In this document: positions 1 to 14,019 of the stretch, piece after piece
How the letters are laid out: every line of letters begins with the position of its first letter
Numbering within the stretch: position 1 is the first letter of the stretch
Origin: a virus
Taxonomy: Duplodnaviria; Heunggongvirae; Uroviricota; Caudoviricetes
Length of the DNA: 14,019 bases
IMG/VR virus record: IMGVR_UViG_2698536552_000015
Reading direction: 5' to 3' (one strand)
Program-made: the position numbers and the translations under genes
Notes under the pieces: generated by a model
The model's database searches: none
What the model was told of the DNA's origin: nothing
Seen by the model: only the letters and a program-made list of their open reading frames with translations

Positions 1-1236
1 CTACGATAACCGCGCATTCAACATGGCTACCTGTTCGTCGTTCATGTCATCAATCCACATACCGTAAATTTCATACACCATCTGCGCAGTTTCATGCCCC
101 ATCTGGCTGGCTATAAACGCCGGGTTCGCTCCTGCCGTCAACAGCCAGCAGGCAAAAGTATGCCGCGTATGGTACGGATTACGGCGGCGAATACCAGCAC
201 GTTTTACTGCTGCATTCCATCTCGCACCCAAACTGCTTACCGAGTAATAAGGTTTCTGTTTTCCGTTACACACTCTGGGCATGAAAACAAAATGCAGTTT
301 TTGCTTTTCGGTTCTGCCGTACTCCCGATGATAAAAAGTGATTTCGCTTTTGCGATGATGCCCGGTCAGTTTGTATTGCTCCTTCAGTGCTTCAAGAGCA
401 GGCTGCAGTAGTGTTACCGTCCGGATCCCCGCATTTGTTTTTGGGGGACCGAACATATCCAGTATCGTCAGGTTTCTTCTGACATTCACAACTCCCTTCT
501 CGAAATCCACATCCTCCCACGCCAGAGCAGCCAGTTCCCCGTGACGAAGCCCGGAGTATACGGCAAATTTCCACAAGTTCTGGCTCTGTCCTTTTTCACT
601 TTCCATTAATGCATTGAATTCTGTTTTAGATAACGGGTCAGGCTTTATTCTGTTTCTCTGTAATTTCTTTACTCCTTCAAATGGTTTGGTTGATATAAAT
701 CCCGACTGATACGCAAAACGTAACAACGAACAGAGCAGGGCGATATAGTTATCAACTGTGCGCACGGTTCTTCCTTTTTTGTTGGATCTTGGATTATCCA
801 GGTAAAGCGTTTCTCCATGCAGCAGTTCATTCCGGTAGTTTAAGATATCGCTATAACGAATATGCGATATCGGAGTACTCTCACAAATTATTATCCTGAG
901 TGTTTTTAATTGTGATTTCGTTTTCTTCATTGTGTTTGTTGTTAACTCTGTTTCTTTAATTTTTGTCCAGATATCACAAAGCTCCCCGAACGTTTTTATG
1001 ACCCTCGTTGTCACCATTTTTGCCCCAGTGCTGGACTGGGGAAAACGTCTTAAATACTCAAACTCACCGGAATTGATTTCATGAACTATCAACGCTCTTA
1101 AATTCCCGGCTTTTTTAATGTTACTGTTAGTAACCTCCCAGCCTTTCAATGTTTCCCGACATCGTTTTCCTCGAAACATGAACCAGATGCGAATGTATTT
1201 ACCTCGAATCTCGACACCTGTTGGTAATTTAGACAT
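1..1236 (-). CDS. intR: Rac-type prophage tyrosine integrase (411 aa), complete; stop codon is the first three bases of the window
   Basis: ORF track 1..1236 (-). Protein begins MSKLPTGVEIRGKYIRIWFMFRGKRCRETLKGW and ends in a tyrosine-recombinase C-terminal region (…NPYHTRHTFACWLLTAGANPAFIASQMGHETAQMVYEIY). Matches IntR of Rac as recalled. xis stop lies 1 nt upstream. Confidence 0.95.
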   Translation of the reverse strand: MSKLPTGVEIRGKYIRIWFMFRGKRCRETLKGWEVTNSNIKKAGNLRALIVHEINSGEFEYLRRFPQSSTGAKMVTTRVIKTFGELCDIWTKIKETELTTNTMKKTKSQLKTLRIIICESTPISHIRYSDILNYRNELLHGETLYLDNPRSNKKGRTVRTVDNYIALLCSLLRFAYQSGFISTKPFEGVKKLQRNRIKPDPLSKTEFNALMESEKGQSQNLWKFAVYSGLRHGELAALAWEDVDFEKGVVNVRRNLTILDMFGPPKTNAGIRTVTLLQPALEALKEQYKLTGHHRKSEITFYHREYGRTEKQKLHFVFMPRVCNGKQKPYYSVSSLGARWNAAVKRAGIRRRNPYHTRHTFACWLLTAGANPAFIASQMGHETAQMVYEIYGMWIDDMNDEQVAMLNARLS

Positions 1237-1237
1237 A

Positions 1238-1453
1238 TCATGAGTCTTTGATAAACTGATTTATCTTTGGATAGTTATACCAGATAATCCCTCGCTTACT
1301 GTCTGGCTTCCCTAAAGGAGATACTCGTTTGAAGTGGAAGCCTTCCACCCAACAGTTCTGGCGGTATGCTTCAATTTGTCTGGCCCCCAGACCAGTGCGA
1401 AGCATCAGGCCGTATTCAACCATCCACTCTTCATTAAAGATTACTTGTGCCAT
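1238..1453 (-). CDS. xisR: Excisionase-like protein (71 aa)
   Basis: In-frame ATG at 1453 within ORF 1238..1477 gives [71 protein letters not shown], which I recall as YdaQ/XisR. Sits immediately upstream of int (xis-int arrangement). The longer start at 1477 is possible. Confidence 0.85.
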
Positions 1454-1552
1454 CGCATCACCTCTGGCAGGCGCCAATGTTAGACTTAAATTGACGCCCG
1501 ATGTTGATTATTAATAATCAGCTATGAAGTTTTAATTTGAATACAATGCAAT

Positions 1553-1741
1553 TCACGAGGACTGAAGTTTCTCGCAATTAAAATTTATCAGTTTTACTTT
1601 CTGCTCTCTGGAAACGCCTGCTTCTTTTTTACCTGAGAGCATTTTTTCGCATTCTGATTTCGTTAGTTTAGATTTTGAATATCTTGTCCAGTTAGTAGGA
1701 GTGCCACCTTCCTTTTCAATAGTGGCGGTAATTTTATACAT
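1553..1741 (-). CDS. ydaC: Small Rac prophage protein YdaC/RcbA-like (62 aa)
   Basis: ATG at 1741 (MYKITATIEKEGGTPTNWTRYSKSKLTKSECEKMLSGKKEAGVSREQKVKLINFNCEKLQSS) inside ORF 1553..1813. The start overlaps the 3' end of the ralR frame by 8 nt. Confidence 0.7.
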   Translation of the reverse strand: MYKITATIEKEGGTPTNWTRYSKSKLTKSECEKMLSGKKEAGVSREQKVKLINFNCEKLQSS

Positions 1742-1928
1742 GAACACCTCCATTATTATTTCCAGTGGTTCGTTTATTTCATCGTTCGAGTGCTTCTTTT
1801 TCACTTCCACCATAACCGGTTCGGGATTCGCATCCGTTACACTTCGCTCGGTAATATCCTGAAATGGCTTTCACCGTTACTGATGGACAACCACAAAATG
1901 GACATGGTTTAACATTGTCATATCTCAT
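1734..1928 (-). pseudogene. ralR: ralR-like gene (restriction alleviation / type I toxin) with an in-frame TGA at codon 50; 49-aa product if terminated, 64 codons if read through
   Basis: Hand translation of the minus strand from ATG 1926-1928: MRYDNVKPCPFCGCPSVTVKAISGYYRAKCNGCESRTGYGGSEKEALER, then TGA (plus 1779-1781), then in frame NKRTTGNNNGGVHV and TAA at 1734-1736. Absent from the ORF track because it is under 60 aa. The in-frame tail matches the RalR C-terminus as I recall it. Confidence 0.55.
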
Positions 1929-1956
1929 AATTTTTCTCATAAAAATATTTCAAGTT

Positions 1957-1975
1957 GGCGGTGCATTACACCGCC
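1957..1975. other. Perfect 7-bp inverted repeat GGCGGTG-catta-CACCGCC between the recT stop and ralR start
   Basis: Read directly from the sequence. On the minus strand the U-rich tract starts about 9 nt after the stem, so this is not a canonical intrinsic terminator. Confidence 0.3.
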
Positions 1976-1983
1976 AGGCTGAA

Positions 1984-2793
1984 TTATTCCTCTGAATTAT
2001 CGATTACACTGTATTCCCCGGTTAATACAGAGGAATCTGCAGGATCGATTGTCAGTGGTTCCTTTTCATCCATTGATACTGCACGCTGGATCTCAATTGA
2101 TACGGGCAGATATTTGAACAGGCGACGAATAGCCGTTTTCTTTGCCATTTCTTCCCAGTGAGTTACCCACGGCCCGTTATTACCAGCTTTACTCTGGCTG
2201 CGCACCAGCTCAATCTGTTTGCGCGTCATAACTTCAAACTGAGTACCTCCGTCTTTCAGTCTTGCGACAGCATAGACGTGGGTAACAGGGGCATCTTCGT
2301 TTTCTCCTGGGCGGTGTATTAACTTTTCATCAAGGCCAAATTCGAAATTAAACTCGTCACCTTCACGGACAACACGGGCTGACAGGCTGGCGATTTGACC
2401 TGAACGGCGAGCCAGATCAATCATGCCGCGATAGCCAATGATTAGCTGAACGTTTTTTTTACCGCTCTTTTCGTTTTTATTACCAAAAGGCAGTAAATAT
2501 GCATGACCGAGGGCGCTACCGGGCTCAAGTCCGAGCTGTGAACACTGTACGATTGCACTGACAAAACTCATAGTGTCACAGTTTCCTAACGCCGGAACTT
2601 TACGAATTTCTGTGGTGGCGATACGGATCATACGTTCAGCCGTCATATGGCGTGGAAGAGCTGCTGCCAGTTGCTCTTTCATTGATGGCTGGTTAATAAA
2701 ACTAATCACGTCGTTATTTTTAATTGCTGCTGGTGCACGGTTTCCCTGAGTTTTTTGCAGATCGGCTTTTGCGATTGGTGGTTGCTTAGTCAT
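1984..2793 (-). CDS. recT: RecT single-strand annealing recombinase (269 aa)
   Basis: ORF 1984..2850; internal ATG at 2793 gives [41 protein letters not shown]…SVIDNSEE, recognised as RecT. AAGGAA Shine-Dalgarno 7 nt upstream. The start overlaps the recE stop by 8 nt. Confidence 0.95.
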
Positions 2794-5386
2794 TTGCATA
2801 TTCCTTAGCCCAGCGGGGCAGTGATAACGTCTTAATAGCTGGCCATTCATCGGTATTGAGGCAGTCAGCCAGGGTTCGCAGATTGCGGTGATATTCCAGC
2901 TGACCTGCCAGTTTTGCTTCTTCGCCCATCATGAAAATTTCAACCGGATAACGTCCGCATTCAATAGTTGTGCTGGCAACCAGAAAAACGAAAGTTGGCT
3001 GCACTCCAAACTGTGCTTCATAACCGTCACTGTAGAATGCATCCTGAACGTGATAGCGGTAGTCGTAATAAGCGGTTTTGAATCGTTGAATATCCGCCGT
3101 AGTTTTCACGTCCATGATCCAGTGAAATTCAGGGATAATTTTGTCCGGACGGCACCGACACAAAATTGCTGTTTCAGGATCTTCCCAGTAAATTGATGAT
3201 TCAGCGTGTCCGGCGCTTTCAACAAGCCATTGCCCCAGCGGCAAAGCCATAACGCTCTGATACATGAGTTCAATTTTCCGGCCTTCTTCGGCAGTGATAA
3301 CCGTTTTTCCTGTGCTTGCGCATTCCCTCAGAAACGCTTTCTCTTCTTCTTTTCCGGAGTTTGTCCGGCGGTTAAATTCAGGTGCTACGATAAAGCGGTT
3401 ACTGAATTCTTCCGGCTCAAGTACCCGGCAGTGGAAAGCGGTTCCTAAATCGAGCGTTTTTGTCTTTGTGGTGTCCACGGGGGCATTTTTACGCCACAAA
3501 TACAGTGCCGGAGTATCAGCAATGTCATCGAGCTGAGACTTACTGACACCGGGACCCGCGTGGTAATTCTCATTCGAAATTCCGTAATAAATACCTGGCT
3601 CTATGTCTTCTACGATTACGGGATCTGCGACTTCGCCAGTTTCATCACTGCAATCGCGATGCGGATCGCTGCCAGCATTCTCATTGTGCGGATGTTCAGC
3701 GCCTTCCATTTCCTCCGGATCATTTTCCTTAGCTTCAACCTGACTCTCTTCATCGAATGTTTCCTGGTATGTTGCGTCGCCCATCACCGCACCACAGTCA
3801 GGGCAGTTATCCCCGCCAGTCTGGCCGCAGGCATTGCAGGCTATTTCCGGTTCCTGTTGCACTACTGGCTCAGGTTGATTCATATCCGGGCTGGTTTTTT
3901 CCGTTTCTGGCTGGTTCTGGTACACACAATCGCGAGTCTGGATCCCCTTTACCCATTTCGGATCGTTCGGGTCGCTAATTCCGTCAACAAATTCACCACG
4001 TGATGCAGCAAGCAATTTATCGGCATCGACAGGATTTTTTGATGGAATGTTTTTCCGGGCTTCATGGAGTTCTGCCCGCAGTTCCTGATATTTCGCATCA
4101 ACAGAATTTACCTGTGACTGAGCATCCAGCGGCTGCGTGTCCTGATGATGTTCAGTTGCGTCCGGTTCCATTGTTTCAGCCTCTCCCTGTTCAACTGCCG
4201 TTGTTCCAGATGGTTGCGGTTTTTCTTCATCATCCTGTTTTCCTTCTTCTGTTACTCGCTGCGGCATCGGGGCAGAGGAGCGACCGCAGGCAATATCCAC
4301 GATTTCCGGATCAGGGTTGGCATGATCGGTTTCAGTCAGTACTTTGTTCAGATATTCAGTGACGTGCGCGGGGATGACCTCGATCCCAATTGGTGCTTCT
4401 TTTACGGACGCAACCACGATGGCGCGGGAATAATCCAGCCCGCCAGGCATGGTGATGAATTTGTCGCGGAAAACAGAAAAGGGCGGTTTATTTTCAGCGA
4501 TAATTTCCTCAATGCGTTTAGCGTGTGCCGGATGAAGGTTATAGATGTCCAGATCCATTGAACGGGCCAGTACGCCAGTGGCTACGTCCCGCGCCAGTGA
4601 CGTCAGATCGTGTACGAAACCTTCGCCGCGATCGGTGAGGTTTCCGCCGCCAGCATTAGCACCGGAAGCCGTGCGAGTGATGTGTGAAACACGATTACCC
4701 TTCATCCACTCTTTTGTCAGCAGTCCTCGATCGGTGTAGTCAGCGTTCAGGTATGCTTCGAAAAAAGCAGTTATCAGTCCCAGGTTTGAATTACCAGGAT
4801 TAGGGAAAACTTTGTCAGTGTCACGAACCAGTTTGTGGAGTTCGCGAATTTCCAGCGGGTCGAGCAGGCTGGTTTTGTGGGAAACAGCCAGGGCAGTAAC
4901 AGCCGGTAGTTCTTCAGCCCGAGCAATGTGTAATGCCTGGAGTCCGTCGCGTGAAACGTGCGTTACCGGTTTTTCGCTGCCGTGTTGAGCAAGCCAACGA
5001 ATGGGCAGTTCCTGGCCAGAAATTGGGAGTAGCATATTCTCCTCAATCTCAGTCATGTCTTCGCCGTTGACGTTGGTATTGCCTTGATAGTGAGCGTTGT
5101 CTGGTGCTGCTCCCGGTTTTAGTTCCCATGTCATGGAGTCTTTGCTGAGTTGATAGCGTTCACTCCAGGTAAAATCGATCTCACCTTCAGCGGGCAGGTC
5201 ATTAACGACAGGAAAATTCGTGGCAACAGCTTTAAAATAGCTGCTCAGTTTTTTACCTGACTTAACGATCAGGTAGTCCAGAGTGGCACAGGTCGATTCA
5301 AAATCGTTGCTTGCCCACAGGACGACGTCAGGTTCACCGGATGATTTTTTCGCTTTCCGTAACAGGAAGAGTGGTTTTGTGCTCAT
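2786..5386 (-). CDS. recE: Exodeoxyribonuclease VIII RecE (866 aa)
   Basis: ORF track 2786..5386 (-), 866 aa, [33 protein letters not shown]… with an acidic low-complexity middle and a C-terminal nuclease domain. Matches RecE of Rac in length and sequence as recalled. Confidence 0.95.
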
Positions 5387-5459
5387 TGTTTTTTAACCTC
5401 AACTCAGATTAAAATTCGTTTTGTTCAGTGAATGATCTTGCCGGATACACACTGTTCAT

Positions 5460-5480
5460 AGCCTGCGCCATACGCAGGCT
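5460..5480. other. 8-bp perfect inverted repeat AGCCTGCG-ccata-CGCAGGCT in the racC-recE intergenic region
   Basis: Read directly from the sequence. Lies 7 nt downstream of the racC stop on the minus-strand transcript and is followed on the plus strand by ATTTCTTTCA. Candidate RNA stem-loop or weak terminator. Confidence 0.3.
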
Positions 5481-5487
5481 ATTTCTT

Positions 5488-5763
5488 TCAGATTTCACCT
5501 TTTAATTTCATTGCAATTAGAGTTGCCAGAAATTCGGCTTTTTTTTCTGCGGGCAGATTCTTTCCGATATGCACCAGGCACATTTTTTTGACACCTTCAT
5601 CAAGTGTTTTTACGTTGCCTGATGGACCATCGATATCAACCACAGTGAATGGGGTTTCTTTATTTTCTGTTTTAATTACGTAGCCAATGCGCTTTCCTTC
5701 CAGATTCACCTCGTGAACAATGTCATCGGTAGTTACAACAGTGGCTTCATAATTGGTAATCAT
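5488..5763 (-). CDS. racC: Rac prophage protein RacC (91 aa)
   Basis: Internal ATG at 5763 in ORF 5488..5811 gives MITNYEATVVTTDDIVHEVNLEGKRIGYVIKTENKETPF…KLKGEI. AAGGAGAAA Shine-Dalgarno upstream. Confidence 0.85.
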   Translation of the reverse strand: MITNYEATVVTTDDIVHEVNLEGKRIGYVIKTENKETPFTVVDIDGPSGNVKTLDEGVKKMCLVHIGKNLPAEKKAEFLATLIAMKLKGEI

Positions 5764-5837
5764 GTTTTTCTCCTTAATTAAGGTTGAGCGAATACCTGCC
5801 ATTTCTGGCATAAATTCAGTTTCGAATAGTCAATTAA

Positions 5838-6008
5838 TTAAAGTTCATGTGCCATCTGGTCTTTTTCGGCACAAGCTTCACTGCAATATTTTCTCGGTTC
5901 GTCTTTTGATAAAATCCCGTGCATGAAGTGAAGCATTCTTTCAATAGCTTTGCTTTCTTCAACGTCTTTTTTGCAAAGGTGGTAAGCACATTTTATTTTC
6001 TTAGTCAT
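5838..6008 (-). CDS. ydaE: Small Cys-rich protein YdaE (56 aa)
   Basis: Hand-translated minus-strand [59 protein letters not shown]. Not in the ORF track (under 60 aa). Its ATG overlaps the kilR stop as ATGA. Confidence 0.75.
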   Translation of the reverse strand: MTKKIKCAYHLCKKDVEESKAIERMLHFMHGILSKDEPRKYCSEACAEKDQMAHEL

Positions 6009-6229
6009 CACCATGACTCCGCCTTTACAGGTAAACCATCACGACCGAGGAAGACTTTAATCATGCGGTCAGTAATGCATGTTTTTGTGGTCAGGTTACG
6101 AATATATAGTTTTCGCTTTTTAATATTGTTTGCCGAGGCAATATATGTCCGGCCTTCATGAAGAACATAATCGCCAGGAGTCACACACTGACGTGGTATT
6201 TCATCAGTTCCGAAGTGATGTGCAATCAT
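6008..6229 (-). CDS. kilR: Killing protein KilR, FtsZ-targeting cell-division inhibitor (73 aa)
   Basis: ATG at 6229 in ORF 6008..6241 gives [77 protein letters not shown] Shine-Dalgarno 6 nt upstream. Confidence 0.85.
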
Positions 6230-6410
6230 AATTATCTCCATTTTTACAAATGAACTTTGTTGATGCGGTGCCTGGTGCCTCCAGGTGACTGCAACCAGTT
6301 AACAATTACAGTCGGCTTTCCCACCCAAACCAATAAGGACTAACATGACTTTTAACTGTGCCACGTGCGCTTAGCCGCATTCACCGCATCACAAAATTCA
6401 CTTTAAAAAG

Positions 6411-6452
6411 GGCGGACATCAGCCGAACTTCAAGAAAAAAACTGATGCCGCC
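6411..6452. promoter_or_regulatory. Imperfect inverted repeat GGCGGACATCAG-N19-CTGATGCCGCC in the kilR/sieB divergent intergenic region
   Basis: Read directly: arms at 6411-6422 and 6442-6452 are complementary apart from a 1-nt bulge. Candidate protein-binding site or RNA structure near the presumed early-left promoter. Confidence 0.3.
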
Positions 6453-6670
6453 AGGACTACACACAGCAATGTCGTTATTTACAACCGGAGGCGCACTCCC
6501 ACCATTTAAATTTAACAGACAAGACCGACTCTTTATGGATATCGGAAATGCGCCTTCGTGTTGTGCCCGGTTTTATTTCACCACCTCCGGGCTTCGGTGG
6601 TCTCGGCTATACCCCTACAGCGAGAGCTTGTGTTAACATTTCAATACCCTTACAGTTGAGAGTTATTGAT

Positions 6671-7159
6671 ATGTTGGATGTATTTACTCCATTGTTGAAA
6701 CTTTTTGCTAACGAGCCACTCGAAATACTTATGTATACGATTATCATTTTTGGTCTCACTCTCTGGCTGATACCGAAAGAGTTTACTGTCGCATTCAATG
6801 CTTATACTGAAATACCTTGGCTCTTTCAGATTATCGTTTTTGCCTTTTCTTTCGTGGTCGCCATTTCCTTCTCAAGATTGCGAGCACATATTCAAAAGCA
6901 TTATTCATTACTACCAGAGCAACGAGTATTGCTTCGTTTATCTGAGAAAGAAATCGCTGTATTTAAAGATTTCCTTAAAACAGGAAATCTTATTATCACT
7001 TCTCCTTGCCGTAACCCGGTTATGAAAAAATTAGAACGGAAGGGCATCATTCAACATCAGAGTGATAGCGCAAACTGTTCTTATTATCTCGTCACCGAAA
7101 AATACTCCCATTTTATGAAGTTATTCTGGAACAGCAGGAGTAGACGTTTTAATCGTTAG
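6671..7159 (+). CDS. sieB: Superinfection exclusion protein SieB (162 aa), membrane protein
   Basis: ATG at 6671 in ORF 6548..7159 gives MLDVFTPLLKLFANEPLEILMYTIIIFGLTLWLIPKEF… with hydrophobic N-terminal segments. Matches SieB as recalled. Confidence 0.85.
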   Translation: MLDVFTPLLKLFANEPLEILMYTIIIFGLTLWLIPKEFTVAFNAYTEIPWLFQIIVFAFSFVVAISFSRLRAHIQKHYSLLPEQRVLLRLSEKEIAVFKDFLKTGNLIITSPCRNPVMKKLERKGIIQHQSDSANCSYYLVTEKYSHFMKLFWNSRSRRFNR

Positions 7160-7311
7160 CTTACTGTGTGCTTCTCCAACCATCGGCGCGCACCAGTTTC
7201 GGTTTTAAATGTTTTGCTTTTGGTATACGTCATGGCAGTGAACGTTCCATCCTGGTTGGGGAACACGCCGCACACCAGGGATTCGTTGTTGCCGAGGTCG
7301 ATTTTTTGCAT
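7156..7311 (-). CDS. ydaF: Small protein YdaF-like (51 aa)
   Basis: Hand-translated minus-strand ORF MQKIDLGNNESLVCGVFPNQDGTFTAMTYTKSKTFKTETGARRWLEKHTVS (ATG 7309-7311, TAA 7156-7158). Not in the ORF track. Its 3' end overlaps the sieB stop convergently by 4 nt. Assignment to ydaF rests on length and position. Confidence 0.55.
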   Translation of the reverse strand: MQKIDLGNNESLVCGVFPNQDGTFTAMTYTKSKTFKTETGARRWLEKHTVS

Positions 7312-7321
7312 TTTGCGAATC

Positions 7322-7456
7322 TCACATCTTGTTGCTGTGTATAGCGACTTCTGCCTGCCAGAGATCCCAGTCGTTGCTGCGTAAAGCCTGCACAGCCTGG
7401 TTGTAAGTGATACCGCAACAATCCATCAAATACTGAACTACTTCGTAATGCACCAT
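7322..7456 (-). CDS. ydaG: Small protein YdaG-like (44 aa)
   Basis: Internal ATG at 7456 in ORF 7322..7504 gives MVHYEVVQYLMDCCGITYNQAVQALRSNDWDLWQAEVAIHSNKM. GGGGAGAG Shine-Dalgarno 6 nt upstream. Confidence 0.6.
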   Translation of the reverse strand: MVHYEVVQYLMDCCGITYNQAVQALRSNDWDLWQAEVAIHSNKM

Positions 7457-7624
7457 CTTATCTCTCCCCTTAACGCCGGGTGGCGGAACTGAAACCTGCT
7501 GCACTGCAAAATCTGAACCCTGCCGTCATGTTCATACGCCTCGGGCTGGCTACTTAACCCCTGACCACTGCCTGGTAACTCGAAGTATTGCCCTGCGTTC
7601 TGTGGGGCGGGGTGGGTTGGTAGG

Positions 7625-7680
7625 TATATAATGTACTTTGTGTTCATTGATGTAAAGTACTATAAGTACATTTTGTGTGT
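7625..7680. promoter_or_regulatory. Cluster of GTAC-core repeats with promoter-like hexamers downstream of the racR stop; candidate operator/promoter region (OL-like)
   Basis: Plus-strand TATATAAT at 7625-7632; ATGTACT at 7631-7637; AAGTACT at 7655-7661; AGTACAT at 7665-7671; TTTGTGT follows two of the copies. On the minus strand, TTTACA-N17/19-CATTAT/TTATAT could drive ydaG-ydaF. Confidence 0.3.
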
Positions 7681-7746
7681 AAAAAAATGAGATGGGATAA
7701 AGTGAAGCACAAACCCGGAGGGGGACGCTACCGGATTTATGCTGGT

Positions 7747-8184
7747 TTAAGAGGCTTTTTGTTTTTTCTTTCGTGCTAGCTCTTCGTAAATTGCATTGTA
7801 CTTCTGTTTTTTCTCCTCAAGAGTTTTTAAAAGTTCATCTGTCTCACTGTCAGGGAGCTCGTCCAGAAGGTCAATGATGATTTTTTGTCTTGGATTTAAC
7901 TCCTGATAGAAACGTACCTGTCCACTTTCTTCTGTATCCTCTCCCAAAAGATAGGTTGGTGTTGTTCCAATGAGTGTTGCTAATTCCCTTAATTTCTCTC
8001 GGCGAGGAATTGTTTCGCCATTAAACCATTTGCTAACCGCTTTTGGTGTTAATTTCATTCGACGGGCAATTTCTGCCTGCCTTCCATGTTGTTCATAACC
8101 AGCGTTTTCACAGGCTAGCGCAAGCCTACTGGCGAACTCTTTACGCGCTTTATCTTCATGAACCATAAGTTCAATGATATTCAC
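7747..8184 (-). CDS. racR: Prophage repressor RacR (XRE/cI-type helix-turn-helix), 145 aa from GTG 8184 or 139 aa from ATG 8166
   Basis: ORF 7747..8184: MNIIELMVHEDKARKEFASRLALACENAGYEQHGRQAEIARRMKLTPKAVSKWFNGETIPRREKLRELATLIG… (HTH), acidic/basic C-terminus. No clear Shine-Dalgarno, consistent with a short-leader or leaderless repressor mRNA. Confidence 0.85.
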   Translation of the reverse strand: MNIIELMVHEDKARKEFASRLALACENAGYEQHGRQAEIARRMKLTPKAVSKWFNGETIPRREKLRELATLIGTTPTYLLGEDTEESGQVRFYQELNPRQKIIIDLLDELPDSETDELLKTLEEKKQKYNAIYEELARKKKQKAS

Positions 8185-8186
8185 TC

Positions 8187-8221
8187 TTGAATGTACTGTC
8201 AGTTCTGTTATAGCATGTACT
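8187..8221 (+). promoter_or_regulatory. Candidate ydaS promoter (TTGAAT-N16-TATAGC) flanked by two direct ATGTACT repeats; putative RacR operator region (OR-like)
   Basis: -35 TTGAAT at 8187-8192, -10 TATAGC at 8209-8214, ATGTACT at 8191-8197 and 8215-8221. Lies between divergent racR and ydaS. Confidence 0.4.
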
Positions 8222-8245
8222 CAAAGTTCACATTGTGAGGGTGAT

Positions 8246-8500
8246 ATGAACCAGAAAACACTTGAAGATGTAATCAAAACTGTTCGCGTTTCTGTTGTGG
8301 CCGACGTTTGTGGTGTCAGCCAAAGAGCAATCTACAAATGGATGGATAACGGAAAATTGCCTCGCACAGAATATACCGGCGAAACAAATTACGCTGAAAA
8401 AATCGCTCATGCATCAAACGGATTATTTTCTGCTGATGTAATTTTAACTATTGGCAGAAATAAAACTACTACGAAAAAGCTGATGGGAGTTGATTCATGA
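8246..8500 (+). CDS. ydaS: Cro-like helix-turn-helix protein YdaS (84 aa)
   Basis: ATG at 8246 preceded by GAGG gives MNQKTLEDVIKTVRVSVVADVCGVSQRAIYKWMDNGKLPRTEY… with an HTH motif. Divergent from racR. Its stop overlaps the ydaT start as ATGA. Confidence 0.8.
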   Translation: MNQKTLEDVIKTVRVSVVADVCGVSQRAIYKWMDNGKLPRTEYTGETNYAEKIAHASNGLFSADVILTIGRNKTTTKKLMGVDS

Positions 8501-8919
8501 AAATCAAGCATGAGCACATCGAGTCAGTGTTGTTAGCCCTGGCAGCCGAAAAAGGGCAGGCATGGGTAGCCAATGCCATTACTGAAGAATATCTGCGCCA
8601 GGGGGGCGGCGAATTGCCCCTGGTACCAGGCAAGGACTGGAATAATCAGCAGAATATCTATCACCGTTGGTTGAAAGGTGAAACGAAAACGCAAAGAGAA
8701 AAAATTCAGAAGCTGATCCCAGCAATTCTGGCAATCCTTCCGCGCGAGCTGCGTCACCGACTCTGCATCNNNNNNNNNNNNNNNNNNNNNNNNNNNNNNN
8801 NNNNNNNNNNNNNNNNNNNNNNNNNNNNNNNNNNNNNNNNNNNNNNNNNNNNNNNNNNNNNNNNNNNNNNNNNNNNNNNNNNNNNNNNNNNNNNNNNNNN
8901 NNNNNNNNNNNNNNNNNNN
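8497..8919 (+). CDS. ydaT: YdaT-like protein; N-terminal 91 codons visible (8497..8769), 3' end hidden in an N run (end inferred from a recalled length of about 140 aa)
   Basis: MKIKHEHIESVLLALAAEKGQAWVANAITEEYLRQGGGELPLVPGKDWNNQQNIYHRWLKGETKTQREKIQKLIPAILAILPRELRHRLCI then N run. GGGAG Shine-Dalgarno upstream. Confidence 0.7.
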
Positions 8920-9030
8920 NNNNNNNNNNNNNNNNNNNNNNNNNNNNNNNNNNNNNNNNNNNNNNNNNNNNNNNNNNNNNNNNNNNNNNNNNNNNNNNNN
9001 NNNNNNNNNNNNNNNNNNNNNNNNNNNNNN
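8770..9030. other. N-masked run (261 nt), no sequence information
   Basis: Run of n in the input; hides the ydaT 3' end and ydaU 5' end. Confidence 0.99.
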
Positions 9031-9814
9031 TACCTGGCTGACACCATGCATTTGTCAGCAGAGGAGCATGGTGCGTATTTGTTGCTGATGTTCAATTACT
9101 GGCAAACAGGAAAGCCAATACCTAAAAACAGGCTGGCAAAAATTGCCCGTCTGACTAACGAGCGATGGGCTGATGTTGAACCATCCTTGCAGGAGTTTTT
9201 TTGCGATAACGGCGAGGAATGGGTGCATCTTCGGATTGAGGAAGATCTGGCATCANNNNNNNNNNNNNNNNNNNNNNNNNNNNNNNNNNNNNNNNNNNNN
9301 NNNNNNNNNNNNNNNNNNNNNNNNNNNNNNNNNNNNNNNNNNNNNNNNNNNNNNNNNNNNNNNNNNNNNNNNNNNNNNNNNNNNNNNNNNNNNNNNNNNN
9401 NNNNNNNNNNNNNNNNNNNNNNNNNNNNNNNNNNNNNNNNNNNNNNNNNNNNNNNNNNNNNNNNNNNNNNNNNNNNNNNNNNNNNNNNNNNNNNNNNNNN
9501 NNNNNAAAAAGTTTGACCCTCTGGATATTGCTTTGCCGAACTGGATTTCTGTCTCGCTTTGGCGTGAGTGGGTTGAATTTCGCCAGGCATTGCGAAAACC
9601 GATTCGAACGGAGCAGGGCGCTAACGGGGCGATACGGGAGCTGGAAAAATTCCGCCAGCAGGGTTTTTCACCTGAGCAGGTGATTCGACACAGCATCGCC
9701 AATGAATACCAGGGCTTGTTCGCGCCGAAAGGTGTTCGACCTGAGACGTTACTCCGACAGGTTAACACCGTCTCGTTACCGGATAGTGCGATCCCGCCAG
9801 GCTTCAGGGGGTAA
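8957..9814 (+). CDS. ydaU: DUF1376-type replication-associated protein YdaU-like; start inferred inside an N run, interrupted by a second N run
   Basis: Visible segments: 9031-9255 YLADTMHLSAEEHGAYLLLMFNYWQTGKPIPKNRLAKIARLTNERWADVEPSLQEFFCDNGEEWVHLRIEEDLAS (DUF1376-like motif), and 9506-9814 KKFDPLDIALPNWISVSLWREWVEFRQALRKPIRTEQGANGAIRELEKFRQQGFSPEQVIRHSIANEYQGLF…PPGFRG*. The two segments are in different frames (+1 across the 250-nt N run). Confidence 0.65.
9256..9505. other. N-masked run (250 nt)
   Basis: Run of n in the input, inside ydaU. Confidence 0.99.
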
Positions 9815-9820
9815 CTGACC

Positions 9821-11022
9821 ATGAAAAATATTGCGACAGGCGACGTTCTTGAACGTATCCGCAGACTGGCCCCGTCACATGTAACCGCGCCATTCAAGAC
9901 GGTAGCGGAGTGGCGCGAGTGGCAACTTTCCGAAGGCCAGAAACGTTGTGAGGAGATCAACCGTCAGAATCGTCAGTTGCGGGTGGAAAAAATTCTGAAT
10001 CGCTCTGGCATCCAGCCATTGCACCGCAAATGCTCGTTTTCGAATTACCAGGTGCAGAACGAAGCGCAGCGATACGCGTTGAGTCAGGCGAAATCCATCG
10101 CTGATGAACTGATGACCGGGTGTACAAATTTTGCGTTCAGCGGAAAACCTGGTACCGGGAAGAACCACTTAGCGGCAGCTATCGGGAATCGCCTGCTGAA
10201 AGACGGTCAGACAGTGATTGTGGTTACCGTGGCTGATGTTATGAGTGNNNNNNNNNNNNNNNNNNNNNNNNNNNNNNNNNNNNNNNNNNNNNNNNNNNNN
10301 NNNNNNNNNNNNNNNNNNNNNNNNNNNNNNNNNNNNNNNNNNNNNNNNNNNNNNNNNNNNNNNNNNNNNNNNNNNNNNNNNNNNNNNNNNNNNNNNNNNN
10401 NNNNNNNNNNNNNNNNNNNNNNNNNNNNNNNNNNNNNNNNNNNNNNNNNNNNNNNNNNNNNNNNNNNNNNNNNNNNNNNNNNNNNNNNNNNNNNNNNNNN
10501 NGAACGACGGCCAGCGATACGCGTTAAGCCAGGCGAAATCCATCGCCGATGAACNNNNNNNNNNNNNNNNNNNNNNNNNNNNNNNNNNNNNNNNNNNNNN
10601 NNNNNNNNNNNNNNNNNNNNNNNNNNNNNNNNNNNNNNNNNNNNNNNNNNNNNNNNNNNNNNNNNNNNNNNNNNNNNNNNNNNNNNNNNNNNNNNNNNNN
10701 NNNNNNNNNNNNNNNNNNNNNNNNNNNNNNNNNNNNNNNNNNNNNNNNNNNNNNNNNNNNNNNNNNNNNNNNNNNNNNNNNNNNNNNNNNNNNNNNNNNN
10801 NNNNNNNNNNNNNNNNNNNNGGTGGTGCTGCACCAGATTGTTGATCGCCGGACAGCGTCGATGCGCAGCGTGGGGATGCTGACAAACCTGAACTATGAGG
10901 TGATGAAAACATTGCTCGGCGAGCGGGTGATGGATCGCATGGTCATGAACGGCGGGCGCTGGGTGAATTTTAACTGGGAGAGCTGGCGTCCGAATGTTAG
11001 CCATTCGAGGGTTGTTAAGTAG
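9821..11022 (+). CDS. ydaV: DnaC-like replication/helicase-loader protein YdaV region with an AAA+ Walker A motif; about 450 nt longer than expected and containing a diverged second copy of an internal segment (one enlarged gene, or a 5' fragment plus a second full copy)
   Basis: N-terminal 142 codons visible (9821-10246): MKNIATGDVLERIRRLAPSHVTAPFKTVAEW…FSGKPGTGKNHLAAAIGNRLLKDGQTVIVVTVADVMS. C-terminal segment 10822-11022: VVLHQIVDRRTASMRSVGMLTNLNYEVMKTLLGERVMDRMVMNGGRWVNFNWESWRPNVSHSRVVK*. The island 10502-10554 repeats residues around 79-96. Frames differ between segments (2, 3, 1). Confidence 0.7.
10248..10501. other. N-masked run (254 nt)
   Basis: Run of n in the input, inside the ydaV region. 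Confidence 0.99.
10555..10820. other. N-masked run (266 nt)
   Basis: Run of n in the input, inside the ydaV region. Confidence 0.99.
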
Positions 11023-11036
11023 TTTCAGGAGGATTT

Positions 11037-11459
11037 ATGGCGAAACCTTTTACTCCCGAACAGCGGGAAGAACTGAAGACGCGAATTGTGGAACTCGTGC
11101 ATCAGGACGGTCGGGTCACGATTCGGCAGTTGTCAGATGAAACAGGTATCAGTCGTGCGTCTGTCGGTCGCTTATGCATAGAACTGGTCGCAAGTGGTGA
11201 TGTATATAATTCTGGCTACGGCTTATTCCCGTCTGAACAGGCTCGCAAGGACTGGCAAAGCGCCCGCAAAAAACTCTCGAGAGTAAAGGTGAGGAAACCG
11301 GTTGTTGTTGATCCGGACCTTATCTGGTCATTACCTGACGGAGAAATACGCCGCTACGACAGGCGCCTGAATATAATCTGTCGCGAGTGCCGGAAGAGCG
11401 AAGCTATGCAGCGTGTACTGGCTTTCTATCAGGGTAATTTTCAGGAGGCGATACTGTGA
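11037..11459 (+). CDS. Hypothetical prophage protein (140 aa) with a predicted N-terminal winged helix-turn-helix
   Basis: ORF track 11037..11459; AGGAGG Shine-Dalgarno 4 nt upstream. The segment VTIRQLSDETGISRASVGRLCIELVASGDV looks like an HTH; a single CxxC (CRECRK) lies in the C-terminal half. Family not recognised with confidence. Confidence 0.6.
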   Translation: MAKPFTPEQREELKTRIVELVHQDGRVTIRQLSDETGISRASVGRLCIELVASGDVYNSGYGLFPSEQARKDWQSARKKLSRVKVRKPVVVDPDLIWSLPDGEIRRYDRRLNIICRECRKSEAMQRVLAFYQGNFQEAIL

Positions 11460-11516
11460 ATGAAATTAGCTATCAGGCTTCAATTACCGCTGGCATTCGC
11501 ATCAAAGGAGAGGAGC

Positions 11517-11873
11517 ATGGAAATAAAACCAGAAGATGAGTTAAGCAATATCGTTTTATTTCCGGTAAAAGAGGATGACCCTCGTAATCAGGTTAATTTT
11601 CTTTATGAGCCATCGGAAAGACCATATTGCCATCACGCCTCTGTACGGGTTGACGAAAAAGAGCGTCAGGTCCGCTGTAAAATCTGCGGTGCGGTTGTGG
11701 AGCCGTTTGACTGGATGCTCTCTGTGGCAAAAAGAGAAACCAGACTGGCAGATGATGTAAGGCTATTGCGCCAGGAGGAACAGGAAAGGCGGAGAAATAT
11801 AGAAAAGCTGATACAGATTGAGCGTAACGCGAAAGCGCGGATACGCAGGGCGACAAAATCCAGAACTGAATAA
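11517..11873 (+). CDS. Hypothetical small protein (118 aa) with a C-x15-CxxC zinc-ribbon-like motif and a basic coiled-coil tail; alternative start at 11460 (137 aa)
   Basis: ORF 11460..11873; internal ATG at 11517 has a strong AAGGAG Shine-Dalgarno with a 6-nt spacer. Motif YCHHASVRVDEKERQVRCKICG; C-terminus RLLRQEEQERRRNIEKLIQIERNAKARIRRATKSRTE. Confidence 0.55.
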   Translation: MEIKPEDELSNIVLFPVKEDDPRNQVNFLYEPSERPYCHHASVRVDEKERQVRCKICGAVVEPFDWMLSVAKRETRLADDVRLLRQEEQERRRNIEKLIQIERNAKARIRRATKSRTE

Positions 11874-12020
11874 TTAAATTTAGCACTGTTAAAAATTTAA
11901 TCCTTAACCGGAGGGATTTCTGCACCCTCAAATCATCAGGAGACCACCCGAAAGGGCGGGGAGCAGTCACACATCTGTTTCCGATAGCCCCGTTCTAATG
12001 CTACACTCTTTGATATTTTT

Positions 12021-12707
12021 ATGACCCCAATAAACATATTTATGACAGTTGCTGATTTCAAACGGCCCAAATTGGAGCTCCCAAACGGGGCAAACAAACT
12101 ACTACTGCACTCTTGCTGTGCTCCATGTTCCGGTGAGGTGATGGAGGCGCTTCAGGCCTCGGGAATCGACTACACCATCTTTTTCTACAACCCGAACATT
12201 CATCCTCAGAAAGAGTATTTAATTCGTAAGGATGAGAATATTCGCTTTGCTGAACAACACGGCGTGCCGTTTATTGATGCTGATTACGACACAGACAACT
12301 GGTTTGAACGAGCCAAAGGAATGGAATGGGAGCCCGAACGAGGGATCCGTTGCACCATGTGTTTTGACATGCGTTTTGAGCGGACAGCGCTGTACGCCGC
12401 TGAAAATGGTTTCAGTGTGATCAGCAGTTCACTGGGCATTTCACGCTGGAAAAATATGCAGCAGGTTAACGACTGTGGGCGGCGAGCCGTCGCGCATTAT
12501 CCGGGCATGGTGTACTGGGATTATAACTGGCGCAAGCAGGGCGGCTCGTCCCGTATGATTGAAATCAGCAAGCGCGAAAAATTCTATCAGCAGGAATATT
12601 GTGGCTGTGTGTATTCTCTGCGCGATACCAATCTACACCGCAAATCTCAGGGACGCCCTCTTATCAAAATTGGTCAACTCCACTACGGTAAAGAAGAGAA
12701 GGAGTGA
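12021..12707 (+). CDS. queH: QueH-like epoxyqueuosine reductase (DUF208 family), 228 aa
   Basis: ORF track 12021..12707. Motifs as I recall for QueH/DUF208: [23 protein letters not shown], and C-terminal YCGCVYSL. No obvious Shine-Dalgarno; the true start may be the ATG at 12042. Confidence 0.65.
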
Positions 12708-12728
12708 TTTTATGGGGCACCTTTCTGA

Positions 12729-12758
12729 TTGATTTCATATTGGCGAGGTAAGTAGAAT
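12729..12758 (+). promoter_or_regulatory. Candidate sigma70 promoter of the hok/mok mRNA (TTGATT-N18-TAGAAT)
   Basis: -35 at 12729-12734, -10 at 12753-12758. The predicted start site (about 12762-12765) coincides with the 5' element that is complementary to the mRNA 3' end. Confidence 0.4.
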
Positions 12759-12819
12759 GACTGCGGGTGCTTGAGGCTATCTGCTTCAGGCATGAACACC
12801 AAAAGGCAGATAGAGAAAA

Positions 12820-12886
12820 GCCCCAGTTAACATTACGCGTCCGGCAAGACGCTTAACATTAATCTGAGGCCAATTTCATGCTTTGC
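12820..12886 (-). ncRNA. Candidate Sok-like antisense RNA overlapping the mok translation start (coordinates approximate)
   Basis: Minus-strand promoter-like hexamers TTGCCT (complement of 12916-12921), 17-nt spacer, TAACCT (complement of 12893-12898). Position relative to mok/hok matches the known hok/sok organisation. The 3' end is not defined. Confidence 0.25.
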
Positions 12887-13090
12887 ACATGTAGGTTAGC
12901 CTCTTACATGCCGAAAGGCAAGGAGAAGCAGGCTATGAAGCAGCAAAAGGCGATGTTAATCGCCCTGATCGTCATCTGTTTAACCGTCATAGTGACGGCA
13001 CTGGTAACGAGGAAAGACCTCTGTGAGGTACGAATCCGAACCGGCCAGACGGAGGTCGCTGTCTTCGTAGACTACGAATCCAGGAAGTAA
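12878..13090 (+). CDS. Mok-like reading frame (70 aa): in-frame N-terminal extension of hok, as in mokC/hokC
   Basis: ATG at 12878 in the same frame as hok (MLCTCRLASYMPKGKEKQA + Hok), the same arrangement as the chromosomal mokC/hokC pair as recalled. Confidence 0.5.
   Translation: MLCTCRLASYMPKGKEKQAMKQQKAMLIALIVICLTVIVTALVTRKDLCEVRIRTGQTEVAVFVDYESRK
12935..13090 (+). CDS. Hok/Gef-family type I toxin (51 aa), HokC/HokD-like membrane peptide
   Basis: MKQQKAMLIALIVICLTVIVTALVTRKDLCEVRIRTGQTEVAVFVDYESRK carries the family signature LVTRKDLCEV-IRTGQTEVAVF. AAGGAGAAG Shine-Dalgarno upstream. Confidence 0.9.
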   Translation: MKQQKAMLIALIVICLTVIVTALVTRKDLCEVRIRTGQTEVAVFVDYESRK

Positions 13091-13098
13091 GAGTGACC

Positions 13099-13126
13099 GG
13101 GCGGGGAGCTGATCCCATCCCCGCCC
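13099..13126 (+). other. Perfect 9-bp GC-rich stem-loop (GGGCGGGGA-N10-TCCCCGCCC) 9 nt after the hok stop
   Basis: Read directly from the sequence; part of the structured hok mRNA 3' region. Confidence 0.5.
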
Positions 13127-13166
13127 ACCTCTGATGTGTCAGGCATCCTCAACGCACCCGCACTTA

Positions 13167-13216
13167 ACCCGCCCATCGCTGTGATCTCTCAGCGTTTCGG
13201 CGGGTTTTTTGTTGTT
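13167..13216 (+). terminator. Rho-independent terminator of the hok transcript
   Basis: Outer stem ACCCGCC/GGCGGGT (13167-13173, 13199-13205) with inner stem CGCTG/CAGCG, followed by TTTTTTGTTGTTT. Confidence 0.55.
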
Positions 13217-13230
13217 TATTTCCGGTGAAT

Positions 13231-13258
13231 TTGATTCGCGCACCTTCGCAGATAGAAT
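13231..13258 (+). promoter_or_regulatory. Candidate sigma70 promoter for the downstream small-gene operon (TTGATT-N16-TAGAAT)
   Basis: -35 at 13231-13236, -10 at 13253-13258; same hexamers as the candidate hok promoter. Confidence 0.35.
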
Positions 13259-13339
13259 CGACTCACTTAAGTAGCGCGCAGGGAGAAGAGGGATGGACCC
13301 CGAACAGGGGAGAGCTATTTATCTGGAAGGATTCTGAAG

Positions 13340-13627
13340 ATGAAAATCGAAGAATTGCGTGAAATTTTTAGTGAAAATGGCCTCTATGCTGTGCGCGTTG
13401 AGAATGGAGCGATTGTCAGCCATTGCCGCATTAGATGTTTGCAATCTCAACAAAGGAAGAGCGGTGCTGTGTTATTTTATTTTTGTAATGGACTTCTGAC
13501 GGACGGTTTTATTTTGCGTGAGGACGAATTTGTCACATCATTACGGGTTTTGAAAGAGATTGGTTTTAAGGCTGGTTTTCTGCTTTTGCTGAAGAATAAA
13601 CTCATCTACAATCTTGAGCAGGATTGA
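13340..13627 (+). CDS. Hypothetical protein (95 aa)
   Basis: ORF track 13340..13627; GGAAGG 9 nt upstream of the ATG; stop overlaps the next ORF. No family recognised. Confidence 0.45.
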   Translation: MKIEELREIFSENGLYAVRVENGAIVSHCRIRCLQSQQRKSGAVLFYFCNGLLTDGFILREDEFVTSLRVLKEIGFKAGFLLLLKNKLIYNLEQD

Positions 13628-13665
13628 ACTCCTGCTGTGTAACACCGTGCCACCGGAGAAAGCCG

Positions 13666-14019
13666 ATGGCACATATACAACTGGTCAAACAAACCTCTTC
13701 CGGATTACTTCTCCCGGCGACGCCGGAGAGTTGCGATTTTCTGCATCAAATCAAAATAGGTGAGTGGATACACGCAGACTTTAAGCGTGTGTGTAACTAC
13801 GCATTCCACAAGCGTTTTTTCAAACTCCTGCAACTGGGTTTCGATTACTGGACTCCGGTCGGTGGGGCGATCACGCCTCGCGAACGAAAACTGGTGTCCG
13901 GTTTCGTTGATTACCTGTGTGAATCAGTAGGCCGGGAACATACGCCAGCTCTGAGCGAAGCCGCAGAGCAATTGAGGTGTACTGGCAATAGCGGACACTA
14001 CCATTTGTTCTTTTTTTAA
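13666..14019 (+). CDS. Conserved lambdoid nin-region-like hypothetical protein (117 aa from ATG 13666); stop codon is the last three bases of the window
   Basis: ORF 13624..14019 starts at a TTG; the ATG at 13666 has a GGAGAAAG Shine-Dalgarno and gives MAHIQLVKQTSSGLLLPATPESCDFLHQIKIGEWIHADFKRV…. Resembles prophage proteins I associate with a DUF family of nin regions, but I cannot name the family reliably. Confidence 0.55.
   Translation: MAHIQLVKQTSSGLLLPATPESCDFLHQIKIGEWIHADFKRVCNYAFHKRFFKLLQLGFDYWTPVGGAITPRERKLVSGFVDYLCESVGREHTPALSEAAEQLRCTGNSGHYHLFFF

Follow-up and report, generated by a model that had tools for sequence, protein, structure and literature searches.

Rac-type prophage and its genes

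The window, i.e., the whole stretch of 14,019 nt that was analysed, was recognised as the left part of a Rac-type prophage from its ORFs, the Pfam matches, and the annotation of identical loci. On the minus strand lie intR (1..1236), xisR (1238..1477), recT (from 1984), and recE (2786..5386), and the interval between xisR and recT holds ralR, rcbA, and ralA. The remaining part of the window encodes SieB, repressor-like helix-turn-helix proteins, YdaT/YdaU-like proteins, QueH (12021..12707, plus strand), and a type I toxin-antitoxin hok/sok locus (12765..13090), which consists of a sok RNA (12765..12940, plus strand; Rfam RF01794, 117 bits) and a Hok/Gef ORF of 70 aa (12878..13090, plus strand). 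An ORF of 339 aa (8497..9516, plus strand) carries an N-terminal YdaT_toxin piece followed by a DUF1376 (YdaU-like) domain; since the two domains are separate genes in K-12, this ORF may be a deletion fusion. The last 47 nt of the window (13973..14019) matched the end of IS600. None of the complete E. coli genomes covered at least 80% of the window in one place, and the best of them covered 79% at 96.8% identity. This Rac variant is thus a mosaic that is not represented intact among the complete E. coli genomes.

Premature stop codon in ralR

The ralR frame starts at the ATG 1928..1926 on the minus strand and runs for 49 codons up to SEKEALER, where a TGA (1781..1779) takes the place of codon 50; a further 14 in-frame codons then lead to a TAA (1736..1734). 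Minus-strand translation of 1734-1928 gave MRYDNVKPCPFCGCPSVTVKAISGYYRAKCNGCESRTGYGGSEKEALER, a stop, NKRTTGNNNGGVHV, and a second stop, in exact agreement with the interrupted frame described in the earlier note. The truncated CDS (49 codons and TGA; 1779..1928, minus strand) was supported by translation, Pfam, and PGAP, and the orphaned 3' part (codons 51-64 and TAA; 1734..1778, minus strand) is in frame and identical to that of K-12.

As proposed in the same note, a single TGG-to-TGA change at codon 50 accounts for the stop. The aligned codon of K-12 MG1655 is TGG (Trp), and the protein became identical to RALR_ECOLI when the TGA was replaced by Trp. Over the approximately 500 nt of ralR, ralA, and rcbA that were aligned, the window differed from K-12 at only 4 sites. 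Codon 50 of ralR is the sole non-synonymous difference from K-12 RalR. Codon 49 is CGA in the window and AGA in K-12, which is a synonymous difference, the T run upstream of ralR (about 1941..1945, minus strand) is 1 nt shorter than in K-12, and codon 63 of rcbA is a TGA stop in the window and AGA (Arg) in K-12. A second in-frame ATG was also noticed 4 codons upstream of the annotated ralR start (1938..1940, minus strand; MRKIMRYDN...).

RalA and the neighbouring rcbA gene

The gene of the antitoxin small RNA RalA is present at full length (1557..1735, plus strand). It matched Rfam RF02694 over model positions 1-179 of 179 with 225.1 bits, where the gathering score is 170, and its coordinates agree with those of K-12 b4714. 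The 16-nt repeat through which the toxin mRNA and RalA pair has been defined previously (PMC4041452). In the window, the copy in the ralR mRNA, AAGTGAAAAAGAAGCA, covers codons 42-46 (1791..1806, minus strand) and is identical to that of K-12. The complementary copy within RalA, TGCTTCTTTTTTACCT, was read from the sequence at 1619..1634 (plus strand); its start is 62 nt downstream of the 5' end of RalA, in agreement with the published position (PMC4041452), and this copy is likewise identical to that of K-12. The two copies form 11 contiguous perfect pairs. A disturbance of RalA pairing by the stop mutation was ruled out, since the 16-nt repeat is unchanged and its end is 10 nt away from the TGA codon, on the upstream side.

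The rcbA gene (ydaC, DUF1187) encodes 62 aa at 1553..1741 on the minus strand (Pfam PF06688, 132 bits; annotated by PGAP as WP_001302840.1 in the carriers of the stop). Its Shine-Dalgarno sequence GGAGG (1747..1751, minus strand) is situated 5 nt before the ATG at 1741, and both elements are inside the orphaned ralR segment. The stop of ralR and the start of rcbA overlap in K-12 (ATGTATAA), as is typical of translationally coupled genes. Since ralR translation stops 37 nt earlier in the window than in K-12, any ralR-rcbA coupling would be lost; the strong Shine-Dalgarno sequence should still permit independent initiation of rcbA.

The G-to-A change as the source of an internal rcbA promoter was also considered and judged to be a matter of chance. 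The promoter-like match that includes the mutated base (1782..1755, minus strand; ATGAAA, a 16-nt spacer, and AATAAT) is weak (9/12), the scan returned 4 sites of this kind where chance predicts 1.9 +/- 1.4, and transcription from this match would start inside the rcbA Shine-Dalgarno sequence. At its other end, rcbA terminates at the TGA 1553..1555 (minus strand), where the AGA of K-12 adds 7 codons and gives a protein of 69 aa. The 62-aa form was found in every non-K-12 locus retrieved, so K-12 rcbA looks like a stop-loss variant. The base that varies at this end precedes the mapped 5' end of RalA by 2 nt.

Frequency and annotation of the allele

The frequencies of the two alleles were determined with 55-nt queries centred on the variable base. 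Since the megablast search required an exact word of 28 nt, every seed contained that base. The TGA form was detected in 310 of the 5426 complete E. coli genomes, always as the identical CGA-TGA haplotype and with 100% identity over the 55-mer. Codon 50 of reference ralR genes, which the earlier note had proposed to look up, was TGG in K-12 and in at least 1310 of the 5426 genomes. The ralR region as such is present in 1915 of them, and approximately 295 of these region carriers gave no match to either query, which variation close to the codon presumably explains.

Carriers of the TGA form include O157:H7 strains (ATCC 43890, ATCC 43894, 86-24, and others), O55:H7, O111:H8, O26, and O103, together with many human clinical non-STEC strains, and the allele occurs in several phylogroups. 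Furthermore, the exact 49-aa protein was found on at least 1000 contigs in a public protein collection, under RalR or Lar names. The stop could in principle be an error of sequencing or assembly, or a mutation that arose recently and only in the source strain, but nothing favours either of these beyond the general expectation that a single-base stop may be erroneous. An error was ruled out because the same 55-mer occurs in 310 complete genomes that come independently from many laboratories and sequencing platforms, and because the protein is found on the 1000 or more contigs; a private mutation was ruled out by the carrier genomes and by the several flanking haplotypes on which the allele is found. 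The chance that either of them explains the stop is practically negligible.

The sequence of the W50* allele is already known, being catalogued in RefSeq and UniRef. In all ten carrier loci retrieved, PGAP annotated a ralR CDS of 150 nt (WP_001443846.1) without a pseudogene flag, and the RefSeq name of the 49-aa product is the unflagged "endodeoxyribonuclease toxin RalR". In these loci, recE, recT, the DUF1187 gene rcbA, xisR, and intR also have ordinary CDS annotation. A search of open-access papers and bioRxiv found no publication on the truncated allele.

Origin and spread of the allele

Ten carrier sequences, namely the window and nine carrier loci, were compared with each other. They are identical from -607 to +292 nt around the stop, which makes up an invariant block of approximately 0.9 kb. 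Outside this block, the carriers differ at 1 to 200 sites over 4.3 kb, members of the main group at 0-1, and they bear at least three intR/recE haplotypes. The main group comprises O111, O157:H7, and several clinical strains, and the window differs from it at 10-11 sites. The O26/O103-type group, whose intR is K-12-like, is 46-48 sites away from the main group and 54-55 from the window, and the O55:H7 carrier shows 145-200 site differences, mostly in recE.

Codon 49 is CGA in all 310 TGA alleles, which argues for one origin, and the invariant block with its divergent flanks argues for one origin followed by recombination and spread. These sequence comparisons point to W50* as a widespread single-origin polymorphism, of sufficient age for recombination to have placed it on several flanks and for it to have reached different phylogroups. 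The mutation would have arisen once, on a K-12-like ralR haplotype with CGA at codon 49, and would then have spread among E. coli lineages, both vertically and horizontally, with recombination of the flanks. The combination of TGG with CGA at codon 49 was found in O145, ML35, L73, ST2747, and O157 7.1_Anguil (loci L009-L013). These loci carry a different module, with a RecT-family protein of 350 aa and a longer RecE of approximately 1020-1040 aa, and the 5' half of their ralR differs from that of the window, so that a mosaic junction between Rac variants lies inside ralR.

The preserved frame downstream of the stop had been taken as a sign that the change is recent. The presence of the allele in 310 complete genomes across serotypes and on several flanking haplotypes contradicts this view, and since the whole block of approximately 0.9 kb is invariant in the compared carriers, the intact frame gives no information on dating. 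For the same lack of variation, dating and selection tests on the short ORF are impossible.

Effect of the stop on RalR

The 49-aa product still matched the Pfam family Lar_restr_allev (PF14354) above the gathering score, with 39 bits against a cut-off of 28.6, and the W-restored 64-aa form reached 53.5 bits. The product keeps the four-cysteine zinc-ribbon motif (C9, C12, C30, and C33, together with P10 and F11). The C-terminal W-N and the conserved R (WN[KR]R) are absent from the primary product: the stop replaces W50 itself, and N51 and R53 are encoded downstream of it and present only in a readthrough product.

A profile-free search was performed with P0004, a 64-aa E. coli RalR with 92% identity, as the query. 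It found 1690 Lar-family representatives, whose matches typically extend to RalR positions 52-57. Conservation was read from an alignment of 59 single-domain Lar-family proteins with 33-77% identity. Only C9, P10, F11, C12, C30, C33, W50, and N51 are invariant in it, and G13, A46, and R53 are conserved in at least 90% of the proteins. The window shares with the Lar family the CPFCG...C..C zinc ribbon and the helix that follows, whereas the W-N and the near-invariant R found in all 59 relatives are missing from its primary product. The earlier note had regarded a reference RalR that naturally ends at ...ALER as evidence against an interrupted frame. Such a reference exists formally, for WP_001443846.1 is exactly the 49-aa protein; as evidence on the family it carries no weight, since 0 of the 59 aligned members ends before the W-N motif, and the entry reflects the annotation of this very allele.

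In an AlphaFold model of moderate confidence (pLDDT 76.6), RalR has a beta-hairpin at 17-30, a helix at 43-53 that includes W50, and a disordered tail at 57-64. Foldseek returned weak zinc-ribbon matches alone (E >=0.15) and no nuclease fold. A sequence search of the PDB gave no meaningful match and no solved relative, and its CbpD matches were dismissed as chance.

The form of RalR with tested toxicity and DNase activity is the 64-aa protein of K-12 (PMC4041452), and changing residues 43-46, in the same helix, abolishes its toxicity (Guo et al., 2014; PMC4041452). That study described RalR as a non-specific DNase that did not inhibit restriction-modification; the role in restriction alleviation that the earlier note had quoted is therefore disputed. 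With the stop in place, the main product would be the 49 residues with the four-cysteine zinc-ribbon part, and it would lose the last turn of the C-terminal helix (Trp50-Asn51 and Arg53) as well as a non-conserved disordered tail. From the cut in this conserved helix and the loss of toxicity on changing residues 43-46, the 49-aa product is most likely non-toxic or strongly weakened, as far as alignment and model can tell. Given the invariance of W50 and N51 across the family, a nonsense mutation that disables the toxin, one of the explanations offered originally, accounts best for the allele.

Several observations point the other way. The zinc ribbon and residues 43-46 are retained, the Pfam threshold is passed, and PGAP makes no pseudogene call, so the product may keep some activity. 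The high frequency of the allele and its occurrence in several phylogroups would likewise be compatible with a functional variant that is tolerated or even favoured. Carried further, these observations would make the 49-aa protein a functional short RalR/Lar isoform, either toxic or modulating type I restriction, which is kept by selection and for which the TGA is the normal stop. We consider such an isoform unlikely. Its helix would be cut at the last turn, and it would have to dispense with two family-invariant residues and with R53, although no aligned relative ends so early. Moreover, the carrier block is without variation, so that nothing indicates purifying selection on the short form, and hitch-hiking with a successful Rac variant explains the high frequency equally well.

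Since RalA, its 16-nt pairing site, and rcbA are unchanged, the locus is most likely a type I toxin-antitoxin pair with the toxin disabled and the antitoxin intact. Altogether, it is probable that W50* is a genuine inherited nonsense allele, of single origin and since spread, in which the toxin is disabled or a strong hypomorph beside an intact antitoxin.

Decoding of the UGA codon

In E. coli, Trp-tRNA decodes UGA at low frequency, and leaky UGA codons receive Trp (PMC7918605). As codon 50 originally specified Trp, readthrough of the stop would yield authentic RalR. In K-12 reporter constructs, Trp-tRNA read approximately 2% of UGA at 37 C and approximately 4% at 25 C (PMC10570021), figures that come from a different sequence context, so that other strains and the present context may give much less. 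This decoding of UGA as Trp varies with temperature and cAMP (PMC10570021). By analogy with these reporters, a few per cent of the ribosomes, or less, would insert Trp and complete authentic full-length RalR, and the allele would accordingly be a strong hypomorph and not an absolute null.

The same properties could suggest that the UGA is kept for regulated or programmed decoding, in which low, condition-dependent Trp readthrough, or selenocysteine, doses the toxin. Readthrough occurs at the per-cent level and responds to growth conditions, it would restore exactly the native residue, and the downstream frame is intact in all carriers. However, the 76 nt around and after the stop (1715..1790, minus strand) fold with only -8.3 kcal/mol (z-score 0.07), with no hairpin by the stop, and selenocysteine or another structured recoding signal was ruled out, as there is no SECIS-like stem-loop downstream of the UGA. 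The intact downstream frame is uninformative here as well, since the entire 0.9-kb block is invariant, and its 42 nt hold the rcbA Shine-Dalgarno sequence and start and the ralA 3' end, so that they are constrained anyway. Finally, most ralR genes have TGG at this codon. Programmed decoding is therefore quite improbable. In its boldest version, the UGA would be a natural dosage valve, through which Trp readthrough dependent on growth state, temperature, or cAMP restores RalR in a minor and variable share of the cells, and this would be the reason for its spread among pathogenic lineages. We regard that proposal as very improbable; if it were true, a lethal DNase would be turned into a stochastic, low-dose one.

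Comparison with known systems and other ralR lesions

The locus corresponds to that of the RalR/RalA pair of the K-12 Rac prophage (b1348/b4714; PMC4041452), with the order recE-recT-ralR-rcbA/ralA-xisR-intR next to ttcA in the carriers. The window matches K-12 exactly in the 49 residues that remain, in the RalA RNA, and in both 16-nt repeats, whereas the TGA at codon 50 deprives the window product of residues 50-64; the lesser differences are CGA in place of AGA at codon 49, an RcbA of 62 instead of 69 aa, and the shortened T run. Decayed chromosomal type I toxins, such as the inactive hok-like loci of K-12 (PMC4041452), are comparable in that a toxin is disabled by a point change while the gene of the antisense RNA remains. 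The present case differs from them in two ways: the lesion consists of one leaky UGA in place of a Trp codon, and the allele is not fixed but polymorphic within E. coli.

Other lesions of ralR were found in public data. The C-terminus is frameshifted in three proteins (P0003, P0005, and P0019), and RalR is fused to YdaC (DUF1187) in two (P0012 and P0015). In P0012, RalR residues 1-46 are joined to the C-terminus of YdaC, the outcome expected of a deletion between the two direct 16-nt repeats. Two further proteins (P0011 and P0013) are derivatives of the 49-aa form. P0002 (locus L016, 537..770), from a single Logan assembly, has W50S (TCG); it was ruled out as a revertant of the stop, since its TCG stands on the AGA background at codon 49 and represents an independent change of TGG. 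Such a range of lesions is in keeping with relaxed constraint on a toxin gene that resides in a cryptic prophage.

Implications for toxin-antitoxin inventories

The feature is real and most likely an ordinary loss-of-function polymorphism, and its main use is as an annotation caveat and a guide to the choice of strains for toxin-antitoxin inventories. Despite its unflagged toxin name, the 49-aa product is without two of the eight invariant residues of the family. Inventories of O157:H7, O26, O111, O103, and many clinical strains thus probably count a disabled toxin as an active one, and studies of RalR/RalA or of Rac physiology outside K-12 should check codon 50. Should the truncated form prove active, which is the less likely outcome, the minimal functional core of the Lar family would thereby be defined.

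What the first reader, a model, noticed from the sequence alone, without database searches (positions are those of the whole stretch)
7457..7746. GTAC-core repeat cluster downstream of racR: candidate second operator set
The 290-nt spacer between the racR stop and ydaG start carries three GTAC-core motifs (ATGTACT 7631-7637, AAGTACT 7655-7661, AGTACAT 7665-7671), two followed by TTTGTGT, plus a near-consensus plus-strand TATATAAT and a minus-strand TTTACA…TTATAT. The same ATGTACT motif flanks the ydaS promoter on the other side of racR, so racR appears bracketed by related sites, like OL/OR around lambda cI. A plus-strand promoter here would also read antisense into racR.
Basis: seen in the sequence. 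Interest (0 to 1): 0.45.

Follow-up and report, generated by a model that had tools for sequence, protein, structure and literature searches.

The report
Left operators of a prophage switch

Summary
The motifs are real and non-random. The three GTAC heptamers are half-sites of two 17-bp pseudo-palindromes (ATGWAC-N5-GTWCAT): 7631-7647 and 7655-7671, 24 bp centre to centre. Three more lie on the other side of the repressor gene (8158-8174, 8191-8207, 8215-8231). The core taken from the phage 933W literature (GWAC-N5-GTWC) hits the 14-kb window five times, at exactly these sites (0.56 expected). The left pair overlaps a minus-strand promoter, TTTACA-17-CATTAT, pointing into ydaG...recET...intR. 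The predicted start (~7621) coincides with the point (7622/7623) where homology to K-12 Rac ends. The gene is therefore not K-12 racR. It belongs to a swapped immunity cassette whose repressor has an HK022/933W-like DNA-binding domain and a DicA-like tail. Operator number, spacing and promoter position match HK022 and 933W OL/PL. In 56 spacer variants the half-sites are nearly invariant while the central bases vary. K-12 Rac, Qin and seven further cassettes show the same layout with their own motifs. A plus-strand antisense promoter is not supported. Verdict: a correct call of an OL/PL region, a new member of a known kind, of modest interest. No binding or start-site experiment exists for this sequence.

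The parts
7631..7647 (.). OL1-like operator ATGTAC-TTTGT-GTTCAT. It overlaps the -10 hexamer and spacer of the leftward promoter.
   Evidence: 0 mismatches to ATGWAC-N5-GTWCAT. Exact GWAC-N5-GTWC core. Aligns in register with HK022 ATGTACTTAAAGTTCAT and with 933W-type OL1. Half-site columns are almost invariant in 56 variants.
7655..7671 (.). OL2-like operator AAGTAC-TATAA-GTACAT, 24 bp centre to centre from OL1. It overlaps the upstream edge of the -35.
   Evidence: 1 mismatch and exact core. Aligns with HK022 AAGTACCAATAGTACAT and 933W-type OL2. The 24-bp spacing equals that of the HK022 and 933W-type OL pairs.
7628..7656 (-). PL-like sigma-70 promoter: -35 TTTACA (7656-7651), 17-nt spacer, -10 CATTAT (7633-7628). 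Predicted start about 7621.
   Evidence: Promoter scan, 9/12. Same hexamers and geometry as HK022 (TTTACA-17-CATCAT) and the 933W type (TTGATA-17-CATTAT). TGTAAA is nearly invariant in 56 variants. A promoter at this position is found in 10 of 10 cassette classes. The start site is inferred, not mapped.
7458..7622 (-). Conserved 5' leader of the leftward operon, from the predicted +1 to the ydaG-like start codon.
   Evidence: 98.7% identical to K-12 Rac up to 7622. Shared by 117 loci carrying 10 different immunity cassettes. No Rfam match. No significant fold, z = +1.14.
7623..8490 (.). Immunity cassette, non-homologous to K-12 Rac: OL/PL, terminator-like hairpin, repressor gene, OR region and cro-like gene.
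   Evidence: blastn against MG1655 Rac: homology ends at 7622 and resumes at 8491.
7706..7743 (-). Stable hairpin immediately after the repressor stop codon (terminator-like, weak U tract).
   Evidence: 13-bp stem within a fold of -19.7 kcal/mol for the 101-nt segment, z = -3.9. Stem conserved and loop variable across loci. Does not pass the terminator scan.
7747..8166 (-). Repressor gene (139 aa): HK022/933W-like HTH domain plus a DicA-like C-terminal tail, with no Peptidase_S24 domain.
   Evidence: Pfam HTH_3 only. 47% identity to HK022 cI over residues 4-102. 51% identity to 933W-type cI over residues 1-73. 29% identity to DicA, including the C-terminus. Multiple alignment. HK022 and 933W-type cI carry Peptidase_S24.
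8158..8174 (.). OR3-like operator ATGAAC-CATAA-GTTCAA, overlapping the repressor start codon.
   Evidence: Aligns with 933W-type OR3 and the HK022 site at L208 1824-1836.
8191..8207 (.). OR2-like operator, 33 bp from OR3.
   Evidence: HK022 spacing is 33 bp and the 933W-type spacing is 32 bp.
8215..8231 (.). OR1-like operator, 24 bp from OR2.
8174..8202 (-). PRM-like promoter CTGACA-17-TATCAT. Its -10 ends 8 nt before the repressor ATG, giving a near-leaderless mRNA.
   Evidence: Promoter scan, 10/12. The HK022 counterpart CTGATA-17-TATAGT ends 8 nt before its ATG.
8187..8214 (+). PR-like promoter for the cro-like gene: -35 TTGAAT, 16-nt spacer, TGt-TATAGC.
   Evidence: Read from the sequence. 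In register with HK022 TTGACT-16-CATAAT. Below the scan threshold, so this part is inferred.
8246..8500 (+). cro-like gene (84 aa).
   Evidence: 62% identity to HK022 Cro and 47% to 933W Cro.
7322..7457 (-). ydaG-like first gene of the leftward operon.
   Evidence: Annotated in near-identical genomes and in K-12.

Best explanation
The cluster is the left operator/promoter (OL/PL) of the prophage immunity switch. Dimers of the 139-aa repressor encoded at 7747-8166 bind two 17-bp dyads. OL1 (7631-7647) covers the -10 and spacer of the minus-strand promoter TTTACA-17-CATTAT, and OL2 (7655-7671) covers the edge of its -35. [quoted passage not shown] The same protein binds three related sites (OR3, OR2, OR1) between its own gene and the cro-like gene. 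When the repressor is lost, PL fires from about 7621, and the Cro-like protein probably binds the same sites later.

Shown here: the sites, their statistics, their conservation pattern, the promoter-like hexamers, the cassette boundary and the homology to HK022 and 933W.

Inferred: actual binding, the start site, repression, and any OL-OR looping.
For: 1. Five sites of one type lie only on the two flanks of the repressor gene. Both a pattern trained only on the right-hand sites and a pattern from the literature recover the left sites.
2. The OL1-OL2 and OR2-OR1 spacings are both 24 bp.
3. A leftward promoter overlaps the sites.
4. Homology to K-12 Rac ends at 7622/7623, the predicted +1, so the sites travel with the repressor gene. 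All 85 loci with a 99-100% identical repressor keep the sites, in both Rac-like and Qin-like left arms.
5. Across 56 spacer variants, half-site columns carry a mean of 0.42 minor-allele sequences per column. The central N5 carries 7.3, the inter-operator gap 3.4 and the flanks 1.7-2.7.
6. The repressor recognition helix TPKAVSKWFNGE is close to HK022 TPKAISKWFNGE and 933W SSKGVSKWFNAE.
7. 933W sites are 15-bp dyads with positions 2-5 strongly conserved, G mostly at 2 and A and C invariant at 4 and 5, and five natural sites exist (PMC3317979). GenBank GQ499363 annotates OL1, OL2 and OR1-3. The window sites align one to one with these and with the HK022 sites, with the same geometry: 24 bp in OL, and 33 (window, HK022) or 32 (933W type) then 24 bp in OR.
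8. PL hexamers sit at the same place in HK022 and the 933W type.
9. Independent replicates exist. K-12 Rac has two matches to the footprint-derived RacR consensus WTAGGC-N3-GCCTAW over an 11/12 leftward promoter at the homologous spot (PMC9638921). Qin has DicA-type dyads at dicBp, which DicA represses 22-fold (PMC10448788). Ten cassette classes each have a promoter ending 2-8 nt before the common junction, and left-region 8-mers that recur next to the repressor start.
10. RacR depletion in K-12 derepresses ydaG through intR (PMC6765115, PMC11014345, bioRxiv 10.64898/2026.09.06.749655).
Against: - There is no footprint, ChIP or start-site map for this cassette.
- The promoter match is moderate (9/12), and the scan finds about as many promoter-like sites in shuffled sequence.
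- The 17-bp consensus was defined after looking at the sites, although avoid that circularity.
- The 56 variants are phylogenetically related, so the conservation contrast is not a formal test.
- The repressor lacks the cI-type C-terminal domain, so cooperativity and looping cannot be carried over from HK022.
- Position 41 of the recognition helix is P here and in HK022, but S in 933W.
Confidence: 0.88

Rival explanations
1. The sites are real repressor sites, but their main job is architectural. They would anchor an OL-OR loop of about 560 bp that tightens repression of PR or tunes PRM, or they would serve mainly the Cro-like protein, with direct occlusion of a leftward promoter being secondary or absent.
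For: HK022 CI loops between its OL and OR, about 700 bp apart (PMC8053113). The window sites are 560 bp from the OR sites. Cro proteins of lambdoid phages share operators with the repressor (established knowledge), and the Cro-like protein here is 62% identical to HK022 Cro.
Against: The sites sit exactly on -10/-35 hexamers, in the same register as PL of HK022 and the 933W type. All ten cassette classes place a promoter there. The repressor has a DicA-like tail rather than the cI oligomerisation domain. This reading complements rather than excludes PL repression.
Confidence: 0.08
2. The cluster marks a plus-strand promoter (TATAAT, 7627-7632) that makes an RNA antisense to the repressor gene, and the GTAC sites regulate that promoter.
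For: A perfect -10 hexamer lies on the plus strand at 7627-7632, followed by the operator sites.
Against: There is no -35-like hexamer 16-18 nt upstream (GGGGCG, GGGCGG or TGGGGC) and no TG extension. The scan does not report it. The hexamer is the reverse-strand image of the A/T-rich PL -10 region. Its T/A positions vary among loci (TATGAT, TATAAC, CATAAT). No counterpart is described for HK022, 933W or Qin in the papers read.
Confidence: 0.03
3. The repeats are chance similarities in an A/T-rich spacer and have no function.
For: Short A/T-rich heptamers recur easily. The AWGTACW count alone is only modestly enriched: 9 matches against 4.1 expected, reached or exceeded by 9 of 200 shuffles.
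Against: (0 of 200 shuffles reach the observed count). The half-site versus centre conservation contrast. One-to-one alignment with the HK022 sites and the annotated 933W-type operators.
Confidence: 0.01

Closest known systems
Phage HK022 OL/PL (OL1, OL2) and OR, bound by HK022 CI
   Same: The half-sites are almost identical: HK022 OL1 is ATGTACTTAAAGTTCAT and OL2 is AAGTACCAATAGTACAT. Spacing is 24 bp in OL and 33 then 24 bp in OR. The PL -35 is the same (TTTACA, 17-nt spacer). The PRM-like promoter ends 8 nt before the ATG, as here. The recognition helix differs by one residue, and Cro is 62% identical. HK022 CI binds cooperatively within OL and OR, and loops between them (PMC8053113).
   Different: HK022 CI is 235 aa with a Peptidase_S24 domain; this repressor is 139 aa with a DicA-like tail. 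HK022 is reported to have an OL3 53 bp beyond OL2 and an extra operator about 300 bp downstream of OR (PMC8053113; core hit at L208 2148-2160). Neither has a counterpart in the window. Downstream of PL, HK022 carries a different leader and the nun gene, whereas the window has the Rac-type leader.
Shiga-toxin phage 933W OL1/OL2 and OR1-3
   Same: There are exactly five natural sites, two in OL and three in OR, on 15-bp dyads with positions 2-5 strongly conserved (PMC3317979; GenBank GQ499363 features). OR3 lies over the repressor start codon. PL is TTGATA-17-CATTAT, with OL1 overlapping the -10. The repressor N-terminal domain is 51% identical, and K42 and K46 of the recognition helix are conserved.
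   Different: Flanking bases of the sites differ. 933W position 1 is poorly conserved, with consensus C, whereas A-T precedes the G here. 933W cI carries Peptidase_S24. In 933W the stk gene lies between OL and cI, and nutL and N follow PL. The 933W repressor is reported not to bind adjacent sites cooperatively (PMC3317979).
Qin prophage DicA / dicBp
   Same: The gene order is the same: repressor gene, short spacer with a promoter reading away from it, then small genes of the DUF1391 (ydaF/ydfA) family. The repressor is short, lacks a cleavage domain and shares the C-terminal LP-SE helical tail (29% identity). DicA-type dyads lie on both flanks of dicA. DicA represses dicBp 22-fold (PMC10448788). 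The last 35 nt or so of the leader before the first gene are homologous.
   Different: The operator sequence is different (GTTAGY-N4-RCTAAC) and the operator spacing is 35 bp. The N-terminal domain belongs to another specificity group.
K-12 Rac RacR operators
   Same: The prophage backbone is the same (98.7% identity outside the cassette). Two consensus RacR dyads (L002 8630-8644 and 8655-8669, 25 bp apart) overlap a leftward TTGACA-17-TATAGT at the homologous position. Three operators lie in the racR-ydaS region, one of them over the racR ATG, and a leaderless racR promoter has been described (PMC9638921).
   Different: RacR (158 aa) and its operators (WTAGGC-N3-GCCTAW) are unrelated in sequence to those of the window. 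None of the RacR papers read mentions the left pair.
Lambda OL/PL and CP-933P PL933P
   Same: The logic is the same: repressor sites on both sides of the repressor gene control divergent early promoters (PMC8630535 for CP-933P; established knowledge for lambda).
   Different: Lambda has three sites in OL and an unrelated operator sequence. CP-933P has a toxin-antitoxin pair downstream of its repressor gene and different repeats.

Membership tests
Lambdoid OL/PL operator-promoter region | Two or more sites of the same type as the OR sites, on the far side of the repressor gene | tested here: met
   Two left and three right sites, and no other site with up to 2 mismatches in 14 kb. The literature core GWAC-N5-GTWC gives 5 of 5 hits at these sites.
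Lambdoid OL/PL operator-promoter region | Sites overlap a promoter that reads away from the repressor gene into the early-left operon | tested here: met
   Minus-strand TTTACA-17-CATTAT at 7656..7628 overlaps both sites. It is positionally conserved in HK022, the 933W type and 10 cassette classes. This is a consensus match only; activity was not measured.
Lambdoid OL/PL operator-promoter region | Operators co-inherited with the repressor gene as one immunity module | tested here: met
   The cassette boundary is at 7622/7623 relative to K-12. The sites are present in all 85 loci with this repressor, whatever the left arm. They are absent from loci that share the leader but carry other repressors.
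Lambdoid OL/PL operator-promoter region | Repressor binds the sites and represses leftward transcription | not testable with these tools
   Needs EMSA or footprinting, reporter fusions and 5'-end mapping. Only indirect support exists, from K-12 RacR depletion (PMC6765115, PMC11014345) and DicA/dicBp (PMC10448788).
HK022/933W immunity group | Repressor DNA-binding domain homologous, with a conserved recognition helix | tested here: met
   47% identity to HK022 cI and 51% to 933W-type cI. K42 and K46 are conserved.
HK022/933W immunity group | Operator core GWAC-N5-GTWC with OL 24 bp and OR 32-33 then 24 bp geometry | tested here: met
HK022/933W immunity group | LexA-like C-terminal Peptidase_S24 domain (RecA-stimulated self-cleavage) | tested here: not met
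   Pfam finds only HTH domains in the 139-aa protein. HK022 and 933W-type cI both hit Peptidase_S24. The protein is therefore not a cI-type repressor, although its DNA-binding half and its operators are.
HK022/933W immunity group | Same immunity specificity (cross-repression) as HK022 or 933W | not testable with these tools
   Requires superinfection or cross-binding assays.
DicA family repressor | Match to the DicA family model over its full length | tested here: inconclusive
   NCBIfam PRK09706 gives E = 2e-15 and 56.8 bits, below the 101-bit cut-off. BLASTP gives 29% identity over residues 30-137, including the C-terminal tail.
K-12 RacR orthologue | Sequence homology to RacR and RacR-type operators (WTAGGC-N3-GCCTAW) | tested here: not met
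   There is no nucleotide homology between window 7623-8490 and K-12. The proteins are unrelated in length and sequence, and the operators differ.

The most novel reading that the evidence does not exclude
This very common Rac/Qin-type prophage repressor (in about 19% of complete E. coli genomes) joins an HK022/933W-type recognition helix to a DicA-type tail without a self-cleavage domain. It could therefore occupy the operators of HK022-immunity phages, and perhaps of the Stx2 phage 933W. That would give SOS-insensitive cross-immunity, or damp Stx-phage induction in strains that carry both.
Probability: 0.2. Interest if true: 0.55.

Novelty: new member of a known kind. Interest (0 to 1): 0.3.

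Why it matters
The result assigns a concrete control element to the leftward early operon of a widespread Rac-like prophage. That operon holds kilR, recET, ralR and the excision genes, and the result shows where and how it is kept silent.

The same analysis points to an equivalent pair of RacR operators on a near-consensus promoter upstream of ydaG in K-12 Rac. None of the RacR papers I read mentions this pair. It would explain directly why RacR depletion switches on genes as far away as xisR and intR.

The analysis also shows that the +1 of PL is the junction at which at least ten different immunity cassettes are joined to one conserved leader. This is a clean example of modular exchange in lambdoid prophages.

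None of this changes current concepts. It fills in an expected part of the switch.

Tried and rejected
- **Rfam:** a search of 7100-8300 at a permissive E-value found only two chance-level hits, so the spacer holds no known RNA family.
- **Leader structure:** folding the leader (7622 to 7455, minus strand) gave z = +1.14. I saw no obvious boxA/boxB or similarity to HK022 putL by eye, though this was not systematically tested.
- **Terminator:** the scan found none in 7300-8400. The hairpin after the repressor gene is stable but lacks a canonical U tract.
- **69-aa minus-strand ORF 7438-7647:** rejected. It starts inside OL1, upstream of the predicted +1, and has no Pfam hit.
- **21-codon ORF in the leader (7535-7470, minus strand):** its frame is not preserved in the Tritos-type leader, which has +1 and +3 nt indels.
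- **Third left operator:** not found. There is no GWAC or GTWC tetramer in 7672-7746, and the nearest 4-mismatch match (7796) is a lone half-site inside the gene.
- **OFR-like site downstream of the cro-like gene:** not found.
- **Genome-contig scan with the repressor:** returned a single locus. A single-protein query reaches only close relatives, so covariation between diverged repressors and their operators could not be tested that way.
- **Literature:** searches for a described Rac OL/PL, ydaG promoter or sbcA promoter found nothing specific.
- **TTTGTGT as part of the motif:** rejected on conservation.

Full report
**Context.** The window is a Rac-like prophage of a non-K-12 E. coli. It holds intR, xisR, rcbA, ralR, recT, recE, racC, ydaE, kilR, sieB, ydaF, a ydaG-like gene, a repressor gene, a cro-like gene, ydaT, ydaU and ydaV. 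Against MG1655 Rac it is 98.7% identical from 1 to 7622. It has no homology from 7623 to 8490, and homology resumes at 8491, in ydaT. It encodes a 139-aa protein unrelated to the 158-aa RacR.

**The observation.**
- ATGTACT occurs four times in the window, twice in 7631-7671 and twice in 8191-8221, and nowhere else.
- The repeat finder shows that the heptamers are parts of longer units.
- The units are 17-bp pseudo-palindromes of the form ATGWAC-N5-GTWCAT.
- Five sites have at most 2 mismatches: 7631-7647 and 7655-7671 on the left, and 8158-8174, 8191-8207 and 8215-8231 on the right.
- The next-best matches have 3 mismatches and are scattered across the window.
- The left pair and the right-most pair both have 24-bp centre-to-centre spacing.

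**Tests against chance.** Because I derived the 17-mer from the sites themselves, I ran two tests that avoid that circularity.
- A pattern built only from the right-hand sites recovers both left sites: 8 matches against 1.5 expected, and 0 of 200 shuffles reach 8.
- The core taken from published 933W operator work, GWAC-N5-GTWC, gives exactly five hits, at the five sites, against 0.56 expected, and 0 of 200 shuffles reach 5 (PMC3317979).

**Promoter.**
- The scan finds a minus-strand TTTACA-17-CATTAT at 7656..7628.
- OL1 covers its -10 and spacer, and OL2 touches its -35.
- The predicted start, about 7621, coincides with the cassette junction at 7622/7623.
- The plus-strand TATAAT (7627-7632) has no -35 and no TG extension, and the scan does not report it. 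I treat it as the mirror image of the A/T-rich -10 region.

**Conservation.**
- Eighty-one loci from public collections encode a 99-100% identical repressor. Four more loci came from annotated genome records.
- All of them keep the spacer, although their left arms differ. Some are Rac-like and some Qin-like, for example phage Tritos with dicB and dicF.
- Among 56 distinct spacer variants, the 24 half-site columns carry a mean of 0.42 minor-allele sequences per column. The ten central columns carry 7.3, the inter-operator gap 3.4 and the flanks 1.7-2.7.
- This is the pattern expected for a dimeric helix-turn-helix operator.
- The sequences are related to one another, so this contrast is supportive rather than a formal test.

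**Relatives with experimental data.**
- The repressor's first ~100 residues are 47% identical to HK022 CI, and its first 73 residues are 51% identical to 933W-type CI.
- The recognition helix is TPKAVSKWFNGE, against TPKAISKWFNGE in HK022 and SSKGVSKWFNAE in 933W.
- The Cro-like protein is 62% identical to HK022 Cro and 47% to 933W Cro.
- The 933W repressor binds five natural 15-bp dyads in which positions 2-5 are strongly conserved: G at position 2 in nine of ten half-sites, A or T at 3, and A and C invariant at 4 and 5 (PMC3317979).
- GenBank GQ499363 annotates OL1, OL2, OR3, OR2 and OR1 for a 933W-type immunity region.
- HK022 has the same core at two sites left of cI (24 bp apart) and three sites right of it (33 and 24 bp apart). 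It also has one site beyond cro, at the reported position of its extra operator (PMC8053113).
- The window's five sites align one to one with these.
- HK022 OL is nearly the same sequence: ATGTACTTAAAGTTCAT-TAATGTA-AAGTACCAATAGTACAT.
- PL sits at the same place in both phages: TTTACA-17-CATCAT in HK022 and TTGATA-17-CATTAT in the 933W type.

**What differs.** HK022 and 933W CI carry a Peptidase_S24 domain. The window protein does not. Its C-terminal 50 residues resemble DicA of Qin, with 29% identity over residues 30-137. The NCBIfam DicA model matches at E = 2e-15 but below its cut-off. The protein is thus a chimera in evolutionary terms. Induction by RecA-stimulated self-cleavage is unlikely (inference).

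**Independent replicates of the architecture.**
- **K-12 Rac.** The footprint-derived RacR consensus (PMC9638921) hits three times in the racR-ydaS region. It hits twice in the ydaG-racR spacer, over an 11/12 leftward promoter that ends 8 nt before the same junction.
- **Qin.** DicA-type dyads lie on both flanks of dicA. The promoter in the dicA-ydfA spacer, dicBp, is repressed 22-fold by DicA (PMC10448788).
- **Leader survey.** A scan anchored on a leader 25-mer returned 117 usable sequences (115 IMG/VR loci plus the window and K-12 Rac). They fall into ten non-homologous cassettes, all joined to the leader at the same point. In every class the best or joint-best minus-strand promoter match ends 2-8 nt before the junction. 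Words from the left region recur 0.5-1.3 kb away; in the classes where a repressor ORF could be placed they lie at its start.
- **RacR depletion.** In K-12 it derepresses ydaG through intR (PMC6765115, PMC11014345, bioRxiv 10.64898/2026.09.06.749655).

**Mechanism.** Repressor dimers on OL1 and OL2 occlude PL and silence the leftward operon. The same protein acts on OR1-3.
- Shown here: the sites, their statistics, conservation, promoter hexamers, the junction and the homology.
- Inferred: binding, the start site, repression, Cro-like binding, and any looping across the 560 bp between OL and OR.

**Novelty.** The kind is textbook. I found no description of this cassette's operators, or of the K-12 Rac left pair, in the searchable library. 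I rate the finding a new member of a known kind, with interest 0.3.

Noticed in passing
L002 8627-8669 (MG1655 about 1,419,626-1,419,668): K-12 Rac has two matches to the published RacR operator consensus (ATAGGTAATGCCTAA and ATAGGCTATGCCTAA, 25 bp apart). They overlap a leftward TTGACA-17-TATAGT promoter between racR and ydaG. None of the RacR papers I read mentions ydaG-side operators.
   Followed up: partly
window 7622/7623; loci L087-L196: The predicted +1 of PL is a recombination junction. 117 loci share the leader but carry ten non-homologous immunity cassettes, each with its own dyads and a promoter ending 2-8 nt before the junction.
   Followed up: partly
window 7465-7622 (minus strand): The ~157-nt leader between PL and the first gene is conserved across Rac-like and Qin-like arms. 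Its 5' end is C-rich (CCAACCCACCCCGCCCCACAG). It has no Rfam match and no significant fold. Its function is unknown; a Rho-utilisation site is a guess.
   Followed up: partly
window 7747-8166 (minus strand): The repressor is a chimera in evolutionary terms: an HK022/933W-type DNA-binding domain with a DicA-type C-terminal tail and no Peptidase_S24 domain. The 1-kb query holding it is at least 80% covered in 1041 of 5426 complete E. coli genomes.
   Followed up: partly
window 7706-7743 (minus strand): A 13-bp-stem hairpin lies right after the repressor stop codon (z = -3.9), with a conserved stem and a variable loop. Other cassette classes have canonical hairpin-plus-U terminators at this position; here the U tract is weak.
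   Followed up: partly
window 8158-8202: A PRM-like promoter (CTGACA-17-TATCAT) ends 8 nt before the repressor ATG, which implies a near-leaderless mRNA. The OR3-like site covers the start codon. This matches reports for lambda cI, PaaR2 and K-12 RacR.
   Followed up: no
window 8770-9030, 9256-9505, 10248-10501, 10555-10820: There are four runs of N (1031 bases) in the window. The 339-aa 'ORF' at 8497-9516 is an artefact of reading through them.
   Followed up: yes
L208 2148-2160 (HK022): A sixth GWAC-N5-GTWC site lies just beyond HK022 cro, matching the reported extra operator about 300 bp downstream of OR. The window has no counterpart after its cro-like gene.
   Followed up: partly
window 7535-7470 (minus strand): A 21-codon ORF lies in the leader and ends just before the ydaG ribosome-binding site. 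Its frame is not preserved in the Tritos-type leader, so it is probably not coding.
   Followed up: partly

What the first reader, a model, noticed from the sequence alone, without database searches (positions are those of the whole stretch)
8185..8245. racR/ydaS divergent control region with direct ATGTACT repeats on both sides of the ydaS -10
Seen in sequence: TTGAAT-N16-TATAGC with ATGTACT copies at 8191-8197 (overlapping the -35) and 8215-8221 (at the predicted start site). RacR is known to repress ydaS/ydaT, whose expression is toxic, so these repeats are the natural candidate operator half-sites. racR itself has no Shine-Dalgarno and may be leaderless.
Basis: partly seen in the sequence, partly recalled or inferred. 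Interest (0 to 1): 0.4.

Follow-up and report, generated by a model that had tools for sequence, protein, structure and literature searches.

The report
HK022-type prophage operators, not RacR sites

Summary
The sequence observation is correct. ATGTACT lies at 8191-8197 and 8215-8221, flanking a PR-like promoter (TTGAAT-N16-TATAGC).

The repeats are the left halves of two 17-bp imperfect palindromes, ATGWACY-N3-AGTWCAT: OR2 at 8191-8207 and OR1 at 8215-8231. Three more sites exist. OR3 (8158-8174) is centred on the repressor start codon. OL1 (7631-7647) and OL2 (7655-7671) overlap a leftward PL-like promoter.

The genes are not K-12 racR/ydaS. An 868-bp immunity cassette (7623-8490) replaces the K-12 one. 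It is homologous to phage HK022 cI-OR-cro and OL, whose operators are annotated at the same relative positions.

The layout (24 and 33 bp centre spacing, OR3 over the ATG) recurs in about 25 relatives with this register, from Escherichia to Pseudomonas; five Pasteurellaceae loci keep the spacing further upstream. An 82.5%-identical allele has no change in any of the 60 core operator bases.

K-12 RacR binds a different motif (TAGGC-n3-GCCTA), which is absent here.

A leaderless repressor mRNA is supported by a conserved -10 seven bases before the ATG.

The one unusual feature is the repressor. It has an HK022-like DNA-binding head, a DicA-like helical tail and no RecA-cleavable S24 domain.

Verdict: a new member of a known kind, of low interest.

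The parts
7623..8490 (.). Swapped immunity cassette (OL/PL, repressor, OR, cro-like gene) inside an otherwise K-12-like Rac prophage
   Evidence: blastn against K-12 Rac: window 1-7622 is 98.7% identical and identity resumes at 8491. There is no similarity in between. The cassette is present in 1047 of 5426 complete E. coli genomes.
7628..7656 (-). PL-like leftward promoter: -35 TTTACA (7651-7656) and -10 CATTAT (7628-7633)
   Evidence: Found by the promoter scan, 9 of 12 matches. It is the positional homologue of HK022's annotated pL. TGTAAA is invariant in the 6-phage alignment.
7631..7647 (.). OL1 operator, ATGTACTTTGTGTTCAT
   Evidence: 15.7 bits. Homologous to the HK022 oL site at 2201-2215.
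7655..7671 (.). OL2 operator, AAGTACTATAAGTACAT, 24 bp centre to centre from OL1
   Evidence: 18.4 bits. Homologous to the HK022 oL site at 2225-2239.
7747..8166 (-). Repressor gene, 139 aa. Residues 1-75 are an HK022-CI-like helix-turn-helix head. Residues about 88-139 are a DicA-like helical tail. There is no S24 peptidase domain.
   Evidence: RefSeq CDS in strain 1428. Pfam finds HTH_3 only. 47.5% identity to HK022 CI. Recognition helix TPKAVSKWFNGE against TPKAISKWFNGE in HK022. DicA match with E=5e-15. HK022 CI carries Peptidase_S24.
8158..8174 (.). OR3 operator, ATGAACCATAAGTTCAA, centred on the repressor start codon (CAT at 8164-8166)
   Evidence: 24.5 bits. Identical in position and nearly identical in sequence to HK022 oR3 at 3000-3014. 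Found at -8 from the ATG in most relatives.
8174..8202 (-). PRM-like promoter for a leaderless repressor mRNA: -35 CTGACA (8197-8202) and -10 TATCAT (8174-8179). The ATG at 8166 follows 7 nt later.
   Evidence: Promoter scan, 10 of 12 matches. The columns AT.ATA at 8174-8179 are strongly conserved in 26 unique relatives.
8187..8216 (+). PR-like rightward promoter: -35 TTGAAT (8187-8192) and -10 either TATAGC (8209-8214, preceded by TG at 8206-8207) or TAGCAT (8211-8216)
   Evidence: Read from the sequence. Aligns with HK022 pR, TTGACT and CATAAT. The identical sequence occurs in the plaque-forming phage Tritos (PMC9928086). The scan tool did not flag it, because TATAGC lacks T at position 6.
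8191..8207 (.). OR2 operator, ATGTACTGTCAGTTCTG.
   Evidence: 14.0 bits. Homologue of HK022 oR2 at 3033-3047. Found at -41 from the ATG across the family.
8215..8231 (.). OR1 operator, ATGTACTCAAAGTTCAC.
   Evidence: 17.0 bits. Homologue of HK022 oR1 at 3057-3071. Found at -65 from the ATG across the family.
8246..8500 (+). cro-like gene, 84 aa, with Shine-Dalgarno GAGG at 8237-8240
   Evidence: RefSeq CDS. 62% identical to HK022 Cro, E=2e-34. Not a member of YdaS_toxin.
8490..8507 (.). YdaT-box TTGATTCATGAAAATCAA at the right edge of the cassette, over the ydaT start codon
   Evidence: Exact match to TTGATT-N6-AATCAA. This site was footprinted for CP-933P YdaT (PMC9986795) and acts as an activating YdaT-box in K-12 Rac (PMC11879457).

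Best explanation
The region is the right operator (OR) of a lambdoid immunity switch of the HK022 type, carried by a Rac-family prophage. The two ATGTACT copies are the left half-sites of OR2 and OR1.

Inferred mechanism:
1. Dimers of the 139-aa repressor read 17-bp imperfect palindromes (ATGWACY-N3-AGTWCAT) through an HK022-CI-like helix-turn-helix head.
2. Repressor on OR2 sits between and over the -35 and -10 of PR. Repressor on OR1 sits over the -10 edge and the start site. The two sites are 24 bp apart centre to centre, and together they shut off rightward early transcription (cro-like gene, ydaT, ydaU, ydaV and beyond).
3. OL1 and OL2, with the same 24-bp spacing, cover the -10 and -35 of a leftward promoter. 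They shut off the ydaG-ydaF-kilR-racC-recET direction.
4. OR3 is centred on the first base of a leaderless repressor mRNA, so it should give negative autoregulation at high repressor levels.
5. The Cro homologue is expected to use the same sites in the lytic direction.

Shown here: the sites, their statistics, their homology to annotated HK022 operators, their conserved geometry, and purifying selection on their cores.

Inferred, not shown: actual binding, the order of occupancy, cooperativity and OL-OR looping, the transcription start sites, and the effect of OR2-bound repressor on the repressor's own promoter. The -35 of that promoter lies inside OR2.
For: 1. Homology.
- The cassette matches HK022 OL at 82% and the region from the cI N-terminus through OR to cro at 70%.
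- GenBank X16093.1 annotates oL (two sites), oR (three sites), pL and pR at the equivalent positions. HK75 annotates oR1-3 and oL1-3 likewise.
- HK022 CI is reported to bind adjacent OR and OL operators cooperatively and to loop OL to OR (PMC8053113).

2. Proteins.
- The repressor head is 47-73% identical to HK022-type CI heads, with a near-identical recognition helix.
- Cro is 62% identical to HK022 Cro.

3. Geometry.
- In 7 phage loci and about 30 genome loci, sites lie at -65, -41 and -8 from the repressor ATG.
- Salmonella relatives with the same short tail keep this layout and also have an OL pair.

4. Dyad symmetry. The position-frequency matrix correlates 0.90 with its own reverse complement in this register, and at most 0.24 in shifted registers.

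5. Selection. Alleles L051 and L052 differ from the window at 116 of 661 positions. They have 0 changes in the 60 core half-site positions, 3 in the 15 spacer positions and 2 at outermost positions. Most Tritos, B2C and HCM-22C-2 differences within operators also fall in spacers; the exceptions are OL1 position 11 and OL2 position 7.

6. Independent weight-matrix scan and pattern statistics.

7. The identical repressor and OR sit in Tritos, a plaque-forming temperate phage. Its CI is expressed 24-fold above background in lysogens (PMC9928086).
Against: - No binding or transcription data exist for this allele.
- The repressor lacks the S24 C-terminal domain present in HK022 CI, whose cooperativity and looping have been shown. 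Those properties cannot simply be transferred.
- PR has a weak and ambiguous -10. TATAGC lacks the conserved final T. One natural allele (B2C) mutates the A that the alternative register needs.
- OR2 overlaps the -35 of the predicted repressor promoter (centre near -33). How repressor synthesis is maintained in the lysogen is therefore unexplained.
- No equivalents of HK022 OL3 or OFR were found.
- The relatives were collected by repressor similarity. Their shared layout is partly shared ancestry rather than independent evidence.
Confidence: 0.85

Rival explanations
1. K-12-style RacR/YdaS control. The protein is RacR, it represses a toxic ydaS-ydaT operon, and ATGTACT is the RacR recognition unit.
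For: The genes sit in the same slot of the Rac prophage, between ydaG and ydaT. The K-12 region has a parallel architecture: dyads with a 3-bp spacer, O3 over the ATG, and a leaderless promoter (PMC9638921).
Against: - The proteins are unrelated beyond the helix-turn-helix.
- The RacR motif TAGGC-n3-GCCTA is absent from the window. The only match has 2 mismatches and is at chance level.
- That motif is present six times around K-12 racR.
- The HK022-type motif is absent from K-12 Rac.
- PGAP does not name these genes racR or ydaS.
Confidence: 0.02
2. The functional unit is the 7-bp direct repeat. Monomers, or a head-to-tail oligomer, bind ATGTACT copies phased 24 bp apart, and the right half-sites are incidental.
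For: The two left halves are identical while the right halves are poorer matches (AGTTCTG and AGTTCAC). For K-12 RacR, a 7-bp monomer-site logo has also been proposed (PMC9638921).
Against: - Across relatives the right half (AGTTC) of OR2 is better conserved than its left half. In OR2 the left half is often TGAACT, GGAACT or AAAACT.
- The pooled matrix is strongly self-complementary only in the 17-bp register.
- OL2 and OR3 are near-perfect dyads.
- There are no changes in either half in the 82.5%-identical allele.
Confidence: 0.06
3. The sites are relics of an HK022-like switch in a decaying cryptic prophage, and this truncated-looking repressor no longer uses them.
For: The repressor lacks the S24 domain. 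K-12 Rac is cryptic. PR has a weak -10, and one allele carries a further -10 change.
Against: - The short-tailed architecture is a conserved full-length family. It includes 62-65% identical Salmonella proteins with the same operators.
- The tail is homologous to the Qin prophage repressor DicA over residues 30-137.
- The operator cores are under purifying selection.
- The identical module is in the live phage Tritos, whose CI is expressed in the lysogen.
Confidence: 0.05
4. A chance repeat with no function.
For: A 7-mer repeat in 79 bp occurs in 17% of shuffles.
Against: (gapped repeat, P = 0.0002).
Confidence: 0.01

Closest known systems
Phage HK022 immunity region (cI, cro, OR1-3, OL1-3, pR, pL). 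GenBank X16093.1 and AF069308; also HK75 and the lambda-HK022 hybrid O276.
   Same: - The DNA is homologous (70-82%).
- The operator consensus is the same.
- There are three OR sites with 24 and 33 bp spacing, and OR3 lies over the cI ATG.
- The OL1/OL2 pair overlaps pL.
- pR is at the same position.
- The CI head and Cro are homologous.
   Different: - The repressor tail is DicA-like instead of an S24 autopeptidase.
- No OL3 or OFR site was found.
- Downstream is ydaT (a cII analogue) with a YdaT-box, instead of HK022 cII.
- OR1 uses TGTACT rather than TGAACC.
- The PR -10 is weaker.
E. coli K-12 Rac racR-ydaS intergenic region (RacR operators O1-O3, leaderless PracR3; PMC9638921)
   Same: - It occupies the same prophage slot.
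- It has the same logic: divergent repressor and cro-like genes, dyads with a 3-bp spacer, the third operator's spacer over the repressor ATG, and a leaderless repressor mRNA.
- An operator pair also lies on the far side of the repressor gene.
   Different: - The proteins are unrelated and the recognition sequence is different, so the two are presumably heteroimmune.
- The K-12 intergenic region is 123 bp against 79 bp here.
Phage lambda OR/OL switch (established textbook knowledge)
   Same: - 17-bp pseudo-palindromic operators.
- OR1-OR2 are 24 bp centre to centre.
- Divergent PR and PRM promoters.
- A leaderless cI mRNA.
- OL controls PL.
   Different: - OR3 is 33 bp from OR2 and centred on +1 of the repressor transcript.
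- OR2 overlaps the -35 of the repressor promoter rather than abutting it, so lambda-style activation of PRM by OR2-bound repressor cannot be assumed.
CP-933P paaR2/ydaS/ydaT switch (PMC8630535, PMC9986795)
   Same: - A short repressor without S24.
- A leaderless repressor gene.
- ydaT acts as the cII analogue, with a TTGATT-N6-AATCAA box.
- OL-like sites are present.
   Different: The operator sequence is different (GTTTAGTAA palindromes, four of them). A toxin-antitoxin pair lies downstream of the repressor.
DicA/DicC of the Qin prophage
   Same: The repressor's overall architecture and its C-terminal tail are homologous (29% over 112 residues, E=5e-15; NCBIfam DicA E=2e-15).
   Different: It scores below the DicA family cut-off (56.8 against 101 bits). 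The DNA-binding head is of the HK022 type, and so are the operators.

Membership tests
HK022-type lambdoid immunity operators | 15-17-bp imperfect palindrome, TGWACY-N3-AGTWCA | tested here: met
   Five sites in the window. A weight matrix trained only on relatives ranks them as the top ten scores.
HK022-type lambdoid immunity operators | Three OR sites with centres 24 bp (OR1-OR2) and 33 bp (OR2-OR3) apart, with OR3 over the repressor start codon | tested here: met
   Window sites start at 8215, 8191 and 8158. The same offsets occur in HK022, HK75, Tritos, the Klebsiella, Citrobacter and Providencia phages, and in about 25 genome loci.
HK022-type lambdoid immunity operators | An OL1/OL2 pair 24 bp apart overlapping the -10 and -35 of pL | tested here: met
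   Sites at 7631 and 7655 over CATTAT and TTTACA.
HK022-type lambdoid immunity operators | Additional sites: OL3 (53 bp from OL2) and OFR (downstream of cro) | tested here: not met
   No site scoring 10 of 14 or more at those positions in the window. They are present in HK022, HK75, the Klebsiella phage and Omnitron (OL3), and in HK022 and HK75 (OFR).
HK022-type lambdoid immunity operators | Repressor DNA-binding domain and Cro homologous to those of HK022 | tested here: met
   CI head 47.5-59% identical, with recognition helix TPKAVSKWFNGE against TPKAISKWFNGE. Cro is 62% identical.
HK022-type lambdoid immunity operators | Repressor carries a LexA-like S24 self-cleavage and oligomerisation domain | tested here: not met
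   No Peptidase_S24 hit in the window protein. HK022 CI has one at residues 101-223.
HK022-type lambdoid immunity operators | Repressor and Cro physically bind the sites, and binding is cooperative | not testable with these tools
   Needs EMSA or footprinting. Reported only for HK022 CI itself (PMC8053113, citing Carlson and Little 1993).
K-12 RacR/YdaS module | Repressor orthologous to RacR | tested here: not met
   Only 12 of 33 identities, confined to the helix-turn-helix. PGAP gives a generic name.
K-12 RacR/YdaS module | Divergent gene belongs to YdaS_toxin (PF15943) | tested here: not met
   K-12 YdaS hits PF15943 at 2.6e-31. The window protein does not hit it.
K-12 RacR/YdaS module | Operators of the form (T/A)TAGGC-n3-GCCTA(T/A) | tested here: not met
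   One match with 2 mismatches in the window, at chance level, against six sites around K-12 racR.
K-12 RacR/YdaS module | Location in the Rac prophage between ydaG and ydaT | tested here: met
   The flanks are 98-99% identical to K-12 Rac.
DicA subfamily repressors (NCBIfam NF007257) | Score above the curated cut-off of 101 bits | tested here: not met
   56.8 bits, E=2e-15, aligned over residues 29-137. It is homologous but not a member.

The most novel reading that the evidence does not exclude
The repressor is a natural head-and-tail chimera. It joins an HK022-type DNA-reading domain to a DicA-type helical tail and has no RecA-cleavable domain. It still keeps the operator geometry (24 and 33 bp spacing, plus an OL pair about 500-580 bp away) associated in HK022 with cooperative binding and looping.

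If so, roughly one in five complete E. coli genomes would carry a prophage switch with two properties:
- It would be blind to direct SOS cleavage, and would be induced by some other route, or not at all.
- It would share immunity specificity with HK022-type phages, so the resident cryptic prophage would protect against them and HK022 CI could silence it.
Probability: 0.3. Interest if true: 0.4.

Novelty: new member of a known kind. Interest (0 to 1): 0.2.

Why it matters
It corrects an easy annotation trap. "Rac prophage" does not imply "RacR". Among complete E. coli genomes, this cassette (1047) is about as common as the K-12 racR-ydaS cassette (1085).

Results on RacR essentiality, on YdaS/YdaT toxicity and on cross-talk with the restriction-modification C protein therefore cannot be transferred to these strains.

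The analysis gives a precise operator and promoter map for a module that RefSeq labels only as helix-turn-helix proteins. The same module controls the live phage Tritos of the Crohn's-associated strain LF82.

The switch itself is textbook in kind, so the scientific surprise is small.

Tried and rejected
- **K-12 orthology.** I compared the repressor and cro-like proteins with K-12 RacR and YdaS. They are not orthologues.
- **Other operator motifs.** The RacR operator motif is absent from the window. The CP-933P PaaR2 consensus GTTTAGTAA is unrelated to the sites found.
- **OL3 and OFR.** I looked for HK022 OL3 and OFR equivalents and found none.
- **Solved structures.** A PDB sequence search gave only the P22 C2 head for the repressor and nothing for Cro. 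An AlphaFold model (pLDDT 80.5) shows a five-helix head, a disordered linker at 77-87 and a helical hairpin at 92-138. Foldseek hits are dominated by the head. Full-length-like hits (SinR, SPC32H Rep, DdrO) are suggestive but weak, with E around 1e-2. I draw no conclusion about oligomeric state or induction route.
- **Literature.** The primary HK022 operator papers (Carlson and Little 1993) are not held in the library. I rely on GenBank annotations and on a secondary description. No paper found treats this allele.
- **PR -10 register.** I could not resolve it. L051 favours 8211-8216 and B2C argues against it.
- **My first pattern.** TGWACYNNNWGTWC was partly post hoc, so I replaced it with an independently trained matrix.

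Full report
**Observation.**
- ATGTACT lies at 8191-8197 and 8215-8221.
- TTGAAT lies at 8187-8192 and TATAGC at 8209-8214, with a 16-nt spacer between them.
- The repressor gene starts at CAT 8164-8166 on the minus strand, with no Shine-Dalgarno sequence.
- The divergent gene starts at 8246, after GAGG.

**Is it more than chance?** A bare 7-mer repeat in 79 bp is weak evidence, since 17% of shuffles contain one. The rest of the evidence is stronger.
- The repeat extends to ATGTACT-N3-AGTTC in both copies, which has P about 0.0002.
- All four exact ATGTACT copies in the 14-kb window cluster on the two sides of the repressor gene.

**What the genes are.** The window is a Rac prophage running intR through recET, kilR, sieB, ydaF and ydaG, then the repressor, the cro-like gene, ydaT, ydaU and ydaV. 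It is 99.9% identical to E. coli strain 1428.
- Compared with K-12 Rac, identity is 98.7% up to 7622 and resumes at 8491. The 868 bp in between are unrelated.
- The 139-aa repressor shares only a 33-residue helix-turn-helix stretch with RacR.
- The 84-aa divergent protein is not a YdaS_toxin family member.
- The names racR and ydaS are therefore positional only.
- This cassette is in 1047 of 5426 complete E. coli genomes. The K-12 cassette is in 1085.

**Where the cassette comes from.** blastn and tblastn against phages show homology to the immunity region of phage HK022.
- OL matches at 82%.
- The region from the cI head through OR to cro matches at 70%.
- The CI head is 47.5% identical and Cro is 62% identical.
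- GenBank X16093.1 annotates HK022 oL (two sites), oR (three sites), pL and pR. The HK75 record annotates oR1-3, oL1-3 and OFR by similarity.

Reading those sites gives:

| HK022 site | Sequence |
|---|---|
| oL | TGTACTTAAAGTTCA |
| oL | AGTACCAATAGTACA |
| oR3, over the cI ATG | TGAACCATAAGTTCA |
| oR2 | TGTACTATCAGTTCC |
| oR1 | TGAACCATAAGTTCA |

The window has the same five sites at the same relative positions:

| Window site | Coordinates | Sequence |
|---|---|---|
| OL1 | 7631-7647 | ATGTACTTTGTGTTCAT |
| OL2 | 7655-7671 | AAGTACTATAAGTACAT |
| OR3 | 8158-8174 | ATGAACCATAAGTTCAA |
| OR2 | 8191-8207 | ATGTACTGTCAGTTCTG |
| OR1 | 8215-8231 | ATGTACTCAAAGTTCAC |

**Tests of the operator assignment.**
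1. A matrix trained on 48 OR sites from other phages and genera, with none from this allele group and no OL sites, ranks these five places as the ten best scores on both strands. The better-strand scores run from 24.5 down to 14.0 bits. The next real hit scores 8.3. Shuffle maxima had mean 10.5 and maximum 15.7.
2. In 7 phage loci and about 30 genome loci found through the repressor head, sites lie at -65, -41 and -8 from the repressor ATG. The hosts include Escherichia, Klebsiella, Enterobacter, Kluyvera, Pantoea, Pectobacterium, Providencia, Xenorhabdus, Rouxiella and a Pseudomonas. Pasteurellaceae keep the 24 and 33 bp spacing but shifted about 19 bp upstream.
3. The pooled matrix correlates 0.90 with its reverse complement in the 17-bp register and at most 0.24 in shifted registers. 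The unit is therefore a dyad, as expected for a dimeric helix-turn-helix protein, and not a direct repeat.
4. An 82.5%-identical allele (L051 and L052) has 116 differences in 661 bp. None falls in the 60 core half-site positions, 3 fall in the 15 spacer positions and 2 at outermost positions. At 17.5% divergence about 10 core changes would be expected, and 0.825^60 is about 1e-5.
5. Reciprocally, the HK022-type pattern is absent from K-12 Rac, and the RacR motif is absent here.

**Promoters.**
- *Repressor promoter.* The scan tool finds CTGACA-17-TATCAT on the minus strand at 8202..8174 (10 of 12 matches). It ends 7 nt before the repressor ATG. The -10 columns are among the best conserved in the family alignment. 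The K-12 racR (PracR3), paaR2 and lambda cI genes are also leaderless.
- *Leftward promoter.* The scan also finds TTTACA-17-CATTAT at 7656..7628. This is the positional homologue of HK022 pL, and OL2 and OL1 overlap it.
The scan does not flag it, because TATAGC lacks the final T. There is a TG at 8206-8207, which could act as an extended -10. An overlapping register, TAGCAT at 8211-8216, is also possible. Natural variants do not settle which register is used. The identical PR sequence works in the plaque-forming phage Tritos.

**Mechanism (inferred).**
- Repressor on OR1 and OR2 blocks PR.
- Repressor on OL1 and OL2 blocks PL.
- OR3 is centred on +1 of the leaderless transcript, so it should auto-repress.
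- Cro uses the same sites.
- HK022 CI is reported to bind adjacent sites cooperatively and to loop OL to OR (PMC8053113).
- Whether that holds here is open, because the repressor tail differs. Also unexplained is that OR2 overlaps the -35 of the repressor's own promoter (centre about -33), so lambda-like self-activation cannot be assumed.

**The repressor.**
- Residues 1-75 align with HK022-type CI heads.
- After TYLLG the S24 domain is replaced by a roughly 65-residue tail. This tail is homologous to the tail of DicA from the Qin prophage (E=5e-15). The NCBIfam DicA model scores 56.8 bits, below its cut-off.
- HK022 CI has Peptidase_S24. The window protein does not.
- Full-length short-tailed homologues exist in E. 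coli (88-100% identity) and Salmonella (62-65%), with the same operators.
- The AlphaFold model shows a head, a disordered linker and a helical hairpin. Fold matches do not resolve the function of the tail.
- RecA-stimulated self-cleavage is therefore not expected.

**Comparison and verdict.** This is a new allele of the HK022-type immunity switch in a Rac-family prophage. It has the same logic as the lambda, K-12 RacR and CP-933P switches.
- The operator idea and the leaderless idea are supported.
- The RacR/YdaS framing is not supported.
- Novelty: a new member of a known kind.
- Interest is low. Its practical value is for annotation and for anyone extrapolating K-12 RacR biology to other strains.

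Noticed in passing
window 8490-8507: There is an exact YdaT-box, TTGATTCATGAAAATCAA, with 0 mismatches to TTGATT-N6-AATCAA. It straddles the cro stop codon and the ydaT start codon, exactly where K-12 homology resumes (8491). The left edge of the swapped cassette (7622/7623) is at the predicted PL start. Both cassette boundaries therefore coincide with regulatory landmarks.
   Followed up: partly
L002 8631-8643 and 8656-8668 (NC_000913.3 about 1,419,630-1,419,667): K-12 Rac has two RacR-type dyads to the left of racR: TAGGTAATGCCTA and TAGGCTATGCCTA, 25 bp apart. They form an OL-like pair. The papers I read discuss only the sites in the racR-ydaS intergenic region.
   Followed up: no
L048 3053-3720 and 3812-3852; L049 likewise: In Salmonella prophages with the same short-tailed repressor, a higB/higA-like pair sits between the repressor gene and the OL operator pair. 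This resembles the paaA2-parE2 arrangement of CP-933P.
   Followed up: no
L005 3074-3400 (phage Tritos, OV696610.1); window 8174-8500: The deposited Tritos 'Cro' CDS (108 aa) starts inside OR3, upstream of PR. The 84-aa start at window 8246 has a Shine-Dalgarno sequence and is the one conserved with HK022 Cro. The longer call is probably a start-codon error. The metagenomic repressor calls P0015, P0001 and P0003 are similarly over-extended at the N-terminus, through the operators.
   Followed up: partly
L029, L035, L037, L039-L042, L044 (Pasteurellaceae): Relatives in Haemophilus, Volucribacter and Gallibacterium keep the 24 and 33 bp operator spacing. The triplet lies about 19 bp further from the repressor ATG, so OR3 does not cover the start codon there.
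   Followed up: no
window 8770-9030, 9256-9505, 10248-10501, 10555-10820: Four masked runs of N interrupt ydaT, ydaU, ydaV and the genes downstream. The corresponding sequence can be read in L001.
   Followed up: no
window 7750-7942 (repressor residues about 76-139): The repressor tail is a disordered linker followed by a helical hairpin (AlphaFold). It is homologous to the DicA tail. According to PMC9928086, Tritos also expresses an ImmA/IrrE-type metallopeptidase. This might hint at a protease-based induction route, which I did not examine.
   Followed up: partly
L053 (strain B2C), equivalent to window 8212: One natural allele has A to G inside the PR -10 region (TATAGC to TATGGC). This may be a promoter-down change in a resident prophage.
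   Followed up: no

What the first reader, a model, noticed from the sequence alone, without database searches (positions are those of the whole stretch)
10057..10554. Diverged second copy of an internal ydaV segment 445 nt downstream of the first
Seen in sequence: 10502-10554 aligns to 10057-10109 with 47 of 53 identities, encoding NDGQRYALSQAKSIADE versus NEAQRYALSQAKSIADE. Four of the six differences are third-position changes and three codons differ synonymously. The ydaV region (9821-11022) is also about 450 nt longer than a single copy of about 248 aa would need. So the locus holds either an internally duplicated, enlarged DnaC-like gene (about 399 aa if in frame) or a 5' fragment followed by a second full copy whose start would fall near 10269. 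The divergence pattern points to two homologous alleles (recombination between related prophages) rather than a recent tandem duplication, or to an assembly chimera.
Basis: seen in the sequence. Interest (0 to 1): 0.6.

Follow-up and report, generated by a model that had tools for sequence, protein, structure and literature searches.

The report
Two prophage ydaV alleles joined across gaps
The "second copy" of ydaV is a 53-base island between two scaffold gaps in a draft Shigella sonnei assembly. It belongs to the helicase-loader gene of a different resident prophage, so the apparent duplication is most likely an assembly artefact and has little biological interest.

Summary
The repeat is real as text. 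Window 10502-10554 matches 10057-10109 at 47 of 53 bases, far beyond chance.

I found the public source. The window is the end of scaffold CWUF01000056.1 (GCA_001257395.1). That record carries the same four N runs, so they are assembly gaps and not masks.

Three of the window's four N runs can be measured against gap-free relatives, and their lengths are off by +9 to +16 nt (a sibling's gap is off by -7). Reading frames and the "+450 nt / 399 aa" arithmetic are therefore unreliable.

- The first copy (gene nt 1-427) is identical to the Rac-prophage ydaV allele of S. sonnei.
- The island (nt 237-289), the 3' end (nt 546-747) and everything downstream are 100% identical to the ydaV and right arm of a second S. 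sonnei prophage. This includes a Shigella-type IS600 junction.
- In all 38 fetched reference loci that carry ydaV, and in every match listed from 5,426 complete E. coli genomes, ydaV is a single gene of about 747 nt.
- In sibling assemblies the right arm is a stand-alone contig.
- Only 53 nt are demonstrably present twice, and gaps flank them on both sides.

Best reading (about 0.65): a scaffold-level false tandem duplication that juxtaposes two paralogous prophage genes. A real private rearrangement, with a 5' fragment followed by an intact second allele, remains possible (about 0.25). An in-frame enlarged gene has no support.

The parts
1..10247 (.). Left arm: Rac-type prophage (intR, xis, recT, recE, racC, kilR, sieB, repressor, cro-like, ydaT, ydaU, 5' part of ydaV). 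It is interrupted by gaps at 8770-9030 and 9256-9505.
   Evidence: There is 1 mismatch (at 7659) and no indel over 9,736 visible nt against L029, CXNZ01000003.1. L029's chromosomal DbpA and DgcM are the exact Shigella sonnei proteins.
9821..10247 (+). ydaV allele A' (Rac type), gene nt 1-427, which is codons 1-142. It contains the Walker A motif GKPGTGKN at about 10139-10162. The piece ends at a scaffold gap.
   Evidence: It is 0 mismatches from the ydaV of L029. It differs from allele B at 28 positions. NF009043 profile positions 1-142 are matched, and Pfam IstB_IS21 is hit.
10057..10109 (+). First copy of the 53-nt repeat, gene nt 237-289, allele A'.
10248..10501 (.). Scaffold gap of 254 N. 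The length is an estimate.
   Evidence: The same N run is present in the public record L040, CWUF01000056.1. Other gaps of this assembly series are off by -7 to +16 nt.
10502..10554 (+). Island, the second copy of the repeat: gene nt 237-289 of ydaV allele B. Gaps flank it on both sides.
   Evidence: It matches L002 and L004-L008 ydaV at 53/53, and allele A (L001 type) at 48/53.
10555..10820 (.). Scaffold gap of 266 N. The homologous stretch of allele B is 256 nt.
10821..11022 (+). 3' end of ydaV allele B, gene nt 546-747 including the TAG stop.
   Evidence: It has 0 mismatches to allele B and 20 mismatches to allele A. It is part of a 3,199-nt stretch that is 100% identical to L004-L007.
10821..13972 (.). 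Right arm: second S. sonnei lambdoid prophage (ydaV-B 3' end, DUF977, a 118-aa ORF, QueH, Hok, Rem, truncated DUF1367).
   Evidence: It is 100.000% identical to L004-L007. The exact DUF977 and Rem proteins are named Shigella sonnei by their sources.
13973..14019 (.). First 47 nt of an IS600 copy inserted in the DUF1367 gene. The source scaffold ends 21 nt further on.
8770..9030 (.). Scaffold gap of 261 N. The true stretch in L029 is 252 nt (ydaT 3' end plus ydaU 5' end).
9256..9505 (.). Scaffold gap of 250 N. The true stretch in L029 is 234 nt, inside ydaU.

Best explanation
The locus is not an enlarged or internally duplicated gene. The window is the last 14 kb of a short-read scaffold of a Shigella sonnei draft genome.

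S. sonnei carries at least two lambdoid prophages. Each has its own 747-nt ydaV, a DnaC-like helicase-loader gene. The two alleles are about 93% identical and share exact runs of 62, 80 and 142 nt.

The assembler could not resolve this paralogous replication module. The scaffolder then strung together, across four N gaps of estimated length, three kinds of pieces:
- contigs of the Rac prophage, up to ydaV nt 427;
- a 53-nt fragment of the other prophage's ydaV, nt 237-289;
- the other prophage's right-arm contig, from ydaV nt 546 onward.

The result looks like a diverged tandem duplication with a gap between the copies. That is the classic signature of a false duplication.

Shown: the identity of each piece, the origin of the Ns, the unreliability of their lengths, and the single-copy state in all relatives examined. 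Inferred: that the join itself is false in this isolate.
For: 1. Source. L040 (GCA_001257395.1, CWUF01000056.1, a 25,463-nt scaffold) is identical to window 861-14019, including N runs of 261, 250, 254 and 266. Gene calls in that record break at each N run.
2. N lengths are estimates. They read 261, 250 and 266 where gap-free relatives have 252, 234 and 256 nt, and a sibling's 250 N hides 257 nt. The same sequence is served unmasked in other loci.
3. Left arm. It has 1 mismatch in 9.7 kb to S. sonnei L029, where ydaV-A' is an intact 747-nt gene followed by DUF1627.
4. Right arm and island. The island matches allele B at 53/53. The right arm is 100% identical over 3,199 nt to the four genomes L004-L007, including an IS600 junction that is absent from all 5,426 complete E. 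coli genomes. In those four genomes ydaV-B is a single copy, with no second ydaV piece in the 3.2 kb upstream.
5. Sibling assemblies. L041 and L042 (plus 3 similar places) have the right arm as a stand-alone contig that starts inside ydaV-B at nt 558. Of 7 contigs with this break, only the source is joined to Rac.
6. No second example. No listed match in the 5,426 complete E. coli genomes spans more than a single-copy-sized stretch. All 38 fetched reference loci that carry ydaV have one copy of about 747 nt. Four gapped-pattern scans for the duplicated layout found nothing in the viral and metagenome collections.
7. The gaps cluster in the only 2 kb of the window that has paralogues in other Shigella prophages. 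Several gap edges lie next to exact shared runs or a module boundary.
8. Literature. A gap between the two copies, and a small contig contained in a neighbouring one, are described hallmarks of false duplications (PMC2864568; PMC9516828). The high-throughput Velvet, SSPACE and GapFiller pipeline that produced 299 public S. sonnei assemblies warns of false joins and of gaps with an unknown number of Ns (PMC5320598).
Against: I could not reconstruct exactly how a scaffolder would arrive at a 254-N gap between ydaV-A' nt 427 and ydaV-B nt 237. An in-register misjoin predicts a gap of about 118 nt between nt 427 and nt 546, and an overlapping small contig would normally get a minimal gap.

The three other gaps in this scaffold are accurate to about 16 nt. 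If gap 3 is equally accurate, about 240 nt lie between the pieces. That is almost exactly the length of ydaV-B nt 1-236, as a real "5' fragment plus full copy" would require.

The reads were not available. I did not show that the same assembly also contains separate contigs with ydaV-A' nt 428-747 plus DUF1627, or with the 5' end of ydaV-B. That the assembly came from the Velvet/SSPACE/GapFiller pipeline is inferred from the accession series, not verified.
Confidence: 0.65

Rival explanations
1. Real private rearrangement. In this isolate an illegitimate (out-of-register) recombination between the two resident prophages left a 5' remnant of ydaV-A' of about 142-148 codons, with Walker A but no Walker B. 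A complete ydaV-B and the B-type right arm follow directly. The gaps merely hide the junction and parts of the second gene.
For: The gap arithmetic fits. 254 N, minus the observed error range of +16 to -7, leaves about 238-261 nt. ydaV-B nt 1-236 would fill that with only a few nt to spare. The island-to-3'-end spacing (266 N against 256 nt) matches the true B gene. Scaffolders need several read pairs to make a join (PMC5320598). Deletions and fusions with an end point inside ydaV are common in public data (L036; FORC_081).
Against: A junction plus ydaV-B nt 1-282 would be unique, difference-rich sequence: 26 of the A'/B differences lie in nt 1-282. An assembler should have assembled it, yet exactly that stretch is a gap.

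The right-arm contig breaks inside the 142-nt run shared with allele A', as in sibling assemblies. This implies that an A'-type 3' end is still present in the genome.

No fusion or junction protein was found among the best 120 of 502 homologues of the fragment. No other genome shows the layout. Gap-free S. sonnei references for each locus keep the two loci apart.
Confidence: 0.25
2. The join is real but the duplication is false. Homologous, in-register recombination between the two ydaV paralogues, for example a prophage-mediated inversion, produced a normal-length hybrid gene with an A' 5' part and a B 3' part. The 53-nt B island belongs to the reciprocal product and was misplaced into the gap.
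For: The alleles share exact runs of 80 and 142 nt in gene nt 346-625, between the end of the A' piece and the first B-specific base of the 3' piece. The visible non-redundant pieces (nt 1-427 of A', nt 546-747 of B) are what such a hybrid would show.
Against: It predicts about 118 nt between 10247 and 10821, but the scaffold has 573. No hybrid A'/B allele with this breakpoint appeared among the distinct alleles recovered. Nothing positive supports it beyond compatibility.
Confidence: 0.07
3. A single enlarged, internally duplicated DnaC-like gene of about 399 aa, read in frame from 9821 to 11022.
For: Only the total span of 1202 nt supports it.
Against: 1202 is not a multiple of 3. The three visible pieces are in three different frames, although the N lengths are unreliable. 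The copies are different alleles. No homologue longer than 248 aa was found. The NF009043 profile is 248 positions long and is matched end to end by the single-copy protein. ydaV is 744-747 nt in every allele recovered.
Confidence: 0.02

Closest known systems
YdaV of the E. coli Rac prophage: DnaC-like AAA+ helicase loader, NCBIfam NF009043/PRK12377, Pfam IstB_IS21 PF01695
   Same: Both visible copies are pieces of this gene family. The single-copy allele B protein matches the 248-position profile end to end (510 bits, cut-off 389). It also resembles DnaC, although its score of 306 bits is below that model's cut-off of 357. The gene order ydaT, ydaU/O-like, ydaV, DUF977 is the usual one.
   Different: In the window the gene is broken by two gaps and is assembled from two alleles. 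The A' fragment alone scores 280 bits, below the cut-off. Walker B and the rest of the ATPase core are hidden for the B copy. They are either absent or hidden for the A' copy.
False tandem or segmental duplications in draft assemblies: 'duplicated contained contigs' of Kelley & Salzberg 2010 (PMC2864568) and the false gene gains of Ko et al. 2022 (PMC9516828)
   Same: Two diverged versions of one sequence are placed next to each other on one scaffold. A gap lies between the copies. A small contig duplicates part of its neighbour.
   Different: Those papers deal with haplotypes of diploid genomes. Here the two versions are paralogues from two prophages of a haploid bacterium. The read-pair and depth tests used in those papers could not be run.
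Mosaic recombination between co-resident lambdoid prophages
   Same: The scaffold switches from one prophage type to another inside a conserved replication gene. The ydaV alleles recovered are visibly mosaic.
   Different: Genuine mosaics recombine in register and keep the gene at 747 nt. The window shows an offset of about 445 nt that exists only across gaps.

Membership tests
YdaV / PRK12377 DnaC-like helicase loader (NF009043) | End-to-end match to the 248-position profile above the curated cut-off (389 bits) | tested here: inconclusive
   The gap-free allele B protein (L004) scores 510 bits over positions 1-248. The window's A' fragment scores 280 bits over positions 1-142 only. The B copy is mostly hidden by gaps.
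YdaV / PRK12377 DnaC-like helicase loader (NF009043) | AAA+ Walker A motif (GxxGxGK) | tested here: met
   GKPGTGKN is present in the A' fragment (Pfam IstB_IS21 hit). For the B copy the motif lies in the gap 10555-10820.
YdaV / PRK12377 DnaC-like helicase loader (NF009043) | Walker B (DLLVLDEIG) and the C-terminal ATPase core in the same reading frame | not testable with these tools
   In both copies the region falls in N runs. The frame cannot be inferred because the N lengths are estimates.
Genuine tandem or internal gene duplication | Both copies and the junction lie in uninterrupted sequence | tested here: not met
   The second copy is a 53-nt island between gaps of 254 and 266 N, and these gaps are present in the public record.
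Genuine tandem or internal gene duplication | The copies derive from one another, meaning the same allele apart from later mutations | tested here: not met
   Copy 1 is allele A' with 0 mismatches. Copy 2 and the 3' end are allele B with 0 mismatches. The alleles differ at 50 of 747 positions.
Genuine tandem or internal gene duplication | The layout is reproducible in related genomes or assemblies | tested here: not met
   No listed match in 5,426 complete E. coli genomes spans more than a single copy. All 38 fetched reference loci that carry ydaV have one copy. Sibling assemblies keep the right arm as a separate contig. The gapped-pattern scans found nothing.
False duplication created by assembly or scaffolding | An assembly gap lies between the two copies on one scaffold | tested here: met
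   The criterion comes from PMC9516828.
False duplication created by assembly or scaffolding | The extra copy corresponds to a diverged second version of the sequence that exists elsewhere in the genome | tested here: met
   The island and right arm are 100% identical to the second S. sonnei prophage. S. sonnei also carries the Rac locus with an intact ydaV-A'. Co-residence of both loci in this very isolate is inferred, not shown.
False duplication created by assembly or scaffolding | Discordant or absent read pairs across the join, and read depth that does not support two adjacent copies | not testable with these tools
   No reads are available.

The most novel reading that the evidence does not exclude
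The join is real. In this one S. sonnei isolate, an out-of-register recombination between two resident prophages left a 142-148-codon N-terminal fragment of a DnaC-like loader (helicase-binding region plus Walker A, no Walker B) directly upstream of an intact paralogous loader gene. Such a fragment could in principle act as a dominant-negative or decoy for DnaB loading. More likely it is just a pseudogene remnant of prophage decay.
Probability: 0.25. Interest if true: 0.2.

Novelty: not a real feature. Interest (0 to 1): 0.07.

Why it matters
It matters mainly as a caution. Runs of N in public draft genomes are gap estimates, so gene lengths, reading frames and duplications that exist only across them should not be interpreted biologically. 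Paralogous prophage replication modules are a predictable place for false joins in IS-rich, multi-prophage genomes such as Shigella. If the junction were real, it would be one more example of cryptic-prophage decay and mosaicism, and not a new kind of gene or system.

Tried and rejected
1. Chance match. Rejected: the probability is about 6e-18.
2. Ns as masks applied by the tool providers. Rejected: the identical N runs are in the public record, and the same sequence is unmasked in other loci.
3. N lengths as faithful. Rejected: they differ from gap-free relatives by -7 to +16 nt, while the visible sequence has no indel in 9.7 kb.
4. Finding the layout elsewhere. Three BLAST searches of 5,426 E. 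coli genomes, one exact scan of species-representative genomes (which found 3 single-copy loci), and gapped patterns for "A end ... B island" and "A end ... B start" in the viral and metagenome collections all gave nothing.
5. Looking for a junction or fusion protein with the 142-aa fragment. This returned only unrelated truncations and fusions.
6. Looking up the X-containing ORFs 9821-10552 and 10549-11022. They are not on record.
7. Look-ups with the common proteins DUF977, the cro-like protein and RecE did not reach the source. The short internal ORF 10861-11022 did.
8. Assembler forensics. I tried to derive one k-mer size that explains all contig edges. k=69 fits the sibling contig start at nt 558 and the 68 nt of IS600. 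k=63 fits other edges. No single model fitted, so I draw no conclusion from it.
9. I could not check whether the same assembly holds the complementary contigs, because only window proteins may be looked up.

Full report
**Observation.** The window has four N runs: 8770-9030 (261), 9256-9505 (250), 10248-10501 (254) and 10555-10820 (266). Between the last two lies a 53-nt island, 10502-10554. It matches 10057-10109 at 47 of 53 positions, 445 nt upstream. The peptides are NDGQRYALSQAKSIADE and NEAQRYALSQAKSIADE. Five of the six differences are at third codon positions, and three codons are synonymous. A match this good is not chance: about 2e-22 per offset, about 6e-18 over the window. Only these 53 nt are demonstrably present twice. 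Of the 1202 positions in 9821-11022, 520 are N.

**What the pieces are.** The window is a Rac-type prophage (intR, xis, recT, recE, racC, kilR, sieB, repressor, cro-like, ydaT, ydaU, ydaV), followed by DUF977, QueH, Hok, Rem and DUF1367 genes. In every reference, ydaV is a 747-nt gene for a 248-aa DnaC-like AAA+ protein. It matches NCBIfam NF009043 end to end and hits Pfam IstB_IS21.
- Piece 9821-10247 is gene nt 1-427 of a Rac-type allele, which I call A'. It has 0 mismatches to L029 and 28 to the other allele.
- The island is gene nt 237-289 of a second allele, B, at 53/53. It matches the A type at only 48/53.
- Piece 10821-11022 is nt 546-747 of allele B, with 0 mismatches against 20 for allele A.
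- The alleles differ at 50 of 747 positions and have no indel.

This is not a recent tandem duplication.

**Where the two arms come from.** The left arm (1-8769, 9031-9255, 9506-10247) differs by one base (7659) and no indel from L029, contig CXNZ01000003.1.
- L029's neighbouring chromosomal DbpA and DgcM are the exact proteins that the sources name Shigella sonnei or "MULTISPECIES: Shigella".
- L029's chromosomal flank is at best 99.4% identical to any of 5,426 complete E. coli genomes.
- In L029 the Rac ydaV-A' is intact and is followed by DUF1627 and DUF977 genes.

The right arm (10821-14019) is 100.000% identical over 3,199 nt to four genomes, L004-L007: CP023645.1, CP104419.1, CP146292.2 and CP049179.1. 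I take these to be S. sonnei because the sources name their exact YdaV, DUF977 and Rem proteins that way.
- The identity includes the last 47 nt, which are the end of an IS600 copy inserted in the DUF1367 gene.
- That junction occurs in none of 5,426 complete E. coli genomes.
- In those four genomes ydaV-B is a single intact gene. An O-gene remnant and an IS element lie upstream of it, and there is no second ydaV piece in the 3.2 kb upstream.

**The source record and the nature of the Ns.** Looking up the short internal ORF 10861-11022 returned L040. This is NCBI assembly GCA_001257395.1, scaffold CWUF01000056.1 (25,463 nt), positions 12284-25463. It is identical to window 861-14019 and carries the same four N runs.
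- The Ns therefore belong to the public record. They are scaffold gaps, not masks.
- Gene calls in the record stop at each run: YdaT 91 aa, DUF1376 75 aa, IstB-like 142 aa.
- The scaffold ends 21 nt beyond the window, 68 nt into IS600. That is a typical short-read contig end.
- The gap lengths are estimates. 261, 250 and 266 N stand for 252, 234 and 256 nt in gap-free relatives. A 250-N run in a sibling assembly stands for 257 nt.

This explains why the three visible ydaV pieces appear to be in three different frames, and why ydaU also looks frameshifted. Neither effect means anything. The same reasoning removes the basis for the "about 399 aa if in frame" reading.

**Is the juxtaposition real?** These points argue against it:
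- No listed match in 5,426 complete E. coli genomes covers more than a single-copy-sized stretch.
- All 38 fetched reference loci that carry ydaV have exactly one gene of about 747 nt.
- Gapped patterns designed to hit only the duplicated layout found nothing in the viral and metagenome collections.
- No junction or fusion protein appeared among the best 120 of 502 homologues of the fragment, and no hit exceeded 248 aa.
- Sibling assemblies of the same accession series (CXHU01000302.1, CWZX01000253.1 and three more like it) have the right arm as a stand-alone contig that begins inside ydaV-B at nt 558. That position lies within a 142-nt run identical between A' and B. Of seven contigs with this break, only the source is attached to Rac.
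- The four gaps cluster in the only 2 kb of the window with paralogues in other Shigella prophages. One gap edge (9505/9506) sits exactly on the module boundary shared by different O-like genes. Other edges abut exact shared runs.
- A gap between the copies, and a small contig contained in its neighbour, are the published hallmarks of false duplications (PMC2864568; PMC9516828).
- The pipeline paper that reports 299 public S. sonnei assemblies states that SSPACE and GapFiller are greedy and can make false joins, and that gaps hold an unknown number of Ns (PMC5320598). That this assembly came from that pipeline is my inference from the accession series.

These points argue for a real junction:
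- The other gaps of this scaffold are accurate to about 16 nt. If gap 3 is equally accurate, roughly 240 nt lie between A' nt 427 and B nt 237. That is almost exactly ydaV-B nt 1-236.
- I could not derive a simple scaffolding error that yields 254 N. A misjoin in register predicts about 118 nt between the A' piece and the 3' piece.
- Truncations and fusions ending in ydaV are common in public data.

Against a real junction, that junction plus B nt 1-282 would be unique, difference-rich sequence that should have assembled, yet it is the part that is missing. The break of the right arm inside the A'/B shared run also implies that an A'-type 3' end still exists in this genome.

**Verdict.** My estimates are:
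- about 0.65 that the duplication is a scaffold-level artefact juxtaposing two paralogous prophage genes;
- about 0.25 that this isolate really has a 5' remnant of ydaV-A' followed by an intact ydaV-B;
- about 0.07 that the join is real but in register, with the island misplaced;
- about 0.02 for an enlarged in-frame gene.

Reads, PCR or a long-read assembly of the isolate would settle the question. In every case the biology is ordinary: prophage paralogy and decay in an IS-rich genome. The interest is low.

Noticed in passing
window 13973-14019 (L040 13113-13180): The window ends 47 nt into an IS600 copy inserted in the DUF1367 gene, and the source scaffold ends 21 nt later. The junction is shared with four S. 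sonnei genomes (L004-L007). It is absent from S. sonnei 53G (L008) and from all 5,426 complete E. coli genomes, so it is a lineage marker.
   Followed up: yes
window 9505/9506 (L001 1959/1960): The right edge of the second gap falls exactly on the sharp module boundary (AAAAAGTTTGACC...). At that point unrelated N-terminal parts of O-like replication genes (ydaU/DUF1376, and 262-aa and 376-aa 'hypothetical' types) converge on a shared C-terminal module upstream of ydaV.
   Followed up: partly
proteins P0006, P0007, P0020, P0023, P0026, P0038, P0061; L036 about 6178: Many independent public sequences carry ydaV truncated after codons 121-136 and fused to unrelated downstream sequence: a DUF1627 C-terminus, DUF977, a lysozyme gene and the TehB-like region. 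This suggests a recurrent deletion end point in decaying Rac prophages. In Logan contig L036 the window-like allele is deleted from ydaV nt 368 onward.
   Followed up: partly
L037 (E. coli FORC_081) and L038 (E. coli EC2): Two E. coli Rac prophages that differ from the window's left arm by only 2-3 bases have decayed replication genes. In EC2, ydaU is frameshifted and ydaV has an internal stop. FORC_081 has a deletion running from ydaU through ydaV into DUF1627.
   Followed up: no
L042 1834-2083: A sibling S. sonnei assembly has a 250-N gap inside the QueH region of the same prophage, where the complete genome has 257 nt. Gaps of about 250-266 N seem characteristic of this assembly series.
   Followed up: partly
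window 7623-8490: The immunity region (139-aa repressor and 84-aa cro-like gene) differs from that of the K-12-like Rac loci L001 and L013-L015. It is shared with many E. coli and Shigella Rac variants, so there is a mosaic boundary at about 7622/7623.
   Followed up: no
NZ_CP065613.1 and NZ_CP065615.1 (FDAARGOS_944 and FDAARGOS_943): These genomes are labelled E. coli. They carry the B-type prophage at 99.85% identity, 11 to 31 matches to the query that includes the IS600 end, and at least two separate ydaV paralogues in different prophages. They look Shigella-like or EIEC-like.
   Followed up: no

What the first reader, a model, noticed from the sequence alone, without database searches (positions are those of the whole stretch)
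11037..11873. Uncharacterised two-gene cassette (winged-HTH protein plus zinc-ribbon/coiled-coil protein) between the replication and nin-like regions
Two tightly linked small genes (the stop of one abuts the next ORF; the second has a strong AAGGAG) sit where I recall K-12 Rac having different content. Protein 1 has a predicted wHTH and a lone CxxC; protein 2 has C-x15-CxxC and a highly charged helical tail (RRRNIEKLIQIERNAKARIRRATKSRTE). I do not recognise either family. Small DNA-binding plus zinc-ribbon pairs at this position in lambdoid phages are often regulatory or host-takeover/anti-defence cargo, so this is the best candidate in the window for an undescribed function; that interpretation is inference only.
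Basis: inference. Interest (0 to 1): 0.5.

Follow-up and report, generated by a model that had tools for sequence, protein, structure and literature searches.

The report
Ren-like gene plus unrelated zinc-ribbon gene
The two small genes are real, but they are not a dedicated pair: the first is a relative of the phage lambda Ren protein sitting in the usual ren position, and the second is a widespread phage zinc-ribbon protein of unknown function that moves between phage genomes on its own.

Summary
Both genes exist as described, in a Rac-like lambdoid prophage of E. coli/Shigella.

**Gene 1 (11037-11459, 140 aa)** belongs to a catalogued family.
- It matches Pfam DUF977 at 116 bits against a cut-off of 22, and PHROG 142 "Ren-like exclusion protein" at 2.7e-44. 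Lambda Ren falls in the same PHROG.
- It shares Ren's C-terminal motif and lies directly after the helicase-loader gene, as ren does.
- Its N-terminal 82 residues are a confident winged helix.

**Gene 2 (true start 11517, to 11873; 118 aa)** belongs to PHROG 1621, function unknown.
- The wider family has at least 1,619 cluster representatives.
- Its parts are an N-terminal acidic segment with a hydrophobic-x-Phe(-Pro) motif, a CxH-x13-CxxC zinc ribbon, and one long helix ending in ExNxKARxRR.
- No Pfam, NCBIfam, PADLOC, PDB or BFVD relative was found.

**Pairing is not conserved.**
- Near-identical gene 2 follows a DUF977 gene in about half of sampled prophages. In most of the rest it follows an ead/Ea22-like gene in the other early operon.
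- In Serratia, Yersinia and Erwinia tracheiphila it lies late in the nin region, just upstream of Q or a candidate Q gene.
- DUF977 DNA is in 3,617 of 5,426 complete E. coli genomes, and gene 2 in 1,679.

Verdict: two independent early-operon accessory genes. Ordinary overall; gene 2 remains a modest open question.

The parts
11037..11459 (+). Gene 1: Ren-family / DUF977 ('LygF') protein, 140 aa. It starts 14 nt after the stop of the ydaV-like DnaC-type helicase-loader gene (stop at 11022).
   Evidence: Pfam PF06163 at 1.1e-33, 116.5 bits against a cut-off of 22.1. PHROG 142 at 2.7e-44 over residues 1-139. RefSeq annotates 'DUF977 family protein' WP_001118169.1. Lambda Ren is in the same PHROG at 1.6e-41.
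11037..11282 (+). Winged helix-turn-helix domain of gene 1 (residues 1-82). Residues about 25-52, which include the recognition helix, are a mosaic and variable patch among alleles.
   Evidence: HTH_24 and HTH_IclR score above their Pfam cut-offs. AF2 pLDDT is 81-94 for residues 1-80. Foldseek finds GntR/IclR/MarR folds at probability 0.99-1.0. Allele comparison.
11364..11432 (+). C-terminal Ren signature of gene 1 (residues 110-132, RLNIICRECRKSEAMQRVLAFYQ).
   Evidence: BLASTP against lambda Ren residues 73-92 gives 60% identity, E 3e-7. hhalign gives probability 88.6%, E 2.6e-6. The stretch is nearly invariant among DUF977 alleles.
11460..11516 (+). Spacer between the genes. It is in frame with gene 2 and opens with an ATG, but is probably not translated. 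It contains the Shine-Dalgarno AAGGAG at 11505-11510.
   Evidence: Sequence. RefSeq start at 11517. Homologues start at the equivalent of 11517. Homology in Ea22 contexts starts only at about 11488. No promoter or terminator consensus on the + strand.
11517..11873 (+). Gene 2: 118-aa zinc-ribbon plus long-helix protein, PHROG 1621, function unknown.
   Evidence: PHROG 1621 at 5.1e-56. There are 148 close homologues in Enterobacterales, all named 'hypothetical' or 'bacteriophage protein'. A profile search finds 1,619 cluster representatives at E<=1e-3. RefSeq: WP_001343130.1.
11628..11687 (+). Predicted zinc ribbon of gene 2 (C38-x-H40-x13-C54-x2-C57).
   Evidence: C38, H40, C54 and C57 are invariant in A1. 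Across 106 distant members C38, C54 and C57 are invariant and H40 is at least 90% conserved. The CxH...CxxC pattern is found in 95 of 106, with x13 spacing in 84. The AF2 model has two beta-hairpin strands at 43-46 and 51-54. The TFIIB zinc-ribbon Pfam hit is weak: 21.5 bits, below the cut-off of 29.
11703..11867 (+). Single long helix of gene 2 (residues 63-117). Its basic end, NIEKLIQIERNAKARIRR, is invariant.
   Evidence: AF2 predicts helix 63-117 with pLDDT 81-94 for residues 71-110. Invariant columns are listed. Net charge is +8 for residues 91-118 against -5 for residues 1-35.

Best explanation
The interval holds two separate accessory genes of the early-right (pR-type) operon of a Rac-like lambdoid prophage. 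They are transcribed together with the replication genes, but they are not a functional unit.

**Gene 1** is the prophage's ren-equivalent. It is a Ren-family (DUF977) protein with an N-terminal winged helix. The recognition-helix region of that domain differs between alleles and tends to travel with the upstream replication module. Its C-terminal part is conserved and carries the Ren signature. By homology and position I infer that it acts like lambda Ren. That would make it an early protein working at or near the replication complex. It would keep the phage's own early development from being aborted by Rex-type exclusion systems of resident prophages, probably by protein contacts through the conserved C-terminal part. 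The winged helix would tether it to DNA or to the cognate replication module.

**Gene 2** is an independently mobile early gene. It encodes a small CHCC zinc-ribbon protein with an acidic N-terminal short motif and one long, very basic helix. I infer that it works as a self-associating adaptor made during lytic growth. In this view the basic helix end binds nucleic acid or a conserved machine, and the N-terminal motif binds something else. That makes it a host-takeover, counter-defence or regulatory accessory factor, not a partner of gene 1.

**Shown:** gene identity, family membership, domain anatomy, position, and lack of obligate pairing.
**Inferred:** both biochemical roles.
For: **Gene 1**
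- Family assignments.
- Lambda Ren is in the same PHROG and shares the C-terminal motif.
- The position after the loader gene is the same as lambda P-ren.
- The wHTH is supported.
- N-terminal residues 1-50 are 46-68% identical between alleles. For most alleles residues 51-140 stay 83-94% identical; one divergent allele group is only 56-64% identical there. The allele in this window always follows ydaV.
- A lambda study reports two-hybrid contacts between Rex proteins and O and Ren, and calls ren 'likely involved in DNA replication'.

**Co-transcription**
- No promoter or terminator consensus lies between ydaV, gene 1 and gene 2 on the + strand.

**Gene 2 independence**
- Of 81 evaluable IMG/VR copies, 43 follow DUF977, whose identity to this window's allele ranges from 55 to 100%.
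- About 34 sampled copies follow an ead/Ea22-like gene, with the start overlapping it by 22 nt.
- Serratia, Yersinia and Erwinia tracheiphila orthologues overlap RusA or NinH by 4 nt. Those of Serratia and Yersinia precede the Q antiterminator.
- Metagenomic relatives lie in arrays of small early genes with no constant neighbour.
- E. coli genome counts are 3,617 for DUF977, 1,679 for gene 2, and 824 for adjacency.

**Gene 2 anatomy:**
Against: - No experiment bears on either protein of this window.
- Similarity of gene 1 to lambda Ren in pairwise terms is limited to about 20-23 C-terminal residues. Gene 1 is 44 aa longer, with a low-confidence region at residues 84-110.
- The Ren mechanism itself is unknown.
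- No rexAB-like target was looked for in this genome.
- For gene 2, neither structure nor profile searches give any functional relative. The adaptor / nucleic-acid-binding idea rests on composition and conservation only.
- The hydrophobic seam of the helix is weak in the middle, so self-association is not assured.
- About half of E. coli-type gene 2 copies do sit next to DUF977. A loose functional link cannot be excluded.
Confidence: 0.7

Rival explanations
1. The two genes form a dedicated functional cassette. For example, a wHTH regulator or antitoxin could control or neutralise a zinc-ribbon effector, or the two could form a two-component anti-defence module.
For: They are adjacent and co-oriented with no intervening signals. 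Adjacency recurs in 43 of 81 sampled viral contigs and in at least 824 E. coli genomes.
Against: - Gene 2 at 97-100% identity is found behind DUF977 alleles of 55-100% identity and behind unrelated Ea22-like genes.
- None of the orthologues examined in other genera has DUF977 directly upstream.
- Most DUF977 genes lack gene 2.
- There is no promoter of their own and no PADLOC match.
Confidence: 0.08
2. Gene 2 encodes a transcription factor-like protein. Its TFIIB-type zinc ribbon and basic helix would contact RNA polymerase or nucleic acid to modulate the early-to-late transition together with Q.
For: - Weak TFIIB zinc-ribbon similarity occurs in 15 of 106 family members and in the query. The best structural hit is the TFIIB N-terminal ribbon.
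- Orthologues in Serratia and Yersinia lie just upstream of the Q antiterminator. The Erwinia and Photorhabdus orthologues precede an unannotated gene that may be Q.
- The C-terminal helix is strongly basic.
Against: - All similarity scores are below threshold: 21.5 bits against a cut-off of 29, and Foldseek E 0.36.
- In E. coli the gene lies far from Q, at the start of the nin region or in the pL-side ea region.
- Neighbourhood in mosaic phage genomes is weak evidence of function.
Confidence: 0.15
3. Gene 2 is a counter-defence or host-takeover inhibitor. It would dock onto a conserved host protein through its N-terminal acidic hydrophobic-x-Phe-Pro motif.
For: - It is located in the two classical accessory-gene zones of lambdoid phages and is exchanged freely.
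- The family spans at least 1,619 cluster representatives.
- The N-terminal motif is present in 19 of 95 members in strict form, against 0.34 expected from shuffles, and in looser form in many more.
- Some prophages carry a second, divergent copy (L055, L056, L077).
Against: There is no similarity to any known anti-defence protein and no experimental hint. The motif region is low-confidence in the model, with pLDDT 54-57.
Confidence: 0.25
4. Gene 1 is primarily a replication-module accessory DNA-binding protein, with specificity matched to the origin or initiator, rather than an anti-exclusion factor. Any Rex phenotype would be secondary.
For: - It lies immediately after the initiator/loader genes in every locus examined.
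- The HTH recognition region varies and partly co-segregates with the upstream module.
- A lambda paper describes ren as likely involved in replication and reports contacts between the Rex proteins and O and Ren.
Against: - One HTH allele (EAKTGATRYLMSVLAREL) occurs behind two different upstream genes. The co-segregation may therefore be mere linkage.
- Lambda ren is dispensable for replication-dependent killing phenotypes.
Confidence: 0.3

Closest known systems
Bacteriophage lambda Ren (NP_040633, 96 aa)
   Same: It is in the same PHROG (142). It has the same slot directly after the helicase-loader gene in the pR operon. It has the same N-terminal winged-helix-type region and the same C-terminal motif N-[IL]-[IV]-x-x-E-C-R-x-S-x-A-M-x-R-V-L-A-x-Y.
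   Different: Gene 1 is 44 aa longer, with an extra and highly conserved middle segment (residues about 55-110). Pairwise similarity is significant only over the last 20-23 residues. Lambda Ren does not reach the Pfam DUF977 model. The first Cys of the CxxC is absent from Ren. The Rex-related phenotype has not been tested for any DUF977 protein as far as I could find.
Pfam DUF977 (PF06163) / 'LygF' of the Salmonella Enteritidis Sdr I region
   Same: It is a full-length member: 1-136 of the protein matches 1-134 of the model at 116.5 bits. Phage records annotate close relatives as LygF.
   Different: None at the family level. The family has no demonstrated function. Its only description found here is as a winged-helix domain that is sometimes fused to Fic domains. 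LygF is only a locus name.
E. coli K-12 Rac YdaW (DUF1627, PHROG 630)
   Same: It occupies the same position after ydaV in K-12 Rac and also has an N-terminal winged helix.
   Different: It is a different family: BLASTP E 0.054, over the HTH only. In other prophages DUF1627 and DUF977 genes occur side by side. The reported ydaW hit as a retron-toxin blocker therefore must not be transferred to gene 1.
PHROG 1621 (with 8538 and 4865), phage proteins of unknown function
   Same: Gene 2 matches PHROG 1621 over its whole length at 5.1e-56. All 106 distant relatives tested also match it.
   Different: Nothing is known about these PHROGs, so this is a label, not a function.
TFIIB-type zinc ribbons (Pfam PF08271)
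   Same: Both have a small two-hairpin zinc ribbon with a CxxC knuckle. This is the best, though weak, sequence and fold match.
   Different: The score is below the Pfam cut-off. The first knuckle is CxH rather than CxxC. There is no cyclin-fold core, and instead one long basic helix. Gene 2 is not a member.
ead/Ea22-like proteins of the lambdoid exo-xis region
   Same: Gene 2 is frequently the next gene, overlapping the stop of an Ea22-like gene. Rare in-frame Ea22::gene 2 fusions exist. Ea22 is a modular coiled-coil early protein reported to favour lysogeny.
   Different: There is no sequence similarity between gene 2 and Ea22 domains. In this window there is no Ea22-like gene near gene 2.

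Membership tests
Pfam DUF977 (PF06163) | Whole-protein score above the curated gathering threshold, with full-length coverage of the model | tested here: met
   116.5 bits against a cut-off of 22.1; residues 1-136 match model positions 1-134 of 134. RefSeq also names it a DUF977 family protein.
Lambda Ren family (PHROG 142, 'Ren-like exclusion protein') | Profile membership together with lambda Ren itself | tested here: met
   Gene 1 scores 2.7e-44 over 1-139. Lambda Ren scores 1.6e-41 over 1-95.
Lambda Ren family (PHROG 142, 'Ren-like exclusion protein') | Direct sequence similarity to lambda Ren | tested here: inconclusive
   Only the C-terminal 20-23 residues align: BLASTP E 3e-7 at 60% identity, hhalign probability 88.6%. 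The N-terminal HTH parts do not align pairwise.
Lambda Ren family (PHROG 142, 'Ren-like exclusion protein') | Gene position directly downstream of the replication initiator/loader genes in the pR operon | tested here: met
   The ydaV-like gene ends at 11022 and gene 1 starts at 11037. In lambda the order is P (39582-40283), then ren (40280-40570).
Lambda Ren family (PHROG 142, 'Ren-like exclusion protein') | Confers resistance to Rex-dependent exclusion (the phenotype that defines ren) | not testable with these tools
   Needs plating of ren-minus phage complemented with gene 1 on Rex+ lysogens. The phenotype for lambda is from my own knowledge of Toothman and Herskowitz 1980. The papers held here report Ren-Rex two-hybrid contacts.
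PHROG 1621 (gene 2) | Full-length profile match | tested here: met
   5.1e-56; residues 20-136 of the 137-aa ORF match model positions 1-120 of 134. The 118-aa form scores 3e-56.
TFIIB zinc ribbon (PF08271) | Score above the gathering threshold and a four-Cys ribbon | tested here: not met
   21.1-21.5 bits against a cut-off of 29. The ligand set is C-H-C-C. The Foldseek best hit is 1pft at E 0.36.
Named nin-region proteins (NinB, NinD-H, RusA, YbcO, Rap/NinG) | Pfam or PHROG match of either protein to a named Nin family | tested here: not met
   There are no such matches. In Serratia and Yersinia, gene 2 orthologues are neighbours of NinE/NinF/YbcO/RusA/NinG/NinH genes but are distinct from them.
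Toxin-antitoxin or defence/anti-defence two-gene module | Conserved co-occurrence of the two genes, and a match to known module components | tested here: not met
   Pairing is absent in about half of close copies and in all distant copies examined. PADLOC gives no hit for gene 2 and only sub-threshold HTH noise for gene 1.
K-12 YdaW family (DUF1627) | Pfam DUF1627 match | tested here: not met
   Gene 1 has no DUF1627 hit. K-12 YdaW has one at 3.6e-34 and has no DUF977 hit.

The most novel reading that the evidence does not exclude
Gene 2 would represent a large, unnamed superfamily of phage early proteins, with at least 1,619 sequence clusters. Members share an N-terminal acidic hydrophobic-x-Phe(-Pro) docking motif, a CxH-x13-CxxC zinc ribbon, and a long helix ending in ExNxKARxRR. 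In this reading the family targets one conserved host machine, such as RNA polymerase, the replisome or a defence hub. That would make it a new class of host-takeover or counter-defence factor.
Probability: 0.12. Interest if true: 0.55.

Novelty: new member of a known kind. Interest (0 to 1): 0.25.

Why it matters
This result mainly tidies up annotation. The "cassette" is a ren-type gene in its normal place, plus a free-moving early gene.

Two modest points could be followed up:
- DUF977 is present in about two-thirds of complete E. coli genomes. It is linked here to the genetically defined but mechanistically unsolved Ren/Rex story. Its two-part build, with a variable HTH patch and a near-invariant C-terminal part, gives concrete hypotheses for how Ren-type proteins work.
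- Gene 2 belongs to a large phage family with sharply conserved motifs and no known function. It is a reasonable candidate for screens of host-takeover or anti-defence genes.

Neither point is surprising to a phage specialist.

Tried and rejected
- **My own recollection that K-12 YdaW is DUF977.** Tested and rejected: YdaW is DUF1627 / PHROG 630. The published ydaW retron-blocker hit was therefore not used for gene 1.
- **Function for gene 2 by sequence or structure.** All of these were empty or below threshold:
  - Pfam, NCBIfam and PADLOC
  - PDB sequence profile
  - Foldseek against PDB and BFVD
  - Pfam scan of 106 distant relatives
  - The afdb50 library was not available.
- **Phage-record annotations of gene 2.** All read "hypothetical protein".
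- **Solved structure for gene 1.** Only sub-threshold winged-helix hits, including Z-alpha domains at E 0.09. I read these as generic wHTH similarity.
- **Own promoter or terminator around the genes.** None on the coding strand.
- **Structured RNA in the interval.** None; Rfam hits in the window lie elsewhere.
- **Loci search with the broad alignment A2.** Failed, because no conserved stretch was long enough.
- **Thomason and Court 2022 paper on Ren.** Not held in the library.
- **Literature searches for DUF977, PF06163, LygF and 'Ren-like exclusion protein'.** No functional study found.
- **bZIP-like reading of the basic helix.** Considered by eye and dropped: the basic segment is C-terminal to the helix rather than N-terminal, and the PROSITE-type pattern is not met.
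Full report
**Context.** The window is a Rac-like lambdoid prophage.
- On the minus strand lie an integrase, recT, recE and a racR-type repressor.
- On the plus strand lie cro/ydaS-, ydaT-, ydaU- and ydaV-like genes. These are partly N-masked.
- The two genes in question follow, then queH and the hok/sok module.
- The nearest complete genome (99.8% identical) is annotated with the same order: ydaV, DUF977 family protein, hypothetical protein, QueH, HokD.

**Checking the observation.** The ORFs, the abutting TGA-ATG, the AAGGAG, the wHTH, the CxxC, the C-x15-CxxC and the basic tail are all present.

The start of gene 2 needs correcting to ATG 11517, giving 118 aa. That codon lies 6 nt after AAGGAG (11505-11510).
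- RefSeq uses this start.
- Orthologues from Klebsiella, Serratia, Yersinia and Erwinia begin there.
- In genomes where gene 2 sits in another context, DNA homology starts only at about 11488.
- The genes are therefore separated by 57 nt.

No sigma-70-like promoter or intrinsic terminator is predicted on the coding strand between the end of ydaV and queH. This fits co-transcription with the replication genes.

K-12 Rac does differ here. After ydaV it has ydaW, then the rzpR remnant.

**Gene 1 is a Ren-family protein.**
- It is a full-length member of Pfam DUF977, at 116.5 bits against a cut-off of 22.1.
- It is a member of PHROG 142 "Ren-like exclusion protein", at 2.7e-44.
- Lambda Ren, fetched from NC_001416, falls into the same PHROG at 1.6e-41. 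It does not reach the DUF977 model.
- Directly compared, the two proteins share only the C-terminal motif: NIICRECRKSEAMQRVLAFY against NLVFKECRQSAAMKRVLAVY. BLASTP gives E 3e-7 and hhalign gives probability 88.6%.
- The gene position is the ren position, immediately after the helicase-loader gene.
- AlphaFold2 gives a confident winged helix for residues 1-82 and low confidence for 84-140. Foldseek finds only generic GntR/IclR/MarR-type winged helices.

The name LygF used in phage records is only a locus label from the Salmonella Enteritidis Sdr I region. The one paper mentioning DUF977 describes it as a winged-helix domain sometimes fused to Fic.

I had recalled K-12 YdaW as DUF977, and that recollection is wrong. 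YdaW is a DUF1627 / PHROG 630 fragment. The reported ydaW hit as a retron-toxin blocker therefore does not apply to gene 1.

**Allele structure of gene 1.** DUF977 DNA occurs in 3,617 of 5,426 complete E. coli genomes. Only 87 of them match this window's allele over at least 80% of the gene, and most matches start at nucleotide 141-144 of the gene.

Protein alignments show a variable patch at residues about 25-52. This patch includes the recognition helix. For most alleles the rest of the protein is nearly invariant.

In 48 loci the N-terminal 50 residues are 46-68% identical between allele groups. Residues 51-140 stay 83-94% identical in most groups. One divergent group (the ERATGAG allele) is only 56-64% identical there. 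This window's allele always follows ydaV. Other alleles follow DUF1627 genes or other replication genes, and one allele follows two different upstream genes.

So a recombination joint lies inside the gene. The HTH part travels largely with the replication module. This may be mere linkage, or it may reflect matched specificity.

**Gene 2 belongs to a large unnamed family.**
- It matches PHROG 1621, function unknown, at 5.1e-56.
- Its only Pfam similarity is a sub-threshold TFIIB zinc ribbon. It has no NCBIfam or PADLOC match.
- Close homologues are confined to Enterobacterales. All are named hypothetical or bacteriophage protein.
- A profile search of 1.84 billion representatives finds 1,619 at E<=1e-3 and 267 at E<=1e-10. 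Most are 100-185 aa.
- All 106 distant relatives tested fall into PHROGs 1621, 8538 and 4865, and into no Pfam family.

The family has four shared parts:
- An acidic N-terminus with an [IVL][IVL]x[FL](P) motif. The strict form occurs in 19 of 95 members, against 0.34 expected from shuffles. Looser forms occur in many more.
- CxH-x13-CxxC, found in 95 of 106 members, with x13 spacing in 84.
- A DPFD turn.
- One long helix ending in ExNxKARxRR. In the Enterobacterales subgroup the stretch NIEKLIQIERNAKARIRR is essentially invariant.

AlphaFold2 (pLDDT 75) predicts a small ribbon and a 55-residue helix. Foldseek against PDB and BFVD, and a PDB profile search, give nothing significant.

**The pair is not conserved.** In IMG/VR contigs carrying gene 2 at 97-100% identity, 43 of 81 evaluable copies have a DUF977 gene 58 nt upstream. 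Those DUF977 genes are only 55-100% identical to gene 1. About 34 sampled copies have an ead/Ea22-like gene whose end overlaps the gene 2 start by 22 nt. This is the arrangement in Stx2a phages such as ArgO145, in the early-left region. Rare in-frame Ea22::gene 2 fusions exist.

Orthologues in other genera have different neighbours:

| Genus or source | Upstream of gene 2 | Downstream of gene 2 |
|---|---|---|
| Serratia | RusA (4-nt overlap) | Q antiterminator |
| Yersinia | NinH (4-nt overlap) | a 75-aa gene, then Q |
| Erwinia, Photorhabdus, Pantoea, Kluyvera | genes I read as HNH-, RusA-, Dam-, primase- or NinG-like | unannotated ORFs, possibly Q |
| Metagenomic relatives | small early genes, no constant neighbour | same |

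In complete E. coli genomes gene 2 occurs in 1,679 genomes (2,135 places) and DUF977 in 3,617 genomes (5,014 places). The combined query is covered at 80% or more in 824 genomes.

**Mechanism.** For gene 1 the best-supported reading is "works like lambda Ren". From established knowledge (Toothman and Herskowitz 1980; my own knowledge, not retrieved here), ren-minus lambda is sensitive to Rex exclusion. A lambda study held in the library reports two-hybrid contacts between Rex proteins and O and Ren, and calls ren likely involved in replication. [quoted passage not shown]

I infer that the conserved C-terminal part makes the protein contacts. The variable winged helix would tether the protein to DNA or to the cognate replication module. 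This is inference.

For gene 2 I can only commit to a class. It is a zinc-stabilised, probably self-associating early protein. Its basic helix end would bind nucleic acid or a conserved machine. Its N-terminal motif would dock a second partner. It is made during lytic growth, because it lies in pR- or pL-type operons and is often translationally coupled to its neighbours. Rival readings are listed with tests: a Q-linked transcription factor, a counter-defence inhibitor, or a true partner of gene 1.

**Verdict.** The finding is real at the sequence level, but its interpretation as an undescribed cassette does not hold. Gene 1 is a new member of a known kind (Ren / DUF977). Gene 2 is a member of a catalogued but uncharacterised phage family. 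Interest is low to modest.

Noticed in passing
window 12021-12707 (+): An epoxyqueuosine reductase QueH gene (DUF208-type; RefSeq start equivalent to 12042) sits inside the prophage directly after gene 2. It replaces the usual nin genes. A tRNA-modification enzyme carried as prophage cargo is unusual enough to note. In the sampled loci this arrangement occurs only with the ydaV/100%-allele group.
   Followed up: partly
window 12765-13090 (+): A hok/sok type I toxin-antitoxin module. The Rfam sok match is at 12765-12940 (117 bits). A hokD-like ORF lies at 12878-13090.
   Followed up: partly
window 1553-1940: A RalR/RalA type I toxin-antitoxin. The Rfam RalA match is at 1557-1735 (+), 225 bits, opposite the ORF at 1553-1813 (-). 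A Lar-like (restriction alleviation) zinc-ribbon ORF lies at 1779-1940 (-).
   Followed up: no
window about 8770-9030, 9250-9510, 10245-10500, 10555-10820: Long runs of N mask parts of the ydaU- and ydaV-like replication genes. Their sequence could only be read from the near-identical locus L001.
   Followed up: partly
window 11037-11190 (gene 1 residues 1-50); loci L030-L096: A recombination joint lies inside the DUF977 gene at about nt 141-144. There are at least four HTH recognition-helix alleles: SDETGISRASVGRLCIEL, SDEIGVSHASVGRLCMEL, EAKTGATRYLMSVLAREL and ERATGAGWHSVRRCLVDV. For most of them the C-terminal two-thirds stays nearly invariant. Only 87 of 5,426 E. coli genomes carry this window's allele.
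   Followed up: yes
P0002 (202 aa), P0242 (256 aa); L002 3017-4385: Natural in-frame fusions of an ead/Ea22-like N-terminal coiled-coil protein to the whole of gene 2. In Stx2a phages the gene 2 start overlaps the Ea22-like stop by 22 nt. Gene 2 can therefore behave as a C-terminal module of Ea22-type proteins.
   Followed up: partly
L055 4976-5302, L056 6793-7125, L077 5059-5304: Some prophages carry a second, very divergent copy of the gene 2 family (24-29% identity) 1-3 kb downstream of the first.
   Followed up: no
L004 6753-7313 (E. coli K-12 ydaW): K-12 YdaW matches only the first 64 of 155 positions of Pfam DUF1627 and is followed directly by the rzpR remnant. This suggests that a deletion removed the rest of the early-right region in K-12 Rac, including any DUF977 gene. 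In Salmonella and other E. coli prophages DUF1627 and DUF977 genes are adjacent.
   Followed up: partly
L033 and L044 (IMG/VR contigs): Two near-identical copies of gene 2 (99% and 97%) lie about 1.7 kb apart in the same contig, each behind an Ea22-like gene. This is a tandem duplication of an Ea22-gene 2 unit.
   Followed up: no

Follow-up and report, generated by a model that had tools for sequence, protein, structure and literature searches.

The stretch of DNA analysed here (14,019 nucleotides, called the window below) begins as a Rac prophage and ends with genes, among them queH and a hok/mok locus, that do not match the Rac prophage of E. coli K-12. An earlier note read this as lambdoid mosaicism, in the form of a Rac-family prophage with a swapped accessory/nin module. 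The question raised by the locus is whether the two arms belong to one prophage at all and, if not, how they came to stand side by side.

Comparison with the Rac prophage of K-12

When the whole 14,019-nt window was aligned to the Rac prophage of MG1655, positions 1-7622 matched with 98.7% identity over the series intR-xisR-ralR/RalA-recT-recE-racC-ydaE-kilR-sieB-ydaF-ydaG, which includes the recET-ralR/RalA-kilR-sieB left arm by which Rac is recognized (RalA, at 1557-1735, scores 225 bits in Rfam). The integrase gene intR occupies positions 1-1236 and is also 98.7% identical to that of K-12. The window edge is the intR stop codon, hence ttcA, where the cryptic K-12 Rac is integrated, falls outside the window. 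In the loci that are at least 99.97% identical to the window's left arm (L021, L023 and L024), intR leads to ttcA and dbpA; this context and the identity of intR place the integrase and excisionase with those of Rac at ttcA. Positions 7623-8490 are unmatched and hold an immunity region of a different type, whose genes are not racR/ydaS of K-12 and match the type of E. coli 2009C-3133. Similarity resumes at 8491-8769 (97.8%), 9031-9255 (100%) and 9506-10247 (the 5' part of ydaV, 99.6%), ydaT, ydaU and this part of ydaV being 98-100% identical wherever the window has bases, and it returns for the last time at 10821-10997 (95.5%).

From 10998 to 14019 the whole-window alignment gives no match to MG1655 Rac. 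The earlier note gave ydaW, rzpR/rzoR and trkG as the genes that follow ydaV in K-12 Rac, which is correct, and its claim that the window departs from K-12 Rac after ydaV is borne out, none of the genes in question having appeared in K-12 Rac. The divergence is real, but its position has to be revised: K-12 similarity ends at 10997, within ydaV, and not at 11037, while the switch of alleles lies in the N-gapped interval 10248-10820.

Four runs of N (8770-9030, 9256-9505, 10248-10501 and 10555-10820) interrupt the window, which is therefore not a continuous sequence. Against the real sequence of contigs L007 and L012, 261 N stand for 252 nucleotides, 250 for 234 and 266 for 256. With these discrepancies of 9-16 nucleotides, the N runs behave like gap-size estimates made in scaffolding.

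Genes of the right arm

The open reading frames 3' of ydaV all lie on the + strand. The first (11037-11459), in the position of lambda ren, encodes a winged-helix DUF977 protein (Pfam PF06163, 1e-33; HTH_24) that matches PHROG 142 (3e-44), whose label, 'Ren-like exclusion protein', is an annotation name only. It is followed by a 118-amino-acid ORF (11517-11873; frame open from 11460, 137 amino acids), annotated as hypothetical in E. coli FDAARGOS_944 and in EC21GDE043. Its product, a putative zinc ribbon with a basic, possibly coiled-coil tail, matches PHROG 1621 (3e-56, function unknown) and, weakly and under the cutoff, Zn_Ribbon_TF. Next comes queH (12042-12707, frame from 12021), an accessory, or moron, gene for a predicted epoxyqueuosine reductase (Pfam PF02677, 2e-65). 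The hok/mok/sok locus (12765-13090, Rfam RF01794) comprises the sok region (12765-12940; 117 bits, gathering score 59) and a mok frame (12878-13090) overlapping hok (12935-13090; Pfam PF01848, 1e-22, 79.9 bits), an arrangement that predicts a type I toxin-antitoxin system. Downstream lie a rem homologue of 95 amino acids (13340-13627; PF27490, PHROG 340; function unknown) and the 5' half of a YbcN-type DUF1367 gene in the NinB position (13666-13972; Pfam PF07105, 1e-46, profile positions 1-102 of 198). This gene is cut by IS600, an element of the IS3 family, whose terminal 47 bases (13973-14019), the only ones within the window, match the ends of annotated IS600 elements; positions 13972-14019 agree at every base with the end of the 1266-bp IS600 in L006 and L012, which identifies the element. 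The resulting DUF1367/IS600 fusion ORF reaches 14019; the uncut DUF1367 gene of FDAARGOS_944 is 600 bp long. The right arm thus has the genes that the earlier note listed: two small genes, queH, hok/mok and nin-like genes.

The order of genes in phage lambda is O-P-ren-nin. The right arm belongs with such lambdoid ren-nin regions, as it lies 3' of replication genes, shares their strand and contains small accessory genes. By PHROG names, the likeness to lambda extends to the replication genes, the gene in the ren position, the small accessory genes and the gene in the NinB position; DUF1367 also matches PHROG 319, labelled 'NinB/Orf homologous recombination mediator', and its likeness to NinB is by that label alone. 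Q is absent from the window because IS600 cuts in. Both lambda and the K-12 prophages differ in being without queH. Two of the products have counterparts in the Qin prophage of K-12, HokD with 90% identity to Hok and Rem with 68% to the Rem homologue (E 2e-34), whereas relBE is absent from the window.

The K-12-unlike part of the window is thus ordinary, well-known phage gene content. That 11037-13627 would be cargo with strain-specific functions is contradicted by queH, which 1147 of the 5426 complete E. coli genomes have, and by the hokD and rem homologues of K-12 Qin. PADLOC, run on the six right-arm ORFs, gave no defence-system match and two sub-threshold HTH matches only. Promoter and terminator scans returned sites no more numerous than in shuffled sequence, and nothing was concluded from them. 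GC content shows only a modest drop, at rem (0.39-0.41).

K-12 Rac is a deletion derivative

E. coli 2009C-3133 carries at ttcA a Rac prophage without deletion, with the order ydaV-DUF1627-DUF977-queH-hokD-DUF1367-DUF1364-Q-lysis-trkG. K-12 Rac aligns to this locus (L004) as far as position 16496 and then again from 22391. The 5.9 kb missing from K-12 extend from mid-ydaW to mid-Rz, removing the 3' part of the one and the 5' part of the other and fusing ydaW to Rz at a 2-nt 'TA' microhomology; the lost stretch contains DUF977, queH, hokD, DUF1367, DUF1364, DUF1133 (Q), tRNAs, essD and rrrD. K-12 Rac is a deletion derivative. CP-933R/Sp10 of O157:H7 are likewise undeleted Rac-family prophages at ttcA (PMC4632033, PMC6379469). 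Since queH, hok and nin-type genes are normal in undeleted Rac at ttcA, their presence is not a swap relative to Rac, and the notion of an exchanged accessory/nin module falls. The frame of reference has to be turned round: the deleted form is K-12 Rac, and Rac-family prophages ordinarily have queH-hok-nin-Q-lysis as their right arm. The contrast between the window and K-12 has a known cause that is separate from the join, namely this microhomology deletion of the equivalent DUF977-queH-hok-nin-Q-lysis genes.

Like the window, the 2009C-3133 prophage has DUF977, queH, hokD and DUF1367 after ydaV, continuing there into DUF1364, Q, lysis genes and trkG. However, DUF1627 (full-length ydaW) separates its ydaV from DUF977, and the 118-amino-acid ORF and rem are missing at these positions. 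The stretches that it shares with the window are 86-95% identical, as against 100% for a prophage remnant at mod-gal.

Two probable parent prophages

The Rac loci at ttcA of L021, L023 and L024 match positions 1-10247 with 99.97-100% identity. Two of them, L021 and L024, have an entire Rac-type ydaV that continues into DUF1627-DUF977-340aa-333aa-TehB-like and further genes, up to Q; most of ydaV is absent from L023, whose downstream arm is the same. Positions 10502-10554 and 10821-14019 have matches of 100% identity in closed or near-closed genomes, among them those of S. sonnei 2015C-3566 (CP022457.1) and 75/02 (CP019689) (PMC6456863, PMC5447701). The 75/02 genome, listed as complete, was closed with SSPACE and SPAdes. 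In the closed S. sonnei genomes, a 4.4-kb segment with a complete remnant-type ydaV lies between two direct IS600 copies (4663-5928 and 10307-11572 in L012) and abuts int'-modCBA-galETK. This mod-gal context was seen at the seven places displayed, out of a set with 14 similar ones besides, and all the megabase-scale contigs displayed put the queH arm there.

The same genes occur in intact form in a lambdoid prophage at ybhA/modC (E. coli FDAARGOS_943/944), which is 99.9% identical to positions 10821-13972, the IS600-decayed S. sonnei remnant being 100% identical. Prophage and remnant share with the window the order ydaV-DUF977-118aa-queH-hokD-rem-DUF1367. They part at DUF1367, which is cut by IS600 in S. 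sonnei and in the window, whereas in FDAARGOS_944 it is intact and followed by DUF1364, DUF1133 (Q-type), tRNAs, lysis and head genes.

Three considerations, namely the mod-gal location, the DUF1627 continuation of the matching Rac loci and an out-of-register ydaV across N gaps, argue that region 11037-14019 is not Rac. It and the Rac left arm would physically lie in different prophages, contrary to what the earlier note supposed when it gave the right arm to a Rac-family prophage.

Several searches bear on the contig context of this segment. The junction ORF falls on contigs of 2-5 kb in 440 of 521 blocks, and the 4386-nt IMG/VR contig L005 has the size of the IS600-bounded segment. We do not take this contig class as proof of the mod-gal context, as it is suggestive only: breaks in a repeated ydaV give similar sizes. 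The DUF1367::IS600 junction had no exact match in a scan of genome contigs, perhaps because that set has one genome per species; the same pattern occurs in three IMG/VR contigs. In the phage collection, any one record covers 47% of the right arm at most.

The join in ydaV

The last Rac left-arm sequence of the window is formed by nucleotides 1-427 of a Rac-type ydaV, which encodes a DnaC/IstB-like replication ATPase (9821-10247, + strand); it is 99.6% identical to K-12 ydaV, 100% identical to the Rac ydaV of L021 and Rac-type at 28 of 28 informative SNP sites. Beyond the 254 N (10248-10501) at which the two prophages are joined, there is a 53-nt island (10502-10554, + strand) that maps to nucleotides 237-289 of the remnant allele and is absent from the Rac allele (100% identical to closed S. 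sonnei L012 6847-6899, 90.6% to K-12). The Rac-type form of this stretch stands earlier, at about 10057-10109, and the island is a second copy of it, out of order. A further 266 N (10555-10820) stand for remnant-type nucleotides 290-545 (256 nt), and the gene ends with nucleotides 546-747 (10821-11022, + strand), which are 100% identical to L012 and L009, 95.5-96% to the Rac alleles and remnant-type at 19 of 19 informative sites; the product terminates in ...NVSHSRVVK, versus ...NVVQPGIAK in K-12. The ydaV of the window is thus two out-of-register partial genes and not a single hybrid gene, and homologous recombination, as judged from the order of the pieces, could not produce it.

We infer that the window is a scaffold of an S. 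sonnei-type short-read draft in which two lambdoid prophages were joined via their paralogous ydaV genes, the join being most likely, at about 80%, a scaffolding artefact. The left half (1-10247) would be the left arm of Rac at ttcA. The right half (10502-14019) would represent the 4.4-kb segment at mod-gal, which belongs to another lambdoid prophage, decayed by IS elements; a draft assembly would have stitched the two together through the shared gene, inside the N-gapped interval. The presence of both prophages in one genome is suggested by two drafts, L011 and L015, in which the Rac left arm, the queH segment and the Rac right arm occur together.

Four assemblies join the same halves at four different points. 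Besides the window, these are L007, a contig without gaps whose hybrid ydaV is intact and in frame and crosses over at nucleotides 345-426; L011, which crosses over at nucleotides 483-626, has a gap-free left join and also carries a second, complete Rac-type ydaU-ydaV-Rac right arm; and L015, which has IS600 at the join. Both L011 and L015 show N gaps at joins within truncated IS600 copies. The gap-free hybrid of L007 and the gap-free left join of L011 run counter to the reading of the join as an artefact.

Seamless hybrid ORFs such as those of L007 and L011 would be expected if a genuine Rac-family prophage had exchanged its right arm, by homologous recombination within ydaV, for another lambdoid ren-nin region. 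The identity between the two alleles is about 93%, and the tracts of 80-142 nt in which they do not differ could support such an exchange, which is typical of lambdoid phages; one example is EC21GDE043, where a prophage at another site has a racR-ydaV identical to that of K-12. We nevertheless consider it unlikely. The window holds out-of-register pieces across N gaps, and a crossover that differs from one assembly to the next is not expected of a single inherited event in a clonal species. In addition, L011 retains a complete Rac ydaV and Rac right arm, the displayed megabase-scale contigs have the arm at mod-gal, and none of the 5426 complete E. coli genomes has the hybrid arrangement, scored as a single place that covers 80% or more of the window. 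Lambdoid prophages are indeed mosaic, as the earlier note had it, but the link between Rac and the queH arm is made here only across N gaps. Were a Rac/remnant recombinant present in some S. sonnei strains, it would entail a chromosomal rearrangement between ttcA and mod-gal.

The two direct IS600 copies that flank the segment in closed genomes raise another explanation, that in some strains it entered the Rac ydaV through IS600-mediated recombination or moved there like a composite transposon; L015 does read Rac ydaV 5'-IS600-segment-IS600-Rac ydaV 3'. This is very improbable. Both L015 joins cross N gaps within IS600, and its ydaV pieces (5' to about nucleotide 600-645, 3' from about nucleotide 346) overlap by some 250-300 nt, which argues against transfer by an IS3-family element, for which a 3-bp target duplication is expected; moreover, no IS600 stands between the two ydaV parts of the window. 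That the N runs mask real sequence, in a genome with a true partial tandem duplication of ydaV, is hardly credible and was dropped: masked stretches can read as N, and the 53-nt island does follow the first ydaV copy as a second one, but masks would preserve length, which is off at three places relative to otherwise 100%-identical relatives, and N gaps recur at the equivalent joins of related drafts.

Scaffolding chimeras of two prophages can form through shared replication genes and IS copies, and prophage 'mosaics' should be read with this in mind when they come from drafts of poly-lysogenic genomes rich in IS elements, like those of Shigella.

queH as a candidate lysogenic-conversion gene

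The role of a prophage-borne queH is perhaps the sole new biological question raised by this locus. Among the papers searched, none on prophage- or Rac-borne queH dealt with it as a lysogenic-conversion gene, and a search on irsA gave nothing relevant. We tentatively propose that it might be a working gene of this kind, by which the last step of queuosine synthesis would be freed from the cobalamin-dependent host QueG; if so, prophage queH would alter translation under B12 scarcity. Its product belongs to the QueH family, matching PF02677 over profile positions 1-174 of 175 (220.6 bits, cutoff 23.5) and retaining, in alignment with T. maritima QueH (7LC5), the cysteine motifs HxCCAP (CC..C), CxxC and CGC.

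Relationship to the Rac prophage of K-12

When the whole window was aligned to the Rac region of E. coli MG1655, the segment from intR to ydaG (1-7622) showed 98.7% identity, and ydaT, ydaU and the 5' part of ydaV (8491-8769, 9031-9255 and 9506-10247) 97.8-100%. A short stretch at 10821-10997 is 95.5% identical and nothing aligns over 10998-14019. The right-arm difference reported in the earlier note is thus genuine, and K-12 does carry ydaW, rzpR/rzoR and trkG downstream of ydaV, as stated there. The interpretation offered, a Rac prophage with a swapped right arm, fares less well: a known deletion in K-12 and a probable assembly chimera account for the difference.

The immunity region (7623-8490) has no match in MG1655 Rac. 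The repressor/Cro-like pair of the E. coli 2009C-3133 Rac prophage (a 139-residue HTH protein and an 84-residue ORF) matches it at 98.3% identity. Because this region is unlike K-12 racR/ydaS, even the Rac portion of the window is mosaic with respect to K-12, at a place on which the earlier note is silent. The left part also holds the RalA antitoxin sRNA of the ralR/RalA type I toxin-antitoxin system (1557-1735; 225 bits, full Rfam model). The sieB ORF (6548-7159) encodes 203 amino acids, as in loci L018, L021, L023 and L025, versus 162 as annotated in K-12, L019, L020, L022 and L024.

The 2009C-3133 Rac prophage, which sits at ttcA, has an undeleted right arm: ydaV, DUF1627 (full-length ydaW), DUF977, queH, hokD, DUF1367 and DUF1364, then DUF1133 (Q-type), tRNAs, essD, rrrD, Rz, trkG and ynaK. 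The K-12 alignment stops at position 16496 of this locus and restarts at 22391 (14202/14203 on the K-12 side). K-12 has thus cleanly lost 5,894 bp by a deletion that begins in mid-ydaW and ends at the start of Rz. The junction shows a TA microhomology and fuses ydaW (DUF1627) to Rz (rzpR); this arrangement is present in 337 of 5426 complete genomes. Reviews describe K-12 Rac as incomplete, with only the leftmost ~8 kb common to Rac-like prophages (PMC6379469, PMC4632033). Among the same complete E. coli genomes, 1147 of 5426 carry prophage-borne queH (95-99% identity), nearly always in single copy. Given this frequency and the 2009C-3133 right arm, queH, hok and the nin-type genes belong to the usual gene complement of the Rac family and are not the swapped-in module with strain-specific cargo that had been proposed.

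Two prophages probably mis-joined at ydaV

We consider the window to be, with a probability of about 0.8, a mis-scaffold in which two prophages from a single S. sonnei-type genome were joined via their ydaV genes, the two alleles of which are 93% identical. The left arm (1-10247) is 99.97-100% identical to Rac prophages at ttcA in three loci (L021, L023, L024). L021 and L024 each have a complete, Rac-type ydaV, with DUF1627, DUF977, two large ORFs, a TehB-like gene, DUF1367, YbcO and Q downstream.

The right arm leads elsewhere. The ORF created by fusion of DUF1367 to IS600 is unique and is carried by 521 blocks of public assemblies; on every megabase-scale contig among the matches listed, it adjoins int'-modCBA-acrZ-modEF-galETK. 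These placements include CP022457.1 (S. sonnei 2015C-3566) and CP019689 (75/02; organism names from PMC6456863 and PMC5447701). There, the right arm has its own complete ydaV and lies between two direct IS600 copies ~4.38 kb apart (4663-5928 and 10307-11572 in the closed S. sonnei locus L012). From 10502 on, N runs aside, the window matches this segment at 100% identity. The second IS600 copy, 4.38 kb upstream, gives the queH-hok segment a composite-element layout. The only complete E. coli genomes with a good right-arm match (99.9%) are FDAARGOS_943 and 944, where the arm lies in a different lambdoid prophage. That prophage sits at ybhA/modC, and its left arm is just 85-93% like that of the window.

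Four N runs (8770-9030, 9256-9505, 10248-10501 and 10555-10820) interrupt ydaT-ydaU-ydaV, so that ORFs called across them, such as 9821-10552 and 10549-11022, are meaningless. Compared with the true sequence, taken from 100%-identical relatives, three differ in length by 9-16 nt (261 vs 252, 250 vs 234, 266 vs 256). They thus look like scaffold gap-size estimates; masks would keep length.

Typing at the 50 sites that separate the two ydaV alleles gave, in order, Rac-type nucleotides 1-427, 254 N, remnant-type (mod-gal prophage) nucleotides 237-289, 266 N and remnant-type nucleotides 546-747. The window thus holds two partial ydaV genes, out of register, which rules out a single homologous crossover as their source. 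That a true recombinant of Rac and the mod-gal remnant exists in some strains is unlikely, even with the gap-free hybrid ydaV genes of two other assemblies in its favor: the crossover lies between nucleotides 345 and 426 in L007 and between 483 and 626 in L011. The L011 contig additionally has another ydaU-ydaV, complete and of Rac type, that leads into the Rac right arm. In a third assembly, L015, the halves are linked via IS600, so that each of the three joins the same two halves differently from the window and from the others; L011 and L015 have N gaps at joins within truncated IS600 copies.

Gene content of the right arm

All gene calls of the earlier note for this arm stand, on ORF, Pfam/Rfam/PHROGs and protein comparisons. 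A DUF977 winged-helix protein (11037-11459; "Ren-like" in PHROGs) is followed by a 118-residue ORF of no assigned function with a weak zinc-ribbon match (11517-11873), QueH (12042-12707), whose cysteine motifs align with those of the solved T. maritima enzyme, and hok/mok (12765-13090), with an Rfam sok match and a Hok 90% identical to HokD of K-12 Qin. Then come a Rem homologue (13340-13627; 68% identity to K-12 Qin Rem) and the 5' half of a DUF1367 gene (13666-13972), cut after codon 102 by the IS600 end that forms the final 47 bases (13973-14019). This content is common and has been annotated before.

From these families, the right arm would be the distal portion of a decayed lambdoid prophage's early-right operon, lying downstream of the replication genes and upstream of a Q gene lost here to IS600. 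It would encode a DNA-binding protein in the Ren position and small genes without assigned function, with queH and hok/mok/sok as two putative self-contained accessory units. The queH product would carry out a cobalamin-independent reduction of epoxyqueuosine to queuosine in tRNA, and hok/mok/sok is a predicted post-segregational killer. A search of the right-arm genes for defence systems gave no match, and our literature search found no paper on a role for prophage queH in lysogens.

A clear and genuine case in which prophages have exchanged the Rac immunity and replication module is that of E. coli EC21GDE043 (NZ_CP099721.1, 2010569-2036063). In this lambdoid prophage, which adjoins tRNA-Ser/mtfA, the racR-ydaS-ydaT-ydaU-ydaV proteins are identical to those of K-12 Rac, whereas the integrase, exonuclease and right arm differ.

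Follow-up and report, generated by a model that had tools for sequence, protein, structure and literature searches.

A QueH-family gene carried by lambdoid prophages of Escherichia coli: apparent capture from an Enterobacteriaceae chromosome and a candidate cobalamin-independent route to queuosine

The window, by which we mean the whole 14,019-nt stretch of DNA that was analyzed, is a Rac/Qin-type lambdoid prophage, and queH lies in its early-right cargo region, between the replication genes and hok/sok. The prophage location given in an initial annotation of this DNA thus holds. An integrase gene (1..1236, minus strand) is the leftmost prophage gene. It is followed, from left to right, by a RalR/RalA type I toxin-antitoxin, RecT- and RecE-sized ORFs, SieB and a repressor/Cro-like pair, and then by N-masked replication genes, a DUF977 gene, a 137-aa zinc-ribbon-like ORF, queH, sok with mok/hokD, and a DUF1367 gene. 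queH is on the early-right strand, the same as the replication genes. Directly downstream of it lies the sok RNA (12765-12940, plus strand; Rfam 117 bits against a gathering score of 59), and a 70-aa ORF of the hok/sok module (12878-13090, plus strand) carries a Hok/Gef domain and matches the PHROG 'MokW-like host killing'. A promoter-like site is found by this module at 12729-12758. A search of the window for tRNA genes found none.

Several features lie away from the cargo region. A RalA antitoxin sRNA (225 bits; gathering score 170) adjoins a 53-aa ORF (MRKIMRYDNVKPCPFCG...), with coordinates 1557-1735 (plus strand) and 1779-1940 (minus strand). The ORF resembles the RalR toxin, and we take it to form, with RalA, the type I toxin-antitoxin pair of the Rac prophage. 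Sub-threshold matches to DicF (39.1 bits against 48; 6410-6465, minus strand) and STnc100 (35.5 against 47; 6222-6408, minus strand), placed between a kil-like region and sieB, may mark a diverged DicF-type sRNA locus. Within the replication-gene region (about 8750-10900; ydaU/ydaV-type ORFs), several stretches are masked and translated as runs of X. At the right end, identity to the FDAARGOS_944 prophage, otherwise 99.9%, ends at 13972, inside the DUF1367 gene; the sequence beyond it, 13973-14019 (TGAGGTGTACTGGCAATAGCGGACACTACC...), looks to us like an IS3-family terminal inverted repeat, presumably from an IS insertion. The best match to the window, in FDAARGOS_944 and FDAARGOS_943, extends over no more than its right-hand 3 kb.

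The gene had initially been placed at 12021-12707. An ORF of that extent (plus strand, 228 aa) is in the ORF list of the window and is real, but comparative data favor the ATG at 12042 over that at 12021. Alleles from the window, FDAARGOS_944, phage HannyBb (L002), an O157:H7 strain, E. coli B (L005) and Br_112 (L006) were aligned. The ATG at 12042 is invariant in 6/6 of these prophage or phage alleles, whereas at 12021 Br_112 reads ATT, with an in-frame TAA after it. Across the seven codons between the two ATGs, HannyBb and E. coli B differ by mostly non-synonymous changes. RefSeq WP_012421537.1, which is 100% identical to the window protein, begins at the equivalent of 12042, and chromosomal QueH homologues start at a Met matching this ATG. 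Because 12021 is not conserved, while 12042 is invariant and is used by RefSeq and the chromosomal homologues, the coding sequence is best placed at 12042..12707 (plus strand; 221 aa plus stop). The upstream in-frame extension of the longest ORF (12021..12041, plus strand) is probably 5' UTR rather than coding sequence.

A still later start, at the internal M41, is implied by PHROG 3217 ('unknown function'), which matches residues 41-228 only (228-aa numbering), and by a truncated 'putative prophage protein' annotated at 5109-5678 of the contig L015. We rejected this start: the 33 codons from 12042 to the internal Met encode the essential CCAPC and are under purifying selection, as comparison of the window with Br_112 shows 8 synonymous differences there and 0 non-synonymous ones. 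PHROG 3217 is built from N-terminally truncated gene calls that start at the internal Met.

The DUF208/QueH motifs on which the gene was first recognized are present in the ORF, YCGC among them, and the PF02677 profile agrees with them. The profile search that had been proposed as a check gave a full-length match, well beyond anything expected by chance, to Pfam PF02677 QueH (residues 27-201 to profile positions 1-174 of 175; E=1.9e-65; 220.6 bits, cut-off 23.5), the sole Pfam family reported for the protein. NCBIfam had zero models at E<=0.01, which is a matter of library coverage and is not family-defining. Comparison with solved QueH structures, the second check proposed, showed that both sequence and predicted fold match Thermotoga maritima QueH. 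In a sequence search of PDB chains only T. maritima QueH (7lc5, 7lc7 and mutants) matched, with query residues 27-203 aligned end to end to residues 4-178 of 7lc5_A (E=5.3e-22). An AlphaFold2 model based on 26 homologues reached moderate confidence only (mean pLDDT 75.3, pTM 0.77). With Foldseek, the five best PDB matches of this model were all T. maritima QueH (target-normalised TM 0.78-0.80, E about 1e-9; 0.80 to both 7lc7 and 7lc5), and the E-values of the next-best folds, argininosuccinate synthetase and TtuA-type enzymes, were weaker by about four orders of magnitude. The ORF is confirmed as a full-length QueH family member by profile, by homology to a solved structure and by predicted fold.

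The cysteines of the protein (221-aa numbering; all codons on the plus strand) occur as C25, C26 and C29 in a CCAPCS motif (12114..12131), as C104-x-x-C107 in RCTMC (12351..12362) and as C187-G-C189 in the YCGC motif (12600..12608). C25 and C26 align with C9 and C10 of the Thermotoga enzyme, and both the C104-x-x-C107 and the C187-G-C189 pairs are invariant in all aligned QueH, Thermotoga included. An alignment of 14 diverse QueH (including Thermotoga, S. aureus-type and gut-contig sequences) shows C25, C26, C104, C107, C187 and C189 without variation, and the same six are invariant in 26 proteobacterial QueH. The conserved cysteines of QueH are said to bind a [4Fe-4S] cluster and the iron next to it. 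C29 aligns with Asp13 of Thermotoga, the target of the D13N mutant structure 9DCO; here Thermotoga is the outlier, with CCAPD against CCAPC in the window, in S. aureus, in the gut contig and in all proteobacterial QueH aligned.

As an identification this is not new: the exact window protein already bears the name 'epoxyqueuosine reductase QueH' in RefSeq, and the family itself is known from Zallot (2017) and Li (2021). A full-text literature search combining QueH or epoxyqueuosine reductase with prophage or phage returned no paper describing a phage-borne QueH. The biochemistry is ordinary, its location is somewhat unusual and has received little notice, and the novelty is modest. An annotation gap for queH in phage resources is nevertheless exposed. 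One verified phage genome in the phage collection carries queH, that of HannyBb (PP925841.1, L002 6001-6687), in which the gene is labeled 'hypothetical'. Widespread occurrence in sequenced phages was considered and rejected, as the other 'phage' matches are either virome contigs of unverified status or contigs of evidently bacterial origin. In L015 (CAKLQH020000001.1, 'Acinetobacter phage MD-2021a', 328 kb), soxR, cynX, tadA and LysR-type genes surround the QueH homologue, and the sequence looks like a fragment of a bacterial chromosome, not a phage.

The gene had also been described as having no Shine-Dalgarno sequence and a poor promoter. The former holds for both candidate starts, 12021 and 12042. 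The latter is correct in that a search of the plus strand upstream of queH found no canonical sigma-70 -35/-10 pair, but a conserved extended -10-like element, TGCTACACT, lies at 11999..12007 (plus strand). This candidate element, of the form TGnTAnnnT, is conserved in 5/6 prophage alleles; the TACACA that Br_112 has for TACACT would be expected to make the putative promoter weaker. At an equal distance from the start, chromosomal queH loci carry the 9-mer TGCTACACT in Erwinia, Enterobacter and Symbiopectobacterium and the variant TGCTACAAT in Scandinavium and Kluyvera, embedded in sequence that cannot be aligned, and the form common to these five genera is TGCTACA(C/A)T. In the 80 nt upstream of 78 loci, TGnTAnnnT occurs 22 times, 19 of them 42-50 nt from the start, where fewer than one would be expected by chance; that expectation is rough (uniform base composition) and the loci are phylogenetically related, so that the clustering is to be read as a footprint and not as a probability. 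From this pattern we infer a putative native promoter with an A/U-rich 5' UTR of about 27 nt that has no Shine-Dalgarno sequence.

Other candidate signals were examined around the gene. Folding of the putative 5' UTR was no better than that of shuffled sequences (z=-0.48), and no intrinsic-terminator-like sites were found in 11400-13400. A minus-strand promoter-like site at 12061-12033 was rejected as being at chance level (3 found, 2.5 expected). A riboswitch or structured leader was likewise rejected: Rfam matches at E<=1 comprised only sok, RalA and the weak DicF and STnc100 matches elsewhere. A GNRA-loop hairpin (CCaCCC-GAAA-GGGcGG) is located at 11944-11959, within the 147-nt gap that precedes queH. 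Lacking a T-run, it is not a typical terminator; it is perfect in FDAARGOS_944, is limited to the prophage context of the window and is absent from the other alleles.

The other contexts examined were those of O157:H7 Z1768, E. coli B, Br_112, FDAARGOS_944, APEC O1, strain 042 and phage HannyBb, all lambdoid prophages or phages. In each, queH is found downstream of the DUF977/replication block, either directly or past one short ORF or gene fragment, and is followed on its 3' side by variable cargo, namely hokD, an NgoMIV-type restriction-modification pair, a doc-family toxin gene or a DUF1971 gene. The slot just after queH is a cargo hot-spot, because in O157:H7 Z1768 (L004 6872-8882) genes for a cytosine methyltransferase and an NgoMIV-family restriction endonuclease follow queH where others have hokD. 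Farther downstream, near the lysis cassette, queH-carrying relatives have tRNA clusters (Ile, Arg, Thr, Gly; L001 17276-17586 and L006 10282-10435). None of these tRNAs is Q-modified, and they are a second kind of translation-related cargo.

Outside phage DNA, queH is a chromosomal housekeeping gene of other Enterobacterales, and the window protein is 76-92% identical to its products there and to QueH of many Proteobacteria. The nearest QueH outside Escherichia are those of Scandinavium (92%), Kluyvera (91%) and Enterobacter (89-90%). Neighbors of the chromosomal copies include purL with a two-component system and glnB in Erwinia, tmcA and purC in Providencia, DeoR/glycosidase genes in Enterobacter, and an SDR. 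Phage neighbors are absent in 79/80 related loci, E. albertii being the sole exception. Homology to the non-phage locus of Scandinavium (L020; blastn 84.9%) covers the ORF with about 48 nt before it and 4 nt after it, and nothing more. Between one prophage context and another, homology sets in at about 11971-11994 and ceases within a few bases of the stop codon. Because homology to the chromosomal locus is limited to 11994..12711 (plus strand), a segment running from the promoter region through the stop, and because homology across prophage loci has about the same extent, queH appears to be a single gene acquired from an Enterobacteriaceae chromosome along with about 48 nt of its native upstream DNA. 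The captured module would be a compact unit, the ORF together with its putative extended -10 element, that came to reside among the early-right, 'nin-like' cargo of prophages, and would offer a clean example of a temperate phage capturing a housekeeping gene together with its (putative) promoter.

Pairwise Nei-Gojobori dN/dS values among prophage alleles range from 0.026 to 0.087 and are mostly 0.03-0.05, at dS up to 0.47, and the six alleles have zero frameshifts and zero premature stops. Prophage queH alleles are under strong purifying selection. It might be argued that queH is a decaying or silent passenger with no current function, given that its upstream region offers neither a Shine-Dalgarno sequence nor a canonical -35/-10 pair, that no terminator was found and that the copy in at least one genome (H25, 65% coverage) is truncated. 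We regard this as very improbable in view of the low dN/dS at such divergence, the intactness of all six alleles, the retention of all catalytic cysteines and the fact that nearly all carriers have most of the gene (see the counts below).

We searched 5426 complete E. coli genomes, using K-12 DNA as the queG query. queG was present in 5426/5426, bearing out the earlier expectation, itself offered for checking, that the host has QueG. queH was present in 995/5426 (18%), almost always as a single copy, and 985/995 had at least 80% of the gene. Because queG is universal and queH is not, queH is an accessory, non-orthologous duplicate, which together with its lambdoid contexts agrees with its initial description as a non-orthologous gene acquired as cargo. 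Carriers include O157:H7 (Z1768), APEC O1, strain 042, E. coli B (REL606, ATCC 11303), E. coli C and ATCC 8739. In E. coli, cobalamin is required for the final reaction of Q synthesis, and queG (yjeS) was discovered through the oQ that accumulates in single-gene knock-outs of K-12 (Payne 2015, PMC4646009), which implies that K-12 is without a second reductase.

E. coli makes oQ, which is formed on tRNA by QueA, and QueH has been described as iron-dependent. The predicted window enzyme, an iron-sulfur protein, would act on oQ at the wobble base (position 34) of tRNA-Asp, -Asn, -His and -Tyr and convert it into Q by removing the epoxide oxygen, with no need of cobalamin. Because all E. coli have the B12-dependent QueG and are not known to make B12 de novo, a cobalamin-independent last step of Q synthesis is the likely effect of acquiring queH. 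Its most likely role is that of a redundant, cobalamin-independent oQ-to-Q reductase, carried as lysogenic-conversion cargo, that in a lysogen would back up QueG when B12 is scarce. Because queH shares its strand with the replication genes, it could be transcribed in two ways, in lysogens from a promoter of its own and, once the prophage is induced, by read-through of early-right transcription. We infer use of the promoter, expression in lysogens, enzyme activity and a B12-sparing benefit; that B12 independence is of selective benefit in E. coli is conjecture. For the account as a whole, a functional QueH that was captured with its promoter and that, as prophage cargo, makes Q synthesis cobalamin-independent, we estimate a probability of about 0.8.

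Read-through from the early-right transcript raises the alternative that QueH is mainly a lytic-phase enzyme. Early-right transcription would then raise the Q/oQ ratio so that NAU/NAC codons of late genes are read efficiently, and queH would be likened to the tRNA genes carried further downstream in some prophages. queH shares strand and operon position with the replication genes and precedes Q antiterminator-type genes, which is consistent with such a role, as are the downstream tRNA genes of related prophages and a 2026 preprint on Shewanella in which phage infection raises Q and lowers oQ through induction of queG. This modulation of the oQ-to-Q step in phage infection also lends the location of queH topical interest. 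Against a mainly lytic role, queH appears to have brought its own conserved promoter element instead of depending on phage signals, and defective prophages, such as the Qin-like element of E. coli B, keep an intact queH. We consider it unlikely as the principal function, and it is compatible with, rather than exclusive of, a reductase that backs up QueG in lysogens.

The initial annotation had also offered a part in phage nucleic-acid metabolism, which our analysis does not support. QueH would in that case act in 7-deazaguanine modification of phage DNA, on some new substrate or against host defence. Phages do use early genes of the Q pathway for DNA modification, but a survey found no homologues of QueA, QueG or QueH in the viruses that it analyzed (Hutinet 2019, PMC6884629). 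The DpdA/TGT-like transglycosylase and the preQ0 genes of the phage DNA-modification system, QueC, QueD and QueE included, were not found among the window ORFs or in a fully annotated related prophage. A PADLOC search for defence systems gave zero matches, which speaks against an anti-defence role, and a new function is difficult to reconcile with a protein nearly identical to housekeeping bacterial QueH and with zero sign of divergence. This is the least probable of the readings weighed here, and we give it hardly any credence.

If the backup reductase is what queH encodes, phage cargo provides about 18% of E. coli, commonly used non-K-12 laboratory strains and an O157:H7 strain among them, with a second enzyme for a core step of tRNA modification, and conclusions drawn in K-12 on oQ versus Q and on B12 dependence may not transfer to queH carriers. 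A bolder claim, to which we give slightly less than even odds, is that prophage QueH is a true lysogenic-conversion factor for the tRNA epitranscriptome and the first Q-branch-specific enzyme documented as carried by a virus. Were it true, Q formation would be B12-independent in about one-fifth of E. coli strains, including B/REL606, C and ATCC 8739, and such strains would have Q in place of the oQ of K-12 at any time when cobalamin cannot be obtained and, more speculatively, after loss of the B12 importer BtuB.

Among known systems, QueH of Thermotoga maritima (7LC5/7LC7) shares with the window protein its family, fold, six cysteines and full-length alignment, and presumably its reaction. The window protein differs in being only about 30% identical, in having Cys at the position of Asp13, in having about 20 extra residues at each end and in being encoded by a prophage. 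Chromosomal QueH of Enterobacter, Scandinavium, Kluyvera, Erwinia, Providencia and Photorhabdus is far closer (76-92% identity, same length and start), and the chromosomal Enterobacterales genes share the TGCTACA(C/A)T element upstream; those copies, however, sit among housekeeping genes, whereas the window copy sits between phage replication genes and hok/sok. QueG (E. coli yjeS) catalyzes the same reaction, presumed for the window QueH, on the same tRNA substrates, and both enzymes are encoded in queH-positive cells. QueG has no homology to the window protein, for which Pfam reports QueH alone; it needs cobalamin and belongs to the core genome, whereas QueH is accessory.

Redundancy of QueG and QueH has been reported in S. 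aureus and in some streptococci (S. pyogenes, S. suis), and the two reportedly co-occur in Acinetobacter baylyi ADP1. In these bacteria, as in queH-positive E. coli, two non-orthologous enzymes with different cofactors would serve one step, an arrangement read as a hedge against cofactor shortage; by analogy, the QueG/QueH pair would parallel the MetE/MetH pair. Both genes are chromosomal in those species, whereas in E. coli the second enzyme is phage-delivered and strain-variable. In this respect queH resembles the morons, or lysogenic-conversion cargo, of lambdoid phages, such as lambda bor and lom: it is a single gene with an apparently autonomous promoter, lies between phage modules and is present in only some related prophages. 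It departs from them in having no detected terminator and in what it encodes, a housekeeping enzyme of tRNA modification and not a surface or virulence factor.

What the first reader, a model, noticed from the sequence alone, without database searches (positions are those of the whole stretch)
12729..13216. Complete hok/mok type I toxin locus with a 15-bp 5'/3' mRNA complementarity (tac/fbi-like)
Seen in sequence: a Hok-family toxin (12935-13090) with an in-frame Mok-like extension from 12878; a candidate promoter TTGATT-N18-TAGAAT; a 5' element TGCGGGTGCTTGAGG (12762-12776) complementary to CCTCAACGCACCCGCA (13147-13162) near the 3' end with a single bulged C; an 8-bp leader hairpin (12777-12784 with 12806-12813); a 9-bp GC stem after the stop; and an intrinsic terminator. 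Long-range 5'/3' pairing that keeps full-length hok mRNA inert is a hallmark of functional hok/sok loci, so this looks like a live module rather than a decayed remnant. Hok/sok is known to exclude some phages, so in a prophage it may act as an abortive-infection or stabilisation module.
Basis: partly seen in the sequence, partly recalled or inferred. Interest (0 to 1): 0.6.

Follow-up and report, generated by a model that had tools for sequence, protein, structure and literature searches.

The report
Intact prophage hok/mok/sok toxin-antitoxin locus
This is an intact copy of a well-known small-toxin/antisense-RNA killing module (hok/sok), almost identical to the hokW-sokW module of Shiga-toxin phages that has been tested in the laboratory, so it is real but ordinary.

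Summary
Window 12729-13216 holds a complete hok/mok/sok type I toxin-antitoxin locus in the nin region of a Rac-like lambdoid prophage.

- **Toxin:** Hok is 51 aa (Pfam HOK_GEF, 4e-23) and 50/51 identical to HokW of Stx2 phage 933W/Sp5.
- **DNA match:** the sequence is 92% identical to the annotated hokW/mokW/sokW locus.
- **Leader:** Rfam RF01794 matches 12765-12940 at 117 bits.
- **End pairing:** the full-length mRNA fold pairs GGGUGCUUGAGG (12765-12776) with CCUCAA-C-GCACCC (13147-13159). Across 80 homologues 95% of these pairs are kept, with compensatory U-A to C-G changes.
- **Correction:** only 12 bp plus a bulge are supported. The extra TGC/GCA lies upstream of the inferred start and is not conserved.
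- **Antisense gene:** Sok maps to 12886→12816 on the minus strand. Its -10 hexamer is the one whose mutation abolished antitoxin activity in hokW-sokW.

About 87% of complete E. coli genomes carry related copies, annotated hokD. For the orthologue, published experiments show toxicity, antitoxin function and help with lysis on prophage induction. They do not show abortive infection.

Verdict: observation confirmed, interpretation supported, already known, low interest.

The parts
12729..12758 (+). hok promoter candidate: -35 TTGATT (12729-12734), 18-nt spacer, -10 TAGAAT (12753-12758)
   Evidence: Consensus scan, 9/12 matches. The -10 (TAnnAT) is kept in homologues at a fixed distance from the GGG start. 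The -35 lies outside the conserved block, which begins near 12746.
12765..13212 (+). Predicted full-length hok mRNA (about 448 nt). The start at G12765 is inferred, not mapped.
   Evidence: The Rfam model starts at 12765. MFE is -191.5 kcal/mol, z = -9.4. The fold is 89% paired across 80 homologues against about 40% for slid controls.
12765..12776 (+). tac element (GGGUGCUUGAGG), the 5' arm of the end pairing
   Evidence: Pairs with 13147-13159 in the MFE fold. 95% of cells are paired, with compensatory U-A to C-G in 11 sequences. Per-sequence variants are listed.
12783..12793 (+). Segment just downstream of tac that pairs with it in the nascent transcript (metastable hairpin)
   Evidence: The fold of the first 40 nt gives a tac hairpin of -17.1 kcal/mol. 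This matches the metastable structure described for R1 hok (PMC9841398).
12777..12813 (+). Leader hairpin: 10-bp stem 12777-12786 with 12804-12813, with a variable loop
   Evidence: Helix 2 has 4 pairs with changes on both sides and is 94.9% paired. The loop 12794-12804 is a variability hotspot.
12818..12826 (+). ucb / anti-SD (AAGCCCCAG). It masks the mok SD in the full-length fold and pairs with tac in the open form.
   Evidence: Partners are listed. Enforcing the tac/ucb stem costs only 2.2-2.7 kcal/mol over the MFE of the truncated RNA. The first stem of the Rfam consensus is this pairing.
12866..12869 (+). mok Shine-Dalgarno GAGG, 8 nt upstream of the mok ATG
   Evidence: Invariant in the 53 hokD/W-type sequences. 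Paired with 12821-12824 in the full-length fold.
12878..13090 (+). mok reading frame: 70 codons, in frame with hok, sharing its stop codon
   Evidence: ORF list. The ATG is kept in 76 of 80 homologues, and the frame matches hok in 58 of 80. mokW is annotated at the same place in 933W.
12816..12886 (-). Predicted Sok antisense RNA (about 71 nt): 9-nt single-stranded 5' tail, long hairpin, U-rich tail
   Evidence: Coordinates are transferred from the sokW annotation of AF125520 through alignment A2. The fold is -30.2 kcal/mol, z = -4.9. The ends are not mapped experimentally here.
12893..12921 (-). Sok promoter: -35 TTGCCT (12921 to 12916), 17-nt spacer, -10 TAACCT (12898 to 12893)
   Evidence: Read from the sequence. 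The consensus scan missed it because the -10 matches only 3 of 6. The -35 is invariant and the -10 nearly so (two positions vary) in 53 relatives. The same -10 was mutated to make the sokW promoter-less construct (primer YO-421; result).
12899..12907 (+). dcb-like box (GCCUCUUAC). It can pair with the mok SD in the open form and pairs with the hok stop region in the full-length fold.
   Evidence: Third hairpin of the Rfam consensus. Pairs with 13087-13093. The helix 8 core never varies or varies on one side only. The name follows PMC9841398.
12935..13090 (+). hok toxin gene (51 aa), with SD AAGGAG at 12920-12925
   Evidence: Pfam HOK_GEF 4.3e-23. PHROG 251, 'MokW-like host killing', 1e-32. 50/51 identical to HokW and 46/51 to K-12-type HokD.
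13073..13076 (+). TACG motif at the Tyr47 codon, a candidate TadA A-to-I editing site (Tyr to Cys)
   Evidence: T, A, C and G at these positions are invariant in all 80 aligned homologues. The motif, and editing of hokC/D/E at the equivalent residue, are described in PMC5630033 and PMC12214031. Editing was not tested here.
13099..13126 (+). GC-rich 9-bp hairpin after the stop codon, the likely 3' end protector of the processed mRNA
   Evidence: Perfect inverted repeat. The role is inferred from R1, where mutations in the last stem-loop of the truncated mRNA abolish function (PMC9841398).
13147..13159 (+). fbi element (CCUCAA-C-GCACCC; C13153 is bulged), the 3' arm of the end pairing
   Evidence: The bulged base varies (C, T or A) and is absent in Photorhabdus copies.
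13166..13212 (+). Intrinsic terminator: 8-bp GC-rich stem with an inner hairpin, then a T run
   Evidence: Inverted repeat I14. The fold is -24.2 kcal/mol. Compared with the common AACCCGCTTCGGCGGGTTTTT of relatives, this allele has about 21 extra nt in the loop.

Best explanation
The region is an intact hok/mok/sok type I toxin-antitoxin module. It is an allele of the hokW-sokW / hokD group carried by lambdoid prophages, and it most likely works as the plasmid R1 paradigm does.

1. A constitutive promoter makes a stable mRNA of about 448 nt starting near G12765.
2. While the transcript is being made, the 5' tac element is held in a local hairpin.
3. In the finished transcript, tac (12765-12776) pairs with fbi (13147-13159). 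In the same fold, the mok Shine-Dalgarno is masked by the ucb box, the mok start and Sok target are masked by 13134-13146, and the hok start region is masked by the 3' part of the coding sequence. The full-length RNA is therefore neither translated nor bound by Sok.
4. Slow 3' trimming back to the GC hairpin (13099-13126) removes fbi. tac then re-pairs with ucb, and the mok start region opens.
5. The unstable 71-nt Sok RNA (12886 to 12816, minus strand) binds the opened RNA and triggers its decay. When Sok synthesis stops, mok is translated, hok is translated by coupling, and the 51-aa Hok peptide damages the inner membrane.

What is shown here: the sequence elements, the predicted alternative folds, the covariation, and near-identity to a tested orthologue. 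What is inferred: the transcript ends, the processing, the coupling, and toxicity of this allele.

By analogy with hokW-sokW, the most likely biological role is loss of Sok on prophage induction, with Hok helping lysis and phage release. This role is much less certain than the mechanism; I put it at roughly 0.4-0.5.
For: - **Toxin family and near-identity:**
- **Rfam RF01794 match** to the leader with its structure, 117 bits against a gathering score of 59.
- **Full-length fold with end pairing,** z = -9.4.
- **Covariation of tac/fbi:** 95% of pairs kept. U-A to C-G changes occur in 11 sequences, and GAGG/CCUC changes to GAGA/UCUC in Photorhabdus.
- **Covariation of the whole fold:** 38 pairs with changes on both sides, and 89% paired against about 40% for slid controls.
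- **Masking of the mok SD, mok AUG and hok translation start** in the full-length fold.
- **Alternative conformers:** the nascent hairpin and the tac/ucb stem lie within 2-3 kcal/mol of the best fold.
- **Sok:** promoter, start and fold come. They map onto the sokW annotation in 933W.
- **Experiments on the orthologue** (92% nt, 98% aa identity): HokW is toxic. sokW neutralises it, and neutralisation is lost when the -10 is mutated. sokW disappears on RecA-dependent induction. Deleting the locus halves phage release (PMC8621323).
- **R1 model and element names:** PMC9841398.
Against: - No transcript data exist for this locus. The transcription starts, the 3' processing and Sok expression are all inferred.
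- On this sequence alone the 5'/3' duplex is only about p = 0.02 against shuffled 3' UTRs.
- The open (tac/ucb) form is not the computed minimum for the truncated RNA; it is 2-3 kcal/mol worse.
- The hok -35 is not conserved among relatives.
- Some chromosomal hok loci (hokA, hokB, hokC) failed to give post-segregational killing (cited in the bioRxiv survey).
- The lysis-helper role was shown for a copy at a different position in the phage genome. The effect was only two-fold.
Confidence: 0.9

Rival explanations
1. The locus looks structurally intact but is physiologically silent. It would be a domesticated or neutral passenger that is never activated, as reported for several chromosomal hok loci.
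For: [quoted passage not shown]
- The hok -35 is weak and not conserved.
- Deleting hokW-sokW had no effect under normal growth and only a two-fold effect on phage yield.
Against: - All regulatory elements are conserved, with compensatory changes across many copies. This implies selection on the RNA.
- The near-identical HokW is produced and toxic on induction.
- 42 of 45 Hok homologues tested were toxic.
Confidence: 0.15
2. The mechanism is the same but the main role differs. The module would stabilise the prophage by killing cells that lose it, or act as an abortive-infection defence against other phages.
For: - R1 hok/sok on a high-copy plasmid reduced T4 plating by 42% and reduced plaque size (cited in PMC8621323).
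- hok genes are about four-fold enriched in prophages.
- Type I TAs are cited as involved in prophage maintenance.
Against: - Hok, Mok and the two neighbouring proteins match no PADLOC defence model.
- The only direct experiments on the orthologue show a positive effect on the carrier phage, not exclusion of others.
- Nothing was tested for this allele.
Confidence: 0.25
3. The 5'/3' complementarity is a chance match in a GC-rich 3' UTR and has no regulatory role.
For: 43 of 2000 shuffled 3' UTRs bind the 5' end at least as well.
Against: The 12-bp core is kept in 80 homologues from Escherichia to Photorhabdus and Erwinia, with compensatory changes on both arms and a variable bulge. The homology block among prophage copies ends just after fbi. 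The same pairing was established experimentally for R1 hok.
Confidence: 0.02

Closest known systems
hokW-mokW-sokW of Stx2 phage 933W / Sakai prophage Sp5 (AF125520; Takada et al. 2021, PMC8621323)
   Same: - 92% nucleotide identity from the -10 box to just past fbi.
- Hok is 50/51 identical.
- The mok frame is the same.
- The Sok -10 hexamer is the same, and the Sok span is 71 nt.
- The Sok-target hairpin carries the same 19-20-nt extension.
   Different: - One residue differs (R50 here, E in HokW).
- The Sok 5' tail / target loop differs: CCAATTTCATGCTTTGCAC here against CTCAATCCATGCTGAACAC.
- The sequence upstream of the -10 and the terminator differ.
- The genomic position differs. Here the locus sits in the nin region between QueH and a NinB-like gene, co-directional with early genes. 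In 933W it is in a cluster near the right end of the phage genome.
hokD (relF) of E. coli K-12 Qin prophage
   Same: The toxin is 46/51 identical. The 3' UTR, including the GC hairpin, fbi and a terminator, is homologous. RefSeq annotates the window's toxin as HokD.
   Different: K-12 hokD matches only from window 12921 onward. It lacks the hok promoter, tac, ucb, the mok start and the Sok gene. It is the truncated remnant; the window holds the complete form.
hok/sok of plasmid R1 (the paradigm; Rfam RF01794)
   Same: The architecture and named elements match: tac, fbi, ucb, dcb, mok and Sok. The leader fits the Rfam covariance model at 117 bits. The predicted conformers match the published folding pathway.
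   Different: HokW, the near-identical orthologue, is only 44% identical to R1 Hok. The Sok-target hairpin is longer (a 16-nt insertion relative to the model). The mRNA is about 448 nt. The replicon is a prophage, not a plasmid.
hokC (gef) and other chromosomal hok loci of Escherichia; hok loci of Photorhabdus, Erwinia and Kluyvera
   Same: They share the leader, mok/hok arrangement, tac/fbi pairing, TACG motif and GC hairpin.
   Different: They are 65-80% identical at the protein level and lack the hairpin extension. In 18 of the 80 aligned homologues mok is out of frame with hok. Photorhabdus copies have no bulge in the tac/fbi helix.

Membership tests
[quoted passage not shown] | Small Hok/Gef membrane toxin ORF of about 50 aa | tested here: met
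   51-aa ORF 12935-13090. Pfam HOK_GEF scores 81 bits against a cut-off of 22. PHROG 251 matches.
[quoted passage not shown] | Overlapping mok reading frame that starts upstream of hok and has its own Shine-Dalgarno | tested here: met
   ATG at 12878 with GAGG at 12866-12869. The ATG is kept in 76 of 80 homologues. The SD is invariant in the 53 hokD/W-type sequences. Translational coupling itself cannot be tested here.
[quoted passage not shown] | cis-encoded antisense Sok RNA gene, complementary to the mok translation start, with its own promoter | tested here: met
   Promoter hexamers at 12921-12916 and 12898-12893 are conserved in 53 relatives. The predicted 71-nt RNA has a 5' tail, a hairpin and a U tail. 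It maps onto the annotated sokW, and the -10 is the one mutated experimentally. All of this is in silico; expression was not shown.
[quoted passage not shown] | tac/fbi pairing of the mRNA 5' and 3' ends | tested here: met
   12 bp plus a bulge in the MFE fold. 95% of cells are paired, with compensatory changes in 80 homologues.
[quoted passage not shown] | ucb masks the mok SD in the full-length RNA, and an alternative tac/ucb stem forms in the processed RNA | tested here: met
   SD-ucb pairing appears in the full-length fold. Enforcing the tac/ucb stem costs 2.2-2.7 kcal/mol. The Rfam consensus structure is matched. These are predictions only.
[quoted passage not shown] | Slow 3' exonucleolytic processing to a translatable, Sok-sensitive mRNA | not testable with these tools
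   A protective GC hairpin (13099-13126) lies between the stop codon and fbi, as expected. The processing itself needs RNA analysis.
[quoted passage not shown] | Hok expression kills or arrests the cell, and Sok neutralises it | not testable with these tools
   Shown for HokW/sokW, which is 50/51 identical. Not shown for this allele.
hokD/hokW subgroup of lambdoid prophages | At least 90% Hok identity to HokD/HokW, the extended Sok-target hairpin, and a prophage location | tested here: met
   98% identity to HokW and 90% to HokD. The 19-20-nt hairpin extension is shared by 53 aligned copies. The locus lies in a Rac-like prophage, with a NinB-like gene downstream.
Truncated hokD (relF) remnant as in E. 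coli K-12 | Toxin gene and 3' UTR present, but no hok promoter, tac, mok start or Sok gene | tested here: not met
   The window has all upstream elements. K-12 aligns only from 12921 onward. The window is therefore not the remnant form.
TadA A-to-I edited hok mRNAs | Tyr codon TAC within a TACG motif at the position of the second conserved cysteine | tested here: met
   TACG at 13073-13076 (Tyr47) is invariant in 80 homologues. The motif is defined in PMC5630033. Editing itself was not tested, and A13074 is unpaired in the predicted fold.
Catalogued anti-phage defence systems (PADLOC) | Protein matches a defence-system model | tested here: not met
   Hok, Mok and the two neighbouring proteins have no PADLOC match at E <= 0.01.

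The most novel reading that the evidence does not exclude
In this prophage the hok module lies inside the rightward early (nin) operon. It is co-directional with that operon and starts 22 nt after QueH with no terminator in between. Read-through transcription on induction could therefore run into the convergent Sok promoter and shut it off. That would be a built-in switch explaining the unexplained RecA-dependent loss of Sok seen for hokW-sokW.

In addition, the Sok 5' tail and its target loop (12871-12892) are the most variable part of an otherwise conserved leader. This could give each co-resident prophage a private antitoxin that does not cross-protect.
Probability: 0.15. Interest if true: 0.4.

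Novelty: already known. Interest (0 to 1): 0.1.

Why it matters
It matters little for discovery.

- The module family has been studied since the 1980s.
- The same locus type has been annotated in phage 933W (AF125520) as hokW/mokW/sokW.
- Its orthologue was tested experimentally in 2021.
- Related copies are present in about 87% of complete E. coli genomes.

The result is still useful for annotation. RefSeq labels only the toxin CDS (as hokD) and omits mok, Sok and the RNA elements. This allele is the complete form, unlike the K-12 hokD remnant. The window therefore carries two type I toxin-antitoxin systems, ralR/RalA and hok/sok, in one Rac-like prophage.

Tried and rejected
- **The 15-16-bp version of the end pairing.** The outer TGC/GCA pairs lie upstream of the inferred start and are broken in most distant homologues. 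I kept only the 12-bp core.
- **Simple consensus scans.** The scan found the hok promoter but missed both the Sok promoter (its -10 matches only 3 of 6) and the terminator (long loop). Those two rest on comparative evidence and folding instead.
- **Single-sequence significance of the duplex.** It is only p of about 0.02, so it is not used as the main argument.
- **The MFE of the truncated mRNA.** It did not give the published open form directly. Constrained folding was needed to show that the open form is within 2-3 kcal/mol.
- **Decayed remnant like K-12 hokD.** Rejected by alignment.
- **Defence-system membership.** There is no PADLOC match.
- **Source genome.** No complete E. coli genome covers 80% or more of the 14-kb window. 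The best is 79%, so the prophage is a mosaic. The one complete genome with a 100% match to the hok locus has a prophage disrupted by IS elements.
- **Not run.** The homologous-protein search, structure prediction and fold search were judged unnecessary for a 51-aa peptide of a well-defined family.

Full report
**1. What is there**

Window 12729-13216 sits between a QueH homologue (12021-12707; Pfam QueH 2e-65) and a 95-aa PHROG-340 ORF (13340-13627), which is followed by a NinB/Orf-like gene. The rest of the window is a Rac-like lambdoid prophage. It carries integrase, excisionase, ralR with its RalA sRNA, recT, recE, sieB, HTH repressor-like genes, YdaT/DUF1376 and IstB-like replication genes, and DUF977. 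The hok locus is therefore in the nin region and runs in the same direction as the rightward early genes.

**2. The observation**

- **ORFs.** The 51-aa ORF 12935-13090 is a Hok/Gef toxin (Pfam 4e-23; PHROG 251 'MokW-like host killing'). A 70-codon frame from ATG 12878 runs in frame into it.
- **Promoter.** TTGATT-N18-TAGAAT lies at 12729-12758.
- **Repeats.** The inverted-repeat search recovers the 9-bp perfect match 12762-12770 with 13154-13162. It also recovers the GC stem 13099-13107 with 13118-13126 and the terminator stem 13166-13173 with 13199-13206.
- **Fold.** Folding 12765-13213 as RNA gives -191.5 kcal/mol, z = -9.4 against shuffles. In that fold 12765-12776 pairs with 13147-13159 and C13153 is bulged.
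- **Chance.** On this sequence alone the end duplex is only moderately unusual. 43 of 2000 dinucleotide-shuffled 3' UTRs bind the 5' end as well, because the 3' UTR is GC-rich.

**3. Comparative evidence**

I fetched 127 related loci from genomes and viral contigs and aligned 80 distinct full-length copies.

- **tac/fbi helix.** 95% of cells are paired, against 32-50% when the 3' arm is slid. U-A is replaced by C-G in 11 sequences. Read sequence by sequence, Photorhabdus copies have GGGCGCUUGAGA with UCUCAAGCGCCC where E. coli has GGGUGCUUGAGG with CCUCAA-C-GCACCC. Other copies show G-U and A-U replacements. The bulged base is C, T, A or absent.
- **The 3-bp extension.** They also lie upstream of the start inferred from the -10 spacing and from the first position of the Rfam model. 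The supported helix is 12 bp plus a bulge.
- **Whole fold.** The full-length fold is 89% paired against about 40% for slid controls. It has 38 pairs with changes on both sides.
- **Conserved block.** Among prophage copies, homology typically runs from about 12746 to about 13172, that is, from the -10 box to just past fbi. The flanks differ, as expected for a self-contained cassette. At least two recurrent contexts exist: a nin region with a NinB-like gene downstream, and a 933W-type cluster.

**4. The RNA switch**

The element names and the model below come from the R1 literature (PMC9841398).

- **Leader model.** Rfam RF01794 matches 12765-12940 on the plus strand at 117 bits, against a gathering score of 59. 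There is a 16-nt insertion in the second hairpin.
- **Closed form.** In the predicted full-length fold, the mok SD (GAGG, 12866-12869) pairs with the ucb box at 12820-12824. The mok AUG and the adjacent Sok-target segment (12878-12890) pair with 13134-13146, just 5' of fbi. The hok SD and AUG pair with the 3' part of the coding region.
- **Nascent form.** The first 40 nt fold into a tac hairpin of -17.1 kcal/mol.
- **Open form.** In RNAs truncated after the GC hairpin, the tac/ucb stem, which frees the mok SD, is only 2.2-2.7 kcal/mol above the minimum.

All three conformers of the published pathway are thus available to this sequence. These are predictions, not measurements.

**5. The antisense gene**

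On the minus strand, TTGCCT (12921 to 12916), a 17-nt spacer and TAACCT (12898 to 12893) precede a G at 12886. The consensus scan misses this promoter because the -10 matches only 3 of 6 positions. However, the -35 is invariant and the -10 nearly so (two of its positions vary) in 53 hokD/W-type copies. The 75-nt stretch from 12886 to 12812, which contains the predicted 71-nt RNA, folds into a 9-nt single-stranded tail, a long hairpin and a U-rich tail (-30.2 kcal/mol, z = -4.9).

**6. It is already known**

- **Annotated orthologue.** The region is 92% identical to the locus annotated hokW, mokW and 'SokW antisense RNA' in phage 933W (AF125520). Transferring that annotation places Sok at 12886 to 12816.
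- **Protein identity.** Hok is 50/51 identical to HokW and 46/51 identical to K-12-type HokD.
- **Frequency.** Related DNA is found in 4713 of 5426 complete E. coli genomes, at a median of 2 places per genome, annotated hokD.
- **The K-12 remnant.** K-12 itself matches only from 12921 onward, which is the known truncated hokD/relF.
- **Experiments.** Takada et al. 2021 (PMC8621323) showed that HokW arrests growth and that sokW neutralises it. Mutating the sokW -10, the same AGGTTA as window 12893-12898 on the plus strand (primer YO-421), removes protection. sokW RNA disappears and HokW appears on RecA-dependent induction. Deleting the locus delays growth arrest and halves Sp5 phage release.
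- **Survey.** A 2026 bioRxiv survey reports Hok in nearly 80% of Enterobacteriaceae genomes. It also reports a four-fold enrichment in prophages and toxicity for 42 of 45 homologues tested.

**7. Function**

The mechanism is very probably the R1-type one: end pairing keeps the mRNA inert, 3' trimming activates it, Sok removes the active form, and Hok is made when Sok runs out.

The biological role is less certain. The only direct data for this subgroup point to help with lysis on induction. [quoted passage not shown]

A speculative point is specific to this window. hok lies inside the early rightward operon with no terminator upstream. Induced read-through could therefore interfere with the convergent Sok promoter.

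**8. Verdict**

The finding is an already known module type, and interest is low.

Noticed in passing
window 1553-1813 (- strand ORF) and 1557-1735 (+ strand RNA): A second type I toxin-antitoxin pair lies in the same prophage. RalA sRNA matches Rfam RF02694 at 225 bits over its full length. It is antisense to an 86-aa DUF1187 (RalR-type) ORF.
   Followed up: partly
window 12021-12707: An epoxyqueuosine reductase QueH homologue (Pfam 2e-65; PHROG 3217, unknown function) sits in the nin region, ending 22 nt before the hok -35. A lone queuosine-pathway enzyme in a lambdoid prophage is unexplained. The QueH-hok adjacency recurs in other genomes.
   Followed up: partly
window 12871-12892: The Sok 5' tail / target-loop segment is the most variable part of the leader among 53 hokD/W-type copies, reaching 2 bits per position at 12882-12884. 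The flanking mok ATG, the SD and the Sok promoter are nearly invariant. Co-resident copies in one genome differ here (for example L002 against L005 and L008). This may limit cross-talk between Sok RNAs.
   Followed up: partly
window 13073-13076: A TACG motif lies at the Tyr47 codon of hok and is invariant, third codon positions included, in all 80 aligned homologues. It matches the TadA A-to-I editing site (Tyr to Cys) reported for hokC, hokD and hokE. The local sequence is CUACGAA.
   Followed up: partly
window 13166-13212: The terminator of this allele has about 21 extra nucleotides (an inner CGCUG/CAGCG hairpin) in the loop, compared with the common AACCCGCTTCGGCGGGTTTTT of related copies.
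   Followed up: partly
window 13231-13258: A second promoter-like site has the same hexamers as the hok promoter (TTGATT-N16-TAGAAT). It lies about 80 nt upstream of the 95-aa PHROG-340 ORF at 13340-13627.
   Followed up: no
window 12765-12940: The Rfam family RF01794, named 'sok antitoxin', matches the plus strand, which is the hok mRNA leader up to the hok start. It does not match the strand that would encode Sok. A hit to this family marks the locus, not the antisense RNA's strand.
   Followed up: yes
L014, L019 (genome contigs) and H61 (phages): E. coli-type hok loci appear on very short contigs labelled Acinetobacter idrijaensis (275 bp; Hok 89% identical at the protein level) and Xanthomonas pisi (431 bp; Hok 100% identical). 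One also appears in a phage record labelled Actinobacillus phage vB_Apl-pPE4 (91.7% DNA identity). These look like contamination or misassignment.
   Followed up: no
window 8497-9516: A single 339-aa ORF carries both a YdaT_toxin match (residues 49-89) and a DUF1376 match (178-252). In the related prophage of strain FDAARGOS_943, YdaT and the next gene are annotated separately. This could be a fusion, or a difference in start choice or frame.
   Followed up: no
L015 (E. coli K-12-like hokC locus): This hokC copy has no recognisable fbi sequence in the aligned 3' region, unlike hokC copies of other Escherichia species. From my own knowledge, K-12 hokC is disrupted downstream by an IS element, which would explain this.
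   Followed up: no
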